NCBI GenBank assembly: GCA_964655445.1 | Contig: CAZZMZ010000001.1 | Location: 8,390-72,389 of the forward strand | Source of the DNA: an uncultured Mariniplasma sp. | GTDB taxonomy: Bacteria > Bacillota_I > Bacilli_A > Acholeplasmatales > Acholeplasmataceae | Direction of reading: 5' to 3' | Length of the DNA: 64,000 nucleotides | Shown: positions 1-64,000 of the stretch, piece after piece | Layout: each line of letters opens with the position of its first letter | Numbering within the stretch: position 1 is the first letter of the stretch | Notes under the pieces: model-generated | The model's database searches: none | What the model saw: only the letters and a program-made list of their open reading frames with translations | What the model was told of the DNA's origin: nothing | Made by a program: the position numbers and the translations under genes

Positions 1-339
1 GATGGTATGAACGATGCACCTGTACTTCAAGCATCCACACTTGGTATCGCGATGGGTGGCATTGGTAGCGATGCTGCGATTGAAGCATCCGATGTTGTGA
101 TTATGAATGATGATCCATACCATGTATTTTTAGGTTATAAAATATCTAAAAGAACTATGGGCATCGTCTTTCAAAATATCGTGCTTGCTATTGGTATTAA
201 ACTCATTGTACTAGTCATGGGAGCTTTAGGATATGCAAATATGTGGCTAGCGATTTTTGCTGATGTAGGTGTTTCCATTTTGGCTGTGTTTAACGCCATG
301 CGCATCTTTGAAATTAGAAAAAAGAAATCTATTAATTAA
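1..339 (+). CDS. Heavy-metal-translocating P1B-type ATPase, C-terminal part (5' truncated by window)
   Basis: Frame from base 1 reads DGMNDAP (GDGxNDAP hinge), then GIAMGGIGSDAAIEASD, QNIVLAIGIK and WLAIFADVG, typical of CadA/ZntA-type pumps. Confidence 0.9.
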   Translation, partial: DGMNDAPVLQASTLGIAMGGIGSDAAIEASDVVIMNDDPYHVFLGYKISKRTMGIVFQNIVLAIGIKLIVLVMGALGYANMWLAIFADVGVSILAVFNAMRIFEIRKKKSIN

Positions 340-401
340 GTCAAAGTAATTTGACTTTTTTAATCAAATGTTATCGATGTATAATAGGATTAGGTGATGG
401 T

Positions 402-2360
402 ATGGATCTTCAACTAAAAGATCTCAAAGGTATTGGACCACAAATGTTACATATCTTAAGAAACAATGGCATATGGAAACCATATGACCTTCTTTTAAAT
501 ATCCCAAAATCCTATGAAGATTTCTCCATAACATCCATTGAAAAATGGCATCATAAAGAGACTATCACATGTCTAGGTCATATTACATCAGAGCTTAAAT
601 TAATAAGAGGATATAAGAAAGATCGCGTACATTTTCAAGCGAAAATTTATAACCACACGATTGACATCATCGTTTTTGGCAGAAATTATTTAATCAAGGA
701 ATTTAAAAAAAACGATTGTGTTCTCATCAAAGGCACTTATGACTTATACAAAAATTCGATTGTTGCAAGCACAATTTCAAGACAAGATAAACAAATAGAA
801 ATCAAACCTCATTATCGTATTGAAGGTATCCATGATTTAAAACTCACACACATCATGAAAGATCTTTTTGAAAGTCAAACATTACCTATCTATGAGAATC
901 TACCTAAGGAACTTCTAGACGAAAGAAAACTCATGTCTAGAAGAGAGGCTTTCTACCAACTTCATTTACCACAAACCTTTGAAGCGATTGATGAAGCTAA
1001 AAGAAGACTTAAATATGAAGAAGCTTTTTTTATGCATCTAAATATGAAGAAAGATGAGAAGATTGAAACAAGAGCACCGAAACCTTATGATATCCATCAA
1101 GTTCGAGCACTCATTGAAAAAATTCCTTACACGCTTACTTTAGATCAGAAAGAAGCGGTTAATGATATTTTTAGAGACTTTAAAAAGCCCTTCACATTCG
1201 AAAGGCTCATTCAAGGAGATGTAGGCTCAGGTAAAACTATGGTCGCATTGCTTGCTGCTTACGCGATTGTTACAGCTAAAGAACAGGTTGCCGTTATGGC
1301 ACCCACTGAACTTTTGGCAAGACAACATTATCAGTATTTTAAAACGTATCTCAAAGATGTCAATATTGCATTACTTACTCGAAAAACAAAAGATAAAGAT
1401 ATGATGAAACACATGATCTTTTCACATCAATATGATATCGTTATAGGTACACATGCCCTTATTGAAGAGGATGTTCTTTTTAAACAACTCGGTTTAGTCG
1501 TGATTGATGAACAACATAAATTTGGCGTATCAACAAGAGAAAAACTTATTGAAAAAGGAAAACATAAAGATGTACTCTATTTAACCGCAACTCCGATTCC
1601 TAGAACGCTAGCAATGTTAACCTATGGCTATGCTAAGATCTCTTTGATGAAAGAAAAACCAAAGCGTAGAGAAGCCATACTTACCAAATATATTACTAAA
1701 CAAACCATTGATGATATGTATAGTATGATGCATTCAGCACTCATTAGAAAAGAACATATTTTCCTAGTGGTACCCGCTATAACATCTGATAAAGTCACAG
1801 ATAATATCGAAACCGTTTATCAAGAAATCATTCAAGAATTTCCTCATGCACCTATCTTTATGCTGCATGGAAAACTTTCATCTGATGATCAAGATCGCAT
1901 GATGGAAAATTTTATCACGACACCAGGTAGCATACTTTTATCAACAACCATGATTGAAGTCGGCATTGATATCCCTACAGCGACTTTAATTGGTATTTAT
2001 GCTGCAGAAAACTTTGGACTTGCACAACTACACCAATTAAGAGGTCGAGTTGGTAGAGGGAATCTCGCTTCATTTTGCTATCTTATATCAACTAAAGAGG
2101 ATGTAGAAAGACTTGATATGCTTGTTCAGTCAGATGATGGTTTTAAGCTTGCTGAATTTGATTTAATTGAAAGAGGACCCGGTGATTTCATTGGACATCT
2201 CCAATCTGGTTATTTAGATTTTAAATATTTAGATATTTTAGAAGATGAAGAGATTTTCCTTACAGCAAAAGAGGATTTAGAAAAGATCATGAATCAACCA
2301 GATTTTAATAGCAATCCCAAGTATCGTTATTTGTATAAGACGTACACGAAACAAACATAA
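402..2360 (+). CDS. recG: ATP-dependent DNA helicase RecG
   Basis: RLIQGDVGSGKT, MAPTELLARQH, IDEQHKFG, TATPIPRTL, QLHQLRGRVGRG; ATG 402 with AGGTGA SD preferred over TTG 351. Confidence 0.95.
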   Translation: MDLQLKDLKGIGPQMLHILRNNGIWKPYDLLLNIPKSYEDFSITSIEKWHHKETITCLGHITSELKLIRGYKKDRVHFQAKIYNHTIDIIVFGRNYLIKEFKKNDCVLIKGTYDLYKNSIVASTISRQDKQIEIKPHYRIEGIHDLKLTHIMKDLFESQTLPIYENLPKELLDERKLMSRREAFYQLHLPQTFEAIDEAKRRLKYEEAFFMHLNMKKDEKIETRAPKPYDIHQVRALIEKIPYTLTLDQKEAVNDIFRDFKKPFTFERLIQGDVGSGKTMVALLAAYAIVTAKEQVAVMAPTELLARQHYQYFKTYLKDVNIALLTRKTKDKDMMKHMIFSHQYDIVIGTHALIEEDVLFKQLGLVVIDEQHKFGVSTREKLIEKGKHKDVLYLTATPIPRTLAMLTYGYAKISLMKEKPKRREAILTKYITKQTIDDMYSMMHSALIRKEHIFLVVPAITSDKVTDNIETVYQEIIQEFPHAPIFMLHGKLSSDDQDRMMENFITTPGSILLSTTMIEVGIDIPTATLIGIYAAENFGLAQLHQLRGRVGRGNLASFCYLISTKEDVERLDMLVQSDDGFKLAEFDLIERGPGDFIGHLQSGYLDFKYLDILEDEEIFLTAKEDLEKIMNQPDFNSNPKYRYLYKTYTKQT

Positions 2361-2400
2361 AGTTATGATATAATAATATAAGAATGAAAGAAGGTATCCT

Positions 2401-3399
2401 ATGATTCGTTTAAGTGTAGATGGCATGGGTGGCGATTACGCACCAGAGCCAATTGTTAAAGGTACATTAGAAGCATTAAACACTTTTTCAAACATCGAAA
2501 TCACACTTTTTGGTGATACAGAAAAGATGAAACCTTTTTTGAAGGAACATCCAAGACTGAAGGTAGTTCACACACCTTACTATCTTGAAATGGGTGAAAA
2601 AGACCCTATCAAGGTTTATAGAACTAACAAAGAAATGTCGATGTTTATGGCTATGCAATATGTAAAAGATGGTCATGCAGATGCAGTGATTTCAGCAGGA
2701 CCAACACAAGCACTGGTTGTAGGTGGACATTTTATCGTCCGTAAAATGCCTCAAATGAAAAGAGTAGCTATAGCACCAATCATTCCATCTTATGATCAAA
2801 GAGGACGCATTCTTATGGACTCTGGTGCCAATGTTGATTTTAAACCAGAACATCTCGTTGATTTTGCAGTTTATGCATCAATTATGGCAGAGAAAGTTTT
2901 AAAGCGTCCAAATCCCAAAGTAGCTTTAATTAATATAGGCACCGAGGAAGGTAAAGGACGTGAAGAAGATAAAGAAACATTTAAACTACTTAAAGACCAT
3001 CCAGATATCAATTTTTACGGAAACTTAGAACCTAAAGAAGTTTTCACAACTGAAGCTGATATTTTAGTATCTGACGGTTTTACTTCAAATATCGTTATGA
3101 AAACGATGGAAGGTACAGCTAAAGGATTAGGTATGGTATTAAAACGAGAAATTAAGTCATCGCTTATTTCAAAAATTGGTGCTCTATTTATGAAAAAAGC
3201 ACTATATCGCTTTAAAAAATCTTTAGATGCATCAGAAATTGGTGGTGCATTACTTATGGGTTTTAGCTCTGTCGTTATTAAAGCACAAGGATCTTCTCAA
3301 GCACGTGGATTTTTTAACGCGATTCGTCAAGCCAAGGAAATGGTTGAAGCGAACGTGATTGAACTCGTCGGAGAAGCACTTAACAAAAAGGAAGGTTAA
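2401..3399 (+). CDS. plsX: Phosphate acyltransferase PlsX
   Basis: VDGMGGDYAP, DSGANVD, LINIGTEEGKG, DGFTSN, GGALLMG; recG-plsX-rnc synteny. Confidence 0.95.
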   Translation: MIRLSVDGMGGDYAPEPIVKGTLEALNTFSNIEITLFGDTEKMKPFLKEHPRLKVVHTPYYLEMGEKDPIKVYRTNKEMSMFMAMQYVKDGHADAVISAGPTQALVVGGHFIVRKMPQMKRVAIAPIIPSYDQRGRILMDSGANVDFKPEHLVDFAVYASIMAEKVLKRPNPKVALINIGTEEGKGREEDKETFKLLKDHPDINFYGNLEPKEVFTTEADILVSDGFTSNIVMKTMEGTAKGLGMVLKREIKSSLISKIGALFMKKALYRFKKSLDASEIGGALLMGFSSVVIKAQGSSQARGFFNAIRQAKEMVEANVIELVGEALNKKEG

Positions 3400-3405
3400 T
3401 ACAAG

Positions 3406-4080
3406 ATGAAAGCATTATTAACAATGCTTAATCTTCCTTATAAAGATGAATCGCTCTATATGATGGCATTAACACATGCATCATATGCTTATGAAAATCA
3501 AACCGAAAAAAACGAGAAACTCGAATTTTTAGGTGATGCAGTCATTGAACTTCTCATGAGTGATTATCTTTATAATGAAGATTTAGCCGATGAAGGTATT
3601 ATGACAAAAAGACGTGCACAAGCTGTATGCGAAGAAGCACTGGTTATTTATGCACGCAAAATTAAGCTTGAAGACTATATGCTCCTTGGAAAAGGGGAGC
3701 TTGCAAAAGGTCCAAATGATAGCATGATTGCAGATGCATTTGAAGCTATTTTTGGTGCAACCTATTTAGACTTAGGATTTCAGCACGCAAAAAAACTATT
3801 TCAACGCGTGATTGTGCCTAATTTAAATCATGTTTGGAAAATTAAAGACTACAAGTCATCGCTTCAAGAATATATTCAAAGTGGTGATAAAAGAAATATT
3901 AGTTATCACATCGTGAGTGAAAAAGGACCTTCTCATGATAAAGAATTCGAAGCTGCTGTGAAACTAGATAATCATATCACTTTAGGTTTAGGTAAAGGTA
4001 AAACGAAAAAAGAAGCCGAACAAAATGCCGCAAAAGATGCATTAAAGAAAGGTAACTATGATTTTAAAGAAGCTCTATGA
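3406..4080 (+). CDS. rnc: Ribonuclease III
   Basis: ALTHASY, NEKLEFLGDAV signature, ADAFEAIFGA, C-terminal dsRBD (DYKSSLQE...KKEAEQNAA). Confidence 0.96.
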   Translation: MKALLTMLNLPYKDESLYMMALTHASYAYENQTEKNEKLEFLGDAVIELLMSDYLYNEDLADEGIMTKRRAQAVCEEALVIYARKIKLEDYMLLGKGELAKGPNDSMIADAFEAIFGATYLDLGFQHAKKLFQRVIVPNLNHVWKIKDYKSSLQEYIQSGDKRNISYHIVSEKGPSHDKEFEAAVKLDNHITLGLGKGKTKKEAEQNAAKDALKKGNYDFKEAL

Positions 4081-4672
4081 TGAGTATGATTTACCCATCG
4101 AACGTATTTTACTCAAAGAATATAAGCGTTTAAAAATCACCATGCAAGACATGAGTGTTTTAATTGCGCTTTTTTCAATTCAAAAGAAGAGAAAGACGTT
4201 TTCAATGCTTGCGATTGCAAGACGTGTTGAGTTTAGTCAAGATGACATTGGTCGATCGGTTGAATCACTTATTCAAAAGGGCTTTTTAGCCATCTCTTTA
4301 GAAAAGAAAGATGGAAAAGAACGAGAAATATTTGATTTAGAAGGCACTTTAGAAAAAATAGAACAACTATTTCTTCAAGATGAGAAAGATAAAATGATCT
4401 TAGCAAAAGCTTCACATATCGAAGAAACAATAACGCTTTGTGAACAAGGTCTTGGTAGAGCACTTTTAAATTATGAACTCGAAACCATTCGTAGATGGTA
4501 TGACGAAAAAACATTTACACATGAGCAAATCATTAAAGCAATTCAATCAACAGGTGATCGTTTAAGTATCAAATATGTTGAACGCATCCTCAATCAAGAT
4601 GCGTTGCCAAAAATTGAAATTGATGCTGAAGTCGAAGAAGCACTCGATGAAATCTATAAGAGTATTAAATGA
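4058..4672 (+). CDS. dnaD: DnaD-like primosomal protein
   Basis: N-terminal winged-helix-like region, GRALLNYELETIRRW and SIKYVERIL resemble the DnaD C-domain; adjacent to nth as in Bacillus. Confidence 0.7.
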   Translation: MILKKLYDEYDLPIERILLKEYKRLKITMQDMSVLIALFSIQKKRKTFSMLAIARRVEFSQDDIGRSVESLIQKGFLAISLEKKDGKEREIFDLEGTLEKIEQLFLQDEKDKMILAKASHIEETITLCEQGLGRALLNYELETIRRWYDEKTFTHEQIIKAIQSTGDRLSIKYVERILNQDALPKIEIDAEVEEALDEIYKSIK

Positions 4673-5313
4673 GTAGAGAACAAGCTATATTAAATGCTTT
4701 AGAAATGATGTTTCCAAACGCTCATGTCGAACTTGACCATCGTAATCATTTTGAATTGTTAGTGGCTGTTGTATTATCAGCTCAAACGACAGATATCGCA
4801 GTGAATAAAGTCACACCTAAACTATTTCAAGTTTATCCAACACCTTTTGATATGGCAAAAGCTTTGCCACATGAGATTGAGCCCTTGATTCAAACCATTG
4901 GTCTATATAGAAATAAAGCGAAACATTTAGTTCTGCTCAGTCAAGCACTTATAAAAAAACATCAAGGGATTATTCCATCCAAAAGAGAAGATCTAGAAGC
5001 TTTACCAGGCGTAGGTAGAAAAACAGCAAATGTAGTATTGTCAAATGCTTTTGGCATACCTGCACTCGCTGTTGACACACATGTTGCACGTGTTTCAGTA
5101 AGACTTGGACTTGCAAAAGACAAGGATTCAGTTTTAGAGATTGAAAAAAAGTTAATGAGAAAATTTCCGAAAACATTATGGTTAAAATTGCACCATCAGC
5201 TTATTTTTTTTGGAAGATATCATTGTTTAGCAAAAAAACCAAAATGTTATGCTTGTCCTTTATATGATTTATGCAAATTTGAAGAAAAAGAAACTTTTAA
5301 AGCGAATATGTGA
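4669..5313 (+). CDS. nth: Endonuclease III
   Basis: LLVAVVLSAQTTD, HhH LPGVGRKTANVV, VDTHV, Fe-S cluster motif C-x6-C-x2-C-x5-C. Confidence 0.96.
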   Translation: MSREQAILNALEMMFPNAHVELDHRNHFELLVAVVLSAQTTDIAVNKVTPKLFQVYPTPFDMAKALPHEIEPLIQTIGLYRNKAKHLVLLSQALIKKHQGIIPSKREDLEALPGVGRKTANVVLSNAFGIPALAVDTHVARVSVRLGLAKDKDSVLEIEKKLMRKFPKTLWLKLHHQLIFFGRYHCLAKKPKCYACPLYDLCKFEEKETFKANM

Positions 5314-5323
5314 TTCGCTTTTT
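5299..5323 (+). terminator. Intrinsic terminator overlapping nth stop
   Basis: AAAGCGAAT-atgtg-ATTCGCTTT stem followed by T run. Confidence 0.65.
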
Positions 5324-5336
5324 CTATAAACCTTAA

Positions 5337-5366
5337 TTGACTTAGCATATGAATTTTTCCTATAAT
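5337..5366 (+). promoter_or_regulatory. Sigma-A-type promoter of the RRNPP-like regulator
   Basis: TTGACT-N18-TATAAT, followed by AGGAGA SD before ATG 5393. Confidence 0.7.
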
Positions 5367-5392
5367 ACTGATTAAAAAATAGGAGAAACAGT

Positions 5393-6634
5393 ATGAAAAT
5401 TACTAGTACAATCTATCGAAGGCATTTTTTAAAAAGGCAAGATAGTGGCATGACAGAAGACCAAACTATTGGTTCAGCACTTAGATATGCTAGAGTCATG
5501 ATGGGGTTAACCTTAGAAGAGGCAGCAGAGGGCATATGCAGTGTCTCTTATCTATCCAAACTTGAAACAAGTAAAATCAAAGGTAGTAAAAAACTGCTTG
5601 ATCAACTAACAGAAAGATTCAAAGTCAGACAATCGTCATCTGAAAATCGCTATCAATTTGAAACCGTTTTAAACCATTTACTAGACTACTTGCTTATGCA
5701 TGAACCATTTAATGATCAAGTCGTTGAACCATTATTATCGTATACAGATTATCAAGGGCTTATGTGTCAACTCATCTTAGCATTTATTAACCAAGATGAT
5801 TCAATGTTTTCAAAGTTATTTTTCGAAATGGATTTTGTAATTTCTACCTTAAAGGATTATGAGTTTGCACTTTTAACAAGTGTCGTTGCACAGGTGCTCT
5901 ATCGTCATGGAAAATATCAACAAGCCTATGAGGTCATGACATTTATACCAAAGTCCTTTGATCTTCCTTACGGCATATCTATTATTCAAAAACATATTCA
6001 ATTATCTTGTGCTTTAAAGTTAAATAGAACCATCGATTTAATCAACAATTATCACGACTATTTAAATGAACTTGCACGCATGCATTTCATGGCACTCTAT
6101 AAAGATATGCGCTTTAAATTTCTCGAATACGAAGCGTGCTATCAAAAAGAAGAACGCGCGATTAGAACATATGCATCTGAAAGAGAGCTAGATGCATTTG
6201 ATAAAACATATTTATCGATTAAAACACTTTATTATAATGGACAATATAGTCAAGTGCTTCAAATGATTGGGAAAGATTATCATAAGCATCAAGGCATCTT
6301 TGCGATATATCTTATGACCTTAGATTTACTCAATGAAAAAAATAAAATAAAGGAAGTATTAACACTTTGTGATCGGAAACATATAAATTGCACATATGCT
6401 CAAAGTATTATTAAACATCTTGAAATGAAACTATATGGCACTAAAGAAGAAATCTTAAAGTACTTAAGAAACGATATCATGTACTTGAAAAAGTTTCCTG
6501 AAGATATTATGCTTATAGAATACTTGATGTTGGACTGTCAAAAACTATTTGAGCTTTATCAATATTATAAAGAAGCGAACCAAGTGATTCACCAAATGAT
6601 GCCAATGATTTTTAATCTAAGAAAGGCCATATAA
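5393..6634 (+). CDS. XRE-HTH transcriptional regulator with long helical C-terminus (RRNPP/PlcR/NprR-like)
   Basis: IGSALRYAR...GLTLEEAAEGICSVSYLSKLE HTH_XRE motif; ~330 aa helical, TPR-like remainder. Confidence 0.7.
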   Translation: MKITSTIYRRHFLKRQDSGMTEDQTIGSALRYARVMMGLTLEEAAEGICSVSYLSKLETSKIKGSKKLLDQLTERFKVRQSSSENRYQFETVLNHLLDYLLMHEPFNDQVVEPLLSYTDYQGLMCQLILAFINQDDSMFSKLFFEMDFVISTLKDYEFALLTSVVAQVLYRHGKYQQAYEVMTFIPKSFDLPYGISIIQKHIQLSCALKLNRTIDLINNYHDYLNELARMHFMALYKDMRFKFLEYEACYQKEERAIRTYASERELDAFDKTYLSIKTLYYNGQYSQVLQMIGKDYHKHQGIFAIYLMTLDLLNEKNKIKEVLTLCDRKHINCTYAQSIIKHLEMKLYGTKEEILKYLRNDIMYLKKFPEDIMLIEYLMLDCQKLFELYQYYKEANQVIHQMMPMIFNLRKAI

Positions 6635-6649
6635 AGCACAATACCAAGG

Positions 6650-6686
6650 CTGGATAGTGTTAAATTATCCAGTTTTTTGTTTTTTT
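6650..6686 (+). terminator. Intrinsic terminator
   Basis: CTGGATA...TATCCAG stem plus long T tract. Confidence 0.7.
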
Positions 6687-6718
6687 ACCCTAAAAAGAAT
6701 GCATTTTGCCTGATTAAA

Positions 6719-6747
6719 TTGACTAAAATTCATTTACACTATATACT
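6719..6747 (+). promoter_or_regulatory. Sigma-A-type promoter of ABC exporter operon
   Basis: TTGACT-N17-TATACT; AAGGAG SD before ATG 6773. Confidence 0.7.
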
Positions 6748-6772
6748 TAAATATGGCTAAGGAGAGCACATC

Positions 6773-8620
6773 ATGAGAACATTAAAATTATTCAGCTTAG
6801 CAAAAGGGTTCTTATTACTGTTTTTGGTGGCAGCACTACTCACTATTTTTCACCAATATACGTATTCAAATGTACCTTTATTTACGCAGTATTTATTAAA
6901 AACTTTATTAGATCATCCAGGGATTGCTCCAGGTAATGTCTCTGTAGGTGAAGTGAATTTGCCACGTTTTTTAATACTATTCTTTGAACGTGATGAAGAA
7001 ATACTATCCATTATTATGCGCATAGCGATTGCACTTATGGTATTACAAGTCTTTAGATTTTCTATGCGATTCATAGAACTATGGTTAAAAGGCGCACTTC
7101 AAGAAAAGCTTGCAGAGAAGATGAGAATTAGATTATACAGCCATATTCAGGATTTAAATTATGCATATCATAATAAATCTGATAGTGGGGATCTCATTCA
7201 AAGAGTGACTTCAGACGTTGAAACAACAACGGGCTTCTTAACGGGTCGTATGCTCGATGTTGTTCATTTATTTTCGACCTTGTTTTTCGGTGCATACCAA
7301 CTGATATTCATTAATCCAACCATGGTTTGGGTGGCATTGGCAATTGTACCAATCGTTGGTCTCGCATCATCTATATACTTTGTTAAGATTGAGAAAATAT
7401 TTGATGACATAGAAAAAACAGAATCAAAAATGATGACTGTTGTACAAGAAAATTTATCAGGTTCAAGAGTCGTTAGAGCTTTTGCGAATGAAGCTTTTGA
7501 AGTTGAGAAAATGGAAGTCAAAAATACTGAGTATCGAGACGCTTTAAAAAGAGCAAATAAAATTGTTGCCATTTACTGGGGTGTCATGGATTTTATCGCG
7601 ATTAACCAATATTTAGTGATTATCGCACTTGGTGTTTATAGTGTTCAAAATGGCACAATGGATGCTGCAGGTGTCGCTGCATCATTAGCTCTGATTGGCA
7701 TGCTTATATGGCCAATTCGTGGTTTAGGACGCATTATTAATGACTTTGGTAAAGCACTTGTTGCATCTGATCGTATCAATGAAATCTTAGATCAACCAAG
7801 TGAATATTTAAATGATGGCACACTAACCCCTGAAGTTAAAGGTGGCATTACTTTTAAACATGTATCATTTAAGTTTGATGATACTAATGATCATTTATTA
7901 AAAGATGTAAGCTTTGATATTAAACCTGGTCAAACGGTTGCTATTATTGGTAGAACAGGTAGCGGGAAATCGACGATTATTAATTTACTACTTAGAATGT
8001 ATGATTACGATCAAGGCGATATTTATATCGATGGTATAAGACTTAAAGATATTTCCAAAAAATATATCAGAAATCATATCGGCGTTGTTTTACAAGAGCC
8101 TTTCTTATATTCAAAAACTGTTTATGAGAATATCGCCATTGCACACAAAACAGCGGATAAATTTAAAGTATATAAAGCTGCAGAAACAGCAGCCTTAGAA
8201 AAAGATATAAAAACATTCAAACAAGGTTATGAAACACTTGTTGGTGAAAAAGGAACGACTTTATCAGGTGGGCAAAAACAACGTGTTGCTATCGCACGCG
8301 TACTAGTCTCAGATAAACCTATCCTTATTTTTGATGATGCCTTAAGTGCAGTTGATACCAAGACAGACTTAATGATTCGTGAGGCATTATTAAATAAAGA
8401 TTATAAACATACAACCATTATCATTACACATCGTATTACAACTGCTAAAGAAGCAGATCAAATTATTGTCTTAGATCAAGGGCATATTGAAGCTATCGGT
8501 ACACATGATGTTTTATCTAAACAACCAGGTTTATATAAAAAATTATGGGATATCCAAGGAAAACTTGAGCACGAGTTTAAGGCAATGTTAAAGGAGGCTA
8601 GTGAAGATGTATCAAGATGA
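6773..8620 (+). CDS. ABC exporter permease/ATP-binding subunit (heterodimer, degenerate Walker B)
   Basis: TM domain plus GRTGSGKS, LSGGQ, ILIFDDA (Asp in place of catalytic Glu). Confidence 0.9.
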   Translation: MRTLKLFSLAKGFLLLFLVAALLTIFHQYTYSNVPLFTQYLLKTLLDHPGIAPGNVSVGEVNLPRFLILFFERDEEILSIIMRIAIALMVLQVFRFSMRFIELWLKGALQEKLAEKMRIRLYSHIQDLNYAYHNKSDSGDLIQRVTSDVETTTGFLTGRMLDVVHLFSTLFFGAYQLIFINPTMVWVALAIVPIVGLASSIYFVKIEKIFDDIEKTESKMMTVVQENLSGSRVVRAFANEAFEVEKMEVKNTEYRDALKRANKIVAIYWGVMDFIAINQYLVIIALGVYSVQNGTMDAAGVAASLALIGMLIWPIRGLGRIINDFGKALVASDRINEILDQPSEYLNDGTLTPEVKGGITFKHVSFKFDDTNDHLLKDVSFDIKPGQTVAIIGRTGSGKSTIINLLLRMYDYDQGDIYIDGIRLKDISKKYIRNHIGVVLQEPFLYSKTVYENIAIAHKTADKFKVYKAAETAALEKDIKTFKQGYETLVGEKGTTLSGGQKQRVAIARVLVSDKPILIFDDALSAVDTKTDLMIREALLNKDYKHTTIIITHRITTAKEADQIIVLDQGHIEAIGTHDVLSKQPGLYKKLWDIQGKLEHEFKAMLKEASEDVSR

Positions 8621-10436
8621 TCATGACATCCAGTACAAAGTCCAGCTTTCGACTTGGAAAAAAATAATTAGTATTATATTTAAATCTAAAAGACACTTAA
8701 TTTTACTCATTTTCTTTTCTGCAATGCTTGCCGTGTTAGACGGTGCTATTCCTCTTTTTACAAGATATGCGATTGATACATATTTTGTTGGTGGAGATTA
8801 TAGCACGTGGCCTTATTATGTTATAGCAAACATATTGCTAGCAACAGGGTTTGGTTTATTTGTTTGGGGATTTATTCACCAAGCAGGCATCATTGAAGCA
8901 GAAACATCTTATGAGCTAAGAAGACAAGCATTCAAAAACCTGCAAAGACTTTCTTATAGTTATTTTGACAAAACACCACAAGGATGGGTCATGGCGCGTA
9001 TGACGTCCGATGCCAGACGCTTATCACTCATCATCTCTTGGGGACTTGTTGATTTTGTTTGGGCAGGTTTATCGATGATTATCATTCTAGTGGTGTTATA
9101 TCTAACATTCTTTAAATTAGCACTTATCGTAACCATTGTTGTGCCAATCATGCTTGTTGTTGCTTACTATTTTAGAAAACTCATTTTAAAGCAACATCGT
9201 TTTGCAAGAAAGTTTAATTCACAGCTCACAGCTCAATATAGTGAAGGTTTCTTAGGTGCTAAAACGACAAAAAGCTTATCTATTGAAGATAGTAATTTTG
9301 ATGAATTTTCACTCACAGCAAATAATCTAAAGCGCGCAAGTATTAAGGCAGTTATATCATCAGCACTCTTTTCATCAATCTTGCTTGTATTAGCGTACGT
9401 TGCTGTATCAACAACAATGATTTCTGGTTCCATGTTTGTATTAGAAACGGTCATTACTTTAGGGACTTTACAAATGTTTATCAATTATACAGTAAACTTT
9501 TTCGAACCCGTCATGGCTATTTCTAGAATTTTATCAGACTTCCAAAACGCACAAGCATCTGCTGAACGTATTGTCGGTTTGATAGAAACAAAAGCTGATA
9601 TCGTAGATAGAAAAGATGTTGAAGAAAGATATGGCACACTCTTTATCGACCACAAAGAAAACTGGGAAGATTTAAAAGGTGATGTTGAATTCAAGGATGT
9701 TACATTTCATTATAATGAGGATGAAACCATTTTAGAAAACTTCAATTTAAAAGTTTCAAGTGGACAAAGTGTTGCACTTGTCGGACATACTGGCTCAGGT
9801 AAAACAACGATTATCAATTTACTTTCAAGATTTTATGAACCAATTTCTGGAAGCATATTAATAGATGGTAAGGATTACAGAGAAAGAAGCATTCACTGGC
9901 TACACAAGCGTATTGGATATGTGCTTCAATCACCGCATCTATTTAGTACAACCGTTATGGAAAATATTCGGTATGGTAGATTAGATGCCACAGACGAAGA
10001 AGTTATGTATGCGGCAAAAATGGTAGGTGTTGACACGTTTGTTCAAACACTTGAAAAAGGCTATGATACATTTGTTGGTGAAGGCGGTAATATGTTATCG
10101 ATTGGACAAAAGCAATTGATTTCATTTGCACGTGCAGTGCTTGCAGATCCGCGTATTCTTATTCTTGATGAAGCAACTTCATCGATTGATTCAGAATCCG
10201 AAGAAATCATTCAACAAGCAACAGAAAAGTTATTAAGTGATCGTACAAGCTTTATCGTGGCACATCGCTTATCAACAATTGTTAATGCAGATATTATTGT
10301 GATGCTAGAAATGGGCAAGATTATTGAAATGGGTGACCACGAAACACTTCTACAAAAACGCGGTGCATATTTTGAACTTTACCGGAATCAATTTTTCAAG
10401 GAAAAATCGAAAGCTTTAGAGGATATACTGGACTAA
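8601..10436 (+). CDS. ABC exporter permease/ATP-binding subunit (heterodimer partner)
   Basis: TM domain plus GHTGSGKT, degenerate signature LSIGQ, canonical ILILDEA; overlaps previous gene. Confidence 0.9.
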   Translation: MKMYQDDHDIQYKVQLSTWKKIISIIFKSKRHLILLIFFSAMLAVLDGAIPLFTRYAIDTYFVGGDYSTWPYYVIANILLATGFGLFVWGFIHQAGIIEAETSYELRRQAFKNLQRLSYSYFDKTPQGWVMARMTSDARRLSLIISWGLVDFVWAGLSMIIILVVLYLTFFKLALIVTIVVPIMLVVAYYFRKLILKQHRFARKFNSQLTAQYSEGFLGAKTTKSLSIEDSNFDEFSLTANNLKRASIKAVISSALFSSILLVLAYVAVSTTMISGSMFVLETVITLGTLQMFINYTVNFFEPVMAISRILSDFQNAQASAERIVGLIETKADIVDRKDVEERYGTLFIDHKENWEDLKGDVEFKDVTFHYNEDETILENFNLKVSSGQSVALVGHTGSGKTTIINLLSRFYEPISGSILIDGKDYRERSIHWLHKRIGYVLQSPHLFSTTVMENIRYGRLDATDEEVMYAAKMVGVDTFVQTLEKGYDTFVGEGGNMLSIGQKQLISFARAVLADPRILILDEATSSIDSESEEIIQQATEKLLSDRTSFIVAHRLSTIVNADIIVMLEMGKIIEMGDHETLLQKRGAYFELYRNQFFKEKSKALEDILD

Positions 10437-10481
10437 AAAAGAAAAAAGGATATCTGTCATCTATCATAAGATAGAGGTGAT

Positions 10482-12560
10482 ATGATGTCCTTTTTTATAT
10501 CCTTATTTAGTTTTTTTAATTTGCTACAATATCAAATCATTTGGAAAGACACAGTTGTTGAAATACCGCTTCATGAAGACGTATACAATTATGTTGATCA
10601 ACCATACGCTGAACTTTATTTAAACGAAATAAAGCTTTTTGATCCAGATATGTATTATCAAATTGATGGTGTTGAAAGAACATTTCTAAAAACAGTAAAC
10701 ACTAAGTATGTTAATACCTATCATGTATATTTTAAAGTGTATTTTCCTTCTTATGGTAAAACAGGGATACAATCAATCACTTTTCAAGTTGTTGACCATA
10801 TCCCACCTGAAATTATTTATGTTCCTTCCTTTAAAATTCCGATTGGTAGTTCTATGCCTAAAGTATTAGATGGTTTGGTATACAAAGATAATTATGATGC
10901 TATAGAAAGCTTAACCTTAACTGCCGATACTTCACAAGTTATCTTAAACAAAATAGGTCTTTATACATTTTCATATCAATTAAAAGACTTATCTGGAAAT
11001 CAGACACAAGTTACCTCAACAATCGAAGTTTATGATCATCTTGAACCAACAATTGAGAAATTAAAACCTATATATCTTAATGTAGGTGAAAGCTTCAATT
11101 ATACACTCTATTACAAAATTAAAGATAATGTAGACAGTTTCCCCCTTGTTAAAGTTGATCTTTCCAAAGTGGATTTCAATCAATTAGGAACCTATGATTT
11201 TTCGATTACTGCAACAGATCAATCAGGATTATCAACCACTTTTTATGATAACTTGACCATCCATGATACCATCAAACCAACGATTATATTGACCAAACAA
11301 ACTGTAACATTAGATTATGGAGAACCCATAAATGATGAGCACTTAAGATCCTATATTGTAAGAGTGACCGATAATTATGACCAACTATCAAAAGATGATG
11401 TAAAGATTTATCATGATATCGAATCTCATGTTTTAGGCACATATAAAGTTTATTATGAAATAAGTGATCAATCTTTGAATCTTACATTAGAAACATTAAC
11501 ACTAGTCATTAAAGATATGAGTCCACCTATCATTGAAGTCATCAAAGACTTAAGGTCTCCCGTTTTTGGGGATCCACCATTATTATATGATTATTTTGAG
11601 GTAAGTGACTTGTATGATCAGGCTTCACTGATAGATGTTAAGATAACAAGTACCATTAAAATGAATATTGTAGGCAAATACTTACTCACCATTAAAGCAA
11701 CTGATCGTAGTCGAAATGAAGCGAACATGTATGTCTATTTTGAGGTTTATGATGATATAGCACCTATGATTTACCAAAAGCAAGATATCATTATCACAAC
11801 ATTCAAAAAAATACCCTTAACGCACTATTTTGAGTTAACTGATCAATACGACGATTCTTCAAAGCTTACAATAGAGATCGATGACTCAAATGTCATTTAT
11901 GATCAAGTAGGATACTATCCACTTTACGTCTATGCTAAAGATCAGTCACAAAATGAAACGAGATTAGAAACGGAAATAATCGTTGTTGATGTTGATCCAC
12001 CGATTTTAACCTTAAAACAATCTTTCATATATATATCCTTAGAAACATCTTTTTTAGATTTATCTGATTTCATCCATGAAGCATACGATCTTTATGATGA
12101 TATCGATAAAGATAACGTCCAAATCGCATCCAAGATTACATTTCATCAAGCAGGAAGGTATGAAGTCATCTATACACTAATAGATCATGCATTAAACCAT
12201 TCAGAATCCATCTTAATCGTTGTCATTGAAGATACGATTAAACCCACACTTGTTTTTGAGCATATGACTATCTATCCTGATGCTTATTTTAATGTGATGG
12301 ATTTTGTTGAAGCATTTGATAACGATGCTATAGAAGGACCTATTATGTGTAATTGTTCTCATATCGATTTTTCCATACCTGGTGAGAAAACTGTACAACT
12401 TTATGCAAGAGATGTGAGAGGAAATCTCATAGAAGAAACAATGATTATTAACGTTTTACCTTATCCAACGAAAATAAGTGCATTATCCTACCTTCCAATG
12501 CTCGTTGTCATCCTTATTGGAGGTGGTGTGATACTTCTGATTCGGAGGGGTTCAATATAA
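10482..12560 (+). CDS. Surface protein with ~8 tandem Ig-like (DUF5011/HYR-like) domains and a C-terminal TM anchor
   Basis: Recurring V-x-D-x-x-x-P-x-I linkers (VVDHIPPEI, VYDHLEPTI, IHDTIKPTI, IKDMSPPII, VYDDIAPMI, VVDVDPPIL, IEDTIKPTL), GxYxxxYxxxDxSxN strands, hydrophobic tail ending in RR. Confidence 0.8.
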   Translation: MMSFFISLFSFFNLLQYQIIWKDTVVEIPLHEDVYNYVDQPYAELYLNEIKLFDPDMYYQIDGVERTFLKTVNTKYVNTYHVYFKVYFPSYGKTGIQSITFQVVDHIPPEIIYVPSFKIPIGSSMPKVLDGLVYKDNYDAIESLTLTADTSQVILNKIGLYTFSYQLKDLSGNQTQVTSTIEVYDHLEPTIEKLKPIYLNVGESFNYTLYYKIKDNVDSFPLVKVDLSKVDFNQLGTYDFSITATDQSGLSTTFYDNLTIHDTIKPTIILTKQTVTLDYGEPINDEHLRSYIVRVTDNYDQLSKDDVKIYHDIESHVLGTYKVYYEISDQSLNLTLETLTLVIKDMSPPIIEVIKDLRSPVFGDPPLLYDYFEVSDLYDQASLIDVKITSTIKMNIVGKYLLTIKATDRSRNEANMYVYFEVYDDIAPMIYQKQDIIITTFKKIPLTHYFELTDQYDDSSKLTIEIDDSNVIYDQVGYYPLYVYAKDQSQNETRLETEIIVVDVDPPILTLKQSFIYISLETSFLDLSDFIHEAYDLYDDIDKDNVQIASKITFHQAGRYEVIYTLIDHALNHSESILIVVIEDTIKPTLVFEHMTIYPDAYFNVMDFVEAFDNDAIEGPIMCNCSHIDFSIPGEKTVQLYARDVRGNLIEETMIINVLPYPTKISALSYLPMLVVILIGGGVILLIRRGSI

Positions 12561-12569
12561 TTAAATCTT

Positions 12570-12598
12570 TTGACTTTAGAGCCTATTTAAACTATAAT
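12570..12598 (+). promoter_or_regulatory. Sigma-A-type promoter of flavodoxin
   Basis: TTGACT-N17-TATAAT; AAGGAG SD. Confidence 0.75.
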
Positions 12599-12641
12599 AT
12601 GTGCGTAAGTTCATGAAAGATTATAAAAAGGAGATTAAATC

Positions 12642-13070
12642 ATGGCAAATGTATTAGTTGTTTACTGGAGTGGTACCGGTAATACTGAAATTATGGCTGA
12701 AAAAATTAAAGAAGGACTCGAAAAAGCTGGTGCATCCGTCGATTTTAGAACTGTTGATCAAGTTGATCCAAGTGAAATCTCAGCATTTGATAAAATAGCG
12801 TTTGGTTGCCCATCTATGGGTGTAGAAGTACTTGAAGAAGATGAATTTGAACCTTTCTTTGAAGCCGTTGAAAGTGATTTATCAGGTAAAAAAGTAGCCT
12901 TATTTGGTTCATATGGATGGGGTGAAGGCGAATGGATGGACGCTTGGCAAGAACGTACAACAGCATCTGGCGCAGATTTATTTGAAGAAGGATTAAAAAT
13001 CAACTCAACACCATCTTCAGAAGAAGAAGAGGATTGTGTTGCATTCGGTGAAAGATTCGCTAGTTTCTAA
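12642..13070 (+). CDS. Short-chain flavodoxin
   Basis: YWSGTGNTE FMN loop, FGCPSMG, LFGSYGWG. Confidence 0.95.
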   Translation: MANVLVVYWSGTGNTEIMAEKIKEGLEKAGASVDFRTVDQVDPSEISAFDKIAFGCPSMGVEVLEEDEFEPFFEAVESDLSGKKVALFGSYGWGEGEWMDAWQERTTASGADLFEEGLKINSTPSSEEEEDCVAFGERFASF

Positions 13071-13082
13071 AAATAAGATAAG

Positions 13083-13110
13083 AAAAATGCTTGAAGAAGC
13101 ATTTTTTTTT
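13083..13110 (+). terminator. Intrinsic terminator
   Basis: AAAAATGCTT-gaag-AAGCATTTTT plus T run. Confidence 0.75.
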
Positions 13111-13157
13111 AGATTTTAACAGGTTTTATCAGTATAATATGACTAAGGGTGACATGT

Positions 13158-16124
13158 ATGTTTGGTGTTCTACATTTAAAAAGTGCATATAGTATGCTTA
13201 AAAGCACGATACCTATGGATGTCTTAATCGAAAAGGCAAAACAAAATGGGTATGATTTTGTTGCAGTATCCGATCAAGCACTACACGGCATGCTTCATCT
13301 TTTTCATTATGCCAAAAAATACAACATCAAACCGGTATTAGGACTGCATATTAAAGTTGCATATGATTTTTTAGATAGTGGATTCTTAGTCTTTGTTAAA
13401 AATCAACAAGGATATGAAAACTTACTTAAAATTATCCTACTAAAAGAAGAAGCTCCATTAACACTTGAAGCTATTAAACCCTATCAAAAAGGGCTAATTT
13501 TCGTATCTTCAGGTCAAGATGCACTCATTACAAGATATCTTCTAGATGACCATATTGAACAAGCAAGTCATTTTATACGTGAAACAAAAGACATCATAGA
13601 GCATTTTTATCTAGGTTTATCTTTAGACACCTTTGATCTAGAGATGAAAGTAGCACCTATGATGCATCAACTCTCAGAACACTATAAAATACCTTTATTA
13701 CCGCTTCACCAAACCACCTATTTAGAATCACAAGATAAAGAAGTTTATGAAGCACTCATTAAAATAGATAACGAGCAAAATGAGATGGCACAAGATGAAG
13801 CCTATCACATGATGACCAAAGATGAGCTTTTGAGTCGTTTTTCAGATTATCCATACGTATTTAATACATTAAGTGAAGTGGTTAAGTCCATTAAATTTGA
13901 ATATCAAAAGCCATCCTTTGATATGCCTGTATTCGATGTACCATCTGGTACACCAGAGCTTTATCTTAAATCATTAGCGCAAGTCGGTTTAAAGAAAAGG
14001 TTAAAAAAACATAGTTATGCATCACTTGAGACCTATCAAAAAAGATTAGCATATGAGCTCAAAGTAATTCATGACATGGGCTTTGATCACTACTTTTTAA
14101 TTGTTTATGATTTTGTAAAATACGCTAAAACACACGATATTTTAGTAGGTCCTGGTAGAGGATCATCTGCAGGCTCATTGGTTGCGTATGCCATAGGGAT
14201 TACAGATGTAGATCCTCTTCAATACGATTTACTTTTTGAAAGGTTTTTAAATCCTGAACGTATAACCATGCCAGATATCGACATGGATTTTCCTGATAAT
14301 AAACGTGATGAAGTCATTCAATATGTCAAAGAAAAATATGGCACATTTCATATGATTTCAATTATTACTTTTGGTACGTTTGCGTTAAGATCTTCCATTA
14401 GAGATATTGCACGCGTGATGAAAATCGATCCAACAAGAGTCAACGGCATCATTCAAAATGTCATAGATGAAAAAGTCGATAACACGGATCAAGAAACAAT
14501 GCGTCTTTTAAGAGTTGCTAAAAAAATTGAGGGCTTACCAAGACATACAGGCACACATGCTGCAGGTGTTATTTTATGTGAACAAGATTTATCGAAGCAT
14601 ATCCCCTTACAAAAAGGTCTATATGACGGTTATCAATCTCAATTTGAAGCAGCTGATTTAGAGTCTTTAGGGCTACTTAAAATCGACTTTTTAGGGATTA
14701 GAAATCTGCAGGTGATTGATGATGTCGTTAAGGAAATTCAAAAAAAGCATCCTAAGTTTCAATTAAATAATATACCCTTTGATGATTCAAAAACATATCA
14801 CTTATTATCTTTATCAGATACCACGGGTATTTTTCAATTAGAATCTTTAGGCATGCGTGCTGTTTTAAGAAAGCTAAAACCCACAAACTTTGAAGATATC
14901 ATTGCACTTTTAGCATTATTTAGACCAGGACCCATGGAGTTTATTGATCTTTATATTGAAAGAAGACATGGTGCTTCATTTGAATATATCCATAAGGATT
15001 TAGAACCTATCTTGAAAAATACTTATGGCATTATTGTTTACCAGGAACAAATTATGCGTATCGCTCATGAGTTTGCTGGATATTCCCTTGCTGAAGCGGA
15101 TTTATTAAGACGCGCGATCTCTAAAAAAAATAGAGAGATACTCGAACAAGAGGAACATAGATTTATTGAAAAATGTATCAAACAAGGTTATCCAAAATCA
15201 ATTGGTAAAGAGATATATGATTTGATTGTTAAGTTTGCAGATTATGGATTTAATAGATCCCATAGTGTAGCTTATGCGATTGTTGCTTATCAAATGGCTT
15301 ATCTAAAAGCGAACTATTTTTCTACTTTTATGACCATTTTATTAACATCTGTGATTGGTAATGAAGGTCTAACAAAAGACTATATTCTCGAACTTAAAAA
15401 ACAAAAAGTCAAAGTTTATCCACCACATATTCACATGTCAACAGACATCTATGAAAAGACAGATGAAGGTATTTATATGCCATTTCAAGCAATCAAAAGC
15501 TTTGGCAAATTAACCGTTCAAAAATTGCTTGAAACAAGAAACGAATCACCTTTTACTGACTATCATGATTTGAAGATAAAATTAAAGAAAACGATAAATG
15601 ATAGAAATCTTGAAATGCTCATTCATGCTGGCGCATTAGATGCATTCAATCTAACACATCAAACCATGATTCAAAATATCGGATTAGATGATGCCGGCTA
15701 TGAACAATATATCTCCGATTTTAAAATGAAGACATTTGAAGAGTATAGCTTTTCGATTCTTGCAGAAAAGGAAAAAGAAGCTTTAGGCTTTAACCTTTTG
15801 TATCAACCAATGGCAGCCTATGAGTCTTTTATTAAAGAAAAAGCATTAGACACTTTTGAGCAATTATCACATAAAGATAAGATTACAGTGCTTTCTTACA
15901 TCAAAAAATCAAAACGTATTAAAACAAAAAACAATGAACCTATGATGTTTTTACTTTTGGATGATGGAGAACAAGAGCTTGAAGTCACTTTATTTCCTAA
16001 AACACTTAAAGCATATGAGCACATCATAAGTGAAGATGTTCTGCTATTTACCATCAAAAAAAATCATTATAACGGACAAACATCCTATGTTTGTGATATG
16101 ATAAAGGACATCAAAGCAAAATAG
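13158..16124 (+). CDS. dnaE: DNA polymerase III alpha subunit (DnaE type)
   Basis: GPGRGSSAGSLVAY, LLFERFLNPER, MPDIDMDF, HAAGV, LLKIDFLG, YQEQIM, YGFNRSHS; start 13158 (ATG) or 13149 (GTG). Confidence 0.96.
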   Translation: MFGVLHLKSAYSMLKSTIPMDVLIEKAKQNGYDFVAVSDQALHGMLHLFHYAKKYNIKPVLGLHIKVAYDFLDSGFLVFVKNQQGYENLLKIILLKEEAPLTLEAIKPYQKGLIFVSSGQDALITRYLLDDHIEQASHFIRETKDIIEHFYLGLSLDTFDLEMKVAPMMHQLSEHYKIPLLPLHQTTYLESQDKEVYEALIKIDNEQNEMAQDEAYHMMTKDELLSRFSDYPYVFNTLSEVVKSIKFEYQKPSFDMPVFDVPSGTPELYLKSLAQVGLKKRLKKHSYASLETYQKRLAYELKVIHDMGFDHYFLIVYDFVKYAKTHDILVGPGRGSSAGSLVAYAIGITDVDPLQYDLLFERFLNPERITMPDIDMDFPDNKRDEVIQYVKEKYGTFHMISIITFGTFALRSSIRDIARVMKIDPTRVNGIIQNVIDEKVDNTDQETMRLLRVAKKIEGLPRHTGTHAAGVILCEQDLSKHIPLQKGLYDGYQSQFEAADLESLGLLKIDFLGIRNLQVIDDVVKEIQKKHPKFQLNNIPFDDSKTYHLLSLSDTTGIFQLESLGMRAVLRKLKPTNFEDIIALLALFRPGPMEFIDLYIERRHGASFEYIHKDLEPILKNTYGIIVYQEQIMRIAHEFAGYSLAEADLLRRAISKKNREILEQEEHRFIEKCIKQGYPKSIGKEIYDLIVKFADYGFNRSHSVAYAIVAYQMAYLKANYFSTFMTILLTSVIGNEGLTKDYILELKKQKVKVYPPHIHMSTDIYEKTDEGIYMPFQAIKSFGKLTVQKLLETRNESPFTDYHDLKIKLKKTINDRNLEMLIHAGALDAFNLTHQTMIQNIGLDDAGYEQYISDFKMKTFEEYSFSILAEKEKEALGFNLLYQPMAAYESFIKEKALDTFEQLSHKDKITVLSYIKKSKRIKTKNNEPMMFLLLDDGEQELEVTLFPKTLKAYEHIISEDVLLFTIKKNHYNGQTSYVCDMIKDIKAK

Positions 16125-16134
16125 AGGTTTTAAC

Positions 16135-16659
16135 ATGAGATTTGATACATGGGATAAAGAACAAAAAAAATCATTAGAACTTGAATATCAAAAACGATTT
16201 GGTGGCCAAGTACGCATGATAAAAAAACTATATAAAGATGGATCGGACCATATTTTATTAAAGGATCTATTAGACAACGTAAGTCGCCATTTACAACAGG
16301 CTTTTTTATCACTGGATAAAGAACAATTTGAAGCACTTGTTGAAAGAATGTTTTTAAGCGCGATACCATACGATTTTTATGTTGATTATGATTTTTTTAT
16401 GAATGAACATACCGCAACCATCATTTTTTACAACGATTTTGATTCAATGGAGTTTTCTGATATTCCGATGCGTTCATTATCAGATATACAAAATATGCTT
16501 GACATGATATTATATATAAGTAAGAACTACGAATCCATTATTAGCCAAGATCAAGATGCTGCTAAAAATTTAGACGAATATAACTTTTTAGAAGGTTTCA
16601 ACATGGATTTAGAAGAATTTAAGGAAGATGGGACGTCTTTTCGTCGCCTAAAACATTAA
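16135..16659 (+). CDS. Hypothetical protein
   Basis: 174 aa ORF with AGAGG SD, tightly packed between dnaE and the CDF gene. Confidence 0.7.
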   Translation: MRFDTWDKEQKKSLELEYQKRFGGQVRMIKKLYKDGSDHILLKDLLDNVSRHLQQAFLSLDKEQFEALVERMFLSAIPYDFYVDYDFFMNEHTATIIFYNDFDSMEFSDIPMRSLSDIQNMLDMILYISKNYESIISQDQDAAKNLDEYNFLEGFNMDLEEFKEDGTSFRRLKH

Positions 16660-16660
16660 G

Positions 16661-17551
16661 ATGAGTCAAGTAGACAAAAAGAAAGTATTACATGTTATTC
16701 GCGTGGGGTTAATCATTAATATACTGCTTGCAGCAATCAAGCTTTCTTTTGGTTTCATCGGAGAAGCCCAATCTTTAATAAGTGATGGTTTAAACTCTAC
16801 ATCTGACATCATTATCAGCCTACTTATGCTATTTTTCATGAAAGTAGCCACTAAAAAACCAGATCATGACCACCACTATGGTCATGAAAAATATGAAGGT
16901 CTAGCATACTTTGCATTAGGCCTTATTTTCTTTGCAGTTTCAATTTATATTATGGTAGACAGCATCAACTTAGCTATGACTTACTTAAACGGCAATTTAA
17001 CGATTGAAGGACCCAAATTATTCACGGTTTTTATCTCTGCTTTATCGTTAGTTTTAAAATTATTATTGTTTTTCTATTACAAACGCGCTGGTAATATATT
17101 TAAATCACCAACACTCAAAGCAGATGCTAAAAATCATTTCATTGATGTATGGGCAACTTCATTTACATTGATTGGCTTATCGATGACTCAATTTGGTTTG
17201 ATTATCTTTGATTATATTGCGGCATTTATTGTTGGCATATTTATCTTAAAATTATCTATCGATGTCATCAAAGAAGCTATCTCTTTTTTAGTCGATCAAG
17301 CACCTTCAACTCAAGAAATCAAGGATATCCATGAAACCATCTTAATGATCGAAGGCGTTTTAACTATTGATGATTTAAAGGTGAGAAAACACATGGTTGA
17401 ACGTTATGTTGATGTTGAAATTGGTGTAAAAGGTCACATGTCACTTGAAAAGGCTCATCAAATCGCAGAAAAAGTGCATCACAAGGTAGAAGAAGCCTTT
17501 CCTGATGTAATCCATTGCATGGTTCACGTTAACCCACATCATGATGCTTAA
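16661..17551 (+). CDS. Cation diffusion facilitator family transporter
   Basis: SLISDGLNSTSD, KPDHDHHYGHEKYE, ADAKNHFID, HxxAExV, VHVNP; six TM segments. Confidence 0.93.
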   Translation: MSQVDKKKVLHVIRVGLIINILLAAIKLSFGFIGEAQSLISDGLNSTSDIIISLLMLFFMKVATKKPDHDHHYGHEKYEGLAYFALGLIFFAVSIYIMVDSINLAMTYLNGNLTIEGPKLFTVFISALSLVLKLLLFFYYKRAGNIFKSPTLKADAKNHFIDVWATSFTLIGLSMTQFGLIIFDYIAAFIVGIFILKLSIDVIKEAISFLVDQAPSTQEIKDIHETILMIEGVLTIDDLKVRKHMVERYVDVEIGVKGHMSLEKAHQIAEKVHHKVEEAFPDVIHCMVHVNPHHDA

Positions 17552-17582
17552 TGTGTCAAGATTTTATATTTACATATAAACT

Positions 17583-17616
17583 AAGGCGTATATCATTGTA
17601 TATAAACGCCTTTTTT
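17583..17616 (+). terminator. Intrinsic terminator
   Basis: AAGGCGT...ACGCCTT plus T run; TGTTAAAAT extended -10 follows immediately. Confidence 0.6.
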
Positions 17617-17661
17617 GTTAAAATAGTGCTAAGCAATTGAATGAGAAAGGCGGAAACAAAT

Positions 17662-20600
17662 ATGCCATCGTTATTAATGATTCAATGGGGAACCATAGGA
17701 CTCTTCATGTTCTTATATTTCCTACAAGGTTTTTTGAGAGGAACAAGCAAGTCTGTATACTATACGCTTGTCACGGTCATTACTGCAGGTGTTACTATTT
17801 GGTTGATTTCGATGGTCTCACTCAACCTTATTTTTTCAGCATCTTTTACCTTTGAATCACTCATTCAAATGATTCAAAGCATGTCTGGAAATATCATTCC
17901 ACAAAATATTGAAACTTATTTACTAGATCCACAAATCACACCGGTTGTCATTGCGTTGATCGACTTAGTGTTAAGAATCGTTTTCTACTTTGTTTTATTT
18001 CCTGTCATAAAGACATTACTCACATGGATTATCTTTGTACCTATATGGAAGTTTTTCATTAAAAAACCATTACTAGCAAGACAAAATGATATTGCTCGTG
18101 TTAAACATGAAGAAAGTAATTCAAACCGCAAATTTGTGCCTTCTAAGAGATTAAAGAAAACCGTCATCAGTCGTTTTGGTGGCGGACTTGCAGGTGCAGT
18201 ACACGGATTTGTTGTCGCTTTTTTATTCCTTTTACCAGTCATTATTTTCTCAAGCTTTTTAACAGGTTTTACAAGTATAGCGAACTTAGAACAAGAAAAT
18301 GAATATCAAACATTAGATACAGGCACACTTCCAGGTGGGCTTCCTTTTGCTTTACCTGGAAACATCGATATCGAAGATTATTTACTTCAAATCGAAGAAA
18401 TGAATGAAAAAGGACTTACAAGTATTACAAAACAAATTGTTATTAATGGACAACCATTAGATAGATATGTCTTTGACCGCATGTTAACAACAACTATCAA
18501 GCAAGAAGGTCTTGAAGATGTCAATATCAACTGGGTCCAAGAAATTGAAAATATTTTTGGTATCGCATCTGTGGTGTTAGAAGGTGGATATATTGATTCA
18601 GATTTCGATTACAATACCATTGGTGAAGATAATTTAGAAGATATTGAACAAATCTTTAATTATATAGGTCGCTCAAATGTTTTAGGCTATATGATTCCAT
18701 ATGCGACAAGATTTGGGTTAGAAAACATCCTCGTTGATCAATTAGGTGTCAATTTATACGAAAGAGATGCCAGTAGAGATGCACTCAATCAGTTTGAAGA
18801 TATCTCATGGGATGAAGAATTCTCAAACTTATATGGCGTAATTGAAGCACTCTTAAAATTTGGAACCGTCGGAGAGCTCCAAGCGTATGCATCTAATCCT
18901 GAACTTATTTTCGAGTTAACACCTGAAGAAGCAGAAAAACTCACCAATATTATACGGGCTGTCGGTGAATTAGAAACATTGGTGCTTATTAACGTTGCTG
19001 TCGATTATGCAACAACGATGGAAAGTGTTCAAAATTATGCTTCATGGATTGATGAATCTGAAAGAGAAGCTTATTTACAAGAAAGATTATCGTTTATTTT
19101 AAGTGATCCTAACTTCTTTGTAGGTGAAGCTGGCGAATTTTATCATATTGCTGATTTTGTTGAAGCACTCTTTACAGATCAGTATGGTGATGTGGATTTA
19201 GCTTATATTGTTAATAATGCTTCAAACCCCGCAACATACTTAAATGAAGATACAGGTGCTTATTTTGGACATATTATTAATCAATTAGTTGACATTAGAT
19301 TACTCATGGAATCCATACCTATTGGTATTGATTTTGGTGTATATAATACATTAGATGGTCGTTTATCTGACGAAGTACAAGATGATATAGCTGCAAGACT
19401 TGAAGAAGTTGTTTGGTCAGATGAAATCACAAATATTTCCGATATTTATGTTGAAGCAACCAAATTAGGGCTACAAGCTTTATTTGGTGAAAATCCAAAT
19501 TATTATGCTTTTGTTGATGATTTAGCAGTCAATAATATAGATGCTTTAAGATCGATTGTTTCACTGATCTTTGAAGAATCAGAGGTTGTCAATATTGGTT
19601 TAGAGATTGCAGTACCTATTGTTTTAGACTCAGTGATTACAGATCCTAATTTAAGAACACTTGTTGATGAAGCGATTAAATTTGACAGTACAACAGGTGA
19701 GGTTAACTTTAATTTCGGTCAAGAAATCAACAATGTCATTACGATTTTAGAGACTGTTTATAAATTCTCAACTGCTTCTGAGCTTGCATCGTTTTCGACA
19801 ATGACCACAGAAGCTAGACTTCAAGTTTTCGCTAATTTTGGTGCATTATCAGAAACAGATTATGACACTTTTAAAGATGCACTTGAAGATTTACAAGTTT
19901 TAAGCAGAGTTGGCAGAGAAGCATTGATTTATGCAAGAGATTCTTTAGGCATTACTCAAGTTTATGTACCTAATGAAGTTGCATTAGGAGAAGAGCTAAC
20001 TGCAATTACTGGACTTTTATATTACGCTGCTCAATATACACATGATCAATTGGTTGGAGCAGGATTATTAGAAGATATTGATTATGCACCACTCTTTAAT
20101 GATCCAGTTTTTAGATCTCATTTACTAACGACTGAACTTGATAATCATTCATCACTTTTATTACAAACCATTGCACATAACATCAAGGTATTTAGTGAAG
20201 ATCCAGCGCTATCACAATATTTATCGATACCAGATAGTTTAGCAGCGGCTTCACCTGAAGATCTTCTTTGGGAAGAAGAATTAAATAACTTGCTTGGGTT
20301 TGTATTTGATTTTGCAGGTTCTTTTGAAGGTGCTAGTGATTTTACATTCTCACTTAGAGATGTATTAACAGTAGCGAATAATCCAACTGGTATTAACATG
20401 TCTTTAATTACAAGATTTAGTGATTTAGCTGTTTCTGAACATGCCTTTGGATCTCTCGATGAATCCATCATCTTAAGATCAAGCATAAAGCGTGCAATGG
20501 ATACATATGGTGCGACCTTGTCTGCTAGCTTAGGTGGCTATGAGGTGAAAACACCAAGTGTGACAGTTGAAAATGATGCTTTGAAAGAAGAAACTTTTGT

Positions 20601-23600
20601 TGAATTCATTCACGGTGTTACGACACTTATTAAAGGTATGAATGAAACACTAGGATTTGAAACATTAGCTGAAGCTATTGAAAATCAAACAACAGCAAAA
20701 CTCATTCATGCATACCAACAAACATCAGATCAAGATATCGAAGTTTTTGGACAAAGTGAACTTATTAGCGGTTTAATAGGTGATGCACTCATTAGTGAAG
20801 ATTTCCAAGCATTCTTATTATCCACTGTGAATAATGCACAAACCATATTGGTCGTACCAAGTGATTTCTTTAGTGTTGATCCAGTTTTAATGGATGGTGA
20901 TTTCTTTAAGACAGATGAGGTAATCAATATACTTATAGCCGTTAAGGCAGTAGAACTAAGCGATGGTGAAAACATGTCTACCATTGGATTAGGTACATTT
21001 ACAGGCTTAGATGGCAGAAATATTGACCCTGAAACAAATGATGATGATTTTGATCGTCTCATTGGCGCTCATTATATTTATATACTTTTAGATCGTGCAC
21101 TCAAATTGCCATCTATAAGTGATTTTGTAGGCACAACCTTAGGTGATGCTTTAGGTGTTGCAGTAACCGATTTAGATTTAACACCACATTCAGCAATGCT
21201 ATCAACAGATCCAAATGAGCCTGTTGAATTAGGACGTGTACCTAAAGATGAATTTAGACGTATATTCCATTCTATCAGCTTATTAGGGGACCCAAGTGCA
21301 CTTGGTCTAGGTACGTTTACAAATCTTATTGATCCTTATGAGGATGAAGATGGATTTAGTGATTTCATCGCTTCTGATTACATTTATATTGTATTAGCGA
21401 GACTTTTCGAAAATGAAGGTTTCGGTGACTATGTCGGTGGCTTGCTTGCTGGTGTTTTTGGTGACGATCAGGAAGCACCAGATATGACACCACCAAGTGA
21501 CGCAAAAGGCCAAGTTGTTGGCGCACTTGATGAAGATGTTATTACGAGAGTTGAATTAAGAAACATCATGGTATCCTTTAAATTAATCGGTGCTGATGAT
21601 CCATCAGCGATTGGTATTGGATCAGTGATGAGCTTAATTGACCAAAACTATGATGCTTTAGAAGATAAAGACGATATGGATCGTTTCTTAGATTCACTAT
21701 ATATTCAAGACAAATTATCGTTCTTATTATTATCTGATTCAGTGATTGAATTAATCGCAAACGGCATGTTCATTCCGGCAGACTTTGATATTCCACAAAA
21801 GGCATTAATCACAGTAGATGGTAAAGACCGTATCATTCAACAAGAACTTTACAATATATTTGCAGGACTCAAGACTTTAGGTATTGTTGATGAAGATTCC
21901 TTATCTACGATTGGACCAGATACACTCTTTGGCTTAACAGAAGCTGAAGTTGATCTTGTGGTTACATCTGATTATCTTTATACAGTCATTGATTTATTCC
22001 TTAAGGGTCAAGATACATTTGAGATTCCACTTTCTGCTTTAAATCCAAATACAGATCCTGATTATCCAGATAAAGTGAAGAAATCTGAGATTACAGATAT
22101 TTTCAAAACACTTAATATTTTACAGGTTGAAAATCTTGATACATTTGAGCCACAACTCGTAACAATCGCACAAATCAATGAAGTTTTAGCTGAAACAGAT
22201 TCTGCTATAGTCTTAAGTCTTTTATCACAAGGCATTATTGATGCGATAGGAGCAGATAAGATTCCATCAGAAGCTTATCAAGCAGAAAATCTATTAACTA
22301 AAGAAGAAATTGAAGCACTTGTTGCTGCATTAGAAATTATCGCTGGTAGCGATGATGTTGCCATCGGTGATGTTGATGTTGAATCTATCACAGTAGGTCA
22401 AGTTCAACAAATTGATTTAACACCTACAGGATCATATATCATCAAGCAACTTATATCAGATGAAATCTTAAACTTAATTGATGTGAACAATTTACCTGAA
22501 GATGCTTATGCACCACTTTCAAATGGCGGAAGCTCCTTTGTACTACTTGGTGCGACCTTAGATGCACCAGTAGACCCACTGAGACGCTTATCAGATGATG
22601 AATTACAAGAAATTGTCGCAGCACTATATATTTTAGCTGATGATCCAAACAATACAGACCCAGAATTTGATCCGGCAAATGTTATAGTAACTGAAATATC
22701 AACTGAAGCCACTGTTGGACAAGCACAACAATTGAAGACAAATAATTCACTGGTGATTCGTTCTCTTATTACAGATGCTGTGATTGATAATTTAGGTGCG
22801 ACTGTAGTCATTCATGATGACGCATATGATGTAACTTATCCAACCTTATTATCGACAGCTGAAATCAATGCGCTTTTAGATGCAATGTATATTCTAGCAG
22901 GTGAAGATGATACTGTTTTAATTTCAGCAATTTCAACAGATGTTACCGTAGGTCAAACACAAAACCTTAAAGGTAATGCTTCATTGATTATGAGACAGTT
23001 ATTCACTGATCAAATCAAAGATGCCATCGATCCTCTAGATGAAGGTAAAATACCAGCTGAAGCGTATGATTTAGACAGACCAACCATGTTTACGCAACAA
23101 GAGTTAGACGCGATGCTTGATGCACTCTATATCTTAGCAAACAATAATCCACCATTTGGTTATCCAGGTCATGATCCATTATTTGATGTCAATGCTGTAC
23201 TTGTAGCAAACGTTTCAACAGACGTATCTGTTGGACAAGTAAGCGAACTTAAAGGTACAGAATCATATACCATTAAACAACTTGTTTCTGATAACGTGAT
23301 TGATGTGATTGGTGTAGATAACATCCCTATGGATTCATACATTGACAGCAATCCAGCGAACAGATTAACAGATGCTGAGATTGATGCTATGATTGATGCA
23401 TTAGTTATTTTGGCAGAACCTGAAGATCCATATGCCGTTTTAGTTACAGCTATTTCAACAGATGTAACCGTAGGTCAAGTGAAGGATCTTAACTTAATCA
23501 ATTCACTCATTACAAAACAATTAATCAGTGACTCAATCATTGATTCAATTGGTGTAGATAATATCCCTATTGAAGCATATATTGATAGTGATCCATTAAA

Positions 23601-25950
23601 TAGACTTTCAGATGATGAATTAGATGCAATGATATTAGCACTTGATGTTTTAGCTAATAATGATGATTCAGTCTTAGTATCTGCGATTTCTACAGATGTG
23701 ACCGTAGGTCAAGCATTAGATATGAAACAAACAGAATCATATATTATTCAACAATTATTGTCAGATGCTATTATTGATGCCATCGATCCACTTGATGAAG
23801 GCAAGATTCCTTTAGAAGCTTATATTGATCAAGATTCAAATAATAGACTATTACAAACAGAAATAGATCATATGATTGATGCGCTTTATGTCCTTTCTAA
23901 CGAAGATGAAGATGTTTTAGTATCAGATATTACAACTGATTTAACTATTGGACAGCTTAAGGGACTTAATTCAATTCCATCGATTATAATGAAGAAACAA
24001 ATGTCTGATCAAATTATTGATGCAGTTGGCGTTGATAAAGTACCACTTGATGCTTATATTGATCAAGATAATACGAAGAATTTAACAGATACTGAGTTAA
24101 CTGAAATGATCGAAGCGTTAGAGATATTAGCAGGATCTGTTGTGCCTGGTGATGTAGATCACGTTTTAGTTTCAGCAGTATCAACAGATGTCACTGTAGG
24201 TCAAACAAAACAACTTGATCAAGATAATGAATCACTTATTATCAAGCAAATCATTAGTGATGCCATTATTGATATGATTGGTGTTGATGGTATACCATTA
24301 GATGCTTATATCGATAATGATTCAAATAACAGATTAACAGATACAGAAATTGGTAATATGGTTGATGCATTAGACATCTTAGCGAACAATAATGATGCAC
24401 TTCTTGTAACAGATATTTCTACTGATATTACAATAGGTCAACTTAAAGACTTAAATGCATTACCATCACTCATTACACAAAAATTAATTTCTGATACCAT
24501 TATTGAAGCTGTAGGAGTAGATAATGTTCCTATGGATGCTTATATTGATGAAGATGATGAGAAGAATTTAACATCAACTGAAGTTTCTGAAATGATTCTT
24601 GCATTAGAAATACTTGCAGGCTCAACAGTGCCAGGTGATGTGGATCATATCTTAGTTACAGATGTTGTGATTGATGTAACAGTTGGTCAAACTCAAAGTC
24701 TTAAGACAAATAACTCTGTGATCATTAAGCAAATCTTATCTGATAATATCGTAACGATGTTAACAACTTCAGGTATTGAAATTCCAGTAGCAGCTTATAG
24801 AAATAATGATGATGAAGATAGATTAACCAATGATGAAATCGGATATATGATTGATGCACTCTTCGTCTTATCAGGTGAAGATAATAATGCGAAAGTTGAT
24901 GAAATCGTCTTTGATGAAACAGCACTTTCTGTAGAAACGTTACAATCATTTGATGAAAATTCACTTGTCTTAAACAGAGTCATTTCTACAGGTTTAATTA
25001 CCAACTTACCAAATATTCCTGATGAATCATATGTTGTTGTTATTGATCCTCTAGATCCAGATTATAAGAAGGATATCTTAAGAATTGAAATCAATAATAT
25101 ATTAGATGCATTAGATATTTTAGGCATTACAGATACATCAAGTGCGGGTAGTATTGGAGCTAATTCGATTACGTTTGCAGATATTTACCTAGTGCTTGAA
25201 TTAGGTACTGTAGGCGAACCAAATGAACATTACTTAGGATTCTCACCAATTGTTGCACACATTATGTCAACACCTATGGTTGAATCAGTCAGTGATGTAA
25301 GAGGCGGTTATGATTATGGTATTCCATCTACTGCATATAGAAATGATTATGATTTAACGTATGATGAAATCGTTAAACTTGTAGAGGCTTTAGCATACTT
25401 AGGTGATGTTGGTGATGCACCACGCACATATGCTCCTGCTGATAGAACTTTACTCCAAGCATCAAGTGGTATTGATCCAACAGGATTTGGACCAGATGAG
25501 CTAGATGCTTTACTCGATATTGAATCACTTATCGTTTATCGTATGATTTCAATTGGTATTAATGATGCAGGATTAGAAAATGAAGATGCAAGAGCAGAAG
25601 TAGGAGATACGAACTATGATGCAGAAGTTATTGCATTGCCAACACCACTCATCTACGATATTAAGATTGCAGAAATGGAACACCTAGTTGTTTCAATGAA
25701 TTTATTAGGATTAGATGACTTAACTGACTTAACAAGCATAGATGCATCTACAATTCTTGGATTATCTGATGCAGATATGGATACATTACTGGATAATGAA
25801 ATTACCATTATGTACTATCTAATCAATGATATCATTGAAGATCAACCATTATTAGTTGCTCAACTTGATCCTTCTGATTTTGAAGATTTTGCACCATATA
25901 GAATTAAGAGAGTTTCACTCATAACATTATTAAAAGACAATAATATTTAA
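17662..25950 (+). CDS. Giant acidic membrane-anchored repeat protein with CvpA-like N-terminal TM domain
   Basis: Uninterrupted ORF; likely ATG 17662 after AAAGGCGG; QGFLRG and SRFGGGLAGAVHG resemble CvpA motifs; ~11 copies of an ~80 aa repeat in the C-terminal third. Confidence 0.8.
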   Translation: MPSLLMIQWGTIGLFMFLYFLQGFLRGTSKSVYYTLVTVITAGVTIWLISMVSLNLIFSASFTFESLIQMIQSMSGNIIPQNIETYLLDPQITPVVIALIDLVLRIVFYFVLFPVIKTLLTWIIFVPIWKFFIKKPLLARQNDIARVKHEESNSNRKFVPSKRLKKTVISRFGGGLAGAVHGFVVAFLFLLPVIIFSSFLTGFTSIANLEQENEYQTLDTGTLPGGLPFALPGNIDIEDYLLQIEEMNEKGLTSITKQIVINGQPLDRYVFDRMLTTTIKQEGLEDVNINWVQEIENIFGIASVVLEGGYIDSDFDYNTIGEDNLEDIEQIFNYIGRSNVLGYMIPYATRFGLENILVDQLGVNLYERDASRDALNQFEDISWDEEFSNLYGVIEALLKFGTVGELQAYASNPELIFELTPEEAEKLTNIIRAVGELETLVLINVAVDYATTMESVQNYASWIDESEREAYLQERLSFILSDPNFFVGEAGEFYHIADFVEALFTDQYGDVDLAYIVNNASNPATYLNEDTGAYFGHIINQLVDIRLLMESIPIGIDFGVYNTLDGRLSDEVQDDIAARLEEVVWSDEITNISDIYVEATKLGLQALFGENPNYYAFVDDLAVNNIDALRSIVSLIFEESEVVNIGLEIAVPIVLDSVITDPNLRTLVDEAIKFDSTTGEVNFNFGQEINNVITILETVYKFSTASELASFSTMTTEARLQVFANFGALSETDYDTFKDALEDLQVLSRVGREALIYARDSLGITQVYVPNEVALGEELTAITGLLYYAAQYTHDQLVGAGLLEDIDYAPLFNDPVFRSHLLTTELDNHSSLLLQTIAHNIKVFSEDPALSQYLSIPDSLAAASPEDLLWEEELNNLLGFVFDFAGSFEGASDFTFSLRDVLTVANNPTGINMSLITRFSDLAVSEHAFGSLDESIILRSSIKRAMDTYGATLSASLGGYEVKTPSVTVENDALKEETFVEFIHGVTTLIKGMNETLGFETLAEAIENQTTAKLIHAYQQTSDQDIEVFGQSELISGLIGDALISEDFQAFLLSTVNNAQTILVVPSDFFSVDPVLMDGDFFKTDEVINILIAVKAVELSDGENMSTIGLGTFTGLDGRNIDPETNDDDFDRLIGAHYIYILLDRALKLPSISDFVGTTLGDALGVAVTDLDLTPHSAMLSTDPNEPVELGRVPKDEFRRIFHSISLLGDPSALGLGTFTNLIDPYEDEDGFSDFIASDYIYIVLARLFENEGFGDYVGGLLAGVFGDDQEAPDMTPPSDAKGQVVGALDEDVITRVELRNIMVSFKLIGADDPSAIGIGSVMSLIDQNYDALEDKDDMDRFLDSLYIQDKLSFLLLSDSVIELIANGMFIPADFDIPQKALITVDGKDRIIQQELYNIFAGLKTLGIVDEDSLSTIGPDTLFGLTEAEVDLVVTSDYLYTVIDLFLKGQDTFEIPLSALNPNTDPDYPDKVKKSEITDIFKTLNILQVENLDTFEPQLVTIAQINEVLAETDSAIVLSLLSQGIIDAIGADKIPSEAYQAENLLTKEEIEALVAALEIIAGSDDVAIGDVDVESITVGQVQQIDLTPTGSYIIKQLISDEILNLIDVNNLPEDAYAPLSNGGSSFVLLGATLDAPVDPLRRLSDDELQEIVAALYILADDPNNTDPEFDPANVIVTEISTEATVGQAQQLKTNNSLVIRSLITDAVIDNLGATVVIHDDAYDVTYPTLLSTAEINALLDAMYILAGEDDTVLISAISTDVTVGQTQNLKGNASLIMRQLFTDQIKDAIDPLDEGKIPAEAYDLDRPTMFTQQELDAMLDALYILANNNPPFGYPGHDPLFDVNAVLVANVSTDVSVGQVSELKGTESYTIKQLVSDNVIDVIGVDNIPMDSYIDSNPANRLTDAEIDAMIDALVILAEPEDPYAVLVTAISTDVTVGQVKDLNLINSLITKQLISDSIIDSIGVDNIPIEAYIDSDPLNRLSDDELDAMILALDVLANNDDSVLVSAISTDVTVGQALDMKQTESYIIQQLLSDAIIDAIDPLDEGKIPLEAYIDQDSNNRLLQTEIDHMIDALYVLSNEDEDVLVSDITTDLTIGQLKGLNSIPSIIMKKQMSDQIIDAVGVDKVPLDAYIDQDNTKNLTDTELTEMIEALEILAGSVVPGDVDHVLVSAVSTDVTVGQTKQLDQDNESLIIKQIISDAIIDMIGVDGIPLDAYIDNDSNNRLTDTEIGNMVDALDILANNNDALLVTDISTDITIGQLKDLNALPSLITQKLISDTIIEAVGVDNVPMDAYIDEDDEKNLTSTEVSEMILALEILAGSTVPGDVDHILVTDVVIDVTVGQTQSLKTNNSVIIKQILSDNIVTMLTTSGIEIPVAAYRNNDDEDRLTNDEIGYMIDALFVLSGEDNNAKVDEIVFDETALSVETLQSFDENSLVLNRVISTGLITNLPNIPDESYVVVIDPLDPDYKKDILRIEINNILDALDILGITDTSSAGSIGANSITFADIYLVLELGTVGEPNEHYLGFSPIVAHIMSTPMVESVSDVRGGYDYGIPSTAYRNDYDLTYDEIVKLVEALAYLGDVGDAPRTYAPADRTLLQASSGIDPTGFGPDELDALLDIESLIVYRMISIGINDAGLENEDARAEVGDTNYDAEVIALPTPLIYDIKIAEMEHLVVSMNLLGLDDLTDLTSIDASTILGLSDADMDTLLDNEITIMYYLINDIIEDQPLLVAQLDPSDFEDFAPYRIKRVSLITLLKDNNI
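22140..24960 (+). repeat. Intragenic tandem repeat array, ~234-320 bp units
   Basis: T(V/I)GQ-type anchors near 22160, 22390, 22711, 22945, 23227, 23467, 23701, 23944, 24193, 24430, 24678. Confidence 0.85.
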
Positions 25951-25956
25951 TAGATT

Positions 25957-25991
25957 AAAGGGCATCTAGCGATAAGCTAAATGCCTTTTTC
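25957..25991. terminator. Probable bidirectional terminator between convergent genes
   Basis: AAAGGGCATCTAGC-gataa-GCTAAATGCCTTTT imperfect stem with flanking A/T runs. Confidence 0.7.
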
Positions 25992-26019
25992 TTATAAAAA
26001 AACACCTCAACATGAGGTG

Positions 26020-27450
26020 TTACAATTGTTCAAATAAATTGATATAAAAATTTACGCCAGCAACAATATTATCAATCGTAATATCTTCATTCACACCATG
26101 AATTTTTCTTAAATCATCTTTAGATACATCCATAGGAGAGAACTTAAACACTCTTTCTGATATTGCATGATAATGTCTAGAATCTGTGGTTGCTACCATG
26201 AGATAAGGTGAGACGATGACTTCTGGCCAAGTTTGATTGATAGCTTTTGTTAATGACTTATATCCATCATCTATGACTGAAATAGTAGAAGCCTCATGTG
26301 CCTCTAAAACCTCAACTTCAATGGGATACTTTCTAATAATATGTTTGATTTTTTTGACAATCATTTCACTGGATTCTCCTGGCATTAACCTGTAGTTAAT
26401 ACCAATTGATGCCTCTGACGGTAACACATTCATCGCTTCACTTCCCAAGCTCATTGTAAATGCCTGAGTTGTTTTAAACATTGCCAGAAACTCGCCACCT
26501 GATATCTTCGCGATCAGTTTTACAATAGGTAAAAATAGCCAAAGATTAGCAAAAATCATTTTGATGAAAAAAGATTTTGAATGTGGTGCAAGAGATTCAA
26601 ATAAGTATTTTACAGGTGTCGTTAATTTAAGCTTAAAAGCCTTTGACTGATTTAATTTAGTGACTGCCATAGACAAAGATGTGATAGGCGTAGTTTTAGG
26701 TGGTGTGGATGCATGCCCTCCCTTTGTTTTAGCAACAAGCTTAATATTCATAAATCCCTTTTCTGCAATGCCGACAACTGCAGCTTTTTCAGATACACCA
26801 GGGAACTGATCTTTTACAATTGCCCCACCTTCATCTAAAACCATGAAAGGTTTAATACCATGACTTTTAAAATACTCAACGATAGCTTCTGCTGATTTAC
26901 CATAAACTTCTTCATCACCACCAAATGCCAAATACACATCATGTTTAAATACTTTACCTTTCGATAAGAGATACTCCATTGCATTCATGATCGCATTCAA
27001 ACTGCTTTTTGTATCCAAAGTACCTCTGCCATAAACAGTTTGATCATTTATTCTACCGCTAAAAGGTTCTTCATCCCATACACCATTAGTTGGTACAACA
27101 TCATAATGCGACATGAAAACATAAGGATCTTCTGCGATTTCGCCTTTGATATGAAAGAGCATTGCTCGTTCGTGTTCACTATACGTTGATTTTTCAAATA
27201 CATGAGGAAATCTTTCTTTGATGAAAAGTCTAAAATCAGTAAATGCTTTTGGGTTTTCTAAAGCAGGATCCGGATATGATATCGTTTCAAATTGAATCAT
27301 TTTTGAAAGAGACTCGATTGCAAATTTTTGATCAAACTCATGGTTCTTTTTCATTTCAGGAAATGCTTTTGGTTCGAAATGAAAGGTTCTTAAGAGAATG
27401 ACAAAGAGTAATACAATGAATAATGATATACCTAAATAAACGTAAATCAC
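26020..27450 (-). CDS. M20 family metallopeptidase/amidohydrolase with N-terminal membrane anchor (carboxypeptidase S/PM20D1-like)
   Basis: MSHYDVVP, GRGTLDTK, DEEV, LDEGG, GGHASTPP, TDSRHY, IHGVNE. Confidence 0.9.
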   Translation of the reverse strand: MIYVYLGISLFIVLLFVILLRTFHFEPKAFPEMKKNHEFDQKFAIESLSKMIQFETISYPDPALENPKAFTDFRLFIKERFPHVFEKSTYSEHERAMLFHIKGEIAEDPYVFMSHYDVVPTNGVWDEEPFSGRINDQTVYGRGTLDTKSSLNAIMNAMEYLLSKGKVFKHDVYLAFGGDEEVYGKSAEAIVEYFKSHGIKPFMVLDEGGAIVKDQFPGVSEKAAVVGIAEKGFMNIKLVAKTKGGHASTPPKTTPITSLSMAVTKLNQSKAFKLKLTTPVKYLFESLAPHSKSFFIKMIFANLWLFLPIVKLIAKISGGEFLAMFKTTQAFTMSLGSEAMNVLPSEASIGINYRLMPGESSEMIVKKIKHIIRKYPIEVEVLEAHEASTISVIDDGYKSLTKAINQTWPEVIVSPYLMVATTDSRHYHAISERVFKFSPMDVSKDDLRKIHGVNEDITIDNIVAGVNFYINLFEQL

Positions 27451-28106
27451 TTAATAACCCCCTTTTTATAGAGAATTCTTGAACTTATCAAAGTTATGAC
27501 AACCCCTACAGGAACCATGAGTCCAACAAGACCACCACTCCCAGGAACAAATAGGAAGAAGAAAATCATAAACAATAAAGGGATAATTGCAATTTTCCAA
27601 CGTTTTGAAATATAAACAAAACCTAACGCGCCAAATAATGCAGGCACGACATTGTCAAATGCAGGCTTTAAGCTCGCTGTTTCTAATAAAGGTGTTAGAG
27701 GAATTAAAAGAAGTGCACCAATCATAATGACTATGGTTGTTACGATGCTTGATGTTGCTACGGCGATGGTTGCAATCACATCACCTTTTTCAGAACCCTT
27801 TTCAAGATTAAGAGCATCTTGAGCATTGAGGGCAACAGGTACTTTAATGCTTGCTAAATTACCAGTAACAAACGCCAAATAGGATGAACCAGTACCTAAC
27901 ATAGGTGTAAATGTAAATACTTCTATCGTTGTTATTGGCCAGAAGACAACAGCAGTTGCGATGAATCCTGGTAAAAATTCTCTAAAAGTAGGCAATACAC
28001 CAGTTGCAATGCTCATACTAATAGGTGCAGTGATAAATAAAATAAGCGCACCTAGCATCCAATAACGACCTGACTTATGAATACTATCTTGATAAGCTTT
28101 ATCCAT
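27447..28106 (-). CDS. Multi-pass membrane protein
   Basis: ~6-7 hydrophobic segments; start revised to MDKAY (28106); overlaps the M20 start. Confidence 0.8.
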   Translation of the reverse strand: MDKAYQDSIHKSGRYWMLGALILFITAPISMSIATGVLPTFREFLPGFIATAVVFWPITTIEVFTFTPMLGTGSSYLAFVTGNLASIKVPVALNAQDALNLEKGSEKGDVIATIAVATSSIVTTIVIMIGALLLIPLTPLLETASLKPAFDNVVPALFGALGFVYISKRWKIAIIPLLFMIFFFLFVPGSGGLVGLMVPVGVVITLISSRILYKKGVIK

Positions 28107-28107
28107 A

Positions 28108-28836
28108 TTAACGTACCCCCATGCCAGCATAAATGACCGCAAAGATCATCGCAAGTATCATCGATAGTGGTAAGGCATAATTTCTTAACCACTCCCATTT
28201 AAATTTTTTAAGCATTAAACCAAAGATAACAACCCATAATGCAGATGTTAAAAAGACTAAAATAGCTAGTAAAGAAATAAATGTTTCATCACCTACGGTT
28301 TTAGGTGCTAAAACAAAGCCAACAAATGCGGAAATCATACCGATAAATAAAGCGTCCATCATAATATGATTCCACGACTGATCCTTATCTTTGACTGATT
28401 CAATTTTTTGACTATATTTCTTATAGAAGAATGGAATTATAAGAAGTGGTGGAATACATCCAAAGGTCATCACCCATAATGCGGTTGTTACAACTCTAGG
28501 ATTTAAGATGTCACCAGCCTCAAAGCCGAATTCTCTTAAAACGAGTGTTGCAGTAGGTAATTCATAAGTTAATGCACCTAAAGTTCCTAGTCTCATACCT
28601 GCAATCATAGGTCCGAATATTTTAGCAAGCGTAATAAGACCAATGAGTATTGCAAGAGATGGAGCTATCGTGAAAATAGTAGAAGACAAAATGGTTTGAT
28701 TGATATCCTTTTTTGAAAATCCTAATGTGAAAGCTCTTTTTCTTGCTTTAAGCAAAAAAACGGTCGACTGTATCAAGACATAGGAAAAAATCATACCTAC
28801 GACTAGATAAACCCACCATGCATTTAAATATGCCAT
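28108..28836 (-). CDS. Multi-pass membrane protein, DUF5058-like
   Basis: SSTIFTIAPSLAILIGLITL...MRLGTLGALTYE pattern recalled as DUF5058; GAGGT SD before MAYLN. Confidence 0.65.
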   Translation of the reverse strand: MAYLNAWWVYLVVGMIFSYVLIQSTVFLLKARKRAFTLGFSKKDINQTILSSTIFTIAPSLAILIGLITLAKIFGPMIAGMRLGTLGALTYELPTATLVLREFGFEAGDILNPRVVTTALWVMTFGCIPPLLIIPFFYKKYSQKIESVKDKDQSWNHIMMDALFIGMISAFVGFVLAPKTVGDETFISLLAILVFLTSALWVVIFGLMLKKFKWEWLRNYALPLSMILAMIFAVIYAGMGVR

Positions 28837-28969
28837 TTGTGTATACCTCGATTTCATGCGTTGTTTATTTTATTATAAACGATAAAAAATAAAATCAATG
28901 ATTTTTTTTGAATAATATGTTTCCAAACATATATACATATGATAAAGTGAGATTGAAGGAAGTGATACG

Positions 28970-29803
28970 ATGCAAGAAGCCATCATGAAAAGAAAATCAG
29001 TAAGAACATATGAGAAGAGAAAATTATCAGAACCTGATTTGGAATGCGTAAAAAAGATTCTTGAAAAGACAAATACGATGAAAGGTCCTTTTGGCAATCA
29101 AATGACTTTCTTTTATCATGATCCAAATGGTGATTTTGATGATGAAGGTAAAATGATTGGGACTTATGGATTTATAAAAAACCCACCAGCATTTTTTGGT
29201 GCAGCTACCAAAAATGATATGCACCATTTGATTGATTTCGGTTATCTTTTTGAACGTATCGTTTTAAAACTTACAAAAATTGGTTTAGGTACAGTTTGGC
29301 TTGGAGGTACCTTTCATAGACAAGCTTTGAAGCACTTGCTTTCTGGCATGGACATTATTCCAGCTATTTCACCTGTTGGGTATCCTGAAGATAAAACAAC
29401 TTTTAGAGATAAAGTCATACGATTTTCAATCAAAGCGGATAGAAGAAAAGACTTTAGCGAGATGTACTATTTAGAAGATTTCAAACAGCCACTTATTGAA
29501 ACTCATGAAGAAAAAATACCATATCTTTCGTCACTCATTTTCTTGCAAAAAGCACCCTCAGCATCTAACAAGCAACCCTGGCGAGTATTAATCCAAAAAA
29601 ACGTGATACATTTATACCTTGAAAAAACGCCTAACTATGCGACATCTTTGCCATTTCCAATTCAATATTTAGACATGGGTATTGCTTTATTTCATATTGA
29701 AGAAGGACTTAAATTTGACCAAAAAACATATGAAATGAAGATGACAAATCACCCTCAATATTTAGACTGGATTTATATCTTATCATTTGAAATAAAAGAT
29801 TAA
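28970..29803 (+). CDS. Nitroreductase family protein (two-domain)
   Basis: RKSVRTY, GLGTVWLGG, KAPSASNKQPWR, DMGIALFH. Confidence 0.9.
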   Translation: MQEAIMKRKSVRTYEKRKLSEPDLECVKKILEKTNTMKGPFGNQMTFFYHDPNGDFDDEGKMIGTYGFIKNPPAFFGAATKNDMHHLIDFGYLFERIVLKLTKIGLGTVWLGGTFHRQALKHLLSGMDIIPAISPVGYPEDKTTFRDKVIRFSIKADRRKDFSEMYYLEDFKQPLIETHEEKIPYLSSLIFLQKAPSASNKQPWRVLIQKNVIHLYLEKTPNYATSLPFPIQYLDMGIALFHIEEGLKFDQKTYEMKMTNHPQYLDWIYILSFEIKD

Positions 29804-29841
29804 AAAAAGGTGTTAGCAATTTAGCTAGCACCTTCATCTAT

Positions 29842-31086
29842 TTACTTTTTGACTACTCTGATTTTGTTTAATTTTGCAAATCTAGGAAGTCCATCAATAA
29901 GCTTAGCTTTTGAGTCACCTTGAATCAGCGGTAATGCGTAATCTACAAAGTCTTGAGTCAAGCCTTTTCCATGAGGTAAGATCCACTCTAGTGGTACTTT
30001 TTGTTCTGTATTAGCAGCCTTTAATAATGGAATTAATACATACTTAATCTTATAAGGATTTGAAGAAATTCTCTTGAATCCAACCATCTTATCTGACGTA
30101 CCTCTTACAGCTGCTTGAACTGCTTTTTTACCAGCATTGAATGCTTCTTCAACGTCAACCTTTGACGCTAAATGCGCTGCAGATCTTTGGAGTAATGAAA
30201 ACTCAATGGCACGTACTTTAACATTGGTACGCTTAGAAACTTCTTCAGCTAATACTTGTGCTGTACCACCTAATTGAGCATGACCAAACGCATCTTTCTT
30301 TAAATCTTGGAATAGTTCAGGAATGTATTTTCCTTCATTAGTTTTGATACCTTCAGATACTGCAACAATGACTTTGCCTTTTTCTGCTAATACTTCAGAA
30401 ACTTGCTTAAAGAAATCATCAATATCAAATGCAATTTCTGGTAAATAAATTAAATCTGGACCTTGTCCTTTATAAGAAGCTAATGCAGCAGCTGCAGTGA
30501 GCCATCCAGCATTTCTACCCATTACTTCAACGATGGTTACTTGAGGTGTATCATAGACAGTCGCATCATGATATAACTCCATAAATGTTGTAGCAACATA
30601 TTTTGCAGCACTACCATAGCCTGGTGAGTGATCAGTGACATTTAAGTCATTATCAATCGTCTTTGGAACACCCATGACGTTGCAATCATAACCAGACTTC
30701 TTAAAGAATTTAGAAATCTTGTTACATGTATCCATTGAATCATTACCACCATTGTAGAAGAAGTAACGAATATTATATTTTTTAAATACTTCTAACAATC
30801 TTTCATATTGGCTTGGATCTTTTTTAGGATCCTTTAATTTGAATCTAACAGAACCGATTGCTGATGAAGGTGTATTCTTTAATAAGAATAACTCTTCTAA
30901 GCTTTCTTGCTTAATGTCATAAAACTCTTCGTTTAAGACACCTTTAATGCCATGTACAGCACCATAGACTTCTGTAATATTTTCTTGTTTTAATGCTTCA
31001 ATAAAAACGCCAGCAGCGCTTGAATTAATTACACTCGTTGGGCCACCTGATTGGCCGAGTAGTGCAGCACCTTTTAAATCTTTCAT
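29842..31086 (-). CDS. pfp: Pyrophosphate-dependent 6-phosphofructokinase
   Basis: GQSGGPTSVIN, GGNDS (Asp) and PKTIDND (Lys), the established PPi-specificity residues; MGRNAGW; DAFGHAQLGG. Confidence 0.88.
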   Translation of the reverse strand: MKDLKGAALLGQSGGPTSVINSSAAGVFIEALKQENITEVYGAVHGIKGVLNEEFYDIKQESLEELFLLKNTPSSAIGSVRFKLKDPKKDPSQYERLLEVFKKYNIRYFFYNGGNDSMDTCNKISKFFKKSGYDCNVMGVPKTIDNDLNVTDHSPGYGSAAKYVATTFMELYHDATVYDTPQVTIVEVMGRNAGWLTAAAALASYKGQGPDLIYLPEIAFDIDDFFKQVSEVLAEKGKVIVAVSEGIKTNEGKYIPELFQDLKKDAFGHAQLGGTAQVLAEEVSKRTNVKVRAIEFSLLQRSAAHLASKVDVEEAFNAGKKAVQAAVRGTSDKMVGFKRISSNPYKIKYVLIPLLKAANTEQKVPLEWILPHGKGLTQDFVDYALPLIQGDSKAKLIDGLPRFAKLNKIRVVKK

Positions 31087-31165
31087 AGTATCACCATTTC
31101 TCTAATATTTTTTATTTCATAGCACATTTTACCATAAAGCGATTTGATTGGCCACAAAATGTGTC

Positions 31166-31179
31166 TTAAAACGATTTCA
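31166..31179. promoter_or_regulatory. cre-like (CcpA/LacI-family) site between divergent pfp and pfkA
   Basis: Reverse complement TGAAATCGTTTTAA, one mismatch to TGWNANCGNTNWCA. Confidence 0.4.
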
Positions 31180-31277
31180 TAATTTACCAAAATGATAAAT
31201 CATAAGATTTAAATTAGCATGTAAGTGTGTTATAATATGTGTGCAGTACGTTTTTTTATGTAAGGGGATCATATAAT

Positions 31278-32228
31278 ATGAAAATTGGCGTTTTAACATC
31301 GGGTGGTGATGCGCCTGGCATGAATGCTGCAATTCGTGCAGTTGTCAGAGCTGGAGAAGCACACGGACATGAAGTATATGGCATCAAAGATGGTTATGCT
31401 GGCTTAATCAATGATGATATGGTTTTACTCAATCACCAATCTGTTTCAGGAATCTTAAGTCAAGGTGGTACGTTTCTTGGCACTTCAAGAGCTCCTGAAT
31501 TTTTAAAGGAAGAAGTAAGACTTAAAGCAGTAGAAAATCTAAAAAATCGCGGCATTGAAGCTGTTGTAGCTATTGGCGGTGACGGTACATATCGTGGTGC
31601 AATGGATTTATCTAAATTAGGCATTAAAACGATTGGTTTACCTGGCACAATTGATAATGATATCGCAGGTACCGATTTTACTATCGGATTTCATACAGCA
31701 GTTGAAACGATTGTTGATGCGATTGATAAGCTTAGAGATACATCCACATCACATAGAAGATGTTCTATCGTTGAGGTGATGGGTAGACATTGTGGCGATT
31801 TAGCTTTATTTGCAGGTATTTGTGGTGGTGCTGAATTCATCATTACACCAGAAAACCCAATTAATAAGGATAAAATCATCTCAAGACTAAAAAAACATGT
31901 GACCGAAGGTAGAAGACACGCAATTATCGTTGTGACTGAAAACCAAATGGATGTACACGAATTTGCTAAAGAAGTCACTGAAAAATCGGGATTTGCATCA
32001 AGAGCTACTGTGCTCGGATATATTCAAAGAGGTGGACAGCCTTGTCCAGAAGATCGTATCTTAGCCTCTCGCATGGGTAATTATGCAGTAGAATTACTTA
32101 ATGATGACATTTATGGTGTATGTGTAGGCGTTAGAGATAACCGTATGATTCATGTACCATTTGTGAATGTTGTTGGTCAGTCAAGACCTAAAAACGAATT
32201 ATATAACTTGGTTAAAAAAGTTTCATAG
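31278..32228 (+). CDS. pfkA: ATP-dependent 6-phosphofructokinase
   Basis: LTSGGDAPGMNAA, GGDGT (Gly), PGTIDND, MGRHCG, LGYIQRGG; extended -10 TGTTATAAT at 31228-31236. Confidence 0.96.
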   Translation: MKIGVLTSGGDAPGMNAAIRAVVRAGEAHGHEVYGIKDGYAGLINDDMVLLNHQSVSGILSQGGTFLGTSRAPEFLKEEVRLKAVENLKNRGIEAVVAIGGDGTYRGAMDLSKLGIKTIGLPGTIDNDIAGTDFTIGFHTAVETIVDAIDKLRDTSTSHRRCSIVEVMGRHCGDLALFAGICGGAEFIITPENPINKDKIISRLKKHVTEGRRHAIIVVTENQMDVHEFAKEVTEKSGFASRATVLGYIQRGGQPCPEDRILASRMGNYAVELLNDDIYGVCVGVRDNRMIHVPFVNVVGQSRPKNELYNLVKKVS

Positions 32229-32268
32229 AAACTGTTTATTAATAAAAAAATTCATATAAAGAAAGGAA

Positions 32269-34902
32269 ATGAATATGACGAAGTACGTATATTTATTCAA
32301 AGAAGGTAATGCTTCAATGAAAAACCTACTTGGTGGTAAAGGTGCAAACTTAGCTGAAATGACTTCACTAGGCATTGCTGTTCCACAAGGGTTTACTGTG
32401 ACAACAGAAGCATGTAATGATTATTACGCAAATAAAAAGGTGATTAGACAAGAAATCATCGACCAAATTTTCACTGCTTTGGAAGCAACTGAAAAAGAAT
32501 ATGGTAAGAAGTTTGGAGATGCAAATGACCCATTCTTAGTATCAGTTCGTTCAGGAGCAAGAGCATCTATGCCAGGGATGATGGATACAATCCTTAACTT
32601 AGGTTTAAACAATGTATCTGTTGAAGGCTTAGCAAAACTAACAAACAACCCAAGATTTGCATACGATTCATATCGCCGTTTCATTCAAATGTTCTCTGAC
32701 GTTGTAATGGAAATCGATAAAGAAAACTATGAACATCTTTTAGAAGAAATGAAGCATCAAAAAGGTGTTGAGTTAGATACTGACTTAACAGCTGATGATA
32801 TGAAGAAACTTGCTTTACAGTTTTTAGATAAATACGCAGAACTCAAAGGCGAACCATTCCCACAAGATCCAAAAGAACAATTAATTGGCGCAGTGACTGC
32901 CGTGTTTAGATCATGGGATAACCCAAGAGCAAACACATATCGTCGTTTAAACCACATTCCTTACGAATGGGGAACAGCAGTTAACGTTCAAGGTATGGTA
33001 TTTGGTAACATGGGTGATGATTCAGGTACAGGTGTTGCGTTTTCTAGAAACCCATCAGATGGTACCAATGAATTATATGGTGAATACTTATTTAATGCAC
33101 AAGGTGAAGACGTTGTTGCCGGTATTCGTACACCAAAACCAATTTCTGAGTTAAAGAAAGACAATCCTGCTTTATATGAAGAATTCTTTAATATTTCTAA
33201 AAAATTAGAAGCACATTATCGTGATATGCAAGATATGGAATTTACGATCGAAAGAGGTAAATTATACATGCTTCAAACACGTAATGGTAAAAGAACTGCT
33301 CAAGCTGCCTTAAAGGTTGCTATTGACTTAGTCAATGAAGGCGTCTTAACTGAAAAAGAAGCGGTTTTAAAGGTTGAACCTGCACAGTTAGATGCACTCC
33401 TTCACCCACAATTTAACCCAGAAGCTTTAAAGAATGCACGTGTCATTACAACTGGTTTAAATGCATCTCCTGGTGCTGCAACTGGTCGTGTAGCATTTAC
33501 TGCAGAACGTGCAAAAGAAATGAAAGCTAAAGATGGTCTACCTGTTATTTTAGTACGTTTAGAAACATCTCCAGAAGACATCGAAGGTATGATTGTTTCA
33601 TCAGGTATTTTAACCGCTCGTGGTGGTATGACATCACATGCTGCCGTTGTCGCACGTGGTATGGGTACATGCTGTGTTGCTGGTGCTGGTGAAGTGCGTG
33701 TCTTTGAATCTAAAAAATATTTCGAAATTAAAGGTGAAAGATTTAATGAAGGCGATTGGATTTCATTAGATGGTTCAACTGGTAAAGTTTACGGTCAAAA
33801 AGTAGAGACACAAGATGCAACAGTATCTGGTGATTTCGCAACACTCATGGCTTGGGCTGACAAATTCCGTGCTTTAAAGATTCGTACCAATGCAGATAAT
33901 CCAAGAGACGCTAAAGTCGCTTATGAATATGGTGCAGAAGGTATTGGTTTATGCCGTACAGAACATATGTTCTTTGAAGCGGATCGTATTCCTGCAGTTC
34001 GTGAAATGATCGTTGCTAAGAATAAGGCTGAAAGAGAAAAGGCGTTAGCGAAATTATTACCAATGCAAAGAGAAGACTTTGTTGGCTTATATAAAGAAAT
34101 GAAAGGTTACGCCGTAACCATTCGTTACTTAGATCCACCACTACATGAATTCGTACCTACACATGAATCAGACATCCGTGCTTTAGCAAAAGAAATGGGC
34201 TTATCTTATGAAGAACTCAATGGAACGATTGAATCACTTCATGAAACAAACCCAATGTTAGGTCACCGTGGTGTACGTTTATCAGTAACTTATCCAGAAA
34301 TTGCTGAAATGCAAACAAGAGCAGTGATTGAAGCTGCAATCATCGTGAATAAAGAAGGTATGAATGTTGTACCTGAAATCATGATTCCACTTGTTGGCGA
34401 AATTAAAGAGTTAAAATACATTAAAGATATCGTTGTAGAAACTGCTGAAAAAGTGATTAAAGAAGCTGGCGTTGAACTCAAGTACTTAGTAGGTACAATG
34501 ATTGAAATCCCAAGAGCTGCAATCACTGCAGATGAAATTGCTAAAGAAGCAGAATTCTTCAGCTTTGGCACAAACGACTTAACACAAATGACATTTGGTT
34601 TCTCAAGAGATGACGCTGGTAAATTCTTAGGCGATTACTATGAGAAGAAGATTTTCGCAAATGATCCATTTGCACATATCGACCAAATTGGTGTTGGTAA
34701 ATTGATGGAAATGGCTGTTAAACTCGGTCAACAAACAAGACCTGACATTAAATTAGGTATTTGTGGAGAACACGGTGGCGATCCACTTTCAGTGGAATTC
34801 TGCCATAACATTGGTTTAACTTATGTTTCATGTTCACCATTCCGTGTACCAATCGCAAGATTAGCTGCTGCACACGCAAATATTAAAAACCCAAGAAAGT
34901 AA
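32269..34902 (+). CDS. ppdK: Pyruvate, phosphate dikinase
   Basis: LLGGKGANLAEM, SVRSGARASMPGMMDT, GGMTSHAAVVARG (phospho-His), GLCRTEHMF, FSFGTNDLTQ, GICGEHGG. Confidence 0.97.
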   Translation: MNMTKYVYLFKEGNASMKNLLGGKGANLAEMTSLGIAVPQGFTVTTEACNDYYANKKVIRQEIIDQIFTALEATEKEYGKKFGDANDPFLVSVRSGARASMPGMMDTILNLGLNNVSVEGLAKLTNNPRFAYDSYRRFIQMFSDVVMEIDKENYEHLLEEMKHQKGVELDTDLTADDMKKLALQFLDKYAELKGEPFPQDPKEQLIGAVTAVFRSWDNPRANTYRRLNHIPYEWGTAVNVQGMVFGNMGDDSGTGVAFSRNPSDGTNELYGEYLFNAQGEDVVAGIRTPKPISELKKDNPALYEEFFNISKKLEAHYRDMQDMEFTIERGKLYMLQTRNGKRTAQAALKVAIDLVNEGVLTEKEAVLKVEPAQLDALLHPQFNPEALKNARVITTGLNASPGAATGRVAFTAERAKEMKAKDGLPVILVRLETSPEDIEGMIVSSGILTARGGMTSHAAVVARGMGTCCVAGAGEVRVFESKKYFEIKGERFNEGDWISLDGSTGKVYGQKVETQDATVSGDFATLMAWADKFRALKIRTNADNPRDAKVAYEYGAEGIGLCRTEHMFFEADRIPAVREMIVAKNKAEREKALAKLLPMQREDFVGLYKEMKGYAVTIRYLDPPLHEFVPTHESDIRALAKEMGLSYEELNGTIESLHETNPMLGHRGVRLSVTYPEIAEMQTRAVIEAAIIVNKEGMNVVPEIMIPLVGEIKELKYIKDIVVETAEKVIKEAGVELKYLVGTMIEIPRAAITADEIAKEAEFFSFGTNDLTQMTFGFSRDDAGKFLGDYYEKKIFANDPFAHIDQIGVGKLMEMAVKLGQQTRPDIKLGICGEHGGDPLSVEFCHNIGLTYVSCSPFRVPIARLAAAHANIKNPRK

Positions 34903-34910
34903 AAGTTTCT

Positions 34911-34943
34911 AAAGAAGGCATTTGAAAAATGTCTTCTTTTTTT
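34911..34943 (+). terminator. Intrinsic terminator after ppdK
   Basis: AAAGAAGGCATTT-gaa-AAATGTCTTCTTT plus T run. Confidence 0.75.
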
Positions 34944-35078
34944 ATGTTTTATGGTAATATAAAATAAAGTTCAATCATTGGGTGGGAACATGATTAAATC
35001 ACATTTTTATGCTTGTTTTTTAAAACTAATATGTTTAAATCCTATCATGTCTCTTAATCAATATCCTGGGGAGGGCAT

Positions 35079-36353
35079 ATGAGAAGAAAACCTATTTATA
35101 TCTTAGGCGCTGTAATTATCTTGATTTCTAGTATGATTTATGGGTGTGTTCATTTTATGAGAGGAGAAAGAGAAAAACTTCTTGAAGAGCCAGCTATTGT
35201 AGGTGTGTCAACTGGATACTTGTTGTCATGGAAAAGTGTTGAACATGCAGATATCTATTATGTATATGTTGATGATGAACTTGTATCAGAACAAACCGAA
35301 AACACCTACATTTTAGAAGACATCAATCCTTTAGAGGGTTACTTACTAAAGGTTGAAGCTGTTGATTTAGATAACGATTATGAATCTAATGAATCATTGA
35401 TGTTTTTTTCTCCGTTTGCTCAAACAACCTTAAATGATTTAGTGTCAGTAGATGATGACATCTTTTATTTGGGGTATGAACAAACTCATTATGCAAACCT
35501 ATATGGATTAGCTAAATTTAGATTTGAATCTATGGTTAGTACGGGTTACATCGTGAATATTAATGTAGATGACATAGTCTATGAGGAGCCAATCATCGTA
35601 AAATCGAATAATGAAAATAGACTGATACCATTTAATCCTTTAAAACAAGGCTACACGATGCCTTTAGATGCTTTTAGCACATCTATCTTTTATTTATTTA
35701 CGTTTGAGCCAGGACAAAAAATTGATATAAAGATTGAGTATTTGGATTTACTGGATCTTTCTATGAATCATGAAATCATTGTTGGACCCAATCAAACACT
35801 TCAATTTCCAATTATTGAGCCATCTGATCAATATCTTTTAGGCATTGAAAATGCATCAGATGATATCAAAACTACACTATTTCATACGATTTATAGACAA
35901 GAAGACATTGAGTCAATAGATCATCTTATCTTTAAATCAGCAGTCAAAACAAAGATGCAAATGATTAAAATTGAGAATAAATCAGATATCACTCAAACAT
36001 TACTTATCACACCCTTTATGTATGAAGATGTAACAGATCAAGAATCAATCAATATCAATGAAAGCCAAGATGAAAAATTCATTCTATTGACTGGTTTTGA
36101 ACCATTTGGTTTTATTTTTAATTTGGATTTTCAAAAACTTAAAACTGATTTTGATGTTGATATTTACATCGTTAATAGATTGAATGGTCTTATTAGAATA
36201 GATCAAGAGATAGAAAACATAGAGCATCATCTTTATCGATTGAGATTACCACTAGAAACATATCAAGATGTTGCTATATTGATTGTAATTAAAAATCAAA
36301 TAGTTCTTGATGACTCTATGGAGCCATCTCAATTTAGAGGTTACATCGCTTAA
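35079..36353 (+). CDS. Membrane-anchored/secreted hypothetical protein with FN3-like N-terminal domain
   Basis: MRRK plus hydrophobic helix; LSWKSVEHADIYYVYVD...LKVEAV resembles FN3. Confidence 0.65.
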   Translation: MRRKPIYILGAVIILISSMIYGCVHFMRGEREKLLEEPAIVGVSTGYLLSWKSVEHADIYYVYVDDELVSEQTENTYILEDINPLEGYLLKVEAVDLDNDYESNESLMFFSPFAQTTLNDLVSVDDDIFYLGYEQTHYANLYGLAKFRFESMVSTGYIVNINVDDIVYEEPIIVKSNNENRLIPFNPLKQGYTMPLDAFSTSIFYLFTFEPGQKIDIKIEYLDLLDLSMNHEIIVGPNQTLQFPIIEPSDQYLLGIENASDDIKTTLFHTIYRQEDIESIDHLIFKSAVKTKMQMIKIENKSDITQTLLITPFMYEDVTDQESININESQDEKFILLTGFEPFGFIFNLDFQKLKTDFDVDIYIVNRLNGLIRIDQEIENIEHHLYRLRLPLETYQDVAILIVIKNQIVLDDSMEPSQFRGYIA

Positions 36354-36361
36354 ACATATAT

Positions 36362-36393
36362 GCCACAAAACGTAAAGGTTTTGTGGTTTTTTT
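36362..36393 (+). terminator. Intrinsic terminator
   Basis: GCCACAAAAC...GTTTTGTGGT plus T run. Confidence 0.75.
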
Positions 36394-36414
36394 GAAAATA
36401 AATACAAACTTATT

Positions 36415-36428
36415 TGATAACGTTTTCA
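36415..36428. promoter_or_regulatory. cre site (CcpA/LacI-family operator) upstream of pyk promoter
   Basis: TGATAACGTTTTCA is a full match to TGWNANCGNTNWCA; extended -10 TGATAAAAT at 36460-36468. Confidence 0.6.
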
Positions 36429-36509
36429 TTTGCTGACATATTACATTGACTTTTATCTATGATAAAATATACAAGGGAAATTAAGGCATCACGCTAGGAG
36501 TTATATTAA

Positions 36510-37865
36510 ATGCGTAAAACAAAACTTGTTGGAACTGTTGGTCCTGTATCAGAAGATAAAGCCATTTTAAGACAGCTTATTCAAGCTGGATTAAATGTTG
36601 TAAGAAATAACTACTCACATGGCGATCATAATGAACATATCAATCGTTTTAAAACTGTTCATGAATTAAATAAAGAATTAGGCACATATGTTGGTACTTT
36701 AATGGACACCAAAGGCCCTGAAATTCGAACACATAATTTTAAAGATGGCAGTGTTTATATTAAGCAAGGCCAACAAATCAATATATCAATGACTGAAGTT
36801 TTAGGCACAGAAGAGAGATTCTCTATTACTTATCCCAATCTATTTGATGACATTGAAATTGGAAGAACCATCCTGATTGATGATGGTTATTTAGCATTAT
36901 TGGTCATCGAAAAAGACAGTGAACAAAGAGAACTCATTACCATTGCAAAAAATAGCCACCTTGTTAAAAATAAACGTGGCGTCAATGTGCCTAATACAGT
37001 CTTAAATATGCCGTTTTTATCAGAAAAAGATAAAGAAGATATTATATTCGCATGTGAAAATGATTATGACTATATCGCAGCATCATTCACAAGAAGAGCA
37101 GCTGATATTTTAGAAATCAGAGCGCTTTTAGAAACACAAGAAAAATCATACATTCAAATTATTTCAAAAATAGAAAATCAAGAAGGCTATAATAACATTG
37201 ATGAAATCATCGAAGTATCCGATGGCATCATGGTTGCTCGTGGAGATTTAGGTGTCGAAGTTTTCGCAGAAGACTTACCACATATGCAAAAGGAAATTGT
37301 ACACAAATGTCAACAAAAGGGTAAGCTTGTTATCGTAGCAACCCAAATGTTAGAATCCATGCAACAAAATCCAAGACCAACTAGAGCAGAAGTATCAGAC
37401 GTCGCTAATGCGGTTTATGAAGGAACAGATGCTACCATGTTATCTGGAGAAATGGCGATGGGTAGATACCCATTAGAAGCTGTGACATATATGGCTAAGA
37501 TTCATGAGAAATCAGAAAGTCATGTGGATCACAGTGTTTTCGCACAAAAAGCGTTATCCGAAGGCGATAAACTCTTAGATGCGATTTCTTTTAGTGCCGT
37601 TCAGGCAGCGATGCATTATGAAGTTAAAGCAATCATTGCTTATGGTCATAAAGCATCAGACAATTTATCTAAATACCGTTCGATTGCACCAATTATTGGT
37701 GTCGTTGATAGTTATCATAAAGCAACTTCATTATCCTTACATTATGGTGTTTTTCCTGTCATAGGGACTGATGAACTTGAAAGAAGATTAAGAGAACTAG
37801 GCGTTATGAAAGGCGATCTTATTATGGTCGTTAGAAAATATCAATTAGAACTTATCAACTATTAA
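36510..37865 (+). CDS. pyk: Pyruvate kinase
   Basis: RKTKLVGTVGP, MDTKGPEIR, IISKIEN, GIMVARGDLGVE, ATQMLESM, RPTRAEVSDVANA, MLSGE. Confidence 0.96.
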   Translation: MRKTKLVGTVGPVSEDKAILRQLIQAGLNVVRNNYSHGDHNEHINRFKTVHELNKELGTYVGTLMDTKGPEIRTHNFKDGSVYIKQGQQINISMTEVLGTEERFSITYPNLFDDIEIGRTILIDDGYLALLVIEKDSEQRELITIAKNSHLVKNKRGVNVPNTVLNMPFLSEKDKEDIIFACENDYDYIAASFTRRAADILEIRALLETQEKSYIQIISKIENQEGYNNIDEIIEVSDGIMVARGDLGVEVFAEDLPHMQKEIVHKCQQKGKLVIVATQMLESMQQNPRPTRAEVSDVANAVYEGTDATMLSGEMAMGRYPLEAVTYMAKIHEKSESHVDHSVFAQKALSEGDKLLDAISFSAVQAAMHYEVKAIIAYGHKASDNLSKYRSIAPIIGVVDSYHKATSLSLHYGVFPVIGTDELERRLRELGVMKGDLIMVVRKYQLELINY

Positions 37866-37882
37866 TGATGAATGGCAAGAAA

Positions 37883-37909
37883 GAGCATCATCATTTATGA
37901 TGCTTTTTT
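37883..37909 (+). terminator. Intrinsic terminator after pyk
   Basis: AGCATCAT...ATGATGCT plus T run. Confidence 0.65.
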
Positions 37910-37975
37910 CATGACTTGTAGATATTTCTAGCATTATCAAGTAAAATAGTGTTGGAACTAATTTCGGAGGAACTT

Positions 37976-39682
37976 ATGAATATCGCAGCAACTTTTATCT
38001 ACGGCGAAAGTATTATGTTTGTTTTTGGTGGATTAGCACTCTTTATTTTTGGTATTAATATGATGAGTGATTCCTTAAAAGCGGCAGCAGGTAACAAATT
38101 AAAGGCGATTATCGAAAAATCAACGAATACACCACTCAAAGGTATTTTAGTGGGTATTTTCCTAACAGTGCTTATTCAATCATCATCTGGCACGACAGCC
38201 TTAATGATTGGTTTGATGCGTGCTGGACTCATGACACTTCCTCAAAGTGTGGGTATCATTATGGGGGCAAATATTGGTACAACCGTCACAGCATTTATCA
38301 TCGGTTTGCCGATTGCTGATTTTGGCTTATATTACATCTTTTTTGGATTACTCATGTCCTTTGTTAAAAACAGACGTATTCACCATTTCGGTGGCGTCTT
38401 ACTTGGATTAGGTATGCTATTTGTTGGTCTTGACACGATGTCATCCGGCTTAAAGCCTCTAGCTGCAACACAAACGGCTGAAGATATGTTCCAACTATTC
38501 TCACAAAACTGGTTTTTAGGTACAGTATTTGGTACAGTCTTTACTGCAGTTGTACAATCATCATCAGCAGCGATTGGTGTGCTTCAGCGTCTATATGATT
38601 TAAATGCACAGGGCATTGATTCTATTACCATCCAAGGTGCTGTACCTATATTATTAGGTGCAAATATTGGGACTACCATTACAGCATTCATAGCATCTAT
38701 TGGTGGTAATACAGAATCTAAAAGGGCAGCGTTTATACATATCTTATTTAATGTGATTAGCGCAGTATTCTTCTTAATTATTTTAATACCATATGAGAAT
38801 GTTCTCATTTGGTTTGAAGCAAGATACTTAGAGCCTTATTCGATGCTAACTATCGCATTTGCACATGCATTCCAAAATAGTATCATGACAATTCTTTTAT
38901 ACTTCTTTATCAAACAAATGATTTTCCTAGCGAAGTATTTTGTAAAAGATAAAACATTAAAACAAATACCAGATGAAATGTTTGATGAAAAACTGATTGT
39001 TGAATCACCTATTTTAGCTTTAGAATATATGAAAAAAGGTATTCTTTATATGGGTGGTATCGTTAAAGACTATTTTGATATAGCAAGATCTTACTCCTTT
39101 AAAGAAGACATGAAACTTGTGAATGAAGCATATACCCATGAAATGATGATTGATACATATGATCAAAAGCTTCATGACTATTTAATAAAAATCTCTCAAG
39201 CAGGCTTAGAAAAAAATGATTCAAGTAAATTATCTAGAGACTTAGATACGATTAGAGACTTTGAACGTATTGGTGATCATTTAACAAATATTGTCGAATT
39301 CTTCGTAGAAAGATATGCTGAAAATCATTTACTTTCAGAAGAAGGCTCGAAAGATTTAAAAGAGATCTATCAAGTCTTAGAAGAAATGCTTAATGATACA
39401 CTCACAGCATTTATGAATCAAGATATCGAATTAGCTAAAAAAGTTGTCAAGCTTGAAGATAAAGTTGATGAACTTGAAGAACTTGCACGCTATAGATATA
39501 TTGAAAGACTTAAACAAGGTCAAGTCACCTTCATTAAAGCAAACAACTTCTCAGATATATTAGCAAATCTAGAACGTATTGGTGACCATTTAATGAATAT
39601 CGTTGGTTCAGTCATTGAACCTATGTATGTTCCACAATCTATTTTAGTACCTAAACCACATGAGATAGATAAAGACATTTAA
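37976..39682 (+). CDS. Na+/phosphate cotransporter family protein with C-terminal PhoU domains
   Basis: Duplicated QSSS and GANIGTT motifs; two ERIGDH PhoU motifs; GGAGG SD before ATG 37976. Confidence 0.92.
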   Translation: MNIAATFIYGESIMFVFGGLALFIFGINMMSDSLKAAAGNKLKAIIEKSTNTPLKGILVGIFLTVLIQSSSGTTALMIGLMRAGLMTLPQSVGIIMGANIGTTVTAFIIGLPIADFGLYYIFFGLLMSFVKNRRIHHFGGVLLGLGMLFVGLDTMSSGLKPLAATQTAEDMFQLFSQNWFLGTVFGTVFTAVVQSSSAAIGVLQRLYDLNAQGIDSITIQGAVPILLGANIGTTITAFIASIGGNTESKRAAFIHILFNVISAVFFLIILIPYENVLIWFEARYLEPYSMLTIAFAHAFQNSIMTILLYFFIKQMIFLAKYFVKDKTLKQIPDEMFDEKLIVESPILALEYMKKGILYMGGIVKDYFDIARSYSFKEDMKLVNEAYTHEMMIDTYDQKLHDYLIKISQAGLEKNDSSKLSRDLDTIRDFERIGDHLTNIVEFFVERYAENHLLSEEGSKDLKEIYQVLEEMLNDTLTAFMNQDIELAKKVVKLEDKVDELEELARYRYIERLKQGQVTFIKANNFSDILANLERIGDHLMNIVGSVIEPMYVPQSILVPKPHEIDKDI

Positions 39683-39700
39683 GAAAAGAGTTGATGTTTC

Positions 39701-41656
39701 ATGTTTGATTTAAAAGCACCTTTTATACCAAAAGGCGATCAAATTAAAGCGATTGAAACACTAAAAATAAATTTTGAAAAAGGCATACGTCAGCAAATCC
39801 TTTTAGGTGCAACCGGAACAGGTAAAACCTTTACGATTGCTAATATGATTTCAAAATTACAAAAGAAAACCCTTATTCTCGCCCCAAATAAAACCTTAGC
39901 AGGTCAATTATATGGCGAGCTTAAGGCTTTTTTTCCTAACAATCGTGTCGAATACTTTATATCGTACTATGATTATTATCAACCAGAGGCTTATGTTGTT
40001 TCAACAGATACCTATATTGAAAAAGATTCATCTATTAATGATGAAATTGATGAATTAAGACATGCAGCAACAGCATCTCTTTTGGAAAGAGATGATGTCA
40101 TAGTTGTCGCATCTGTTTCCTGTATCTATGGTATTGGCGATCCTGATGATTATAAAAACTCCATGATTGTTGTAAGAAATAATGAACATTACGGTAGAGA
40201 TAGACTGATCAATAAACTCGTTGAGCTTACATATCAAAGAAATGATATGGATTTTCACCGTGGAACTTTTAGGGTCCGTGGTGACTCTATTGAAGTTATT
40301 CCTGCGTATGAAAGAGCTCAAGGGATAAGAATTACATTTTTTGGCGATGAAGTCGAAGACATCAAAAGGTTTGATGTTTTAACAGGACAAGCACTTGAAG
40401 GTTTATCAACGATTACTATTTTTCCTGCAACACACTTTATGACAAATAAAGATAAACTTCATGAGTCTATTAGAAGAATCAAAAACGAACTTCAAGAGCA
40501 AATCGCTTATTTCAAATCAAATGATTTTCTTTTAGAAGCTCAACGCATTGAGCAACGTACGAAATACGATATGGAAATGCTAGAAGAGATAGGCATATGT
40601 AGCGGTATTGAAAATTATTCAAGACATTTATCACTTCGTGAAGCTGGTGAAACACCAGCAACACTGATTGACTTTTTTGGTGACGATTTTTTAATGATTA
40701 TTGATGAATCACACGTTACGATACCTCAAATTGGTGGTATGTATAAAGGTGATCGATCAAGAAAAACAACACTTGTTGAGCATGGATTTAGATTACCTTC
40801 AGCATTAGATAATAGACCTTTACAGTTTGATGAGTTTGAAGATAAATTAGATAAAGTCATTTATTTATCTGCAACTCCAGGTAATTATGAGCTTGATAAA
40901 AAATTTCCTATTGTCGAACAAATCATACGTCCAACATATCTACTTGATCCAGAAGTTGAAGTGAGACCTACTAAAGGACAAATGGACGATTTATATTATG
41001 AAATAAAAAAACGTACTGAAAAAAATGAGCGTGTTTTAGTTACAACACTCACTATTCGTATGTCAGAGGATTTAACATCCTATTTTAAACAACTAGGCCT
41101 TAAGGTTGCTTATTTACATAGTGAAATCAAATCATTAGAAAGAATTAATATTTTAAGAGATTTAAGAATTGGTAAATATGACTGCTTAATCGGCATCAAC
41201 CTTTTAAGAGAAGGTCTTGATTTACCTGAAGTCTCGCTTGTTGCTATTTTAGATGCAGATAAGCAAGGATTTTTAAGATCTGAAAGATCACTTATCCAAA
41301 CGATTGGTAGAGCAGCTAGAAATATCAATGGCCAGGTGATTATGTATGCTGATCAGATGAGTGATGCGATGACATATGCAATTAACGAAACAAACAGAAG
41401 ACGTGCTTTACAGCTTAAATTTAATATAGAAAATGATGTGCTTCCTGTCACTATCCAAAAAGATATTAGAGATAAAATTTCAGTCAAGGAAGATATTGAG
41501 AAAGAAGTTAAAGATTATAATAAGATGTCTAAAAAGGATATCAATAATATGATCAAACGTCTTGAAGGTGAAATGAAAGAAGCAGCAAGAAATTTAGATT
41601 TTGAGAAAGCAGCTGAACTTAGAGATATGCTTTTTGAATTAAGAAGTGAGCTATAA
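39701..41656 (+). CDS. uvrB: Excinuclease ABC subunit B
   Basis: [55 protein letters not shown]-terminal UVR domain. Confidence 0.98.
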
Positions 41657-41657
41657 G

Positions 41658-42275
41658 ATGGATGCAAAACAAATGATGATAGATAGGATTCAAAAGGACT
41701 ATCAAAGAAAGATAAAGCTTTTTGAAAAGATAGAACCACCAAAGGATGTCGTTTTAGTTGGAGATTCCATGGTCGCTTACTTAAATCCTAGTTTATATAA
41801 CTTGCTTGACATCACACTTCAAGGTATTGCAGGCGATACAACAAAAGGCGTTAAAGAAAGACTAGATCTTATTTATAGACTTCACCCCAAAAAAGTCATT
41901 TTAAGTATCGGATCCAACGATTTAGTCATCTTAAATGAAACACCTAAAAAAGTTGCAGAAAACATTTTATCCTTAGCTTATGAAATTGAAAAAGAAACAC
42001 ACGCGAAAGTTTATGTGGTATCTATGACACCTGTCATTAGAGATCATGATATCTCAAACCCTCTATATATTTCAAATAGAACAAATGAGATGCTAGAAGA
42101 GATCAATACCATATTGTCTCAAACACTTAATCATAATGTTTTTATCGATCTTTATAACGATTTACTCGATGAGAATTACAATTTAAATCCTACCTATTCA
42201 ACTGATGGCATTCACTTAAATCAAAAAGGGTATGAGATTTATACTAAATATATTAAAGACATCTTGTCAAAATGA
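41658..42275 (+). CDS. SGNH/GDSL hydrolase
   Basis: VGDSM, GIAGDTT, IGSND, DGIHLN blocks. Confidence 0.9.
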   Translation: MDAKQMMIDRIQKDYQRKIKLFEKIEPPKDVVLVGDSMVAYLNPSLYNLLDITLQGIAGDTTKGVKERLDLIYRLHPKKVILSIGSNDLVILNETPKKVAENILSLAYEIEKETHAKVYVVSMTPVIRDHDISNPLYISNRTNEMLEEINTILSQTLNHNVFIDLYNDLLDENYNLNPTYSTDGIHLNQKGYEIYTKYIKDILSK

Positions 42276-42330
42276 TAAAACCACTGTATAATGGCTTTAT
42301 AGTCGATTCGATACGGGAGGTTTTTTTATA

Positions 42331-43242
42331 ATGAAAATCGAAAAAGCAGCAGAGAAGCTTGGATTTTTTAAAGAAAAAGACACATTTGTGAAACGTGTGG
42401 GGAATTATGAGTTTTATTTGATTAAATATAAGATGAATGGCTCTTATGTTGGTGTACCTATGATCGCGTTCGCTTCTAGTAAAACCATAGAAAAAGATCA
42501 ATACAAGCGTATTTTAAAAGCAGCAGGGTTAAGAAGTGCCTTTAAGGAATCTATTTTGTTAAATCAAAACGCGATTATTTTCGGTTATGGTCTCAAAGCA
42601 AATGATCCGATTAAAATGGATGAACGTTTAAGACAGTTTGCCGACGCTTTAAAAACTGAAGATATCTACCCACTTAACTACTGCCCATATTGTGGTAAGG
42701 AAGAAGATACAGATGATCTAAAAAACATTGATGGCATATTAGTACCAGTACATAAAGCATGTCTTTCATCCTATGTTGAACATGTATCAGAACAACTTGA
42801 ACTTTCAGAAAAAACGAATGATCACATGTTAAAGAGTATTTTACTTACAGTTTTATTTGGATTTTTTGGTATTATACCATCATACATCATTTTATCATTC
42901 ACAGGCTTCTATTCAGCGTGGCTATTCTTAATCATTCCATTTGCAGCATTCTATGGATTTAAATTAGGAAAAGCTCAAAAAAGATCATATGTTATTTTCT
43001 TGATTGCTGCCATCACAATGATTCTTGCTCCAGCGTTTATGCTCTTTGTATATTATGATGCAGCACTCTTTAATGAAATGTCTTTTGTTGACTTTGTCAC
43101 ACACGAAGAAGTACAAGCGGGTTTCATATCAGATATGATTATGACAGTTGTCTTTAGCTTAATTGCTGTACTTGTTTCCTGGAAGACAATTTTCAAACAA
43201 ACCAATGCACATTTGAAGAAACAATTAAAATCACTCAAGTAG
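42331..43242 (+). CDS. Hypothetical membrane protein with putative zinc site
   Basis: GGGAGG SD; CPYC...HKAC; about four C-terminal TM helices. Confidence 0.75.
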   Translation: MKIEKAAEKLGFFKEKDTFVKRVGNYEFYLIKYKMNGSYVGVPMIAFASSKTIEKDQYKRILKAAGLRSAFKESILLNQNAIIFGYGLKANDPIKMDERLRQFADALKTEDIYPLNYCPYCGKEEDTDDLKNIDGILVPVHKACLSSYVEHVSEQLELSEKTNDHMLKSILLTVLFGFFGIIPSYIILSFTGFYSAWLFLIIPFAAFYGFKLGKAQKRSYVIFLIAAITMILAPAFMLFVYYDAALFNEMSFVDFVTHEEVQAGFISDMIMTVVFSLIAVLVSWKTIFKQTNAHLKKQLKSLK

Positions 43243-43265
43243 CCACTAGCGTGGCTTCTTTTTTT
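43241..43265 (+). terminator. Intrinsic terminator
   Basis: AGCCAC-tagc-GTGGCT plus T run. Confidence 0.65.
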
Positions 43266-43309
43266 ATGTTACTAGCCATTTGTGGTATCATAAATATGGA
43301 GTTGATGAT

Positions 43310-44572
43310 ATGAATGCTAAAACACATTATGAAGCTGGATTAAATAATTATTTATATAATGTTAAAAAGAAAAACATTATGGTGGCTATTGAACATTTCT
43401 CACAAGCTGCTTTATTAGGATATGCAGATGCTCACTATTTTTTAGGTCGCTTTTATGGTTTAGGAGATGGTGTTTCTCTAGACTATCAAAAAGCACATGA
43501 GCACTATCAAAAAGGTTTTGAGTTAGGTTCTCATAAATGTGGTTACGCCATAGGACTTTTATATCACTCAGGTATGGGTGTTGAAAAAGACGATGAAATC
43601 GCAAGTGATTATTTCAAAAAACAATACGATGTCTTATTATTTGAGGCACAAAAAGAAGATCCGGTTTCTATGCATATTTTGGGTACCTATTATTATTATG
43701 GGTTTTCAGTTCAAAGATATATTTTTAAAGCCATAGAATGGTTTATAAAAGCAGCAGAATTAGGCTATAGTGATTCCCAATATATATTAGGTATGATTTA
43801 TGAAACCATCGATCACGATGGTGCACATTTAAAACAAGCCTATCATTATTATGAGCTTGCAGCACATCAAGATCATCCTTATGCATTATATGCTTTAGGT
43901 GTGAATGCGATTGAAAATGAAGAGTATAAAGATGCGTTTATCTATTTAGAAAGAGCAGCTTCGCAGCAATATGGTCTTGCTGCATATACACTTGGATATC
44001 TTTATCACGAAAAAGAACCTAAATCACCACTCAAAGCATTTGAATGGTTTATGGTAGCAGCTAAACAACACCATACTGAAGCTGAATATTATGTCGGTAT
44101 GTATTACCAAAATGGTAAAGGTGTTCCAAAGAATATCGATCAAGCCATTTATTGGTTTGAAAAAGCAGCGATGAAGAAAAACAAAAATGCACTTTATCAT
44201 TTAGCAATGATTCTCATAAAACAAGAAACGAAAGATTATGAAACGATTGCCAAGCTCTTAAAACAAGCAGCCGACCAAGATCACGCACATGCACAATATA
44301 ATTTAGCAGTCATGTATCAAAAAGGTGATGGTGTAGCAAAAAATTTAGATACAGCATTCTATTATTATGAAAAAGCAGCCAACGCCAATTTGCCGATTGC
44401 ACAATATAACTTAGGTATGATGTATTTTGAAGGTAAGGTTGTTGAAAAAAATGAACCTAAGGCTAAAGAACTTTGGCAAAAAGCAGCCGATCAAGGCTTA
44501 GAGGTTGCAGTTAAACTCATGTTATCCATTAATAACTATGAAAAACTGCAAAAATCAACATGGCAATCTTAA
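43310..44572 (+). CDS. Sel1-like repeat protein
   Basis: ~10 repeats such as AQYNLAVMYQKGDGVAKNLDTAFYYYEKAA; no signal peptide evident. Confidence 0.92.
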   Translation: MNAKTHYEAGLNNYLYNVKKKNIMVAIEHFSQAALLGYADAHYFLGRFYGLGDGVSLDYQKAHEHYQKGFELGSHKCGYAIGLLYHSGMGVEKDDEIASDYFKKQYDVLLFEAQKEDPVSMHILGTYYYYGFSVQRYIFKAIEWFIKAAELGYSDSQYILGMIYETIDHDGAHLKQAYHYYELAAHQDHPYALYALGVNAIENEEYKDAFIYLERAASQQYGLAAYTLGYLYHEKEPKSPLKAFEWFMVAAKQHHTEAEYYVGMYYQNGKGVPKNIDQAIYWFEKAAMKKNKNALYHLAMILIKQETKDYETIAKLLKQAADQDHAHAQYNLAVMYQKGDGVAKNLDTAFYYYEKAANANLPIAQYNLGMMYFEGKVVEKNEPKAKELWQKAADQGLEVAVKLMLSINNYEKLQKSTWQS

Positions 44573-44835
44573 AATACATTTATTTAGTTTTTGGGATCAT
44601 TTGGTTTATCACTTTAAACATACTTTCATATACAATGCCAGCTTTTGATGGCCCTTTGTTAACTAAGCTTTTCTACAGTATCATATCTTTTTTGTTACTA
44701 CTATTCGTTTATCTTTCTATATTAAATACAGAACTCATATTTCGTAAACCTTTTCAAAATCTCTCAACATATATGAAAATCTCTCTTTATGTCGGCATCT
44801 TTGTTTTACCGCTCATTTCTTTATACTATACTTAA
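44560..44835 (+). CDS. Small membrane protein (3 TM)
   Basis: 91 aa hydrophobic ORF overlapping the Sel1 gene end and preceding a terminator. Confidence 0.6.
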   Translation: MAILKYIYLVFGIIWFITLNILSYTMPAFDGPLLTKLFYSIISFLLLLFVYLSILNTELIFRKPFQNLSTYMKISLYVGIFVLPLISLYYT

Positions 44836-44859
44836 GAAATTTTATATTTTTAACCAAAT

Positions 44860-44882
44860 AAGCACGCAAAGTGCTTTTTTTT
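44860..44882 (+). terminator. Intrinsic terminator
   Basis: AAGCAC-gcaaa-GTGCTT plus long T run. Confidence 0.7.
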
Positions 44883-44895
44883 GTAAGCGTGTTCA
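44882..44895. promoter_or_regulatory. cre-like site upstream of large lipoprotein
   Basis: TGTAAGCGTGTTCA, one mismatch to TGWNANCGNTNWCA. Confidence 0.4.
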
Positions 44896-44994
44896 TTTTT
44901 ATAAGCAAATCGATTTGAGTTTCAAAATAAATCACATAAAATCTAATTAAACTTAATAAAAACTTAAGCTTTGTTAAGGAAAAGGAGAAAATGA

Positions 44995-47900
44995 ATGAGA
45001 ACTAAAATTGCTCTGCTACTTATGTCAGTCCTAACGATGCTTTTTATTGCTGCATGTTTTCCAGGTGAACAAACGCTAATCACAGAAGCTATTCTTGCAG
45101 AAATAGATAGCGAGATTGGCTTACCTGCAGAAACAGAAACAAATTTAACTCTAAAAGACTCTATGATTGTATTGGAGATTGATTTTGATATAACTTGGTC
45201 ATCAAACAATACAGCGGTTATTTCTAATGCAGGTGTAGTCACAAGACCATCTGCTGAAACAGGAAATGTTACTGTGGTTATGACAGCCACTTTGACTCAA
45301 GCCGATCAAGAAGAAGAACCATTAATCATAACTAGAACCTATAATGTTATTGTTATTGCATTACCTCAAGTGACATTTACTGTCACCTTTAACAGTAACG
45401 GAGGTAGTGTGGTCGCAAATGTGATAGCTAACCAAGGGGCAACCATTTCAGCTCCAACTGCACCAACAAGAGCAGGCTATACATTTGATGGTTGGTACAA
45501 AGAAGCTTCATTAACAACGCCATGGAACTTTGAAACTGATACTGTCACAGCTCAAACAACACTTTATGCTAAGTGGGTTGCAATTGTAACCTACACTGTG
45601 ACATTTGATCCAAATAATGGATCTAACACATTTACTCAAACGATTGCACAAGGTGGGTTTGCTACTGCACCAACTGCACCAGTAAAACCAGGTTATCAAT
45701 TTACAAACTGGCAAACAACCATTGGTACAGTTTGGAACTTTACTACAAATGCAGTGAATGCTAACATCACATTAATTGCACAATATGATATCATCACTTA
45801 CACGATTACTTATGTTATACCTGAAGAAGCTGAGCTTTCTATGACAGGTATTACATCATTTAACGTGAACACACTCGTAGATGATTTAGGTAGTGCTTAT
45901 CTTGAAAATCATGAATTCCTAGGCTGGTTTACAGAAGCTACTGGTGGAACACAAGTTACAGGATACCCAGTTGGCACTGTAGGCAACAAAACCCTTTATG
46001 CACAATTTGAAGAAGATGAAAAATATACTGTTACTTTTAATGATAATAACGGGAATTTAAATGATGTTGAACTCTATTATGGTTATGTTGATGAACCAGA
46101 TGATCCAATCAGAACTGGTTATGAGTTTTTTGGATGGTACAAAGATGTTGAACTCACCATGCTTTATGATTTTGAATTTGACATTGTATCTGAAGATATC
46201 ACGCTTTATGCTAAATGGGATGTCATCACATATACGATTACCTATGATACAAACTTTGGTATGCATGACACAACGAAAACAACATACACTGTAAATACAC
46301 CTACATTTAATCTGGATCCAGCAACAAAAGATGGCTATTTATTCTTAGGTTGGTTCACAGAAGCTATGGCTGGTGTAGAGATTGATGAGATTCAATTAGG
46401 TTCTACAGGCAACCTTATGCTATATGCACGCTTTGAAGCGATCACATATACCATTACTTTTGATGCAAATGGTGGTACAGTTGATCCTCTATCGATCAAT
46501 TACACTATAGAAACACCAACATTTTCATTACCACTTCCAGTTAAAGAAAATTATTTCTTTGATGGATGGTTATCTGACTTAGATGAGCACATATATAGTG
46601 ACATTGAAATTGGCTCTATGTTTAATGCAACCTTCACAGCTGTTTGGGTTGAAATCATCGAAATTAACTTCTATGACTATATGCAGGTTGATGCGTCATA
46701 TTACGAGTCTATCTATTTTGATGGCATGTTTACTGAATATGTCATCTATGAGGATGAGCTTTATGGTCGTGGAGATAACGGATTTGGACAGCTTGCAAAC
46801 GGTTCAAACATGCCAAGTGAAAATTGGATTCATATGACACCATTGTTTGGATTGGCACCTGATGAATATATTGTTAATTTTAAACTTAATGCACCAACAT
46901 TTATTGTTGTGACATCTCAAAACAGAATTCTTGTTTGGGGGTTCATGGGTTATGACATGGAGTTAGAACCTATATTTGAATTCTCACCTGTAGATTTAAC
47001 AAGTTCATTTGAACTAGACAATGAAGATGTTATCTACATCGCACATCTATTCTTTACCATACTCGTTCAAACATCAGACCATAGAATCATTTCACTTAAA
47101 GATGGTATCATTACAGATATTACACCAGTGTTAAATGAGCTTGAATTTATCGAATTTGTGCCAGTGTTTGGTGGTGGCGAATTGACAGACTCGAATGTGA
47201 TTTTCACAGGTGAACGCATCTTTATGTTCCCAATCTTTGGTGGTAACGAGTTTATTGATATGACCTCTTATTTCGCACTAGAAGAAACAGAAGAAATGTT
47301 AGCAATTTTCACCCAAGGTATTGGCATTCATATGATTACAACCGATTATTATAGATTTGCTCAATTACCAGAAAATGAGGAAGATCCAGTCATTCAAATT
47401 AGTTTAACAATAGATCTTTCATTAAATGAAGGGGAAGTCATACTAGACACATTTGGTGGCGGTGGCTTTGTTACATCTGAAAAACGCATTTTCTTACCAG
47501 TCTACATTATAGATAACGAAGAAGATGAGTTTCCATCTATGGTTAAGTTTGTTGATGTGACAAGTGAATTAGGATTAGAAATTGGTGAAGAAATTGAAGC
47601 AACATTTAATCCAGTCTTTATACTAACAACATTTGGTAGATTGCTACTTCTTATGCCAGATGAAAACTTTACAACTGATCCTATGTCTATGCCTTTCTTT
47701 GAACTTTATGAGATTGATACAACAAGCTTAGAAGAAAATGAATTTATTATATCTGCATCATTTGCTAACGGAAATCCGATCATTTTATCAAATCTTGGTG
47801 CTTATTCATTAGAAATGACCATGGAAGGTGTTTACTTAGATAAGATTCAATTGAGTGTAACAGGTTTAATTTATACAGGGTATTATCCACTGAATCAGCT

Positions 47901-49758
47901 TGACTTATTTGAACCTGTAGATGATAGACCATATGAAGCATTTGATATGTGGTATGAAGATGAAGAAAGAACCATACCATTCAATCCAGAAACAGCTTAT
48001 GATGGCATGAGTTTATTTGCACAATGGGTACCAACACATTATCTTATTACTTTTGAAATGGGATATGAAGAAGAACCACTAGATCCAATCTATGTTGAAA
48101 TGGATATGATACCTACGCAACCTATGGTGTATGATAAAGAACATTATGTATTAAGTGGTTGGTATTATTATGATAGTGAATATAATTATTACACCTATGA
48201 CTTTACAACCGCACTTAACCAACATGTAACACTTTATCCAATTTGGGTTAATGTACAATATGATGTTGAATTTGTTTTCGATTTAGTAGAATCGACAGAA
48301 ATCGTGAAAGCTTCATCATTTATGGAACTTCAGTATCTTTCATTTGATGCACCACAAGGCTATGAAGTCATTGGAATTTATCTAGATGAAGCTATGACAA
48401 TACCGGTAGATATGGAACAAGAAGTTCTAAGTAATCTAACGCTTTATGTCATGCTAGAACCTATAACATTTGATATCTATTATTATCAAGATAACGAAGA
48501 GATTGTATTTGATCAAATCTTTATGGCAGGGACTTCATATTATGGCGTAACAAGTGATGGACGCATCTTTGCTTGGGGCTATAATAACAATGGTAGCTTA
48601 GGCATTGGCTTTGCTGATCTGTATTTTGTTAACACACCATTTGAAGTTACAGACTTATTTAATCTTGGTGTGGGTGAAACTATTATAAACATTTATGGTG
48701 AAAATGGTTCAACAAAAGTTCTAGTGACCAGTGAAGGTAGAGTCTTTATGTGGGGTTATCCAGATACAGATGATTTATACTATCAAACACCACAAGACAT
48801 CACGATGGTTCTTGACTTATCCATCACTGATGAAATAGTCTATGTAAATCCAAGCTGGAGTAACACGTTATTTATCACATTAGAAGGTGATTTAATCTTC
48901 TTTGAATACTATAATGAAGCAAGAACCACTTTTGACACAGGTAACACCTTTGGTGATGTATTATTCGCTTCTAATTTTGGACCAAACAAGTGGATCGTGA
49001 TTGAAAAGGATGCTATAAGAGTTTATGCACTCGATCACAACATGATGCAAGCTACACTTGATATGGATTATACATCTCTATTAAATGGTGGCATGATTGT
49101 TGGCAATGCCTTTGATTATGAAACATATAGTTATGAGTTTTATTATACGGATCAAGGCGATATCATTAGATTCAGTGAATGGATGTATGTGGTTGAATCA
49201 CATGGATCTATCACGTTAAATCCTGCTGAACTTATCACGAGTGTTTTCGATGACTTTGGCACACTTTATTTCTTGACATCAGAAGATAGATTATTATACA
49301 AATCACTTTCCGATAGTGGTGTTGTTGATCTTTCAGTATTAGCGATAGATGAATTTATTATAGGCTACCATCAAGGCAACTTCATTACTAATATTGGCGC
49401 TGGGTATGTCGTAAACATGGCATATGAGCTTGAATTTACGTCCACTTATTTTGATGTAGCTAATCCTACTGAAATCGTTGGATTGATTGTAATCGAGTAC
49501 TTTGCATATGGTATAACAAGTGATGGCGATATTGTAAAACCATATCAACCTGGCGCACCAGTATTAAGTTTTACTATAGGTACAAACCTAATTATTGAAC
49601 AAACAACGTTTGGTGAGGTTTATGAATATCTCGTGCCAGATGAAAGAGTAGGCTATGTCTTTGAAGGCTGGTATACTGCAACAGACTTTATGTTCATCGT
49701 GTTTGAAGAACCATATTCAGATATGATTCTTTATGCGAAATGGACAGCACTTGAGTAG
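44995..49758 (+). CDS. Large surface lipoprotein: Ig-like domain, InlB B-repeats (Listeria-Bacteroides repeats) and two RCC1-like regions
   Basis: Lipobox IAAC; ITWSSNN...GVVTRP Ig-like domain; repeated VTF..NGG...P.R.GY.F.GWY...LYAKW; GRGDNGFGQLA and AWGYNNNGSLG RCC1-like motifs. Confidence 0.85.
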   Translation: MRTKIALLLMSVLTMLFIAACFPGEQTLITEAILAEIDSEIGLPAETETNLTLKDSMIVLEIDFDITWSSNNTAVISNAGVVTRPSAETGNVTVVMTATLTQADQEEEPLIITRTYNVIVIALPQVTFTVTFNSNGGSVVANVIANQGATISAPTAPTRAGYTFDGWYKEASLTTPWNFETDTVTAQTTLYAKWVAIVTYTVTFDPNNGSNTFTQTIAQGGFATAPTAPVKPGYQFTNWQTTIGTVWNFTTNAVNANITLIAQYDIITYTITYVIPEEAELSMTGITSFNVNTLVDDLGSAYLENHEFLGWFTEATGGTQVTGYPVGTVGNKTLYAQFEEDEKYTVTFNDNNGNLNDVELYYGYVDEPDDPIRTGYEFFGWYKDVELTMLYDFEFDIVSEDITLYAKWDVITYTITYDTNFGMHDTTKTTYTVNTPTFNLDPATKDGYLFLGWFTEAMAGVEIDEIQLGSTGNLMLYARFEAITYTITFDANGGTVDPLSINYTIETPTFSLPLPVKENYFFDGWLSDLDEHIYSDIEIGSMFNATFTAVWVEIIEINFYDYMQVDASYYESIYFDGMFTEYVIYEDELYGRGDNGFGQLANGSNMPSENWIHMTPLFGLAPDEYIVNFKLNAPTFIVVTSQNRILVWGFMGYDMELEPIFEFSPVDLTSSFELDNEDVIYIAHLFFTILVQTSDHRIISLKDGIITDITPVLNELEFIEFVPVFGGGELTDSNVIFTGERIFMFPIFGGNEFIDMTSYFALEETEEMLAIFTQGIGIHMITTDYYRFAQLPENEEDPVIQISLTIDLSLNEGEVILDTFGGGGFVTSEKRIFLPVYIIDNEEDEFPSMVKFVDVTSELGLEIGEEIEATFNPVFILTTFGRLLLLMPDENFTTDPMSMPFFELYEIDTTSLEENEFIISASFANGNPIILSNLGAYSLEMTMEGVYLDKIQLSVTGLIYTGYYPLNQLDLFEPVDDRPYEAFDMWYEDEERTIPFNPETAYDGMSLFAQWVPTHYLITFEMGYEEEPLDPIYVEMDMIPTQPMVYDKEHYVLSGWYYYDSEYNYYTYDFTTALNQHVTLYPIWVNVQYDVEFVFDLVESTEIVKASSFMELQYLSFDAPQGYEVIGIYLDEAMTIPVDMEQEVLSNLTLYVMLEPITFDIYYYQDNEEIVFDQIFMAGTSYYGVTSDGRIFAWGYNNNGSLGIGFADLYFVNTPFEVTDLFNLGVGETIINIYGENGSTKVLVTSEGRVFMWGYPDTDDLYYQTPQDITMVLDLSITDEIVYVNPSWSNTLFITLEGDLIFFEYYNEARTTFDTGNTFGDVLFASNFGPNKWIVIEKDAIRVYALDHNMMQATLDMDYTSLLNGGMIVGNAFDYETYSYEFYYTDQGDIIRFSEWMYVVESHGSITLNPAELITSVFDDFGTLYFLTSEDRLLYKSLSDSGVVDLSVLAIDEFIIGYHQGNFITNIGAGYVVNMAYELEFTSTYFDVANPTEIVGLIVIEYFAYGITSDGDIVKPYQPGAPVLSFTIGTNLIIEQTTFGEVYEYLVPDERVGYVFEGWYTATDFMFIVFEEPYSDMILYAKWTALE

Positions 49759-49777
49759 TTATTTAAGCTTATAAATC

Positions 49778-49814
49778 AAAAAGGATAGACACAACATTGT
49801 GCCTATCCTTTTTT
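49778..49814. terminator. Bidirectional terminator between convergent genes
   Basis: AAAAAGGATAGACACAA-ca-TTGTGCCTATCCTTTTT. Confidence 0.75.
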
Positions 49815-51023
49815 CTATACACCTAGTTTAATAATTTCTATAAAAATCTGAACCGCTTTTCTCATTTGATTAATTGATGCAAACTCATATCTACCATGAA
49901 ATTGGAAACCACCAGTACCAATATTTGGACAAATAAGTCCTTCATAAGTTAGACGTGCACCATCTGTACCGCCACGGATTGCTTTAAAGAATGGCGTTAA
50001 GCCAGCATTATGAATCGCTTTTTCAGCTAAATCAATCACATACATATGATTTTTAATCACTTCATACATATTATAATACGTATCTTTTAACTTTAAAGAG
50101 ACAGCTTCATAACCATAAGATGCATTTAAATATGCTGTGATCTTTTCAAAGTTTGATTTTTGAGCCTTAAACTTATCCATGTTGTGATTACGAATAATAT
50201 AATGAGAAGTTGCTTTTTCAACTTGACCATGTATTTCAGTTAAATGATTGAAGCCCTCATGGCCTTCAGTAAATGCTGGATTTTCAAATGTGGGTAGCAT
50301 GCTATGAAACGTCATCGCAATGTGCATCGCGTTTACAAGTTTCTCTTTTGCAGAGCCTGGGTGGATGCTTTTTCCAATGAAGGTTAAGTCAGCAGAAGCA
50401 GCGTTAAAATTCTCAAATTCAATACCACCTACTTCATCTCCATCTGCTGTATAAGCAAAATCAGCTTTAAACCAGTCATAATTAAAATGATCAGCACCTT
50501 CACCAATTTCTTCATCAGGTGTAAAGCAAATATAAATATCACCATGTTTTACTTCAGGATGCTCCACAAAATAAGTGATCGTTTCCATGATTTCAGCGAC
50601 ACCACACTTATCGTCTGCACCAAGGAGTGTGTTACCATCAGTGACAATAATATCATCACCAATGACTTTCTTTAATGATGGGAAGTGTTTAGGCTCCATG
50701 GATAAGGAATCATTTAATGTAATGAGCCCGCCATCATAGTTTTTAATGATTCTGGGATTCACATCTTTACCTGGAGCATCAGGTGATGTATCTACGTGTG
50801 CAATGAGACCAATACTTTTAGCACCCTCAACATTTTTTTCCAATTTAGCGTATACATAACCATAATCATCCATGAAACCATTTAAACCAATCTCATTTAA
50901 TTCTTTAACCAAAAGACGAGATAAGTCCTTTTGTTTTTCAGTAGATGGGTGCTTTCCTGATTTATGATCAGATTGCGTATCAATTTTGACATATCTTAAA
51001 AAACGTTCTACAAGTCTATCCAT
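49815..51023 (-). CDS. pepT: Peptidase T (tripeptide aminopeptidase)
   Basis: ERFLRYVKIDTQS, IAHVDTS, TLLGADDK, FTPDEEIG, HPGSAK, IRGGTDGA, FHGRYE. Confidence 0.96.
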   Translation of the reverse strand: MDRLVERFLRYVKIDTQSDHKSGKHPSTEKQKDLSRLLVKELNEIGLNGFMDDYGYVYAKLEKNVEGAKSIGLIAHVDTSPDAPGKDVNPRIIKNYDGGLITLNDSLSMEPKHFPSLKKVIGDDIIVTDGNTLLGADDKCGVAEIMETITYFVEHPEVKHGDIYICFTPDEEIGEGADHFNYDWFKADFAYTADGDEVGGIEFENFNAASADLTFIGKSIHPGSAKEKLVNAMHIAMTFHSMLPTFENPAFTEGHEGFNHLTEIHGQVEKATSHYIIRNHNMDKFKAQKSNFEKITAYLNASYGYEAVSLKLKDTYYNMYEVIKNHMYVIDLAEKAIHNAGLTPFFKAIRGGTDGARLTYEGLICPNIGTGGFQFHGRYEFASINQMRKAVQIFIEIIKLGV

Positions 51024-51144
51024 TGTTTATACCTTCTTTCTATATCTTATAGTTATTATAACGCAAAAAATGAACATTTTCCATGAATAAATCAATAAAA
51101 TTAATCACGAAATCAATTTTTTTAATTAAAATGCATTAAAAGTG

Positions 51145-51173
51145 TTGACAAAATCAATTTGAATGAATATAAT
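51145..51173 (+). promoter_or_regulatory. Consensus sigma-A promoter of the DUF2089 operon
   Basis: TTGACA-N17-TATAAT, perfect match. Confidence 0.85.
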
Positions 51174-51214
51174 TAAGGTATCACTTAAAAAAATTAATCA
51201 AAGGTGGTGTTAAA

Positions 51215-51568
51215 ATGACAAAATATGAAGTGCTTCATCAAATTGAGTCAAAAGAGCTTTCTCCCAAAAAAGCTTACAACATGATTTATAAGAAGCCCAA
51301 GGAGCGTAAACCAAGACGAGCAAGCTTTGTTAAAGCAAGCATACGTATTCCTGATCAAAAAGGTGTGAATCTTTTACTCAGCGTATTACTCATTTTACCG
51401 CTTCCCATTTTCCTGATTCGATGGATCATGAAAAAAAGACAAAGCATTAAAATAAGTGATGAAATTGAAATTGGAGCTAATGAACTGATTAGCTTAATCG
51501 CAGTCAAAGGTGTTAAAGTATTTGTTACAACCAAAACAAACGAGAAAATTAGTCTAAGAACTATATAA
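51215..51568 (+). CDS. Small protein with N-terminal SHOCT-like motif and central hydrophobic segment
   Basis: EVLHQIESKELSPKKAY; LLLSVLLILPLPIFLI; AAGGTGG SD. Confidence 0.75.
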   Translation: MTKYEVLHQIESKELSPKKAYNMIYKKPKERKPRRASFVKASIRIPDQKGVNLLLSVLLILPLPIFLIRWIMKKRQSIKISDEIEIGANELISLIAVKGVKVFVTTKTNEKISLRTI

Positions 51569-51582
51569 AAGGAGCGTTAAAT

Positions 51583-52020
51583 ATGAATCTAAAAACAAAG
51601 ATATACCCAGTATTATCAACTTGCCCTGTATGTAAACATGATTTAAAAGTTGTTAAATTGCATTGTGATCATTGTGATACAACCGTCGATGGTACATTCA
51701 CATTATCAAAATTTAACTACTTAGAAACAGAAAAGTTATATTTTATTGAAGTATTTATTAAAAACAGAGGTAACATTAAGGCCATCGAAAAAGAACTTAA
51801 TATTAGTTACCCAACTGTTAAAAAAATGTTAGATGAGGTCATCGTAGGTCTTGGCTACTCAGTAGATGACGATGAAGATGTTTTCAAAGATCCGTTTAAA
51901 GATAAGGAAAAAGAAAAACAAGAACAAGAAAAAACCATTAAACAATCGATCTTAGATAAAATTGAGAAGGGCGAAATGAAAGTACAAGATGCCCTAGAGT
52001 TTCTTAAAAAGAAATCATAA
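51583..52020 (+). CDS. DUF2089 family protein (Zn ribbon + HTH + SHOCT-like tail)
   Basis: CPVC...CDHC, FIKNRGNIKAIEKELNISYPTV, ILDKIEKGEMKVQDALEFL. Confidence 0.85.
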   Translation: MNLKTKIYPVLSTCPVCKHDLKVVKLHCDHCDTTVDGTFTLSKFNYLETEKLYFIEVFIKNRGNIKAIEKELNISYPTVKKMLDEVIVGLGYSVDDDEDVFKDPFKDKEKEKQEQEKTIKQSILDKIEKGEMKVQDALEFLKKKS

Positions 52021-52035
52021 AAAGAGGTGAATGAC

Positions 52036-52422
52036 ATGTCAAAAGAACAATTAAGAGATGAAAGAATCAAAATTTTAGATTTGCTTGCTAAAGGTGTCAT
52101 CACAGCTGATGAAGCTGAAAAGCTTCTACAAGCCATGGATAAGAGTGAACCAAGCCCACAACAAGAAGTGGTCTTTAACCAAAAGAAAACACCATTTAGA
52201 ATGTTAAGAATCTATGTTGACTCAAACGATGGAGATAAAGTAAGAATTCAAATTCCAATTGAATTTGCAAAATTACTTAAGACTCAAAAGTTTAATGCAA
52301 ACTTAAGAGATAATGACATCGATATTGATGCATTATTAGAAATGATCAATCAAGGTTTTACAGGTGAACTCGTCAATGTTGTCTCAGGTGATGGTGACAT
52401 TGTTAAAATCGTGGTAGAATAA
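52036..52422 (+). CDS. SHOCT-like domain protein (YvlB N-terminus-like)
   Basis: ERIKILDLLAKGVITADEAEKLL; AGAGGTGA SD before ATG 52036. Confidence 0.8.
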   Translation: MSKEQLRDERIKILDLLAKGVITADEAEKLLQAMDKSEPSPQQEVVFNQKKTPFRMLRIYVDSNDGDKVRIQIPIEFAKLLKTQKFNANLRDNDIDIDALLEMINQGFTGELVNVVSGDGDIVKIVVE

Positions 52423-52439
52423 TTTAGATGAGAAATAAA

Positions 52440-52466
52440 AGTAGAGCGCAACAATTGCGCTCTACT
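52440..52466. other. Perfect 12-bp hairpin in the intergenic region
   Basis: AGTAGAGCGCAA-caa-TTGCGCTCTACT; no U tract on + strand. Confidence 0.8.
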
Positions 52467-52513
52467 AAAACTTATGTATTTTTCTATGCATAGCAACCAA
52501 GAAGGAGAACTTT

Positions 52514-54292
52514 ATGTTACTAACTAAGCACTTTAGAAAGTACTACCTAAAGTACAGTTTATTTTTTATTTTAGGTGCTACTGTCTTAGTCCTAGTTGAC
52601 TGGTATCAATTAGATATTCCAAGGCTGGTAGGTGGAATTATTGATGCTCTTAAGAGCGAAAATCCAGATGAAACACTCATCAGGGATTCCATTTATCGTA
52701 TTGGTGTATTAGCATTTGGTATTACACTAGGACGTTTTTTATGGCGTTACACCATATTTGGTGCATCAAGACGTATTGAGTTTCATTTAAGAAACACGAT
52801 GTTTGGACACGCAACCAAACTACAGCAAAGTTTTTATAGTCAAGAAAAAGTTGGGGGTTTAATGACTTATTTCATCAATGACCTAGAAGCTGTTCGGATG
52901 TCTTTTGGTCCAGGTATTTTAATGCTTGTTGATGGTCTGACTTTAGGTGGTTTTGCACTTTATAGAATGGCAAGACTAAATCGTGAATTAACGCTTTATG
53001 CTGCGATTCCTATGCTTATTCTAACGATTGCTTTAGTCTTCATTAGAAAGAAGATTACAGCACGCTTTAAAGAGCGTCAAGATGCATTTGAAAAGCTATC
53101 AGATTTCACTCAAGAAAATTTTTCTGGCATTACAGTCATTAAAGCTTTCGTGCGTGAAATGAAGGAAGCCATGTTTTTTTCAAGAAAAAATCTAGTTCTT
53201 TATGATAAGAATATATCATTTGTTAAATTTATTATTGTGATTAATATCGCAATCGGTATTGCACTTAACGCAGTTATTATGTTGATTGTAGCGTATGGAT
53301 CATTCCTAGTAATTAACATTGATCAAACAGGATTTACAACGGGACAACTCACTGAATATATTGCATATTTCTTTTCACTCATTTGGCCAACCATGGCACT
53401 TTCTCAATTTATTAATATTCAAAGTCAAGCCAAAGCTTCTGCAATCCGTATCGAAAAATTTCTAAATACAGAAGTTGAAGTTAAAGATCAAGAAGGTGCG
53501 ATTGTTAAAGAAGACCTTAAGGGTACACTCAAGGTGAAGAACCTTACCTTTAAATATCCAGATGGGGATCAACCTGTTTTGAAAAATGTATCATTTGATA
53601 TTAAAGCTGGAGAAATGGTCGGTATTTTAGGACGCACCGGATCGGGCAAATCAAGTCTTGTAGATTTATTCTTAAGAACATACAATCTAGAAAAAGATCA
53701 AATCTTTTTAGATGGATACGATATTATGGATTTATCGATCAAATCAGTAAGACACACCATGGGATATGTCCCACAAGATAATTTCCTTTTCTCTGATACA
53801 ATCACAAATAATATCGGTTTTTCAATGGATGAACCTAAAGAAAGTGATGTCATTGAACCTGCTAAACTATCTGACGTTTATGAAAATATCATGGAGTTCA
53901 AGGATCAATTTGAAACCATTTTAGGTGAGCGTGGTGTAACTGTCTCAGGTGGTCAAAAGCAAAGAATATCCATCGCTCGTGCACTCGCTAAAGATCCTGA
54001 AATACTTATTTTAGATGATTCAGTATCTGCAGTGGACACAAAAACTGAAGAAGCGATTATCAAAAACTTACATAAGATTAGAAAAGGTCGAACCACGATA
54101 TTTATTGCTCATCGTATATCGACTGTTAAAAAGATGGATAAGATCATACTACTCGATCAAGGTGAATTGGTTGCCATTGGCTCACATAAAGAGCTTATGA
54201 AAACATCACCACTTTATCAAGATATGGTTAGACGTCAACAACTCGAAAATCTCGTTCAAGGAGGTGACCTAAATGAAGGACTTCAAGGATAA
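52514..54292 (+). CDS. ABC exporter permease/ATP-binding subunit (YheI/BmrC-like)
   Basis: GRTGSGKS, VSGGQ, LILDDS (degenerate). Confidence 0.9.
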   Translation: MLLTKHFRKYYLKYSLFFILGATVLVLVDWYQLDIPRLVGGIIDALKSENPDETLIRDSIYRIGVLAFGITLGRFLWRYTIFGASRRIEFHLRNTMFGHATKLQQSFYSQEKVGGLMTYFINDLEAVRMSFGPGILMLVDGLTLGGFALYRMARLNRELTLYAAIPMLILTIALVFIRKKITARFKERQDAFEKLSDFTQENFSGITVIKAFVREMKEAMFFSRKNLVLYDKNISFVKFIIVINIAIGIALNAVIMLIVAYGSFLVINIDQTGFTTGQLTEYIAYFFSLIWPTMALSQFINIQSQAKASAIRIEKFLNTEVEVKDQEGAIVKEDLKGTLKVKNLTFKYPDGDQPVLKNVSFDIKAGEMVGILGRTGSGKSSLVDLFLRTYNLEKDQIFLDGYDIMDLSIKSVRHTMGYVPQDNFLFSDTITNNIGFSMDEPKESDVIEPAKLSDVYENIMEFKDQFETILGERGVTVSGGQKQRISIARALAKDPEILILDDSVSAVDTKTEEAIIKNLHKIRKGRTTIFIAHRISTVKKMDKIILLDQGELVAIGSHKELMKTSPLYQDMVRRQQLENLVQGGDLNEGLQG

Positions 54293-56093
54293 TACCCGTG
54301 AACGTAGTGATAAAGAAGTCATTAGAAGACTGATTGGATATGTAAAGCCTTATAAAAAAGAGTTTATCATCATTATTTTCATGATGCTCATAGGTTTAGG
54401 TATACAACTTTTACCACCATTACTTATTGGCTTTACAGTAGATACAGTAGGTAGCAATGTATTAACAAGCTCAGAAAAAGCCATTCGTATCATCACTTTA
54501 CTCTCTGTTTTCTTTTTGATTTTGATTATTAGTAATATTATTCAATATTTTCAAAGCATCATGCTCCAAAAGGTAGGTCAAAAAACGGTTGTAACATTAA
54601 GAGATGAAGTTTTTAATCACATTGAAAACTTATCGATAGGTCAAATCAATCAAGTGCCTGTTGGAAAACTAGTTACGAGAGTGACAAACGATACAAACAC
54701 CATTTCAGAAATGTATACCAATGTAGCTGTTAATCTTATTAAAAATGTTTTATATTTAGTAGCGATTATCATCGTTATCTTTACAATTAGCATAAAATTA
54801 TCACTCTATGTCATGCTTGTAGTACCTGTTGTATTTGCAGCAACGGTCATCTTTAGAAAGTTTTCAAGAGCAAGCTACCGTCGTGTGAGACAAAATGTAT
54901 CCGAAGTCAATGCCTTTTTATCTGAAAACCTATCAGGTATGAAAGTTACTCAAATCTTTAATCAAGAAGATAAGAAAAAACGTGAATTTAAGGATCACAG
55001 TTTAAAACTAAGAAATAGTTACTTAAGAGAAATTCTTGTCTTTGGTATATATCGTCCGGTCGTTTATGCTTTATCCATGTTAGGTATAGTACTTGTTCTA
55101 TGGATAGGGTACCAAGAAGTTATCGCAGGCATCATGACTGCAGGTTTACTATTTAGTTACTATATGTATGTTGGGGATTTCTTTGAACCAATTCAACAGC
55201 TAGCTGAACAATTTAACACACTACAAAGCGCGTTTGCTTCAGCCGAAAAGGTTTTTGATGTGCTAGATACCAAGCCTGATATCATTGATGAAAAAGACGC
55301 GATTGAATTAGAATCTTTTTCAGGTCAAATTGAGTTTAAAGATGTTTGGTTTAGTTATTTACCTGATGAATGGGTATTAAAAGGTGTAAGCTTTAAAGTA
55401 AATCCTGGTGATACCGTAGCATTTGTAGGTGCCACTGGATCCGGTAAAACAACGATATTAGCACTTATTGTTAGAAATTATGAAATTCAAAAAGGTCAAA
55501 TTTTGATTGATGGTATTGATATTAGACATATTAAACGAAGTTCATTAAGAAAACATATAGGACAAATGCTACAAGATGTCTTCTTGTTCAGTGGTTCAAT
55601 TTATGAAAACATTACACTTCGTGATGAAGACATTACTAAAGAAGAAGTGATTGCTGCTTCTGAGTATGTGGGTGCGAATACATTTATTGATCGCTTGCCT
55701 GATGGTTACGAGCATGTTGTATTAGAAAGAGGTAATAACTTTTCATCTGGTCAAAGACAGCTCATCTCGTTTGCACGTGCACTTGTCTATAAACCATCAC
55801 TCATGATCTTAGATGAAGCAACAGCAAATATCGATAGCGAAACAGAAGAACTTATCCAAGCATCCATGGAAAAAATGATGAATATATCAACGATGCTTAT
55901 TGTTGCCCATCGTTTATCAACGATTCAACACGCTGATAAAATCATTGTCATGCAAAAAGGCGAGATTAAAGAAGAAGGCAGCCATCAAGCATTACTCAAG
56001 CTAAAAGGCTTATATTATAACTTATATCAATTGCAATACGAGGAAAAAGATAAAGAAGAAATACAAGAATCTTTAGAGCTTCAAATGGCTTAA
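54273..56093 (+). CDS. ABC exporter permease/ATP-binding subunit (YheH/BmrD-like)
   Basis: GATGSGKT, FSSGQ (degenerate), MILDEA. Confidence 0.9.
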   Translation: MKDFKDNTRERSDKEVIRRLIGYVKPYKKEFIIIIFMMLIGLGIQLLPPLLIGFTVDTVGSNVLTSSEKAIRIITLLSVFFLILIISNIIQYFQSIMLQKVGQKTVVTLRDEVFNHIENLSIGQINQVPVGKLVTRVTNDTNTISEMYTNVAVNLIKNVLYLVAIIIVIFTISIKLSLYVMLVVPVVFAATVIFRKFSRASYRRVRQNVSEVNAFLSENLSGMKVTQIFNQEDKKKREFKDHSLKLRNSYLREILVFGIYRPVVYALSMLGIVLVLWIGYQEVIAGIMTAGLLFSYYMYVGDFFEPIQQLAEQFNTLQSAFASAEKVFDVLDTKPDIIDEKDAIELESFSGQIEFKDVWFSYLPDEWVLKGVSFKVNPGDTVAFVGATGSGKTTILALIVRNYEIQKGQILIDGIDIRHIKRSSLRKHIGQMLQDVFLFSGSIYENITLRDEDITKEEVIAASEYVGANTFIDRLPDGYEHVVLERGNNFSSGQRQLISFARALVYKPSLMILDEATANIDSETEELIQASMEKMMNISTMLIVAHRLSTIQHADKIIVMQKGEIKEEGSHQALLKLKGLYYNLYQLQYEEKDKEEIQESLELQMA

Positions 56094-56109
56094 ATATGTA
56101 AAACTATGG

Positions 56110-56139
56110 AAAAAGGGGATTATCCATCTCCTTTTTCTT
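56110..56139 (+). terminator. Intrinsic terminator
   Basis: AAAAAGGGGAT-tatcc-ATCTCCTTTTT. Confidence 0.65.
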
Positions 56140-56203
56140 CAAATTTTTGTAATTTTAAACATAATTGTTTACAATATAAATAGAGAAATTGAGGAGGAAG
56201 ACT

Positions 56204-57589
56204 ATGATAGAAAAGAAAGTGTTAGAAACGCTTTTAAATGAAGCGTTAAAAACTGGTGCCGATTTTGCTGAAATCTTTATTGAAGATACAAAATCAAACG
56301 TTATTCGTGTCACATCCGGCGATGTCACATCGATTGATCGAGGCAACACCTATGGTGCAGGTATCAGACTTATTCAAGGCTTAGATGAAGTCTATGGCTA
56401 CACCAACGATATGTCATATGAAAAATTGTTAGAACTCGTTATAAATTTAAGAGCATCCTTTGAAGGAGCACCTAAGAAGAGCGTGCCACTTGGTGAAAGC
56501 AAGCCATTTACTTATGACATTAAAAGACCAATGAAGAGTGTCTCAATCGAAGAAAAATCAAAAAAACTACAAGATTTATCCCTAAAAATGAAAAATCATG
56601 ATGCGCGTATTGTTCAAGCGATTACGCAACTCATTGAAAATGAGCAAAGCATTTTAGTTTGTAATTCAAAAGGTATTTACCAAGACGATGTAAGAACGTA
56701 TACACGCGCTGTATTCATGGCTGTTGCACAAGAAAATGGTTTAATGCAACAAGCATTTGAAGGACCAGGTCGTTATATGGGCTATGAAATATTTGATGTG
56801 ATTGATGCAGATAAGATTGCAACTGATGTCGCAACTTCTGCTATCACACTTTTAACAGCAGAAGACATCGAGCCACAAAACATGCCTGTTGTGCTCCACA
56901 ATGGTTTTGGAGGCGTTATTTTCCATGAGGCATGTGGACACCCACTAGAAGCTACATCTGTTGCTAAAGGTTTATCTCCATTTGTTGGAAAAGTAGGTGA
57001 AAAGATTGGTTCAGACATCGTTACGGCGTATGATGACGGCGATGTAGCAGGTGCATGGGGTCGCCTATCATTTGATGATGAAGGTATGAAGACACAAAAA
57101 AATCTTCTCATTGAAAATGGTGTTTTGAAAGGATACTTAATCGACTATCGAAACGGTATAAAGATGGGTATGGAACCTACAGGTTCAGCTAGAAGACAGT
57201 CTTATAAATTCTCACCAACATCTCGTATGAATTCGACATATATTGCACCAGGTAAAGACAAATTTGAAGATATTATTAAAGACACGAAATATGGTTTATT
57301 TGCGAAAAAGCTTGGTGGTGGTACTGTTGTACCAGCAACGGGTGAATTTAACTTTGCAGTGCAAGAAGGCTACATGATTGAAGATGGTAAGTTAACAAGA
57401 CCTGTCAGAGGTGCGATGCTTATTGGACATGGTAAAGATGTCTTATTTAAGATTGATCGCGTTGCAGATAATCTCGAGTTTGGTCAAGGTATGTGTGGCT
57501 CGTTATCAGGAAGCATTCCTGTTGATGTGGGACAGCCCACCATTCGTGTGTCTTCAATGACTGTTGGTGGTTCAGGAGGTAAGAAATAA
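56204..57589 (+). CDS. tldD: TldD family metalloprotease
   Basis: FHEACGHPLEA (HExxxH), FDDEG, RMNSTYI, GMCGS; GAGGAGG SD. Confidence 0.93.
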   Translation: MIEKKVLETLLNEALKTGADFAEIFIEDTKSNVIRVTSGDVTSIDRGNTYGAGIRLIQGLDEVYGYTNDMSYEKLLELVINLRASFEGAPKKSVPLGESKPFTYDIKRPMKSVSIEEKSKKLQDLSLKMKNHDARIVQAITQLIENEQSILVCNSKGIYQDDVRTYTRAVFMAVAQENGLMQQAFEGPGRYMGYEIFDVIDADKIATDVATSAITLLTAEDIEPQNMPVVLHNGFGGVIFHEACGHPLEATSVAKGLSPFVGKVGEKIGSDIVTAYDDGDVAGAWGRLSFDDEGMKTQKNLLIENGVLKGYLIDYRNGIKMGMEPTGSARRQSYKFSPTSRMNSTYIAPGKDKFEDIIKDTKYGLFAKKLGGGTVVPATGEFNFAVQEGYMIEDGKLTRPVRGAMLIGHGKDVLFKIDRVADNLEFGQGMCGSLSGSIPVDVGQPTIRVSSMTVGGSGGKK

Positions 57590-58896
57590 TGTATCAATCA
57601 TGGATTTTGTTAGGCAAAGAAAAAGGTATTACTGATTTAGAAGTATTTGCTGTTAGAAATAAAAGCTTAAAATTATCTGTTTATGAAGGCAAAGTTGATC
57701 AACATGTTCAAAGTGATGTTGAAGTTGTCACGATTAGAGGTATTGTAGAAAACAAGCTTTCTACGATTCGTTTTGAAAATCTAAGTCAAACCAATGTATC
57801 GGAGATGCTTGATCAATTAATTCTTAATGCGAAAGCTTTAACAGTTGTTGAGCCAGCGATTATATATGAAGGATCTAAGTCATATCCAGAAGTAAAAGAT
57901 GAGCTTTTTGATTTTGGTAGTGTACCTGTCATTGATAAAATTAACCTACTTAAAAATCTTGAATCAAAGATTTTAGAAAATAAAAAAGTTAAGCAAGTCC
58001 AATCAACGCAATATCAAGAAATTGATACTGAAACAACACTTGTTAATTCAAAGGGACTTAATCTCTCAAGACATAACACCTATGCTTATGCATATGCTAT
58101 TGGTGTGTTTGCAGAAAATGAAGATATCCAAACTGCATATGATGTTAAGCTTGCTAAAACGTTTGATGAGTTTGATGCAGACAAGATGGCTCAAAAAACC
58201 ATCGATATAGGTGTGAAAAAACTAGGCGGGAAATCCATACCATCGGGTCACTATAAAACGGTATTTTCTAATGAAATGTTTGCTGACTTGTTATCCGTTT
58301 TTACAAGTATTTTCTCAGGTGAATCAGCATATAGAAATATGACATCCTTAAAGGATAAGGTCGGTAAAGAAATTGCTGATAAACGTTTTAATTTAATCGA
58401 TGATCCATTATTTAAAGACGCACTCTTTAAAATGCCATTTGATGATGAAGGTGTAGCTTGTAGCAAACGCTATGTGATTGAAAATGGCGTATTTAAGGGA
58501 TTTAATCATAATTTGAAGACTGCAGCTATCTTCAAAGAATCACCAACAGGTAATGGATTCCACGGTAGTATAGCACCTACAAATCTTTATTTAGAACCAG
58601 GTCAAAAGTCATTTGATGAAATGATTTCAACAATTAAAGAAGGCGTCTATATTACAGATTTAGTAGGACTTCATGCAGGTGTGAAACAAGTTTCTGGCGA
58701 TTTTAGTTTACAAGCATCAGGCTTTAAAATTAAAGATGGTAAACTAGATCACGCAGTTAAAATGATTGTCATCTCTGGTAATTTCTTTAAAGCAATCAAT
58801 GATATCGATGAAATAGGCAGTGACTTAAAGTTCACCATTCAAGGTGTTGGTAGTCCTTCCGTATCGTTTAAATCACTTGTTGTTGGTGGCGAATAA
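57589..58896 (+). CDS. pmbA: TldE/PmbA family protein
   Basis: PFDDEGV, SGDFSLQASG, ISGNF; no HExxxH; TAATG coupling with tldD. Confidence 0.9.
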   Translation: MYQSWILLGKEKGITDLEVFAVRNKSLKLSVYEGKVDQHVQSDVEVVTIRGIVENKLSTIRFENLSQTNVSEMLDQLILNAKALTVVEPAIIYEGSKSYPEVKDELFDFGSVPVIDKINLLKNLESKILENKKVKQVQSTQYQEIDTETTLVNSKGLNLSRHNTYAYAYAIGVFAENEDIQTAYDVKLAKTFDEFDADKMAQKTIDIGVKKLGGKSIPSGHYKTVFSNEMFADLLSVFTSIFSGESAYRNMTSLKDKVGKEIADKRFNLIDDPLFKDALFKMPFDDEGVACSKRYVIENGVFKGFNHNLKTAAIFKESPTGNGFHGSIAPTNLYLEPGQKSFDEMISTIKEGVYITDLVGLHAGVKQVSGDFSLQASGFKIKDGKLDHAVKMIVISGNFFKAINDIDEIGSDLKFTIQGVGSPSVSFKSLVVGGE

Positions 58897-58916
58897 TATC
58901 ATCAACCATTTTAATC

Positions 58917-58947
58917 AATGTGTAGCTTGTTAGCTGCACATTTTTTT
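58917..58947 (+). terminator. Intrinsic terminator
   Basis: AATGTGTAGCT-tgtt-AGCTGCACATT plus T run. Confidence 0.75.
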
Positions 58948-58948
58948 G

Positions 58949-58978
58949 TTGACAGGTCTTTTTATGAAATGGTATACT
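58949..58978 (+). promoter_or_regulatory. Sigma-A promoter of mntR-mgtE-mgtE
   Basis: TTGACA-N18-TATACT with extended TG. Confidence 0.8.
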
Positions 58979-58986
58979 GAAGTTAG

Positions 58987-59006
58987 TTTTAAGGTGCGCC
59001 TTAAAA
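58987..59006. promoter_or_regulatory. DtxR/MntR-box-like operator
   Basis: Inverted repeat TTTTAAGG-TGCG-CCTTAAAA just downstream of -10, resembling TTAGG-N4-CCTAA boxes. Confidence 0.7.
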
Positions 59007-59062
59007 TTGAAAGTGATATTACCTTATCATTTTTATATTTAAAACAAAAATCGAGGTGTCAT

Positions 59063-59719
59063 ATGAACCGAGCTGAAGAAGATTATATAAAAACGATTTA
59101 TGAACTAACCATTGAAAAAAAACAACCCCTCATTAAAGCTAATGAATTATCTGAAAGGTTTGGCTATAGTGATCAATCAGTGAATGAAATGATTAAAAAG
59201 CTTGTAAAAAAGCATTTAGTATCCTTTGTGCCTTATAAAGGTGTATCTTTAACATCTAAAGGCAAGGATGTAGCAATTCGAATGGTGAGGGCACATCGCA
59301 TTTGGGAAGTTTTTTTAACTGAAAAGTTAGGTTTTTCATGGGATGAAGTTCATGAGGATGCAGAAATGTTAGAGCATGCTACCTCTAAACATGTACTAGA
59401 AAAACTGTATCATTTTCTAGGTGAACCTAAGTATTGTCAGCATGGTAATCCTATACCAGATTTTAAAAACCATATGGCAGAGGTTGCTGTCCAATCGCTA
59501 GATCAACTCAAAGTTGGAGAAACATTTGAAGTTTTACGGGTACTTGATTTTAAAGAGCTCTTGCTTTATTTAAACGAGCAAAATATCAAGTTACATGATT
59601 ATCTGAACATTATTGAAAAAGATGAATTTAACGGTATCATGACTATTCTTTGCAACAATCAAAGAAAAACAATGAGTATTAAAACAGCCAAAATGATTTT
59701 TGGACGTATCAAAAAATAG
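59063..59719 (+). CDS. mntR: DtxR/MntR family metal-dependent repressor with C-terminal FeoA-like domain
   Basis: EEDYIKTIY, SVNEMIKKL, RAHRIWEVFL, EDAEMLEH, CQHGNPIP; GAGGTG SD before ATG 59063. Confidence 0.9.
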   Translation: MNRAEEDYIKTIYELTIEKKQPLIKANELSERFGYSDQSVNEMIKKLVKKHLVSFVPYKGVSLTSKGKDVAIRMVRAHRIWEVFLTEKLGFSWDEVHEDAEMLEHATSKHVLEKLYHFLGEPKYCQHGNPIPDFKNHMAEVAVQSLDQLKVGETFEVLRVLDFKELLLYLNEQNIKLHDYLNIIEKDEFNGIMTILCNNQRKTMSIKTAKMIFGRIKK

Positions 59720-59741
59720 TTTATAAAAAGGAGTTCTAGCC

Positions 59742-61061
59742 ATGTTAAAGCAATTGATTCAAGAAAATCAAATCAAACAATTAAAAGTTTTTTTAGATGA
59801 AGTGCATGCACATGACTTAGCGGAACTTTTTTTTGAATTATCTATCACAGAAAGACAGAAAGTCTATAATCATATTACTAATGAAAAATTAGCTGATTTA
59901 GTATCATACTTAGATACAGAAGATGCTGCAATGATTCTTCAAGAATTCGATTTAGAAAAACAAAAAGAAATCGTTGAAATGATGGAGCCAGATGATGCAG
60001 CAGATATCATACAAGAGCTTGAAGAAGAAGAGCAAGAAGAATTAATTGAACTTTTAGGTGAAACCTCTGATGTTGTCCAATTGATTAGATATGACGAAGA
60101 TGAGACTGGTTCTGCAATGACCAATCTATTTATTGCAGTTGAGCCAGATATGGATGTAAAAGCTGCAACCAAAAAAGTGATCAAAGAAGCAGCAGATGTC
60201 GAATCGATTAACACTATTTTTGTAACAAAAAGTGATGGTACTTATATAGGCGCTGTGCCATTAAAAAAATTACTAAAAGCTAAATCACCACTTAATGTTG
60301 AATCTATCTTGGAAGAATATCCATATGCATTAGATAAAGATCCTATCGAAAAAACCGTGTCTAGTATTCGTAATTATGCGATATATGAGATGCCAGTATT
60401 AAATGATGTAAACAAATTAATTGGTATGATTACATTAGATGATGCCCTTGATATCTATCAAGAAGAGGCACAAGAAGACTTTGAGAAGCTTGCCGGTCTA
60501 CCTGAAACATTAGAAGATAGTACGGCATTAAAAACGGCTTTACATCGCGTGCCTTGGCTATTAACACTTCTTGTCATCTCAGTGCCAATTGCATTAGTTA
60601 CACATGCATTTGAAGAGGTGCTTGCAACTGTAGCCTTGCTCATTATATTTCAACCACTTATATTAGATACTGCAGGAAATGTTGCTACACAAACTCTCGC
60701 TGTTACATTAAAAATGTTTGCATCTAATGAAAGAGGACTTTTAAAAAACAGTTATAGAGAAATTCTTACAGGTATGTTAAATGGGTTTGCAATTGGATTA
60801 TTAGCATTTGTGATGACGATTGTATTTGCTCAGTTAAATACATCACTCGCACAAAATCCGATACTCATTGCTTTTGTCGTTGGTATTTCTTTATGGTTAA
60901 CACTCATTGTTGCACCTATTGTAGCAATCGTTATACCACTCACTTTAAGAATGCTTAAATTTGACCCAGCTGTTGCATCTGGTCCATTTATTACAACGAT
61001 TATAGATGTAGCAGCACTCATGATATATTTTGGCCTTGCTGGACTTCTATTGGGGGTGTAA
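59742..61061 (+). CDS. mgtE: MgtE family divalent cation transporter, copy 1
   Basis: Acidic N-domain, CBS pair, RVPWL, AGNVATQ, DPAVASGPFITTIIDV. Confidence 0.92.
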   Translation: MLKQLIQENQIKQLKVFLDEVHAHDLAELFFELSITERQKVYNHITNEKLADLVSYLDTEDAAMILQEFDLEKQKEIVEMMEPDDAADIIQELEEEEQEELIELLGETSDVVQLIRYDEDETGSAMTNLFIAVEPDMDVKAATKKVIKEAADVESINTIFVTKSDGTYIGAVPLKKLLKAKSPLNVESILEEYPYALDKDPIEKTVSSIRNYAIYEMPVLNDVNKLIGMITLDDALDIYQEEAQEDFEKLAGLPETLEDSTALKTALHRVPWLLTLLVISVPIALVTHAFEEVLATVALLIIFQPLILDTAGNVATQTLAVTLKMFASNERGLLKNSYREILTGMLNGFAIGLLAFVMTIVFAQLNTSLAQNPILIAFVVGISLWLTLIVAPIVAIVIPLTLRMLKFDPAVASGPFITTIIDVAALMIYFGLAGLLLGV

Positions 61062-61062
61062 T

Positions 61063-62403
61063 ATGAAAAGAATAAACTTTAAACACTCAGATGATGCCAT
61101 CAAAAAAGTATTAAAAACCATATTTGCATATGATTTAGCAATTTTATATCCATCATTAGATGATGATGAGAAAAAACGCATCATTCATTTAATAGGACTT
61201 GATAAGTTAACAGATATGTTTGTAGAGCTTGACGTAGACGATCAATGTGAATTGCTTGATTTTTTAGAGCCAACACGTCAAAAGTCCCTTTTGAAAAATC
61301 TTGAAAGTGATGACCTAAAGGAGTTCATTGAAGATATAGAAGACGAAGAGAAAAGACAGCATTTCATTCAACTATTACCGCCTTTGAAAAAGAAAACGAT
61401 TGAATTACTTTTAACTTATGATGAAGATCTAGCAGCGTCCATAATGACGACTGATTTTGTCACAGTAAATCAATCTTTATCTATTAAAGAAGCTACAAAT
61501 AAAGTAGTTACAACTTCTAAGGATGCTGATTATATTGATACAATCTTTGTTGTAGATGATAAGAATCGAATGATTGGTGCAGTTGACTTAAAGACATTAA
61601 TTATTACAAGACCACAATCTTCATTAGATCAAATTATGATGGAAGATTTCCATTTTGTATATGAAGATGATTCCATTGAAAAAGCTATTGAAACAGTCCA
61701 AGATTATGATAGAAACGCTATACCTGTTTTAAATCATGAAGATCAAGTCATTGGTATTGTTACGGCAGATGACATTTTTGATGAAATTATTGAGAATGCT
61801 GAAGATGATTATCAAAGAATGGCTTTATTATCTGACCATGAATCAACATCATCTGCATTTAGACGTACAAAGCAAAGACTTCCTTGGTTGATGATTGCTG
61901 TTTTTCTTAACCTTGTGATTGCATCTTTCTTATCTATTTTTGAAGCGACGATTGAACAAATTACAGTACTTGTATTATTTCAACCGCTTATTTTAGGTAT
62001 GGCTGGTAACATTGGCACACAATCTTTGGCTGTCACAATCTTAGGGCTTCATTTAAAAGAGTTCGATGAAAAAACATTACCTAAAACACATGTCATGAAA
62101 GAACTTGTGATAGGGGCTATTAATAGCTTGTTACTTGCTCTTGCATCTTTGATTTTTGTGAATGTTTTTTTAGGTATTATCAATTATCAAAATACACCAA
62201 ATGCAATGGAAATTGGTATCATCGTAAGTATTGCTATCTTCACATCGATGTTCATATCAGCTTTGATGGGCGTGTTTGTGCCACTTACATTAAATAAATT
62301 CAACCACGATCCATCTGCAGCATCAGGTCCTATTATGACAACCATTAATGATATTGTTGCGTTAGTGATTTATTTTGGGATTGCTACACTTGTCTTTTTA
62401 TAA
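61063..62403 (+). CDS. mgtE: MgtE family divalent cation transporter, copy 2
   Basis: AASIMTT, CBS pair, RLPWL, MAGNIGTQ, DPSAASGPIMTTINDI; start revised to ATG 61063. Confidence 0.92.
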   Translation: MKRINFKHSDDAIKKVLKTIFAYDLAILYPSLDDDEKKRIIHLIGLDKLTDMFVELDVDDQCELLDFLEPTRQKSLLKNLESDDLKEFIEDIEDEEKRQHFIQLLPPLKKKTIELLLTYDEDLAASIMTTDFVTVNQSLSIKEATNKVVTTSKDADYIDTIFVVDDKNRMIGAVDLKTLIITRPQSSLDQIMMEDFHFVYEDDSIEKAIETVQDYDRNAIPVLNHEDQVIGIVTADDIFDEIIENAEDDYQRMALLSDHESTSSAFRRTKQRLPWLMIAVFLNLVIASFLSIFEATIEQITVLVLFQPLILGMAGNIGTQSLAVTILGLHLKEFDEKTLPKTHVMKELVIGAINSLLLALASLIFVNVFLGIINYQNTPNAMEIGIIVSIAIFTSMFISALMGVFVPLTLNKFNHDPSAASGPIMTTINDIVALVIYFGIATLVFL

Positions 62404-62523
62404 TTTGATCTGATTTACCTGTATCTGTTTTACTTATGACACGAAAAATCACTTCTTTAAAAAAGTCCAATGAATATCATATATGATATAATTGATACAA
62501 AGTCCAAGGAAAAGGGGATGTAC

Positions 62524-64000
62524 ATGGAAAAGTATTTAAATGTCTACAAAGAGACAAGAAAAAAAATTAAAGCATATTCATATTTTGGATGGCTTATGAG
62601 CTGGGACCAGGAAACTGAAGCACCAGAATTATCAGTTGGATATCGCACAAAGCAATATCAAGTATTCGCTGAAGAATTATATAAGATTCAATCAGATCCT
62701 GCATATGTTGAAGCGATTGAATACTTATATGAACACATCAATGAGATTGAAGATGCTGATTTTAAAGTAGAAATTAAAAATGGTTATAAGGATTTAAGAT
62801 GGGTTAAAAAAGTACCTAAAGAGGAATTACTCGAATATCGTGTGCTCACAAGTCAAGCATCACATATTTGGGCAAAAGCAAAGCAAGCAGATGATTTTGA
62901 CATGTTTGCACCTACGCTAGAAAAAATAGTTGCTTTTAACCGTAAACTTGTTAAATATTTAGAAACAGATACCTTAAAAGGTTATGATATTCTTTTGGAT
63001 ATGTATGAAGAAGGCTTTGGCACAAAAGAATATGACTTATTTTTTAACACACTAAGAGAAGAACTCGTACCCTTTGCTTTAGAAGTAACTAAAGGACCAA
63101 AACGCAAATTTAATCGTAAGCTTAAAAAAGCGATTTATCCCGCTTCAGTTCAAAGAGAGTTTTCCCAATATTTAATCGATGTCTTTAATTATGATCGTAA
63201 ACGTGGACTTCTTAAAGAGTCAGCGCATCCTTTCACTTCAGGTGTGAGTTCTAAAGATACTCGTATAACAACACATTATCATGAAGATAATTTACCTTCA
63301 TCGATTTTTTCAACAATTCATGAAATGGGACACGCCATTTATGAATTACAAAATGATGAAAAATATGATGATACATTTTTACATGGTGGTACATCACTTG
63401 GTATTCATGAATCCCAATCACGCATGTATGAGAATATGATCGGTCGCTCATTAGCATTTTGGAAATTGCACTATCCGAAACTGCAATCACTTTTTCCAAA
63501 ACAATTGAAAGATATTAGCGTTGATGAGTTTCATGCCTATATAAATCAAGCAGAAAGATCACTTATTCGTATTGAAGCAGATGAACTCACCTATTCACTT
63601 CATATTATGGTTCGTTATGAAATTGAAAAGGAATTAATTAATGGTCGTTTAAAGGTTAAAGATTTACCAAAGAAATGGAAGACATTAATGAGTAAATATG
63701 TCGGAAAACGTCCAACAACAAATAAAGAAGGTGTCTTACAAGACATCCACTGGTCTGGTGGCGCATTTGGATATTTCCCAACCTATGCACTGGGTTCTGC
63801 ATATGCTGCACAAATGTATGACTTTATGAACCAATCATTTAATGTTGAAGAAGCTATTGCAAACAATGACATCAAAAAAATTAATGAATGGAATAGAATC
63901 CATATTCACCAATATGCATCATCTAAAACACCAAAGGAAATCATTAAACTTTCAACTGGTAAGGCATTTGATCCATATTATTATGTTAATTATTTAAAAA
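62524..64000 (+). CDS. M32 family carboxypeptidase (carboxypeptidase Taq-like), 3' truncated by window
   Basis: Open frame from ATG 62524 to window end (missing from ORF track): SWDQET, HPF, TRITT, HEMGH (HExxH), HESQSR, IRIEADELTY, GVLQDIHWS, GYFPTYALG. Confidence 0.93.
   Translation, partial: MEKYLNVYKETRKKIKAYSYFGWLMSWDQETEAPELSVGYRTKQYQVFAEELYKIQSDPAYVEAIEYLYEHINEIEDADFKVEIKNGYKDLRWVKKVPKEELLEYRVLTSQASHIWAKAKQADDFDMFAPTLEKIVAFNRKLVKYLETDTLKGYDILLDMYEEGFGTKEYDLFFNTLREELVPFALEVTKGPKRKFNRKLKKAIYPASVQREFSQYLIDVFNYDRKRGLLKESAHPFTSGVSSKDTRITTHYHEDNLPSSIFSTIHEMGHAIYELQNDEKYDDTFLHGGTSLGIHESQSRMYENMIGRSLAFWKLHYPKLQSLFPKQLKDISVDEFHAYINQAERSLIRIEADELTYSLHIMVRYEIEKELINGRLKVKDLPKKWKTLMSKYVGKRPTTNKEGVLQDIHWSGGAFGYFPTYALGSAYAAQMYDFMNQSFNVEEAIANNDIKKINEWNRIHIHQYASSKTPKEIIKLSTGKAFDPYYYVNYLK

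Follow-up and report, generated by a model that had tools for sequence, protein, structure and literature searches.

The locus and its transcription signals

The window analyzed in this study is a 64,000-nucleotide stretch of DNA from an uncultured Mariniplasma sp., and a single open reading frame on its forward strand (17662..25950) encodes a protein of 2,762 aa (~303 kDa; hereafter the giant). It is the longest open reading frame in this genome, where it has no paralogue. The open frame spans 17641-25950 under translation table 11; code 4 merely lengthened it upstream through one TGA and added nothing, and table 11 was therefore retained. The start was placed at the ATG at 17662 because a ribosome-binding site precedes it and because neither this ATG nor the core of the site varied in any of the 13 upstream regions that were aligned. 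The features of the locus are listed below.

17596..17624, + strand: predicted promoter, with TTGTAT (17596-17601), a 17-bp spacer and the extended -10 TG-n-TAAAAT (17616-17624), called by conservation
17645..17653, + strand: ribosome-binding site GAAAGGCGG, ending 8 nt before the ATG at 17662
17662..18261, + strand: divergent CvpA-like membrane domain, residues 1-200, from hydropathy, model and profile comparison
18262..18441, + strand: linker of variable length, residues 201-260, with pLDDT below 50 at 203-233
18442..21789, + strand: proximal solenoid, residues 261-1376, about 11 degenerate helical units of ~100 aa (modelled up to residue 1050)
21790..25947, + strand: distal solenoid, residues 1377-2762, 16 three-helix repeats of ~80 aa, the last one truncated
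24061..24582, + strand: three EF-hand-like acidic loops, at residues 2134, 2218 and 2296, in the same place in alternate repeats
25961..25993, + strand: predicted intrinsic terminator, from folding, with a hairpin (25961-25985) and a T-run
26001-26021: second hairpin, serving the convergent M20 peptidase gene

The first-pass annotation had assigned the gene its own promoter-like element and terminator, and both assignments held up. Since a plain consensus scan of the window was at chance level (55 matches vs 53.9 expected) and did not have the giant's promoter among its matches, the promoter call was based on conservation: the extended -10 was invariant in all 13 aligned upstream regions, and in the window TTGTAT precedes it by 17 bp. 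The predicted terminator follows the stop codon, and the 83-nt intergenic stretch that holds both its hairpin and that of the neighbour had a folding z of -7.4.

The giant consists of 10.3% Asp and 6.7% Glu (17% together), 29.5% Ile, Leu and Val, and 4.8% Lys and Arg, and it ranks fourth among 515 proteins of its own genome in net acidity. Other surface proteins of this genome are acidic as well. Asp and Glu made up 14-29% of each of the 106 homologues that were fetched. The protein had been described as free of Cys, which is true of the query (0 Cys) but not of the family, as 52 of the 106 homologues contain Cys.

Repeats of the tail

The tail had been described as repetitive, and the repeats are real. 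Sixteen units of ~80 aa begin at residue 1377, and the 11 core units among them have a mean pairwise identity of 43% (24-66%). Upstream, from residue ~288, profile self-alignment gave 92-97% at offsets of ~200-400 residues, which is consistent with degenerate units of ~100 aa; their number (about 11) was counted by eye from the sequence. Recurring residues in this proximal part include Glu (E294, E588, E688 and E873) and Ser (S338, S830 and S935). The proximal and distal profiles matched each other weakly (22% at best). In total, the solenoid comprises about 27 acidic helical repeats.

An iterated profile of the distal repeat recovered 1,184 units in 90 of the 106 family members, and the remaining 16, including the longest members of family f21, had no distal-repeat unit by this profile. 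The positions that hardly varied across the 1,184 units were a Glu (98%) and a Ser (94%), each where a helix begins, together with a Pro and positions of the hydrophobic core. Glu and Ser were the only near-invariant polar residues, in agreement with the earlier statement that catalytic motifs are absent. The query repeats continue to residue ~2740 with no C-terminal anchor seen, and no tip domain was seen in nine homologues whose C-termini were viewed, all of which ended in a repeat, complete or truncated. The number of units ranged from 14 to 27 among 12 fetched congeners, and family members were 875-6,049 aa in length.

Three matches to an EF-hand pattern, which we take to be close to that of PROSITE, were found in the query, whereas the shuffle mean was 0.05 and none of 500 shuffled sequences reached three. 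Family-wide, there were 16 such loops vs 3.6 expected, confined to 6 of the 106 proteins, and the acidic positions were Asp in only 16-29% of cases. The loop terminates in the 98%-conserved Glu. Judged from sequence, the EF-hand-like loops are a local feature within the family; the proposal of a cation-binding layer thus gained support that is local only.

A CvpA-derived membrane domain

The hydrophobic N-terminus contains GFLRG at residue 23 and SRFGGGLAGAVHG at residue 170, as had been noted, and these belong to the motifs GxxRGxxK (23-30) and RxxGxxxGxxxG (171-182). Hydrophobic segments lie at 3-21, 31-54, 95-133 and 182-200, and the modelled helices at 4-26, 28-51, 93-151 and 168-198. The predicted cytoplasmic loop 134-171 is rich in Lys and Arg, with an average of 10 such residues in homologues.

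Pfam Colicin_V (PF02674), the check proposed for the anchor, did not match the query at E<=1, either with the full protein or with residues 1-246, and the only giant of this genome accordingly counted as 0/1. Relatives did match: 7 of 17 N-termini at E<=0.1 and 13 of 69 at E<=0.001, and homologue L097 exceeded the cut-off (34.7 vs 29.3 bits). At the level of family profiles, hhalign of the giant profile against 12 proteins that match Colicin_V and come from this order gave 94.7-96.9% (best E 1.5e-10), whereas three unrelated membrane-protein profiles gave 0.3-3%. A profile built from giants only retrieved ordinary CvpA proteins of ~240 aa with E-values down to 9e-19, and atlas clusters in which 20-24% of members carry Colicin_V matched at 0.89, a value that serves as a lead only.

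In the 106 homologues, the glycines were strongly conserved (G23 99%, G27 98%, G174 100%, G178 96% and G182 88%), as was R171 (85%). The near-invariant Asp of CvpA, presumably located at the DRxxG motif just before Arg171, appears to be replaced: position 170 is Ser in the query, and the commonest residues there were Ser (32), Gly (18), Arg (16), Lys (12) and Asn (11 of 106). Residues 1-200 are thus a CvpA-derived domain rather than a canonical member. The strict conservation of the glycines and Arg171 suggests a role beyond passive anchoring.

CvpA itself is described as a four-pass protein with a near-invariant Asp and three Gly, whose C-terminus is periplasmic and required for function in EHEC (10.1101/2020.09.25.314492).

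In a phylogenetic tree, 19 of 21 stand-alone CvpA proteins fell on one branch (SH-aLRT 98), apart from 69 giants; this was a quick tree computed without a clade test, and mid-length forms were placed uncertainly. Many genomes carry both a giant and an ordinary CvpA of ~240 aa, and the two represent separate CvpA lineages. Therefore, the idea of a CvpA anchor stands with respect to N-terminal homology, but not in the sense that the usual cellular CvpA has been reused.

Predicted topology and structure models

The charge distribution in the 106 homologues was strongly biased: loop 25-32 was net positive in 100% and loop 134-172 in 95%, whereas loop 55-92 and the segment after TM4 were net positive in just 1%. 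On this basis, the tail is predicted to lie outside the cell, and the overall topology would comprise four TM helices with the N-terminus out, loops 25-32 and 134-172 in, and the C-terminal ~2,560 aa out. No LPxTG motif occurred in the 106 homologues and no cleavable signal was evident; a TM-like stretch beyond residue 300 was present in two of them.

Structure models covered residues 1-1050 and five distal repeats (residues 1888-2288). The five repeats were modelled by AlphaFold2 with a pLDDT of 94.1 and a pTM of 0.87, with three main helices per unit and paired beta-bridges at the positions of the EF-hand-like loops. Residues 1-1050 (pLDDT 85.1, pTM 0.59) were helical nearly throughout, with low confidence in the linker at 203-233, and this model was too long for a clean domain search. 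The models and the charge bias agree with the earlier view of a very long, outward-facing helical solenoid, which remains a prediction.

Foldseek returned no match at E<=0.001 in the PDB with either model or in BFVD with the repeat; the best PDB E-values were 0.31 (repeat) and 0.022 (N-terminal part), with TM-scores of 0.21 or less. Over 48,161 chains, the best VIA-align Z was 4.6 for the repeat and 5.6 for the N-terminal part. Five peptidoglycan-enzyme entries (Z 3.0-3.4, around model residues 124-205) were dismissed as noise, as were two saposin-like entries. The VIA-align matches listed contained no EF-hand protein and no P116, which excludes neither kinship. PDB sequence profiles gave nothing below E 0.18 against the giant, curated repeat models in Pfam and NCBIfam (armadillo, HEAT and TPR) gave no repeat match, and the ESM Atlas gave no usable match to the repeat. 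Full-length matches in Pfam and NCBIfam (Haem_bd, RHH_9, WapI, Gasdermin_C and EF-hand) were scattered and driven by composition. As the first-pass annotation had supposed, the repeats thus belong to no named family among these resources. Weak or missing matches neither prove a new fold nor exclude kinship to known solenoids; the models predict that the tail forms one all-helical stacked solenoid of no recognised fold.

Family range and cell-wall genes

The first 600 aa of the query matched 40 of 61 relatives, including 31 of 36 within the genus. Of 186 genomes from the order, an N-terminal profile detected the giant in 129, usually as a single copy and usually in frames of 1,000-4,460 aa. It found none in groups g25 (0/20), g26 (0/12) and g29 (0/3), whose listed genomes were 0.6-1.1 Mb and which are probably phytoplasma-like. 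Across the class, 136 of 350 genomes were positive. A broader profile was positive in 119 of 399 genomes, all drawn from the same class, and added giants in family f12 as well as short CvpA forms coded with TGA (397-548 aa in seven fetched loci of families f16 and f24). An all-protein search gave 1,602 clusters at E<=0.001; 150 of these were listed, and by hand count about 110 of them are at least 1,000 aa long. A word-indexed search with profile A6 gave four proteins. Named holders include Haloplasma contractile, Izemoplasmatales, Xianfuyuplasma and Liberiplasma, and the nearest named homologues are from Acholeplasmataceae, Peloplasma aerotolerans among them. Homologues are mostly annotated as hypothetical.

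The first-pass annotation had placed the giant in a wall-less cell. In the query genome (98% complete), there was indeed no match to mraY or a transpeptidase, and giants were frequent in the mraY-negative families f1 (22/27), f4 (7/7), f19 (12/20) and f22 (20/20). However, they were also found in the mraY-positive families f9 (8/10), f21 (21/22) and f29 (2/2), mraY itself being present in 10/10 genomes of f9 and 21/22 of f21 in the same draw. PBPs and FtsW were present in all five giant-holding genomes tested, and the longest frames (4,000-6,500 aa) sit in a mraY-positive family. Giants were not found in the mraY-positive families f8 (0/36) and f11 (0/44) or in the mraY-negative f24 (0/19), and the mraY-negative f16 gave one weak match (1/21); long forms were not found in wall-less, mycoplasma-type f16 and f24 or in genera with genomes of 0.6-0.9 Mb. 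Thus, the wall-less framing does not describe the family, and specificity to wall-less cells was rejected. Wall genes alone are no proof of a wall, and Haloplasma contractile is reportedly without a visible one.

Selection, loss and genomic neighbours

In four close pairs, dN/dS was 0.06-0.19 in every segment of the giant (DnaE, 0.05-0.08 in three of these pairs), and a fifth, more saturated pair gave 0.12-0.32. The aligned sequences therefore indicate purifying selection along the full length of the protein. Antigenic variation was rejected on these ratios, and a search for long tandem arrays in the DNA gave none.

In two congeners, G017 (99% complete) and G023 (93%), the CDF and M20 genes that flank the giant elsewhere share a contig, and no giant separates them. 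The clean loss from its site shows that the gene is dispensable, and an essential role was rejected. The contig of a third genome, G032, was split at this site, and G002 and G033 gave no match to the flanking genes either. The gene order DnaE-CDF-giant-M20 holds near the genus only, and no neighbour was conserved across the class, nor were there conserved signalling partners or lipid genes nearby; guilt by association therefore failed. In codon bias, a weak proxy for expression, the giant ranked at the 87th percentile of 1,208 genes; EF-Tu and the major lipoproteins ranked higher, and this speaks against a coat that is dense and complete. No holder was listed among RNA data, and the low-depth contigs of one holder yielded nothing further on expression.

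Possible function

Our favoured reading, to which we give a probability of about 0.4, is that the giant is a membrane-anchored acidic rod, acting as a structural polyanionic brush that would support and shield the cell surface. A structural outer rod is favoured because the solenoid is non-catalytic, tipless, acidic, free in length and under purifying selection. The four helices of the CvpA-derived domain would hold the ~27 acidic repeats outside as a stiff rod, the tail presumably being Sec-translocated after TM4. Given general solenoid geometry, the rod may measure tens of nm, with a length set by the number of repeats. Its acidic surface could bind cations and keep out large or anionic agents, and the CvpA module may retain a role in membrane homeostasis. 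The giant likely arose once, earlier than the loss of the wall in this class, and most free-living lineages without a wall would have retained it as a dispensable accessory of the envelope.

The predicted topology and fold, length variation by whole repeats, the lack of a catalytic set and of a tip domain, the acidity of all 106 homologues, the purifying selection, the gene's own conserved promoter and terminator, and the required periplasmic C-terminus of CvpA speak for the brush. Dispensability in G017 and G023, the missing long forms in several wall-less groups, the acidity of other surface proteins in this genome and the strictly conserved CvpA glycines and Arg171 speak against it, as does the pTM of just 0.59 for the 1-1050 model, the rod shape being predicted. 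A membrane-supporting brush would also be less needed where wall genes co-occur.

The same co-occurrence, together with the longest frames in a mraY-positive family, would fit an envelope sensor, in which the solenoid, as an antenna or tether originally crossing peptidoglycan, relays stress, mechanical or ionic, to the CvpA domain, which then gates ion flux or signals through its basic loop. CvpA has been tied to ion homeostasis as well as to the sigma-E response, and there is a proposal that its outer C-terminus senses stimuli (10.1101/2020.09.25.314492); the conserved TM glycines (88-100%) and the basic residues of the cytoplasmic loop point the same way. However, no conserved signalling partner lies nearby, the conserved CvpA Asp is lost, a variable linker of low confidence (203-233) separates anchor and rod, and the giant persists and grows where wall genes are gone; we consider such a sensor unlikely. 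We also regard as rather improbable a broader scenario in which the giant began as an envelope machine in the ancestors of the mollicutes, with a CvpA module and a new-fold solenoid of tens of nm once crossing peptidoglycan as an active conduit or mechanosensing tether, and became an exoskeleton in free-living wall-less descendants while being shortened or lost in host-dependent ones. If true, it would explain how CvpA works and fill a gap in the account of how bacteria survived wall loss.

Acholeplasmas import exogenous fatty acids, and a hydrophobic groove in the solenoid could take up fatty acids or lipids and hand them to the CvpA domain for membrane insertion. The proximal part is rich in aromatic residues (Phe, Trp and Tyr, 11% vs 4.5% distally), with 34-37% of its columns conserved as hydrophobic, and residues 521-605 gave the weak saposin-like matches (Z 5.1, rmsd 5.2, 77 aligned; Z 4.7, rmsd 5.6, 78 aligned). 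Yet these Z values are within the noise range stated for helical models, the ~22 of 76 strongly hydrophobic columns of the distal repeat suffice only for a core as in ordinary solenoids, the beta-sheet groove that known lipid bridges have is absent from the models, and conserved lipid genes were missing nearby. The ligand conduit of the first-pass annotation finds nothing beyond sub-threshold fold matches, and we consider such a conduit quite unlikely. We are just as doubtful about a Ca2+-stiffened adhesin or biofilm fibre, in which the EF-hand-like loops would rigidify a rod that sticks lengthwise to minerals or cells. The excess of these loops over expectation, their terminal Glu, a Pfam EF-hand_6 match on one homologue (E 4.8e-6, summed from weak stretches) and the UniRef name 'EF-hand domain-containing protein' on one homologue are in its favour, but the restriction of the loops to six proteins, the low share of Asp at their acidic positions across the family, the absence of a distal adhesin domain and the purifying selection over the whole length are not. 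Finally, lateral association of the rods into an S-layer-like lattice, a regular protein wall in place of peptidoglycan, would suit a protein that is acidic, Cys-poor, helical and conserved end to end, and tandem long-plus-short paralogue pairs occur in two families. It appears very unlikely, considering that the giant is an integral-membrane fusion with a polytopic N-terminal anchor rather than a secreted protein, that its codon bias is no higher than the 87th percentile, that congeners differ in length by hundreds of residues, that wall genes co-occur and that two congeners lost the gene. Roles other than the brush and these four rivals have hardly any probability left.

Whatever its role, the giant ranks with the largest proteins that these bacteria encode, is conserved across many families, and offers a confidently modelled repeat without a significant match among solved folds. 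It is a testable candidate for surface organisation in free-living wall-less bacteria, and both cultured holders (Haloplasma contractile, Xianfuyuplasma and Peloplasma) and gene-lacking congeners exist. It also provides a natural way into CvpA, a protein with an important outer C-terminus and a mechanism that has resisted solution for more than 30 years.

Comparison with known systems

CvpA is a known kind of protein, and so are long repeat proteins of the surface; a fusion of the two at such a scale, with such a repeat and range, was not found in print, and a literature search, mostly outside subscription journals, found no paper on a giant CvpA-repeat family. The giant shares with CvpA (PF02674) the 4-TM domain, the GxxRG and GxxxG glycine motifs and a C-terminus predicted outside, and differs in having no PF02674 match, a replaced Asp before Arg171 and a tail of ~2,560 aa. 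Mid-length CvpA proteins (355-548 aa) likewise combine a CvpA domain with an outer tail, which is 5-15 times shorter. One of them, L230 (398 aa), matches positions 8-457 of the giant profile, a span that takes in the first units, whereas the TGA-coded forms are non-acidic and their tails miss the extension-only profile (best E 0.039). The mid-length protein of Mycoplasma bovis, MBOVPG45_0669, is reported as non-essential (PMC4045577).

Mycoplasma pneumoniae P116 and bridge-like lipid-transfer proteins are also large, membrane-anchored surface proteins and could feed the membrane, but their cavity is built on beta-sheets, whereas the models of the giant are all-helical. The armadillo, HEAT and TPR alpha-solenoids resemble it in their stacked two- or three-helix repeats and elongated body; its units are of 80-100 aa, and superposition matches were non-significant only. 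The Gram-positive fibrillar proteins (Ebh, SasG and Flg_new arrays) differ in that the giant has an N-terminal polytopic anchor, no LPxTG and no distal ligand-binding domain and is all-alpha, but they share with it a very long membrane-tethered stalk with a variable number of repeats.

Variant and tandem homologues of the giant gene

Long and short paralogues of the giant gene were found side by side in tandem in two bacterial families of the class, f21 and f22 (loci L104, L105, L106, L107, L117, L118 and L130), the long copy encoding 2,200-4,000 aa and the short one 875-1,420 aa. It is possible that such pairs form a hetero-oligomer. Lipoproteins were observed near the tandem genes of f22, one of the 5'-nucleotidase type and one trypsin-like.

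The recognisable 80-aa three-helix unit of the distal solenoid was not found in certain giants that have a CvpA-like start and a total length of up to 6,000+ aa (L103, L114-L118 and L128), whose sequences suggest a repeat that is either different or more diverged. Composition also varied: the tail of one homologue (L121:4535-11086) was much richer in Asp and Glu than is usual in the family (29% against a median of 17%), which might reflect salt adaptation. Two further homologues, both from near-complete genomes, were unusual:

G105:C1:982835-983611 and G228:C1:399182-399958

One carried a TAG within the N-terminal match and the frame of the other was only 331 aa; they are possibly broken copies.

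Genomic surroundings

In four loci, all from small genomes of Acholeplasmatales (L015, L085, L091 and L092), the giant gene was adjoined by gerA- and gerAC-like spore-germination genes. In a congener (G023), its normal site was occupied by a radical-SAM-like gene containing a CxxxCxxC motif (L213:2183-3073). Other features of the window were as follows:

26020-28857 (-), conserved three-gene unit, co-occurring in 14-15 loci
29842-37865, two divergent phosphofructokinase genes, then pyruvate phosphate dikinase and probable pyruvate kinase
44995-49755 (+), acidic protein, 1,587 aa, probably a lipoprotein
10482-12560 (+), surface protein, 692 aa, with bacterial Ig-like domains

The conserved unit encodes two membrane proteins, one a DUF5058 member and the other, of 231 aa, having no Pfam match, together with an M20 peptidase, and could represent a two-part transporter plus peptidase. 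Among the genes at 29842-37865, the first is a phosphofructokinase; the others presumably have the functions listed, which were assigned from their sequences. The probable lipoprotein contains seven Flg_new repeats, one aBig_2 domain and RCC1-like repeats, and the 692-aa protein has its Ig-like domains in tandem and a hydrophobic C-terminal anchor.

Follow-up and report, generated by a model that had tools for sequence, protein, structure and literature searches.

Two adjacent mgtE genes behind the gene of a DtxR-family repressor raise the question of whether a Mg2+ channel has been placed under Mn control or a Mn(II) importer has arisen from it, and whether the two products act together or separately. 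The locus was analysed in a 64-kb stretch of DNA (the window) from an Acholeplasmataceae genome that is 98% complete. In the available passages of papers on its structure and mechanism, MgtE is presented as a symmetric homodimer that responds to Mg, and the literature search yielded no paper on an unequal MgtE pair or on its control by a Mn repressor. The reading preferred here, with a probability of roughly 0.45, is that a Mn(II)/Fe(II) repressor and its operator have been joined to a heterodimeric Mg2+ channel pair that would be off in Mn excess.

The order of promoter, palindrome and mntR-mgtE-mgtE given in an initial annotation was reproduced, with its coordinates and its gaps of 22 bp (mntR/mgtE-A) and 1 bp (mgtE-A/mgtE-B) (Table 1). 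The motifs EEDY, DAEMLEH, DTAGNVATQ/GMAGNIGTQ and TTIID/TTIND were also present as described. The upstream gene was identified as PmbA by profile match and is parted from the mntR promoter by the terminator. This promoter ranked first among 20 sites in the region, and the palindrome is perfect, with 8-bp arms at about +3 to +22. The mntR leader measures ~78 nt (~80 nt in the annotation) and, as annotated, carries no M-box: the Rfam search found neither an M-box nor any other Rfam family in the window, and no M-box anywhere in the source genome.

Table 1. Features of the mntR-mgtE-A-mgtE-B locus (window coordinates)
Feature	Position	Strand	Basis or remark
Intrinsic terminator of the upstream tldD-pmbA unit	58917-58942 (part of entry 58917..58948)	+	11-bp stem and T tract; insulates the promoter
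Sigma-70-type promoter, TTGACA-18-TATACT with TG extension	58949..58978	+	11/12; relatives have the same architecture
Likely operator, TTTTAAGG-TGCG-CCTTAAAA	58987..59006	.	8 nt after the -10
mntR, three-domain SloR/ScaR/MtsR-type DtxR repressor, 218 aa	59063..59719	+	Domain and profile matches, metal ligands
mntR/mgtE-A junction, 22 bp	59720..59741	+	Ribosome-binding site only; terminator and extended -10 promoter of the sister locus absent
mgtE-A, 439 aa: N domain, CBS pair, plug, TM domain	59742..61061	+	Profile matches, residue alignment
mgtE-B, 446 aa	61063..62403	+	Profile matches, residue alignment

The three repressor domains (PF01325, winged helix; PF02742, dimerisation; PF04023, C-terminal FeoA) all scored above cut-off, and the closest solved relatives are SloR, MtsR, ScaR and DR2539. 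Ligand positions were assigned from passages of PMC6698748 and of the DR2539 preprint: the primary Asp/Glu/Glu/His site (D7, E101, E104, H105) and the ancillary ligands (H78, E82, H97, C125, H127, D162) are complete and are kept in 59-61 of 61 relatives; the position of the MtsR ligand H32 is Gly in 55 of the 61. The annotated likeness to B. subtilis MntR holds for Asp7 and Glu101 but not for the protein type, and a two-domain MntR (~140 aa, FeoA-less) was rejected because the PRK03902 score was 58 bits, where the cut-off is 138, and because the FeoA domain is present. The same residues had been taken as a signature of Mn selectivity; they are in place, but in the three-domain SloR/ScaR/MtsR-type subfamily they are compatible with Fe(II) sensing, according to the passages of these two sources. 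The repressor is described here as a likely sensor of Mn(II)/Fe(II).

Co-occurrence of box and regulator among relatives makes the palindrome a very likely operator for this adjacent repressor. Its score of 16.7 bits (matrix trained on the sites of 19 relatives) is by itself near chance, as three genome shuffles yielded 1-3 sites that reached 15 bits. The spacing, however, is not due to chance: of 55 operator-bearing loci, among which some genomes count twice, 50 have a box (TTAAGG-N4-CCTTAA) that begins, like the one in the window, exactly 8 nt downstream of the -10. This box stands at the same position ahead of zip-mntR-mgtE-mgtE in 28/28 genus loci fetched, of troABCD-mntR in 6/6 loci (11.9-26.7 bits) and of troABCD-mntR-mgtE-mgtE in one locus (L150). 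The source genome's own zupT (contig C6) likewise carries it, with 26.7 bits, the first of 7 genome matches; no box of at least 13 bits was found near feoAB in this genome, and a third operator considered at window position 51171 was reassigned to another conserved motif. This recurrence at fixed spacing before ZIP, TroABCD and ZupT genes agrees with the annotated role of the palindrome, and a Mn(II)/Fe(II) uptake regulon is well supported by the boxes before zip and troABCD units in relatives and before zupT in the source genome. A Mn/Fe regulon and operator are defined here for the Acholeplasmataceae, with three interchangeable importers (ZIP, ZupT, TroABCD).

Both MgtE proteins exceeded the TIGR00400 cut-off for full-length MgtE (260 and 268 bits against 232.75), in agreement with the Pfam domains, and they share ~32% identity. 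Sites were assigned from passages of later papers and are given in T. thermophilus (Tt) numbering. The filter Asp432, the TM2 PX6GN and TM5 PX6D motifs, N329 and the plug are kept in both; the TM5 Asp annotated in both proteins is D422 in MgtE-A and D430 in MgtE-B. Neither subunit has the full set of cytosolic Mg sites: MgtE-A retains D84/D88 (Tt D91/D95) and the plug residues E242/E245/D246, and has A213 instead of Tt D226; MgtE-B retains D216 (Tt D226), and has Glu at Tt D95 and Asn at Tt E255. At Tt G325, G331 and S431, MgtE-A has D309, A315 and I421, and MgtE-B has Gly, Gly and N429.

Across relatives, the phylogeny presents A (79 sequences) and B (77) as ancient, separate mirror clades of adjacent and mostly coupled genes, both found in 75 loci, with gene gaps mostly of -8 to +2 nt and correlated tree distances (r=0.95). 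D432 is present in both partners of 75/75 pairs, and D226 in B is accompanied by a non-acidic residue in A in 63/75; among tandem mgtE pairs from other Bacilli families, 17/18 have D226 in exactly one copy. The stable A/B asymmetries are D226, G331 (A Ala, B Gly) and S431 (A Ile, B Asn). The TM2 difference pointed out in the annotation is not a fixed asymmetry (DG, GD, GG, DD and SD pairs all occur at Tt 325) and was discarded as a mark of a heterodimer. In favour of the pair, the B protein is without any N domain in 5/5 short-B loci of family f4; a short or split B at two loci of draft genomes (L139 and L140) counts against it.

These patterns suggest that MgtE-A and MgtE-B probably assemble as an A-B heterodimer, with somewhat better than even confidence. 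It is favoured because the sites split between A and B bridge the subunits in solved MgtE: Mg5 (D226/D250) and Mg7 (E59) do so in the passages available from PMC5882242 and PMC10200709. The heterodimer that had been suggested as possible thus gains from the pairing of clades, the reciprocal D226 and the tandem pairs of other families. Against it, any two sets of linked orthologues should give mirror trees, and the loss of D226 does not force a heterodimer, because this residue is absent in 14/18 single-copy relatives, which must be homodimeric, and in both partners of a pair preceded by an M-box. A complex prediction with two B and one A without N domains scored 0.19 against a mark of 0.32 and was counted neither for nor against.

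Whether A and B are instead two homodimeric channels with different gating set-points is a question apart from the other readings, and the answer yes is possible, if less expected. Each protein has D432, N329 and the plug besides its full-length score, D226 loss is tolerated in homodimeric relatives, the named solved MgtE matches are all single-gene proteins, and MgtE-B of the window's clade, with most acidic sites kept, could form a gated homodimer. Several observations speak for the A-B assembly instead: neither gene was seen singly in an intact context within the fetched loci, even in 0.7-Mb genomes; one genome (G039) carries a duplication of the whole pair, and two further families (L178, L179) have both genes together; A and B are translationally coupled; inter-subunit ligands are conserved reciprocally; and the Asp at 325 comes from A in some lineages and from B in others.

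In the window, transcription of the mgtE genes likely starts at the repressed promoter, because the terminator and own promoter of the sister locus are missing; comparison with this locus indicates that they were lost recently. Among relatives, 13/49 mntR-mgtA junctions (the sister locus included) have a terminator and/or their own promoter (-10), and 36/49 have neither, several lineages having lost them separately. The pair is unlinked in 30 loci, 13 of them with an extended -10 before it, and in genome G002 an M-box and terminator lie directly before the orthologous pair. The M-box, the independent promoters and terminators and the many pair-bearing genomes without CorA all argue for a Mg role, and they weaken the annotated proposal of a repurposed Mn importer.

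The same spacers bear on a rather improbable account by neutral hitch-hiking, according to which a zip-mntR cassette landed before a housekeeping Mg pair and the spacer was repeatedly deleted, the Mn control being unselected or too leaky. Spacer state changes 9 times on the tree, the sister locus has an independently transcribed pair and the 30 loci above an unlinked one, two mntR-mgtE-mgtE loci (L072 and L074) have a weak box or none, and CorA would buffer any cost. However, the window unit has lost its ZIP gene yet kept a perfect operator (which may merely reflect autoregulation), and a search of the mntR 3' end for internal promoters gave nothing above recoded controls: the window candidate (TTGAAA-16-TATCAT, 59613-59640) was no better than synonymous recodings (p 0.47), and 3/36 short-gap loci reached p<0.1. 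Pore position 325 also tracks spacer state. If the pair is no more than a Mg channel that came to lie behind an inserted cassette, the question of a heterodimer stays and the Mn story is minor.

Position 325 followed spacer state best of the 43 columns screened: the TM2 Asp is absent in 25/29 read-through pairs and present in 38/42 others, counted without L072, L074, L141 and L149 (box weak or none, or upstream cut off). The association is based on 6 independent pairs, of which 3.2 agree in direction and 0 are opposed (median p 0.25). Together with the separate losses of terminator and own promoter, the loss of this Asp suggests that part of the family has truly specialised. It is one of the grounds for an unlikely alternative, in which the A-B pair was repurposed to import Mn(II) (or Fe(II)) in Mn scarcity and CorA was left for Mg. 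CorA, with two homologues in the source genome, occurs in 18/19 family genomes whose pair lies behind an operator-bearing unit against 1/28 others (no match in 27/28 genomes with the pair outside a strong-operator unit), a pattern mostly confined to one clade. The unit's importer was swapped (ZIP, ZupT, TroABCD) or lost across relatives while mntR-mgtE-mgtE stayed. In passages of PMC7231995, B. japonicum MgtE gating mutants are cited as importing Mn. The outer sites Q304, E311 and H383, which block Mn in T. thermophilus MgtE (PMC4241985, in part), are degenerate in the window MgtEs, but equally so in the M-box pair and single-copy relatives, and were rejected as a sign of Mn specialisation.

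The suggested check for missing mntH/mntABC had a mixed outcome: the source genome has neither Nramp nor a Mn-type ABC system (the only ABC binding protein, which lies near a Fur-family gene, gets its highest score as AdcA), but it has ZupT with a stronger box, which is likely its main regulated Mn importer and would already fill that role. This genome also has a single CDF exporter, a single SOD and FeoAB; a yybP-ykoY riboswitch, MntP and an MgtA above cut-off were not found in it. Further points against an importer are the unaltered filter residues, the small number of independent pairs behind the 325 link, and the own mgtE promoter or terminator in 4/19 linked genomes. Since MgtE-A retains D309, typical of independently transcribed pairs, and the sister locus has a terminator and its own promoter, any recruitment at the window would be recent.

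A Mg channel switched off in Mn excess is therefore considered more likely than a dedicated Mn importer. [quoted passage not shown] The A-B channel would carry mostly Mg2+ and leak some Mn2+; such a leak and its danger are indicated by the cleavage of B. subtilis MgtE under Mn excess (PMC7231995, in part). By switching off mgtE-A/B in Mn excess the repressor would limit Mn entry, and Mn would be imported mainly via ZupT, the bearer of the genome's strongest box. Repression would be affordable because two CorA homologues are present; it would seem costly in the L149 and L150 genomes, which have mntR-mgtE-mgtE yet no CorA match.

A wider and speculative reading, which we consider improbable, is that the Acholeplasmatales and other Bacilli have an obligate two-gene heterodimeric MgtE with an asymmetric Mg clamp, a split counterpart of SLC41, which in one Acholeplasmataceae clade came under the Mn regulon on several occasions and turned into a Mn(II) importer by changes at 325; the window (repressed, Asp still there) would lie at the start of this shift. 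If true, the family would span Mg-regulated, intermediate and Mn-regulated pairs, a natural series in which Mg2+/Mn2+ discrimination could be studied. One pair found under an M-box, its own promoter or a Mn repressor is a comparison set for that discrimination, with Tt 325 as candidate residue. A natural heterodimer would show gating sites split between unequal subunits, and bacteria would then offer a model of the asymmetric pore of SLC41.

The closest known systems differ from this locus in defined ways. The T. thermophilus (PDB 2yvx/2zy9/4u9n) and B. subtilis MgtE share the N-CBS-plug-TM order, the D432 filter, PX6GN, PX6D and most cytosolic Mg ligands, but are single-gene homodimers, whereas here two genes of ~32% identity show reciprocal loss of clamp ligands; the locus has no M-box, Gly takes the place of N424, and the outer sites that block Mn are degenerate, as is also the case in relatives. 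The SloR/ScaR/MtsR/DR2539 regulons have the same domain order, metal ligands and palindromic operator at the promoter, control TroABCD-like or ZIP importers, and include the regulator within the unit; no MgtE member of such a regulon was found in the literature searched. The SloR element is 6-6-6 (PMC12096823, in part), whereas the box here is 6-8-6 (AATTAA-GGnnnnCC-TTAAAA). In B. subtilis, YqgP-FtsH removes MgtE in Mn excess, a similar shutdown that is proteolytic (PMC7231995, passages); here it would be transcriptional, via a Mn repressor. Finally, SLC41 and the archaeal double-repeat MgtE likewise build a pore from two non-identical MgtE halves (PMC9276622, passages), but as one fused chain without CBS, whereas here two genes encode subunits with full cytosolic domains.

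The promoter, palindrome and mntR-mgtE-mgtE order proposed in the initial annotation agreed with the sequence, including both intergenic gaps, and its judgement that the leader is too short for an M-box is consistent with the Rfam scan, which found no family anywhere in the 64-kb window. Named records nearest to the window belong to Acholeplasmataceae. In this genome (98% complete), mntR, mgtE-A and mgtE-B (products A and B) are the sole DtxR-family and MgtE genes. The genes flanking the locus are the same in many relatives.

Features of the mntR-mgtE locus and associated elements (window coordinates unless a contig or locus is named)
Feature	Position	Remark
Near-palindrome AATTAA-N8-TTAAAA	51171-51190	also L199-L215
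DUF2089 operon	51215-52422	
tldD-pmbA	56189-58896	
Promoter	58949-58978	
Palindrome (box)	58987-59006	
mntR	59063-59719	then 22-bp gap
mgtE-A	59742-61061	then 1-bp gap
mgtE-B	61063-62403	
M32 carboxypeptidase	62524-64000	
zupT	G000:C6:31855-32701	L110:2856-3702
c-di-AMP riboswitch	L065:1251-1374 (-)	

The repressor, which has winged-helix, dimerisation and FeoA domains, falls short of the cut-off for B. subtilis MntR; SloR, MtsR, ScaR and DR2539 are its closest matches. Its ten metal ligands (lists drawn from the available text of PMC6698748 and the DR2539 preprint, which describe the subfamily as chiefly Mn-responsive, though Fe may also act) were kept in 59-61 of 61 relatives. The box (TTAAGG-N4-CCTTAA) starts 8 nt past the -10 element in 50/55 operator-bearing loci (some genomes counted twice). 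It precedes zip-mntR-mgtE-mgtE in all 28 genus loci fetched (30 asked for, of 35 matches), troABCD-mntR in 6/6 loci, and troABCD-mntR-mgtE-mgtE in L150. When the genome was scanned with a matrix trained on sites from 19 relatives, the zupT promoter ranked first (26.7 bits) and the box of the window second (16.7 bits, near the level of shuffled sequence). A Mn/Fe regulon is very probably organised around this repressor and box.

The window alone, among 29 genus loci (30 asked for, of 35 matches), lacks the ZIP gene in the unit. The zupT gene, which bears the strongest box of the genome, encodes another ZIP type, about 31% identical and not orthologous to the operon ZIP of relatives, and 65% identical to the ZIP adjoining mntR in L099. 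Elsewhere in the window, a distinct conserved near-palindrome overlaps the -10 of an operon that codes for a zinc-ribbon/HTH protein (DUF2089) and a SHOCT-like one; most relatives in the genus have the near-palindrome at an equivalent position, and it is possibly the operator of the DUF2089 protein itself.

An MgtE match was obtained in 119/151 genomes of the order, and families f1 and f4 nearly always have two copies. In the comparison set (60 regions and 41 named loci, identical sequences merged), A (n=79) and B (n=77) formed separate clades. Both were present, in the order A-B, in 75 loci, with correlated tree distances (r=0.95) and gene ends that mostly abut or overlap; the six unpaired rows were contig-end cuts, merged duplicates, or a short or split B (L139, L140). 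Two of the 20 tandem loci picked from a class-wide search held A-B orthologues in two other Bacilli families. These (L178, L179) carry the pair of the M-box lineage (L045) as a unit, likely moved by transfer as a pair, and no M-box was found within the fetched stretches. Other tandem pairs (31-67% identity) occur in several further families of the order and class (L180-L197, L078, L081-L084). G039 has two complete A-B pairs (L052, L053); G060 (L057/L168 and L058) has an unlinked pair and a third, distant MgtE, which an M-box precedes by about 200 bp. In L065 the order is zip-mgtE-mgtE, the box is absent and mntR is encoded elsewhere; the c-di-AMP riboswitch of this locus lies just 3' of mgtE-B, ahead of the next gene.

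Residues were mapped onto T. thermophilus MgtE. D432 is kept in A and B in 75/75 pairs. D91, D95, E255, E258 and D259 are near-invariant in A, and B varies at D95 and along the plug; D226 is present in A in 4/75 pairs and in B in 72/75. Five f4 loci (L087-L091) have a full-length A and a B without the whole N domain (319-326 aa). Two pore differences are fixed: position G331 is Ala in A and Gly in B (67/75 pairs), and S431 is non-polar in A and Asn in B (71/75). According to the available text of PMC5882242 and PMC10200709, Mg5 (D226/D250) and Mg7 (E59) link the CBS of one subunit to its partner's plug or N domain; because A/B conservation is reciprocal at such ligands, A and B are complementary. 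Exactly one copy has D226 in 17 of the remaining 18 tandem loci. Against this count 14/18 single-copy relatives without D226, the M-box pair, which lacks it in both partners, and, in the window's clade, a B that could assemble into a gated homodimer by itself. Of the possibly heterodimeric Mn (or Fe) importer proposed initially, the heterodimer is probable, and two separate homodimers, a question apart from regulation, are the less probable arrangement.

Control of the pair varies. In G002 the orthologous pair lies behind an M-box (152 bits) and a terminator; M-boxes occur in 8/150 genomes. Among 49 mntR-mgtE-A junctions, a terminator occurs in 10 and an extended -10, some 33 nt ahead of the start, also in 10; 13 carry at least one of the two signals. 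A -10 of this kind also precedes 13/30 unlinked pairs. Terminator and -10 are both present in the sister locus L043 (80% and 76% identity), whereas neither was found in the junction of the window, nor an internal promoter beyond chance upstream of mgtE-A; read-through control is therefore likely here, and likely of recent origin.

CorA was present in 18/19 family genomes with the pair behind an operator-bearing unit versus 1/28 others, mostly in one clade; 4 of the 19 carry their own mgtE signals, and no CorA match was found in the genomes of L149 and L150 (CorA matched in 3 of the 5 genomes searched there). The genome has two CorA, one ZupT and FeoAB; as to mntH/mntABC, no Nramp was found, and an ABC system is present but Zn-like. 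The outer sites reported to block Mn in T. thermophilus MgtE (available text of PMC4241985) are degenerate in every MgtE group compared. Asp at position 325, the best of 43 columns screened for tracking regulation, is absent in 25/29 read-through pairs and present in 38/42 others, an association resting on 6 independent pairs (median p 0.25). Dedicated Mn import is unlikely, given the M-box pair, the own promoters and the Asp325 kept in the window. Neutral hitch-hiking of the pair is doubtful. We favour, at a probability of roughly 0.45, an A-B heterodimer that would conduct Mg and leak Mn, and whose genes the repressor would shut off in Mn excess, ZupT being the putative main importer.

Among the matches listed (titles and abstract starts), no description was found of a mntR-regulated mgtE pair or of heterodimeric or tandem MgtE, and literature searches on mgtE or an MntR regulon in Acholeplasma found nothing. 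The searches covered the open literature, so an earlier regulon prediction may exist in subscription papers, supplements or regulon databases. The regulated pair and its unequal MgtE proteins are apparently undescribed. In B. subtilis, MgtE is removed by YqgP-FtsH (available text of PMC7231995), whereas the counterpart proposed here would be transcriptional.
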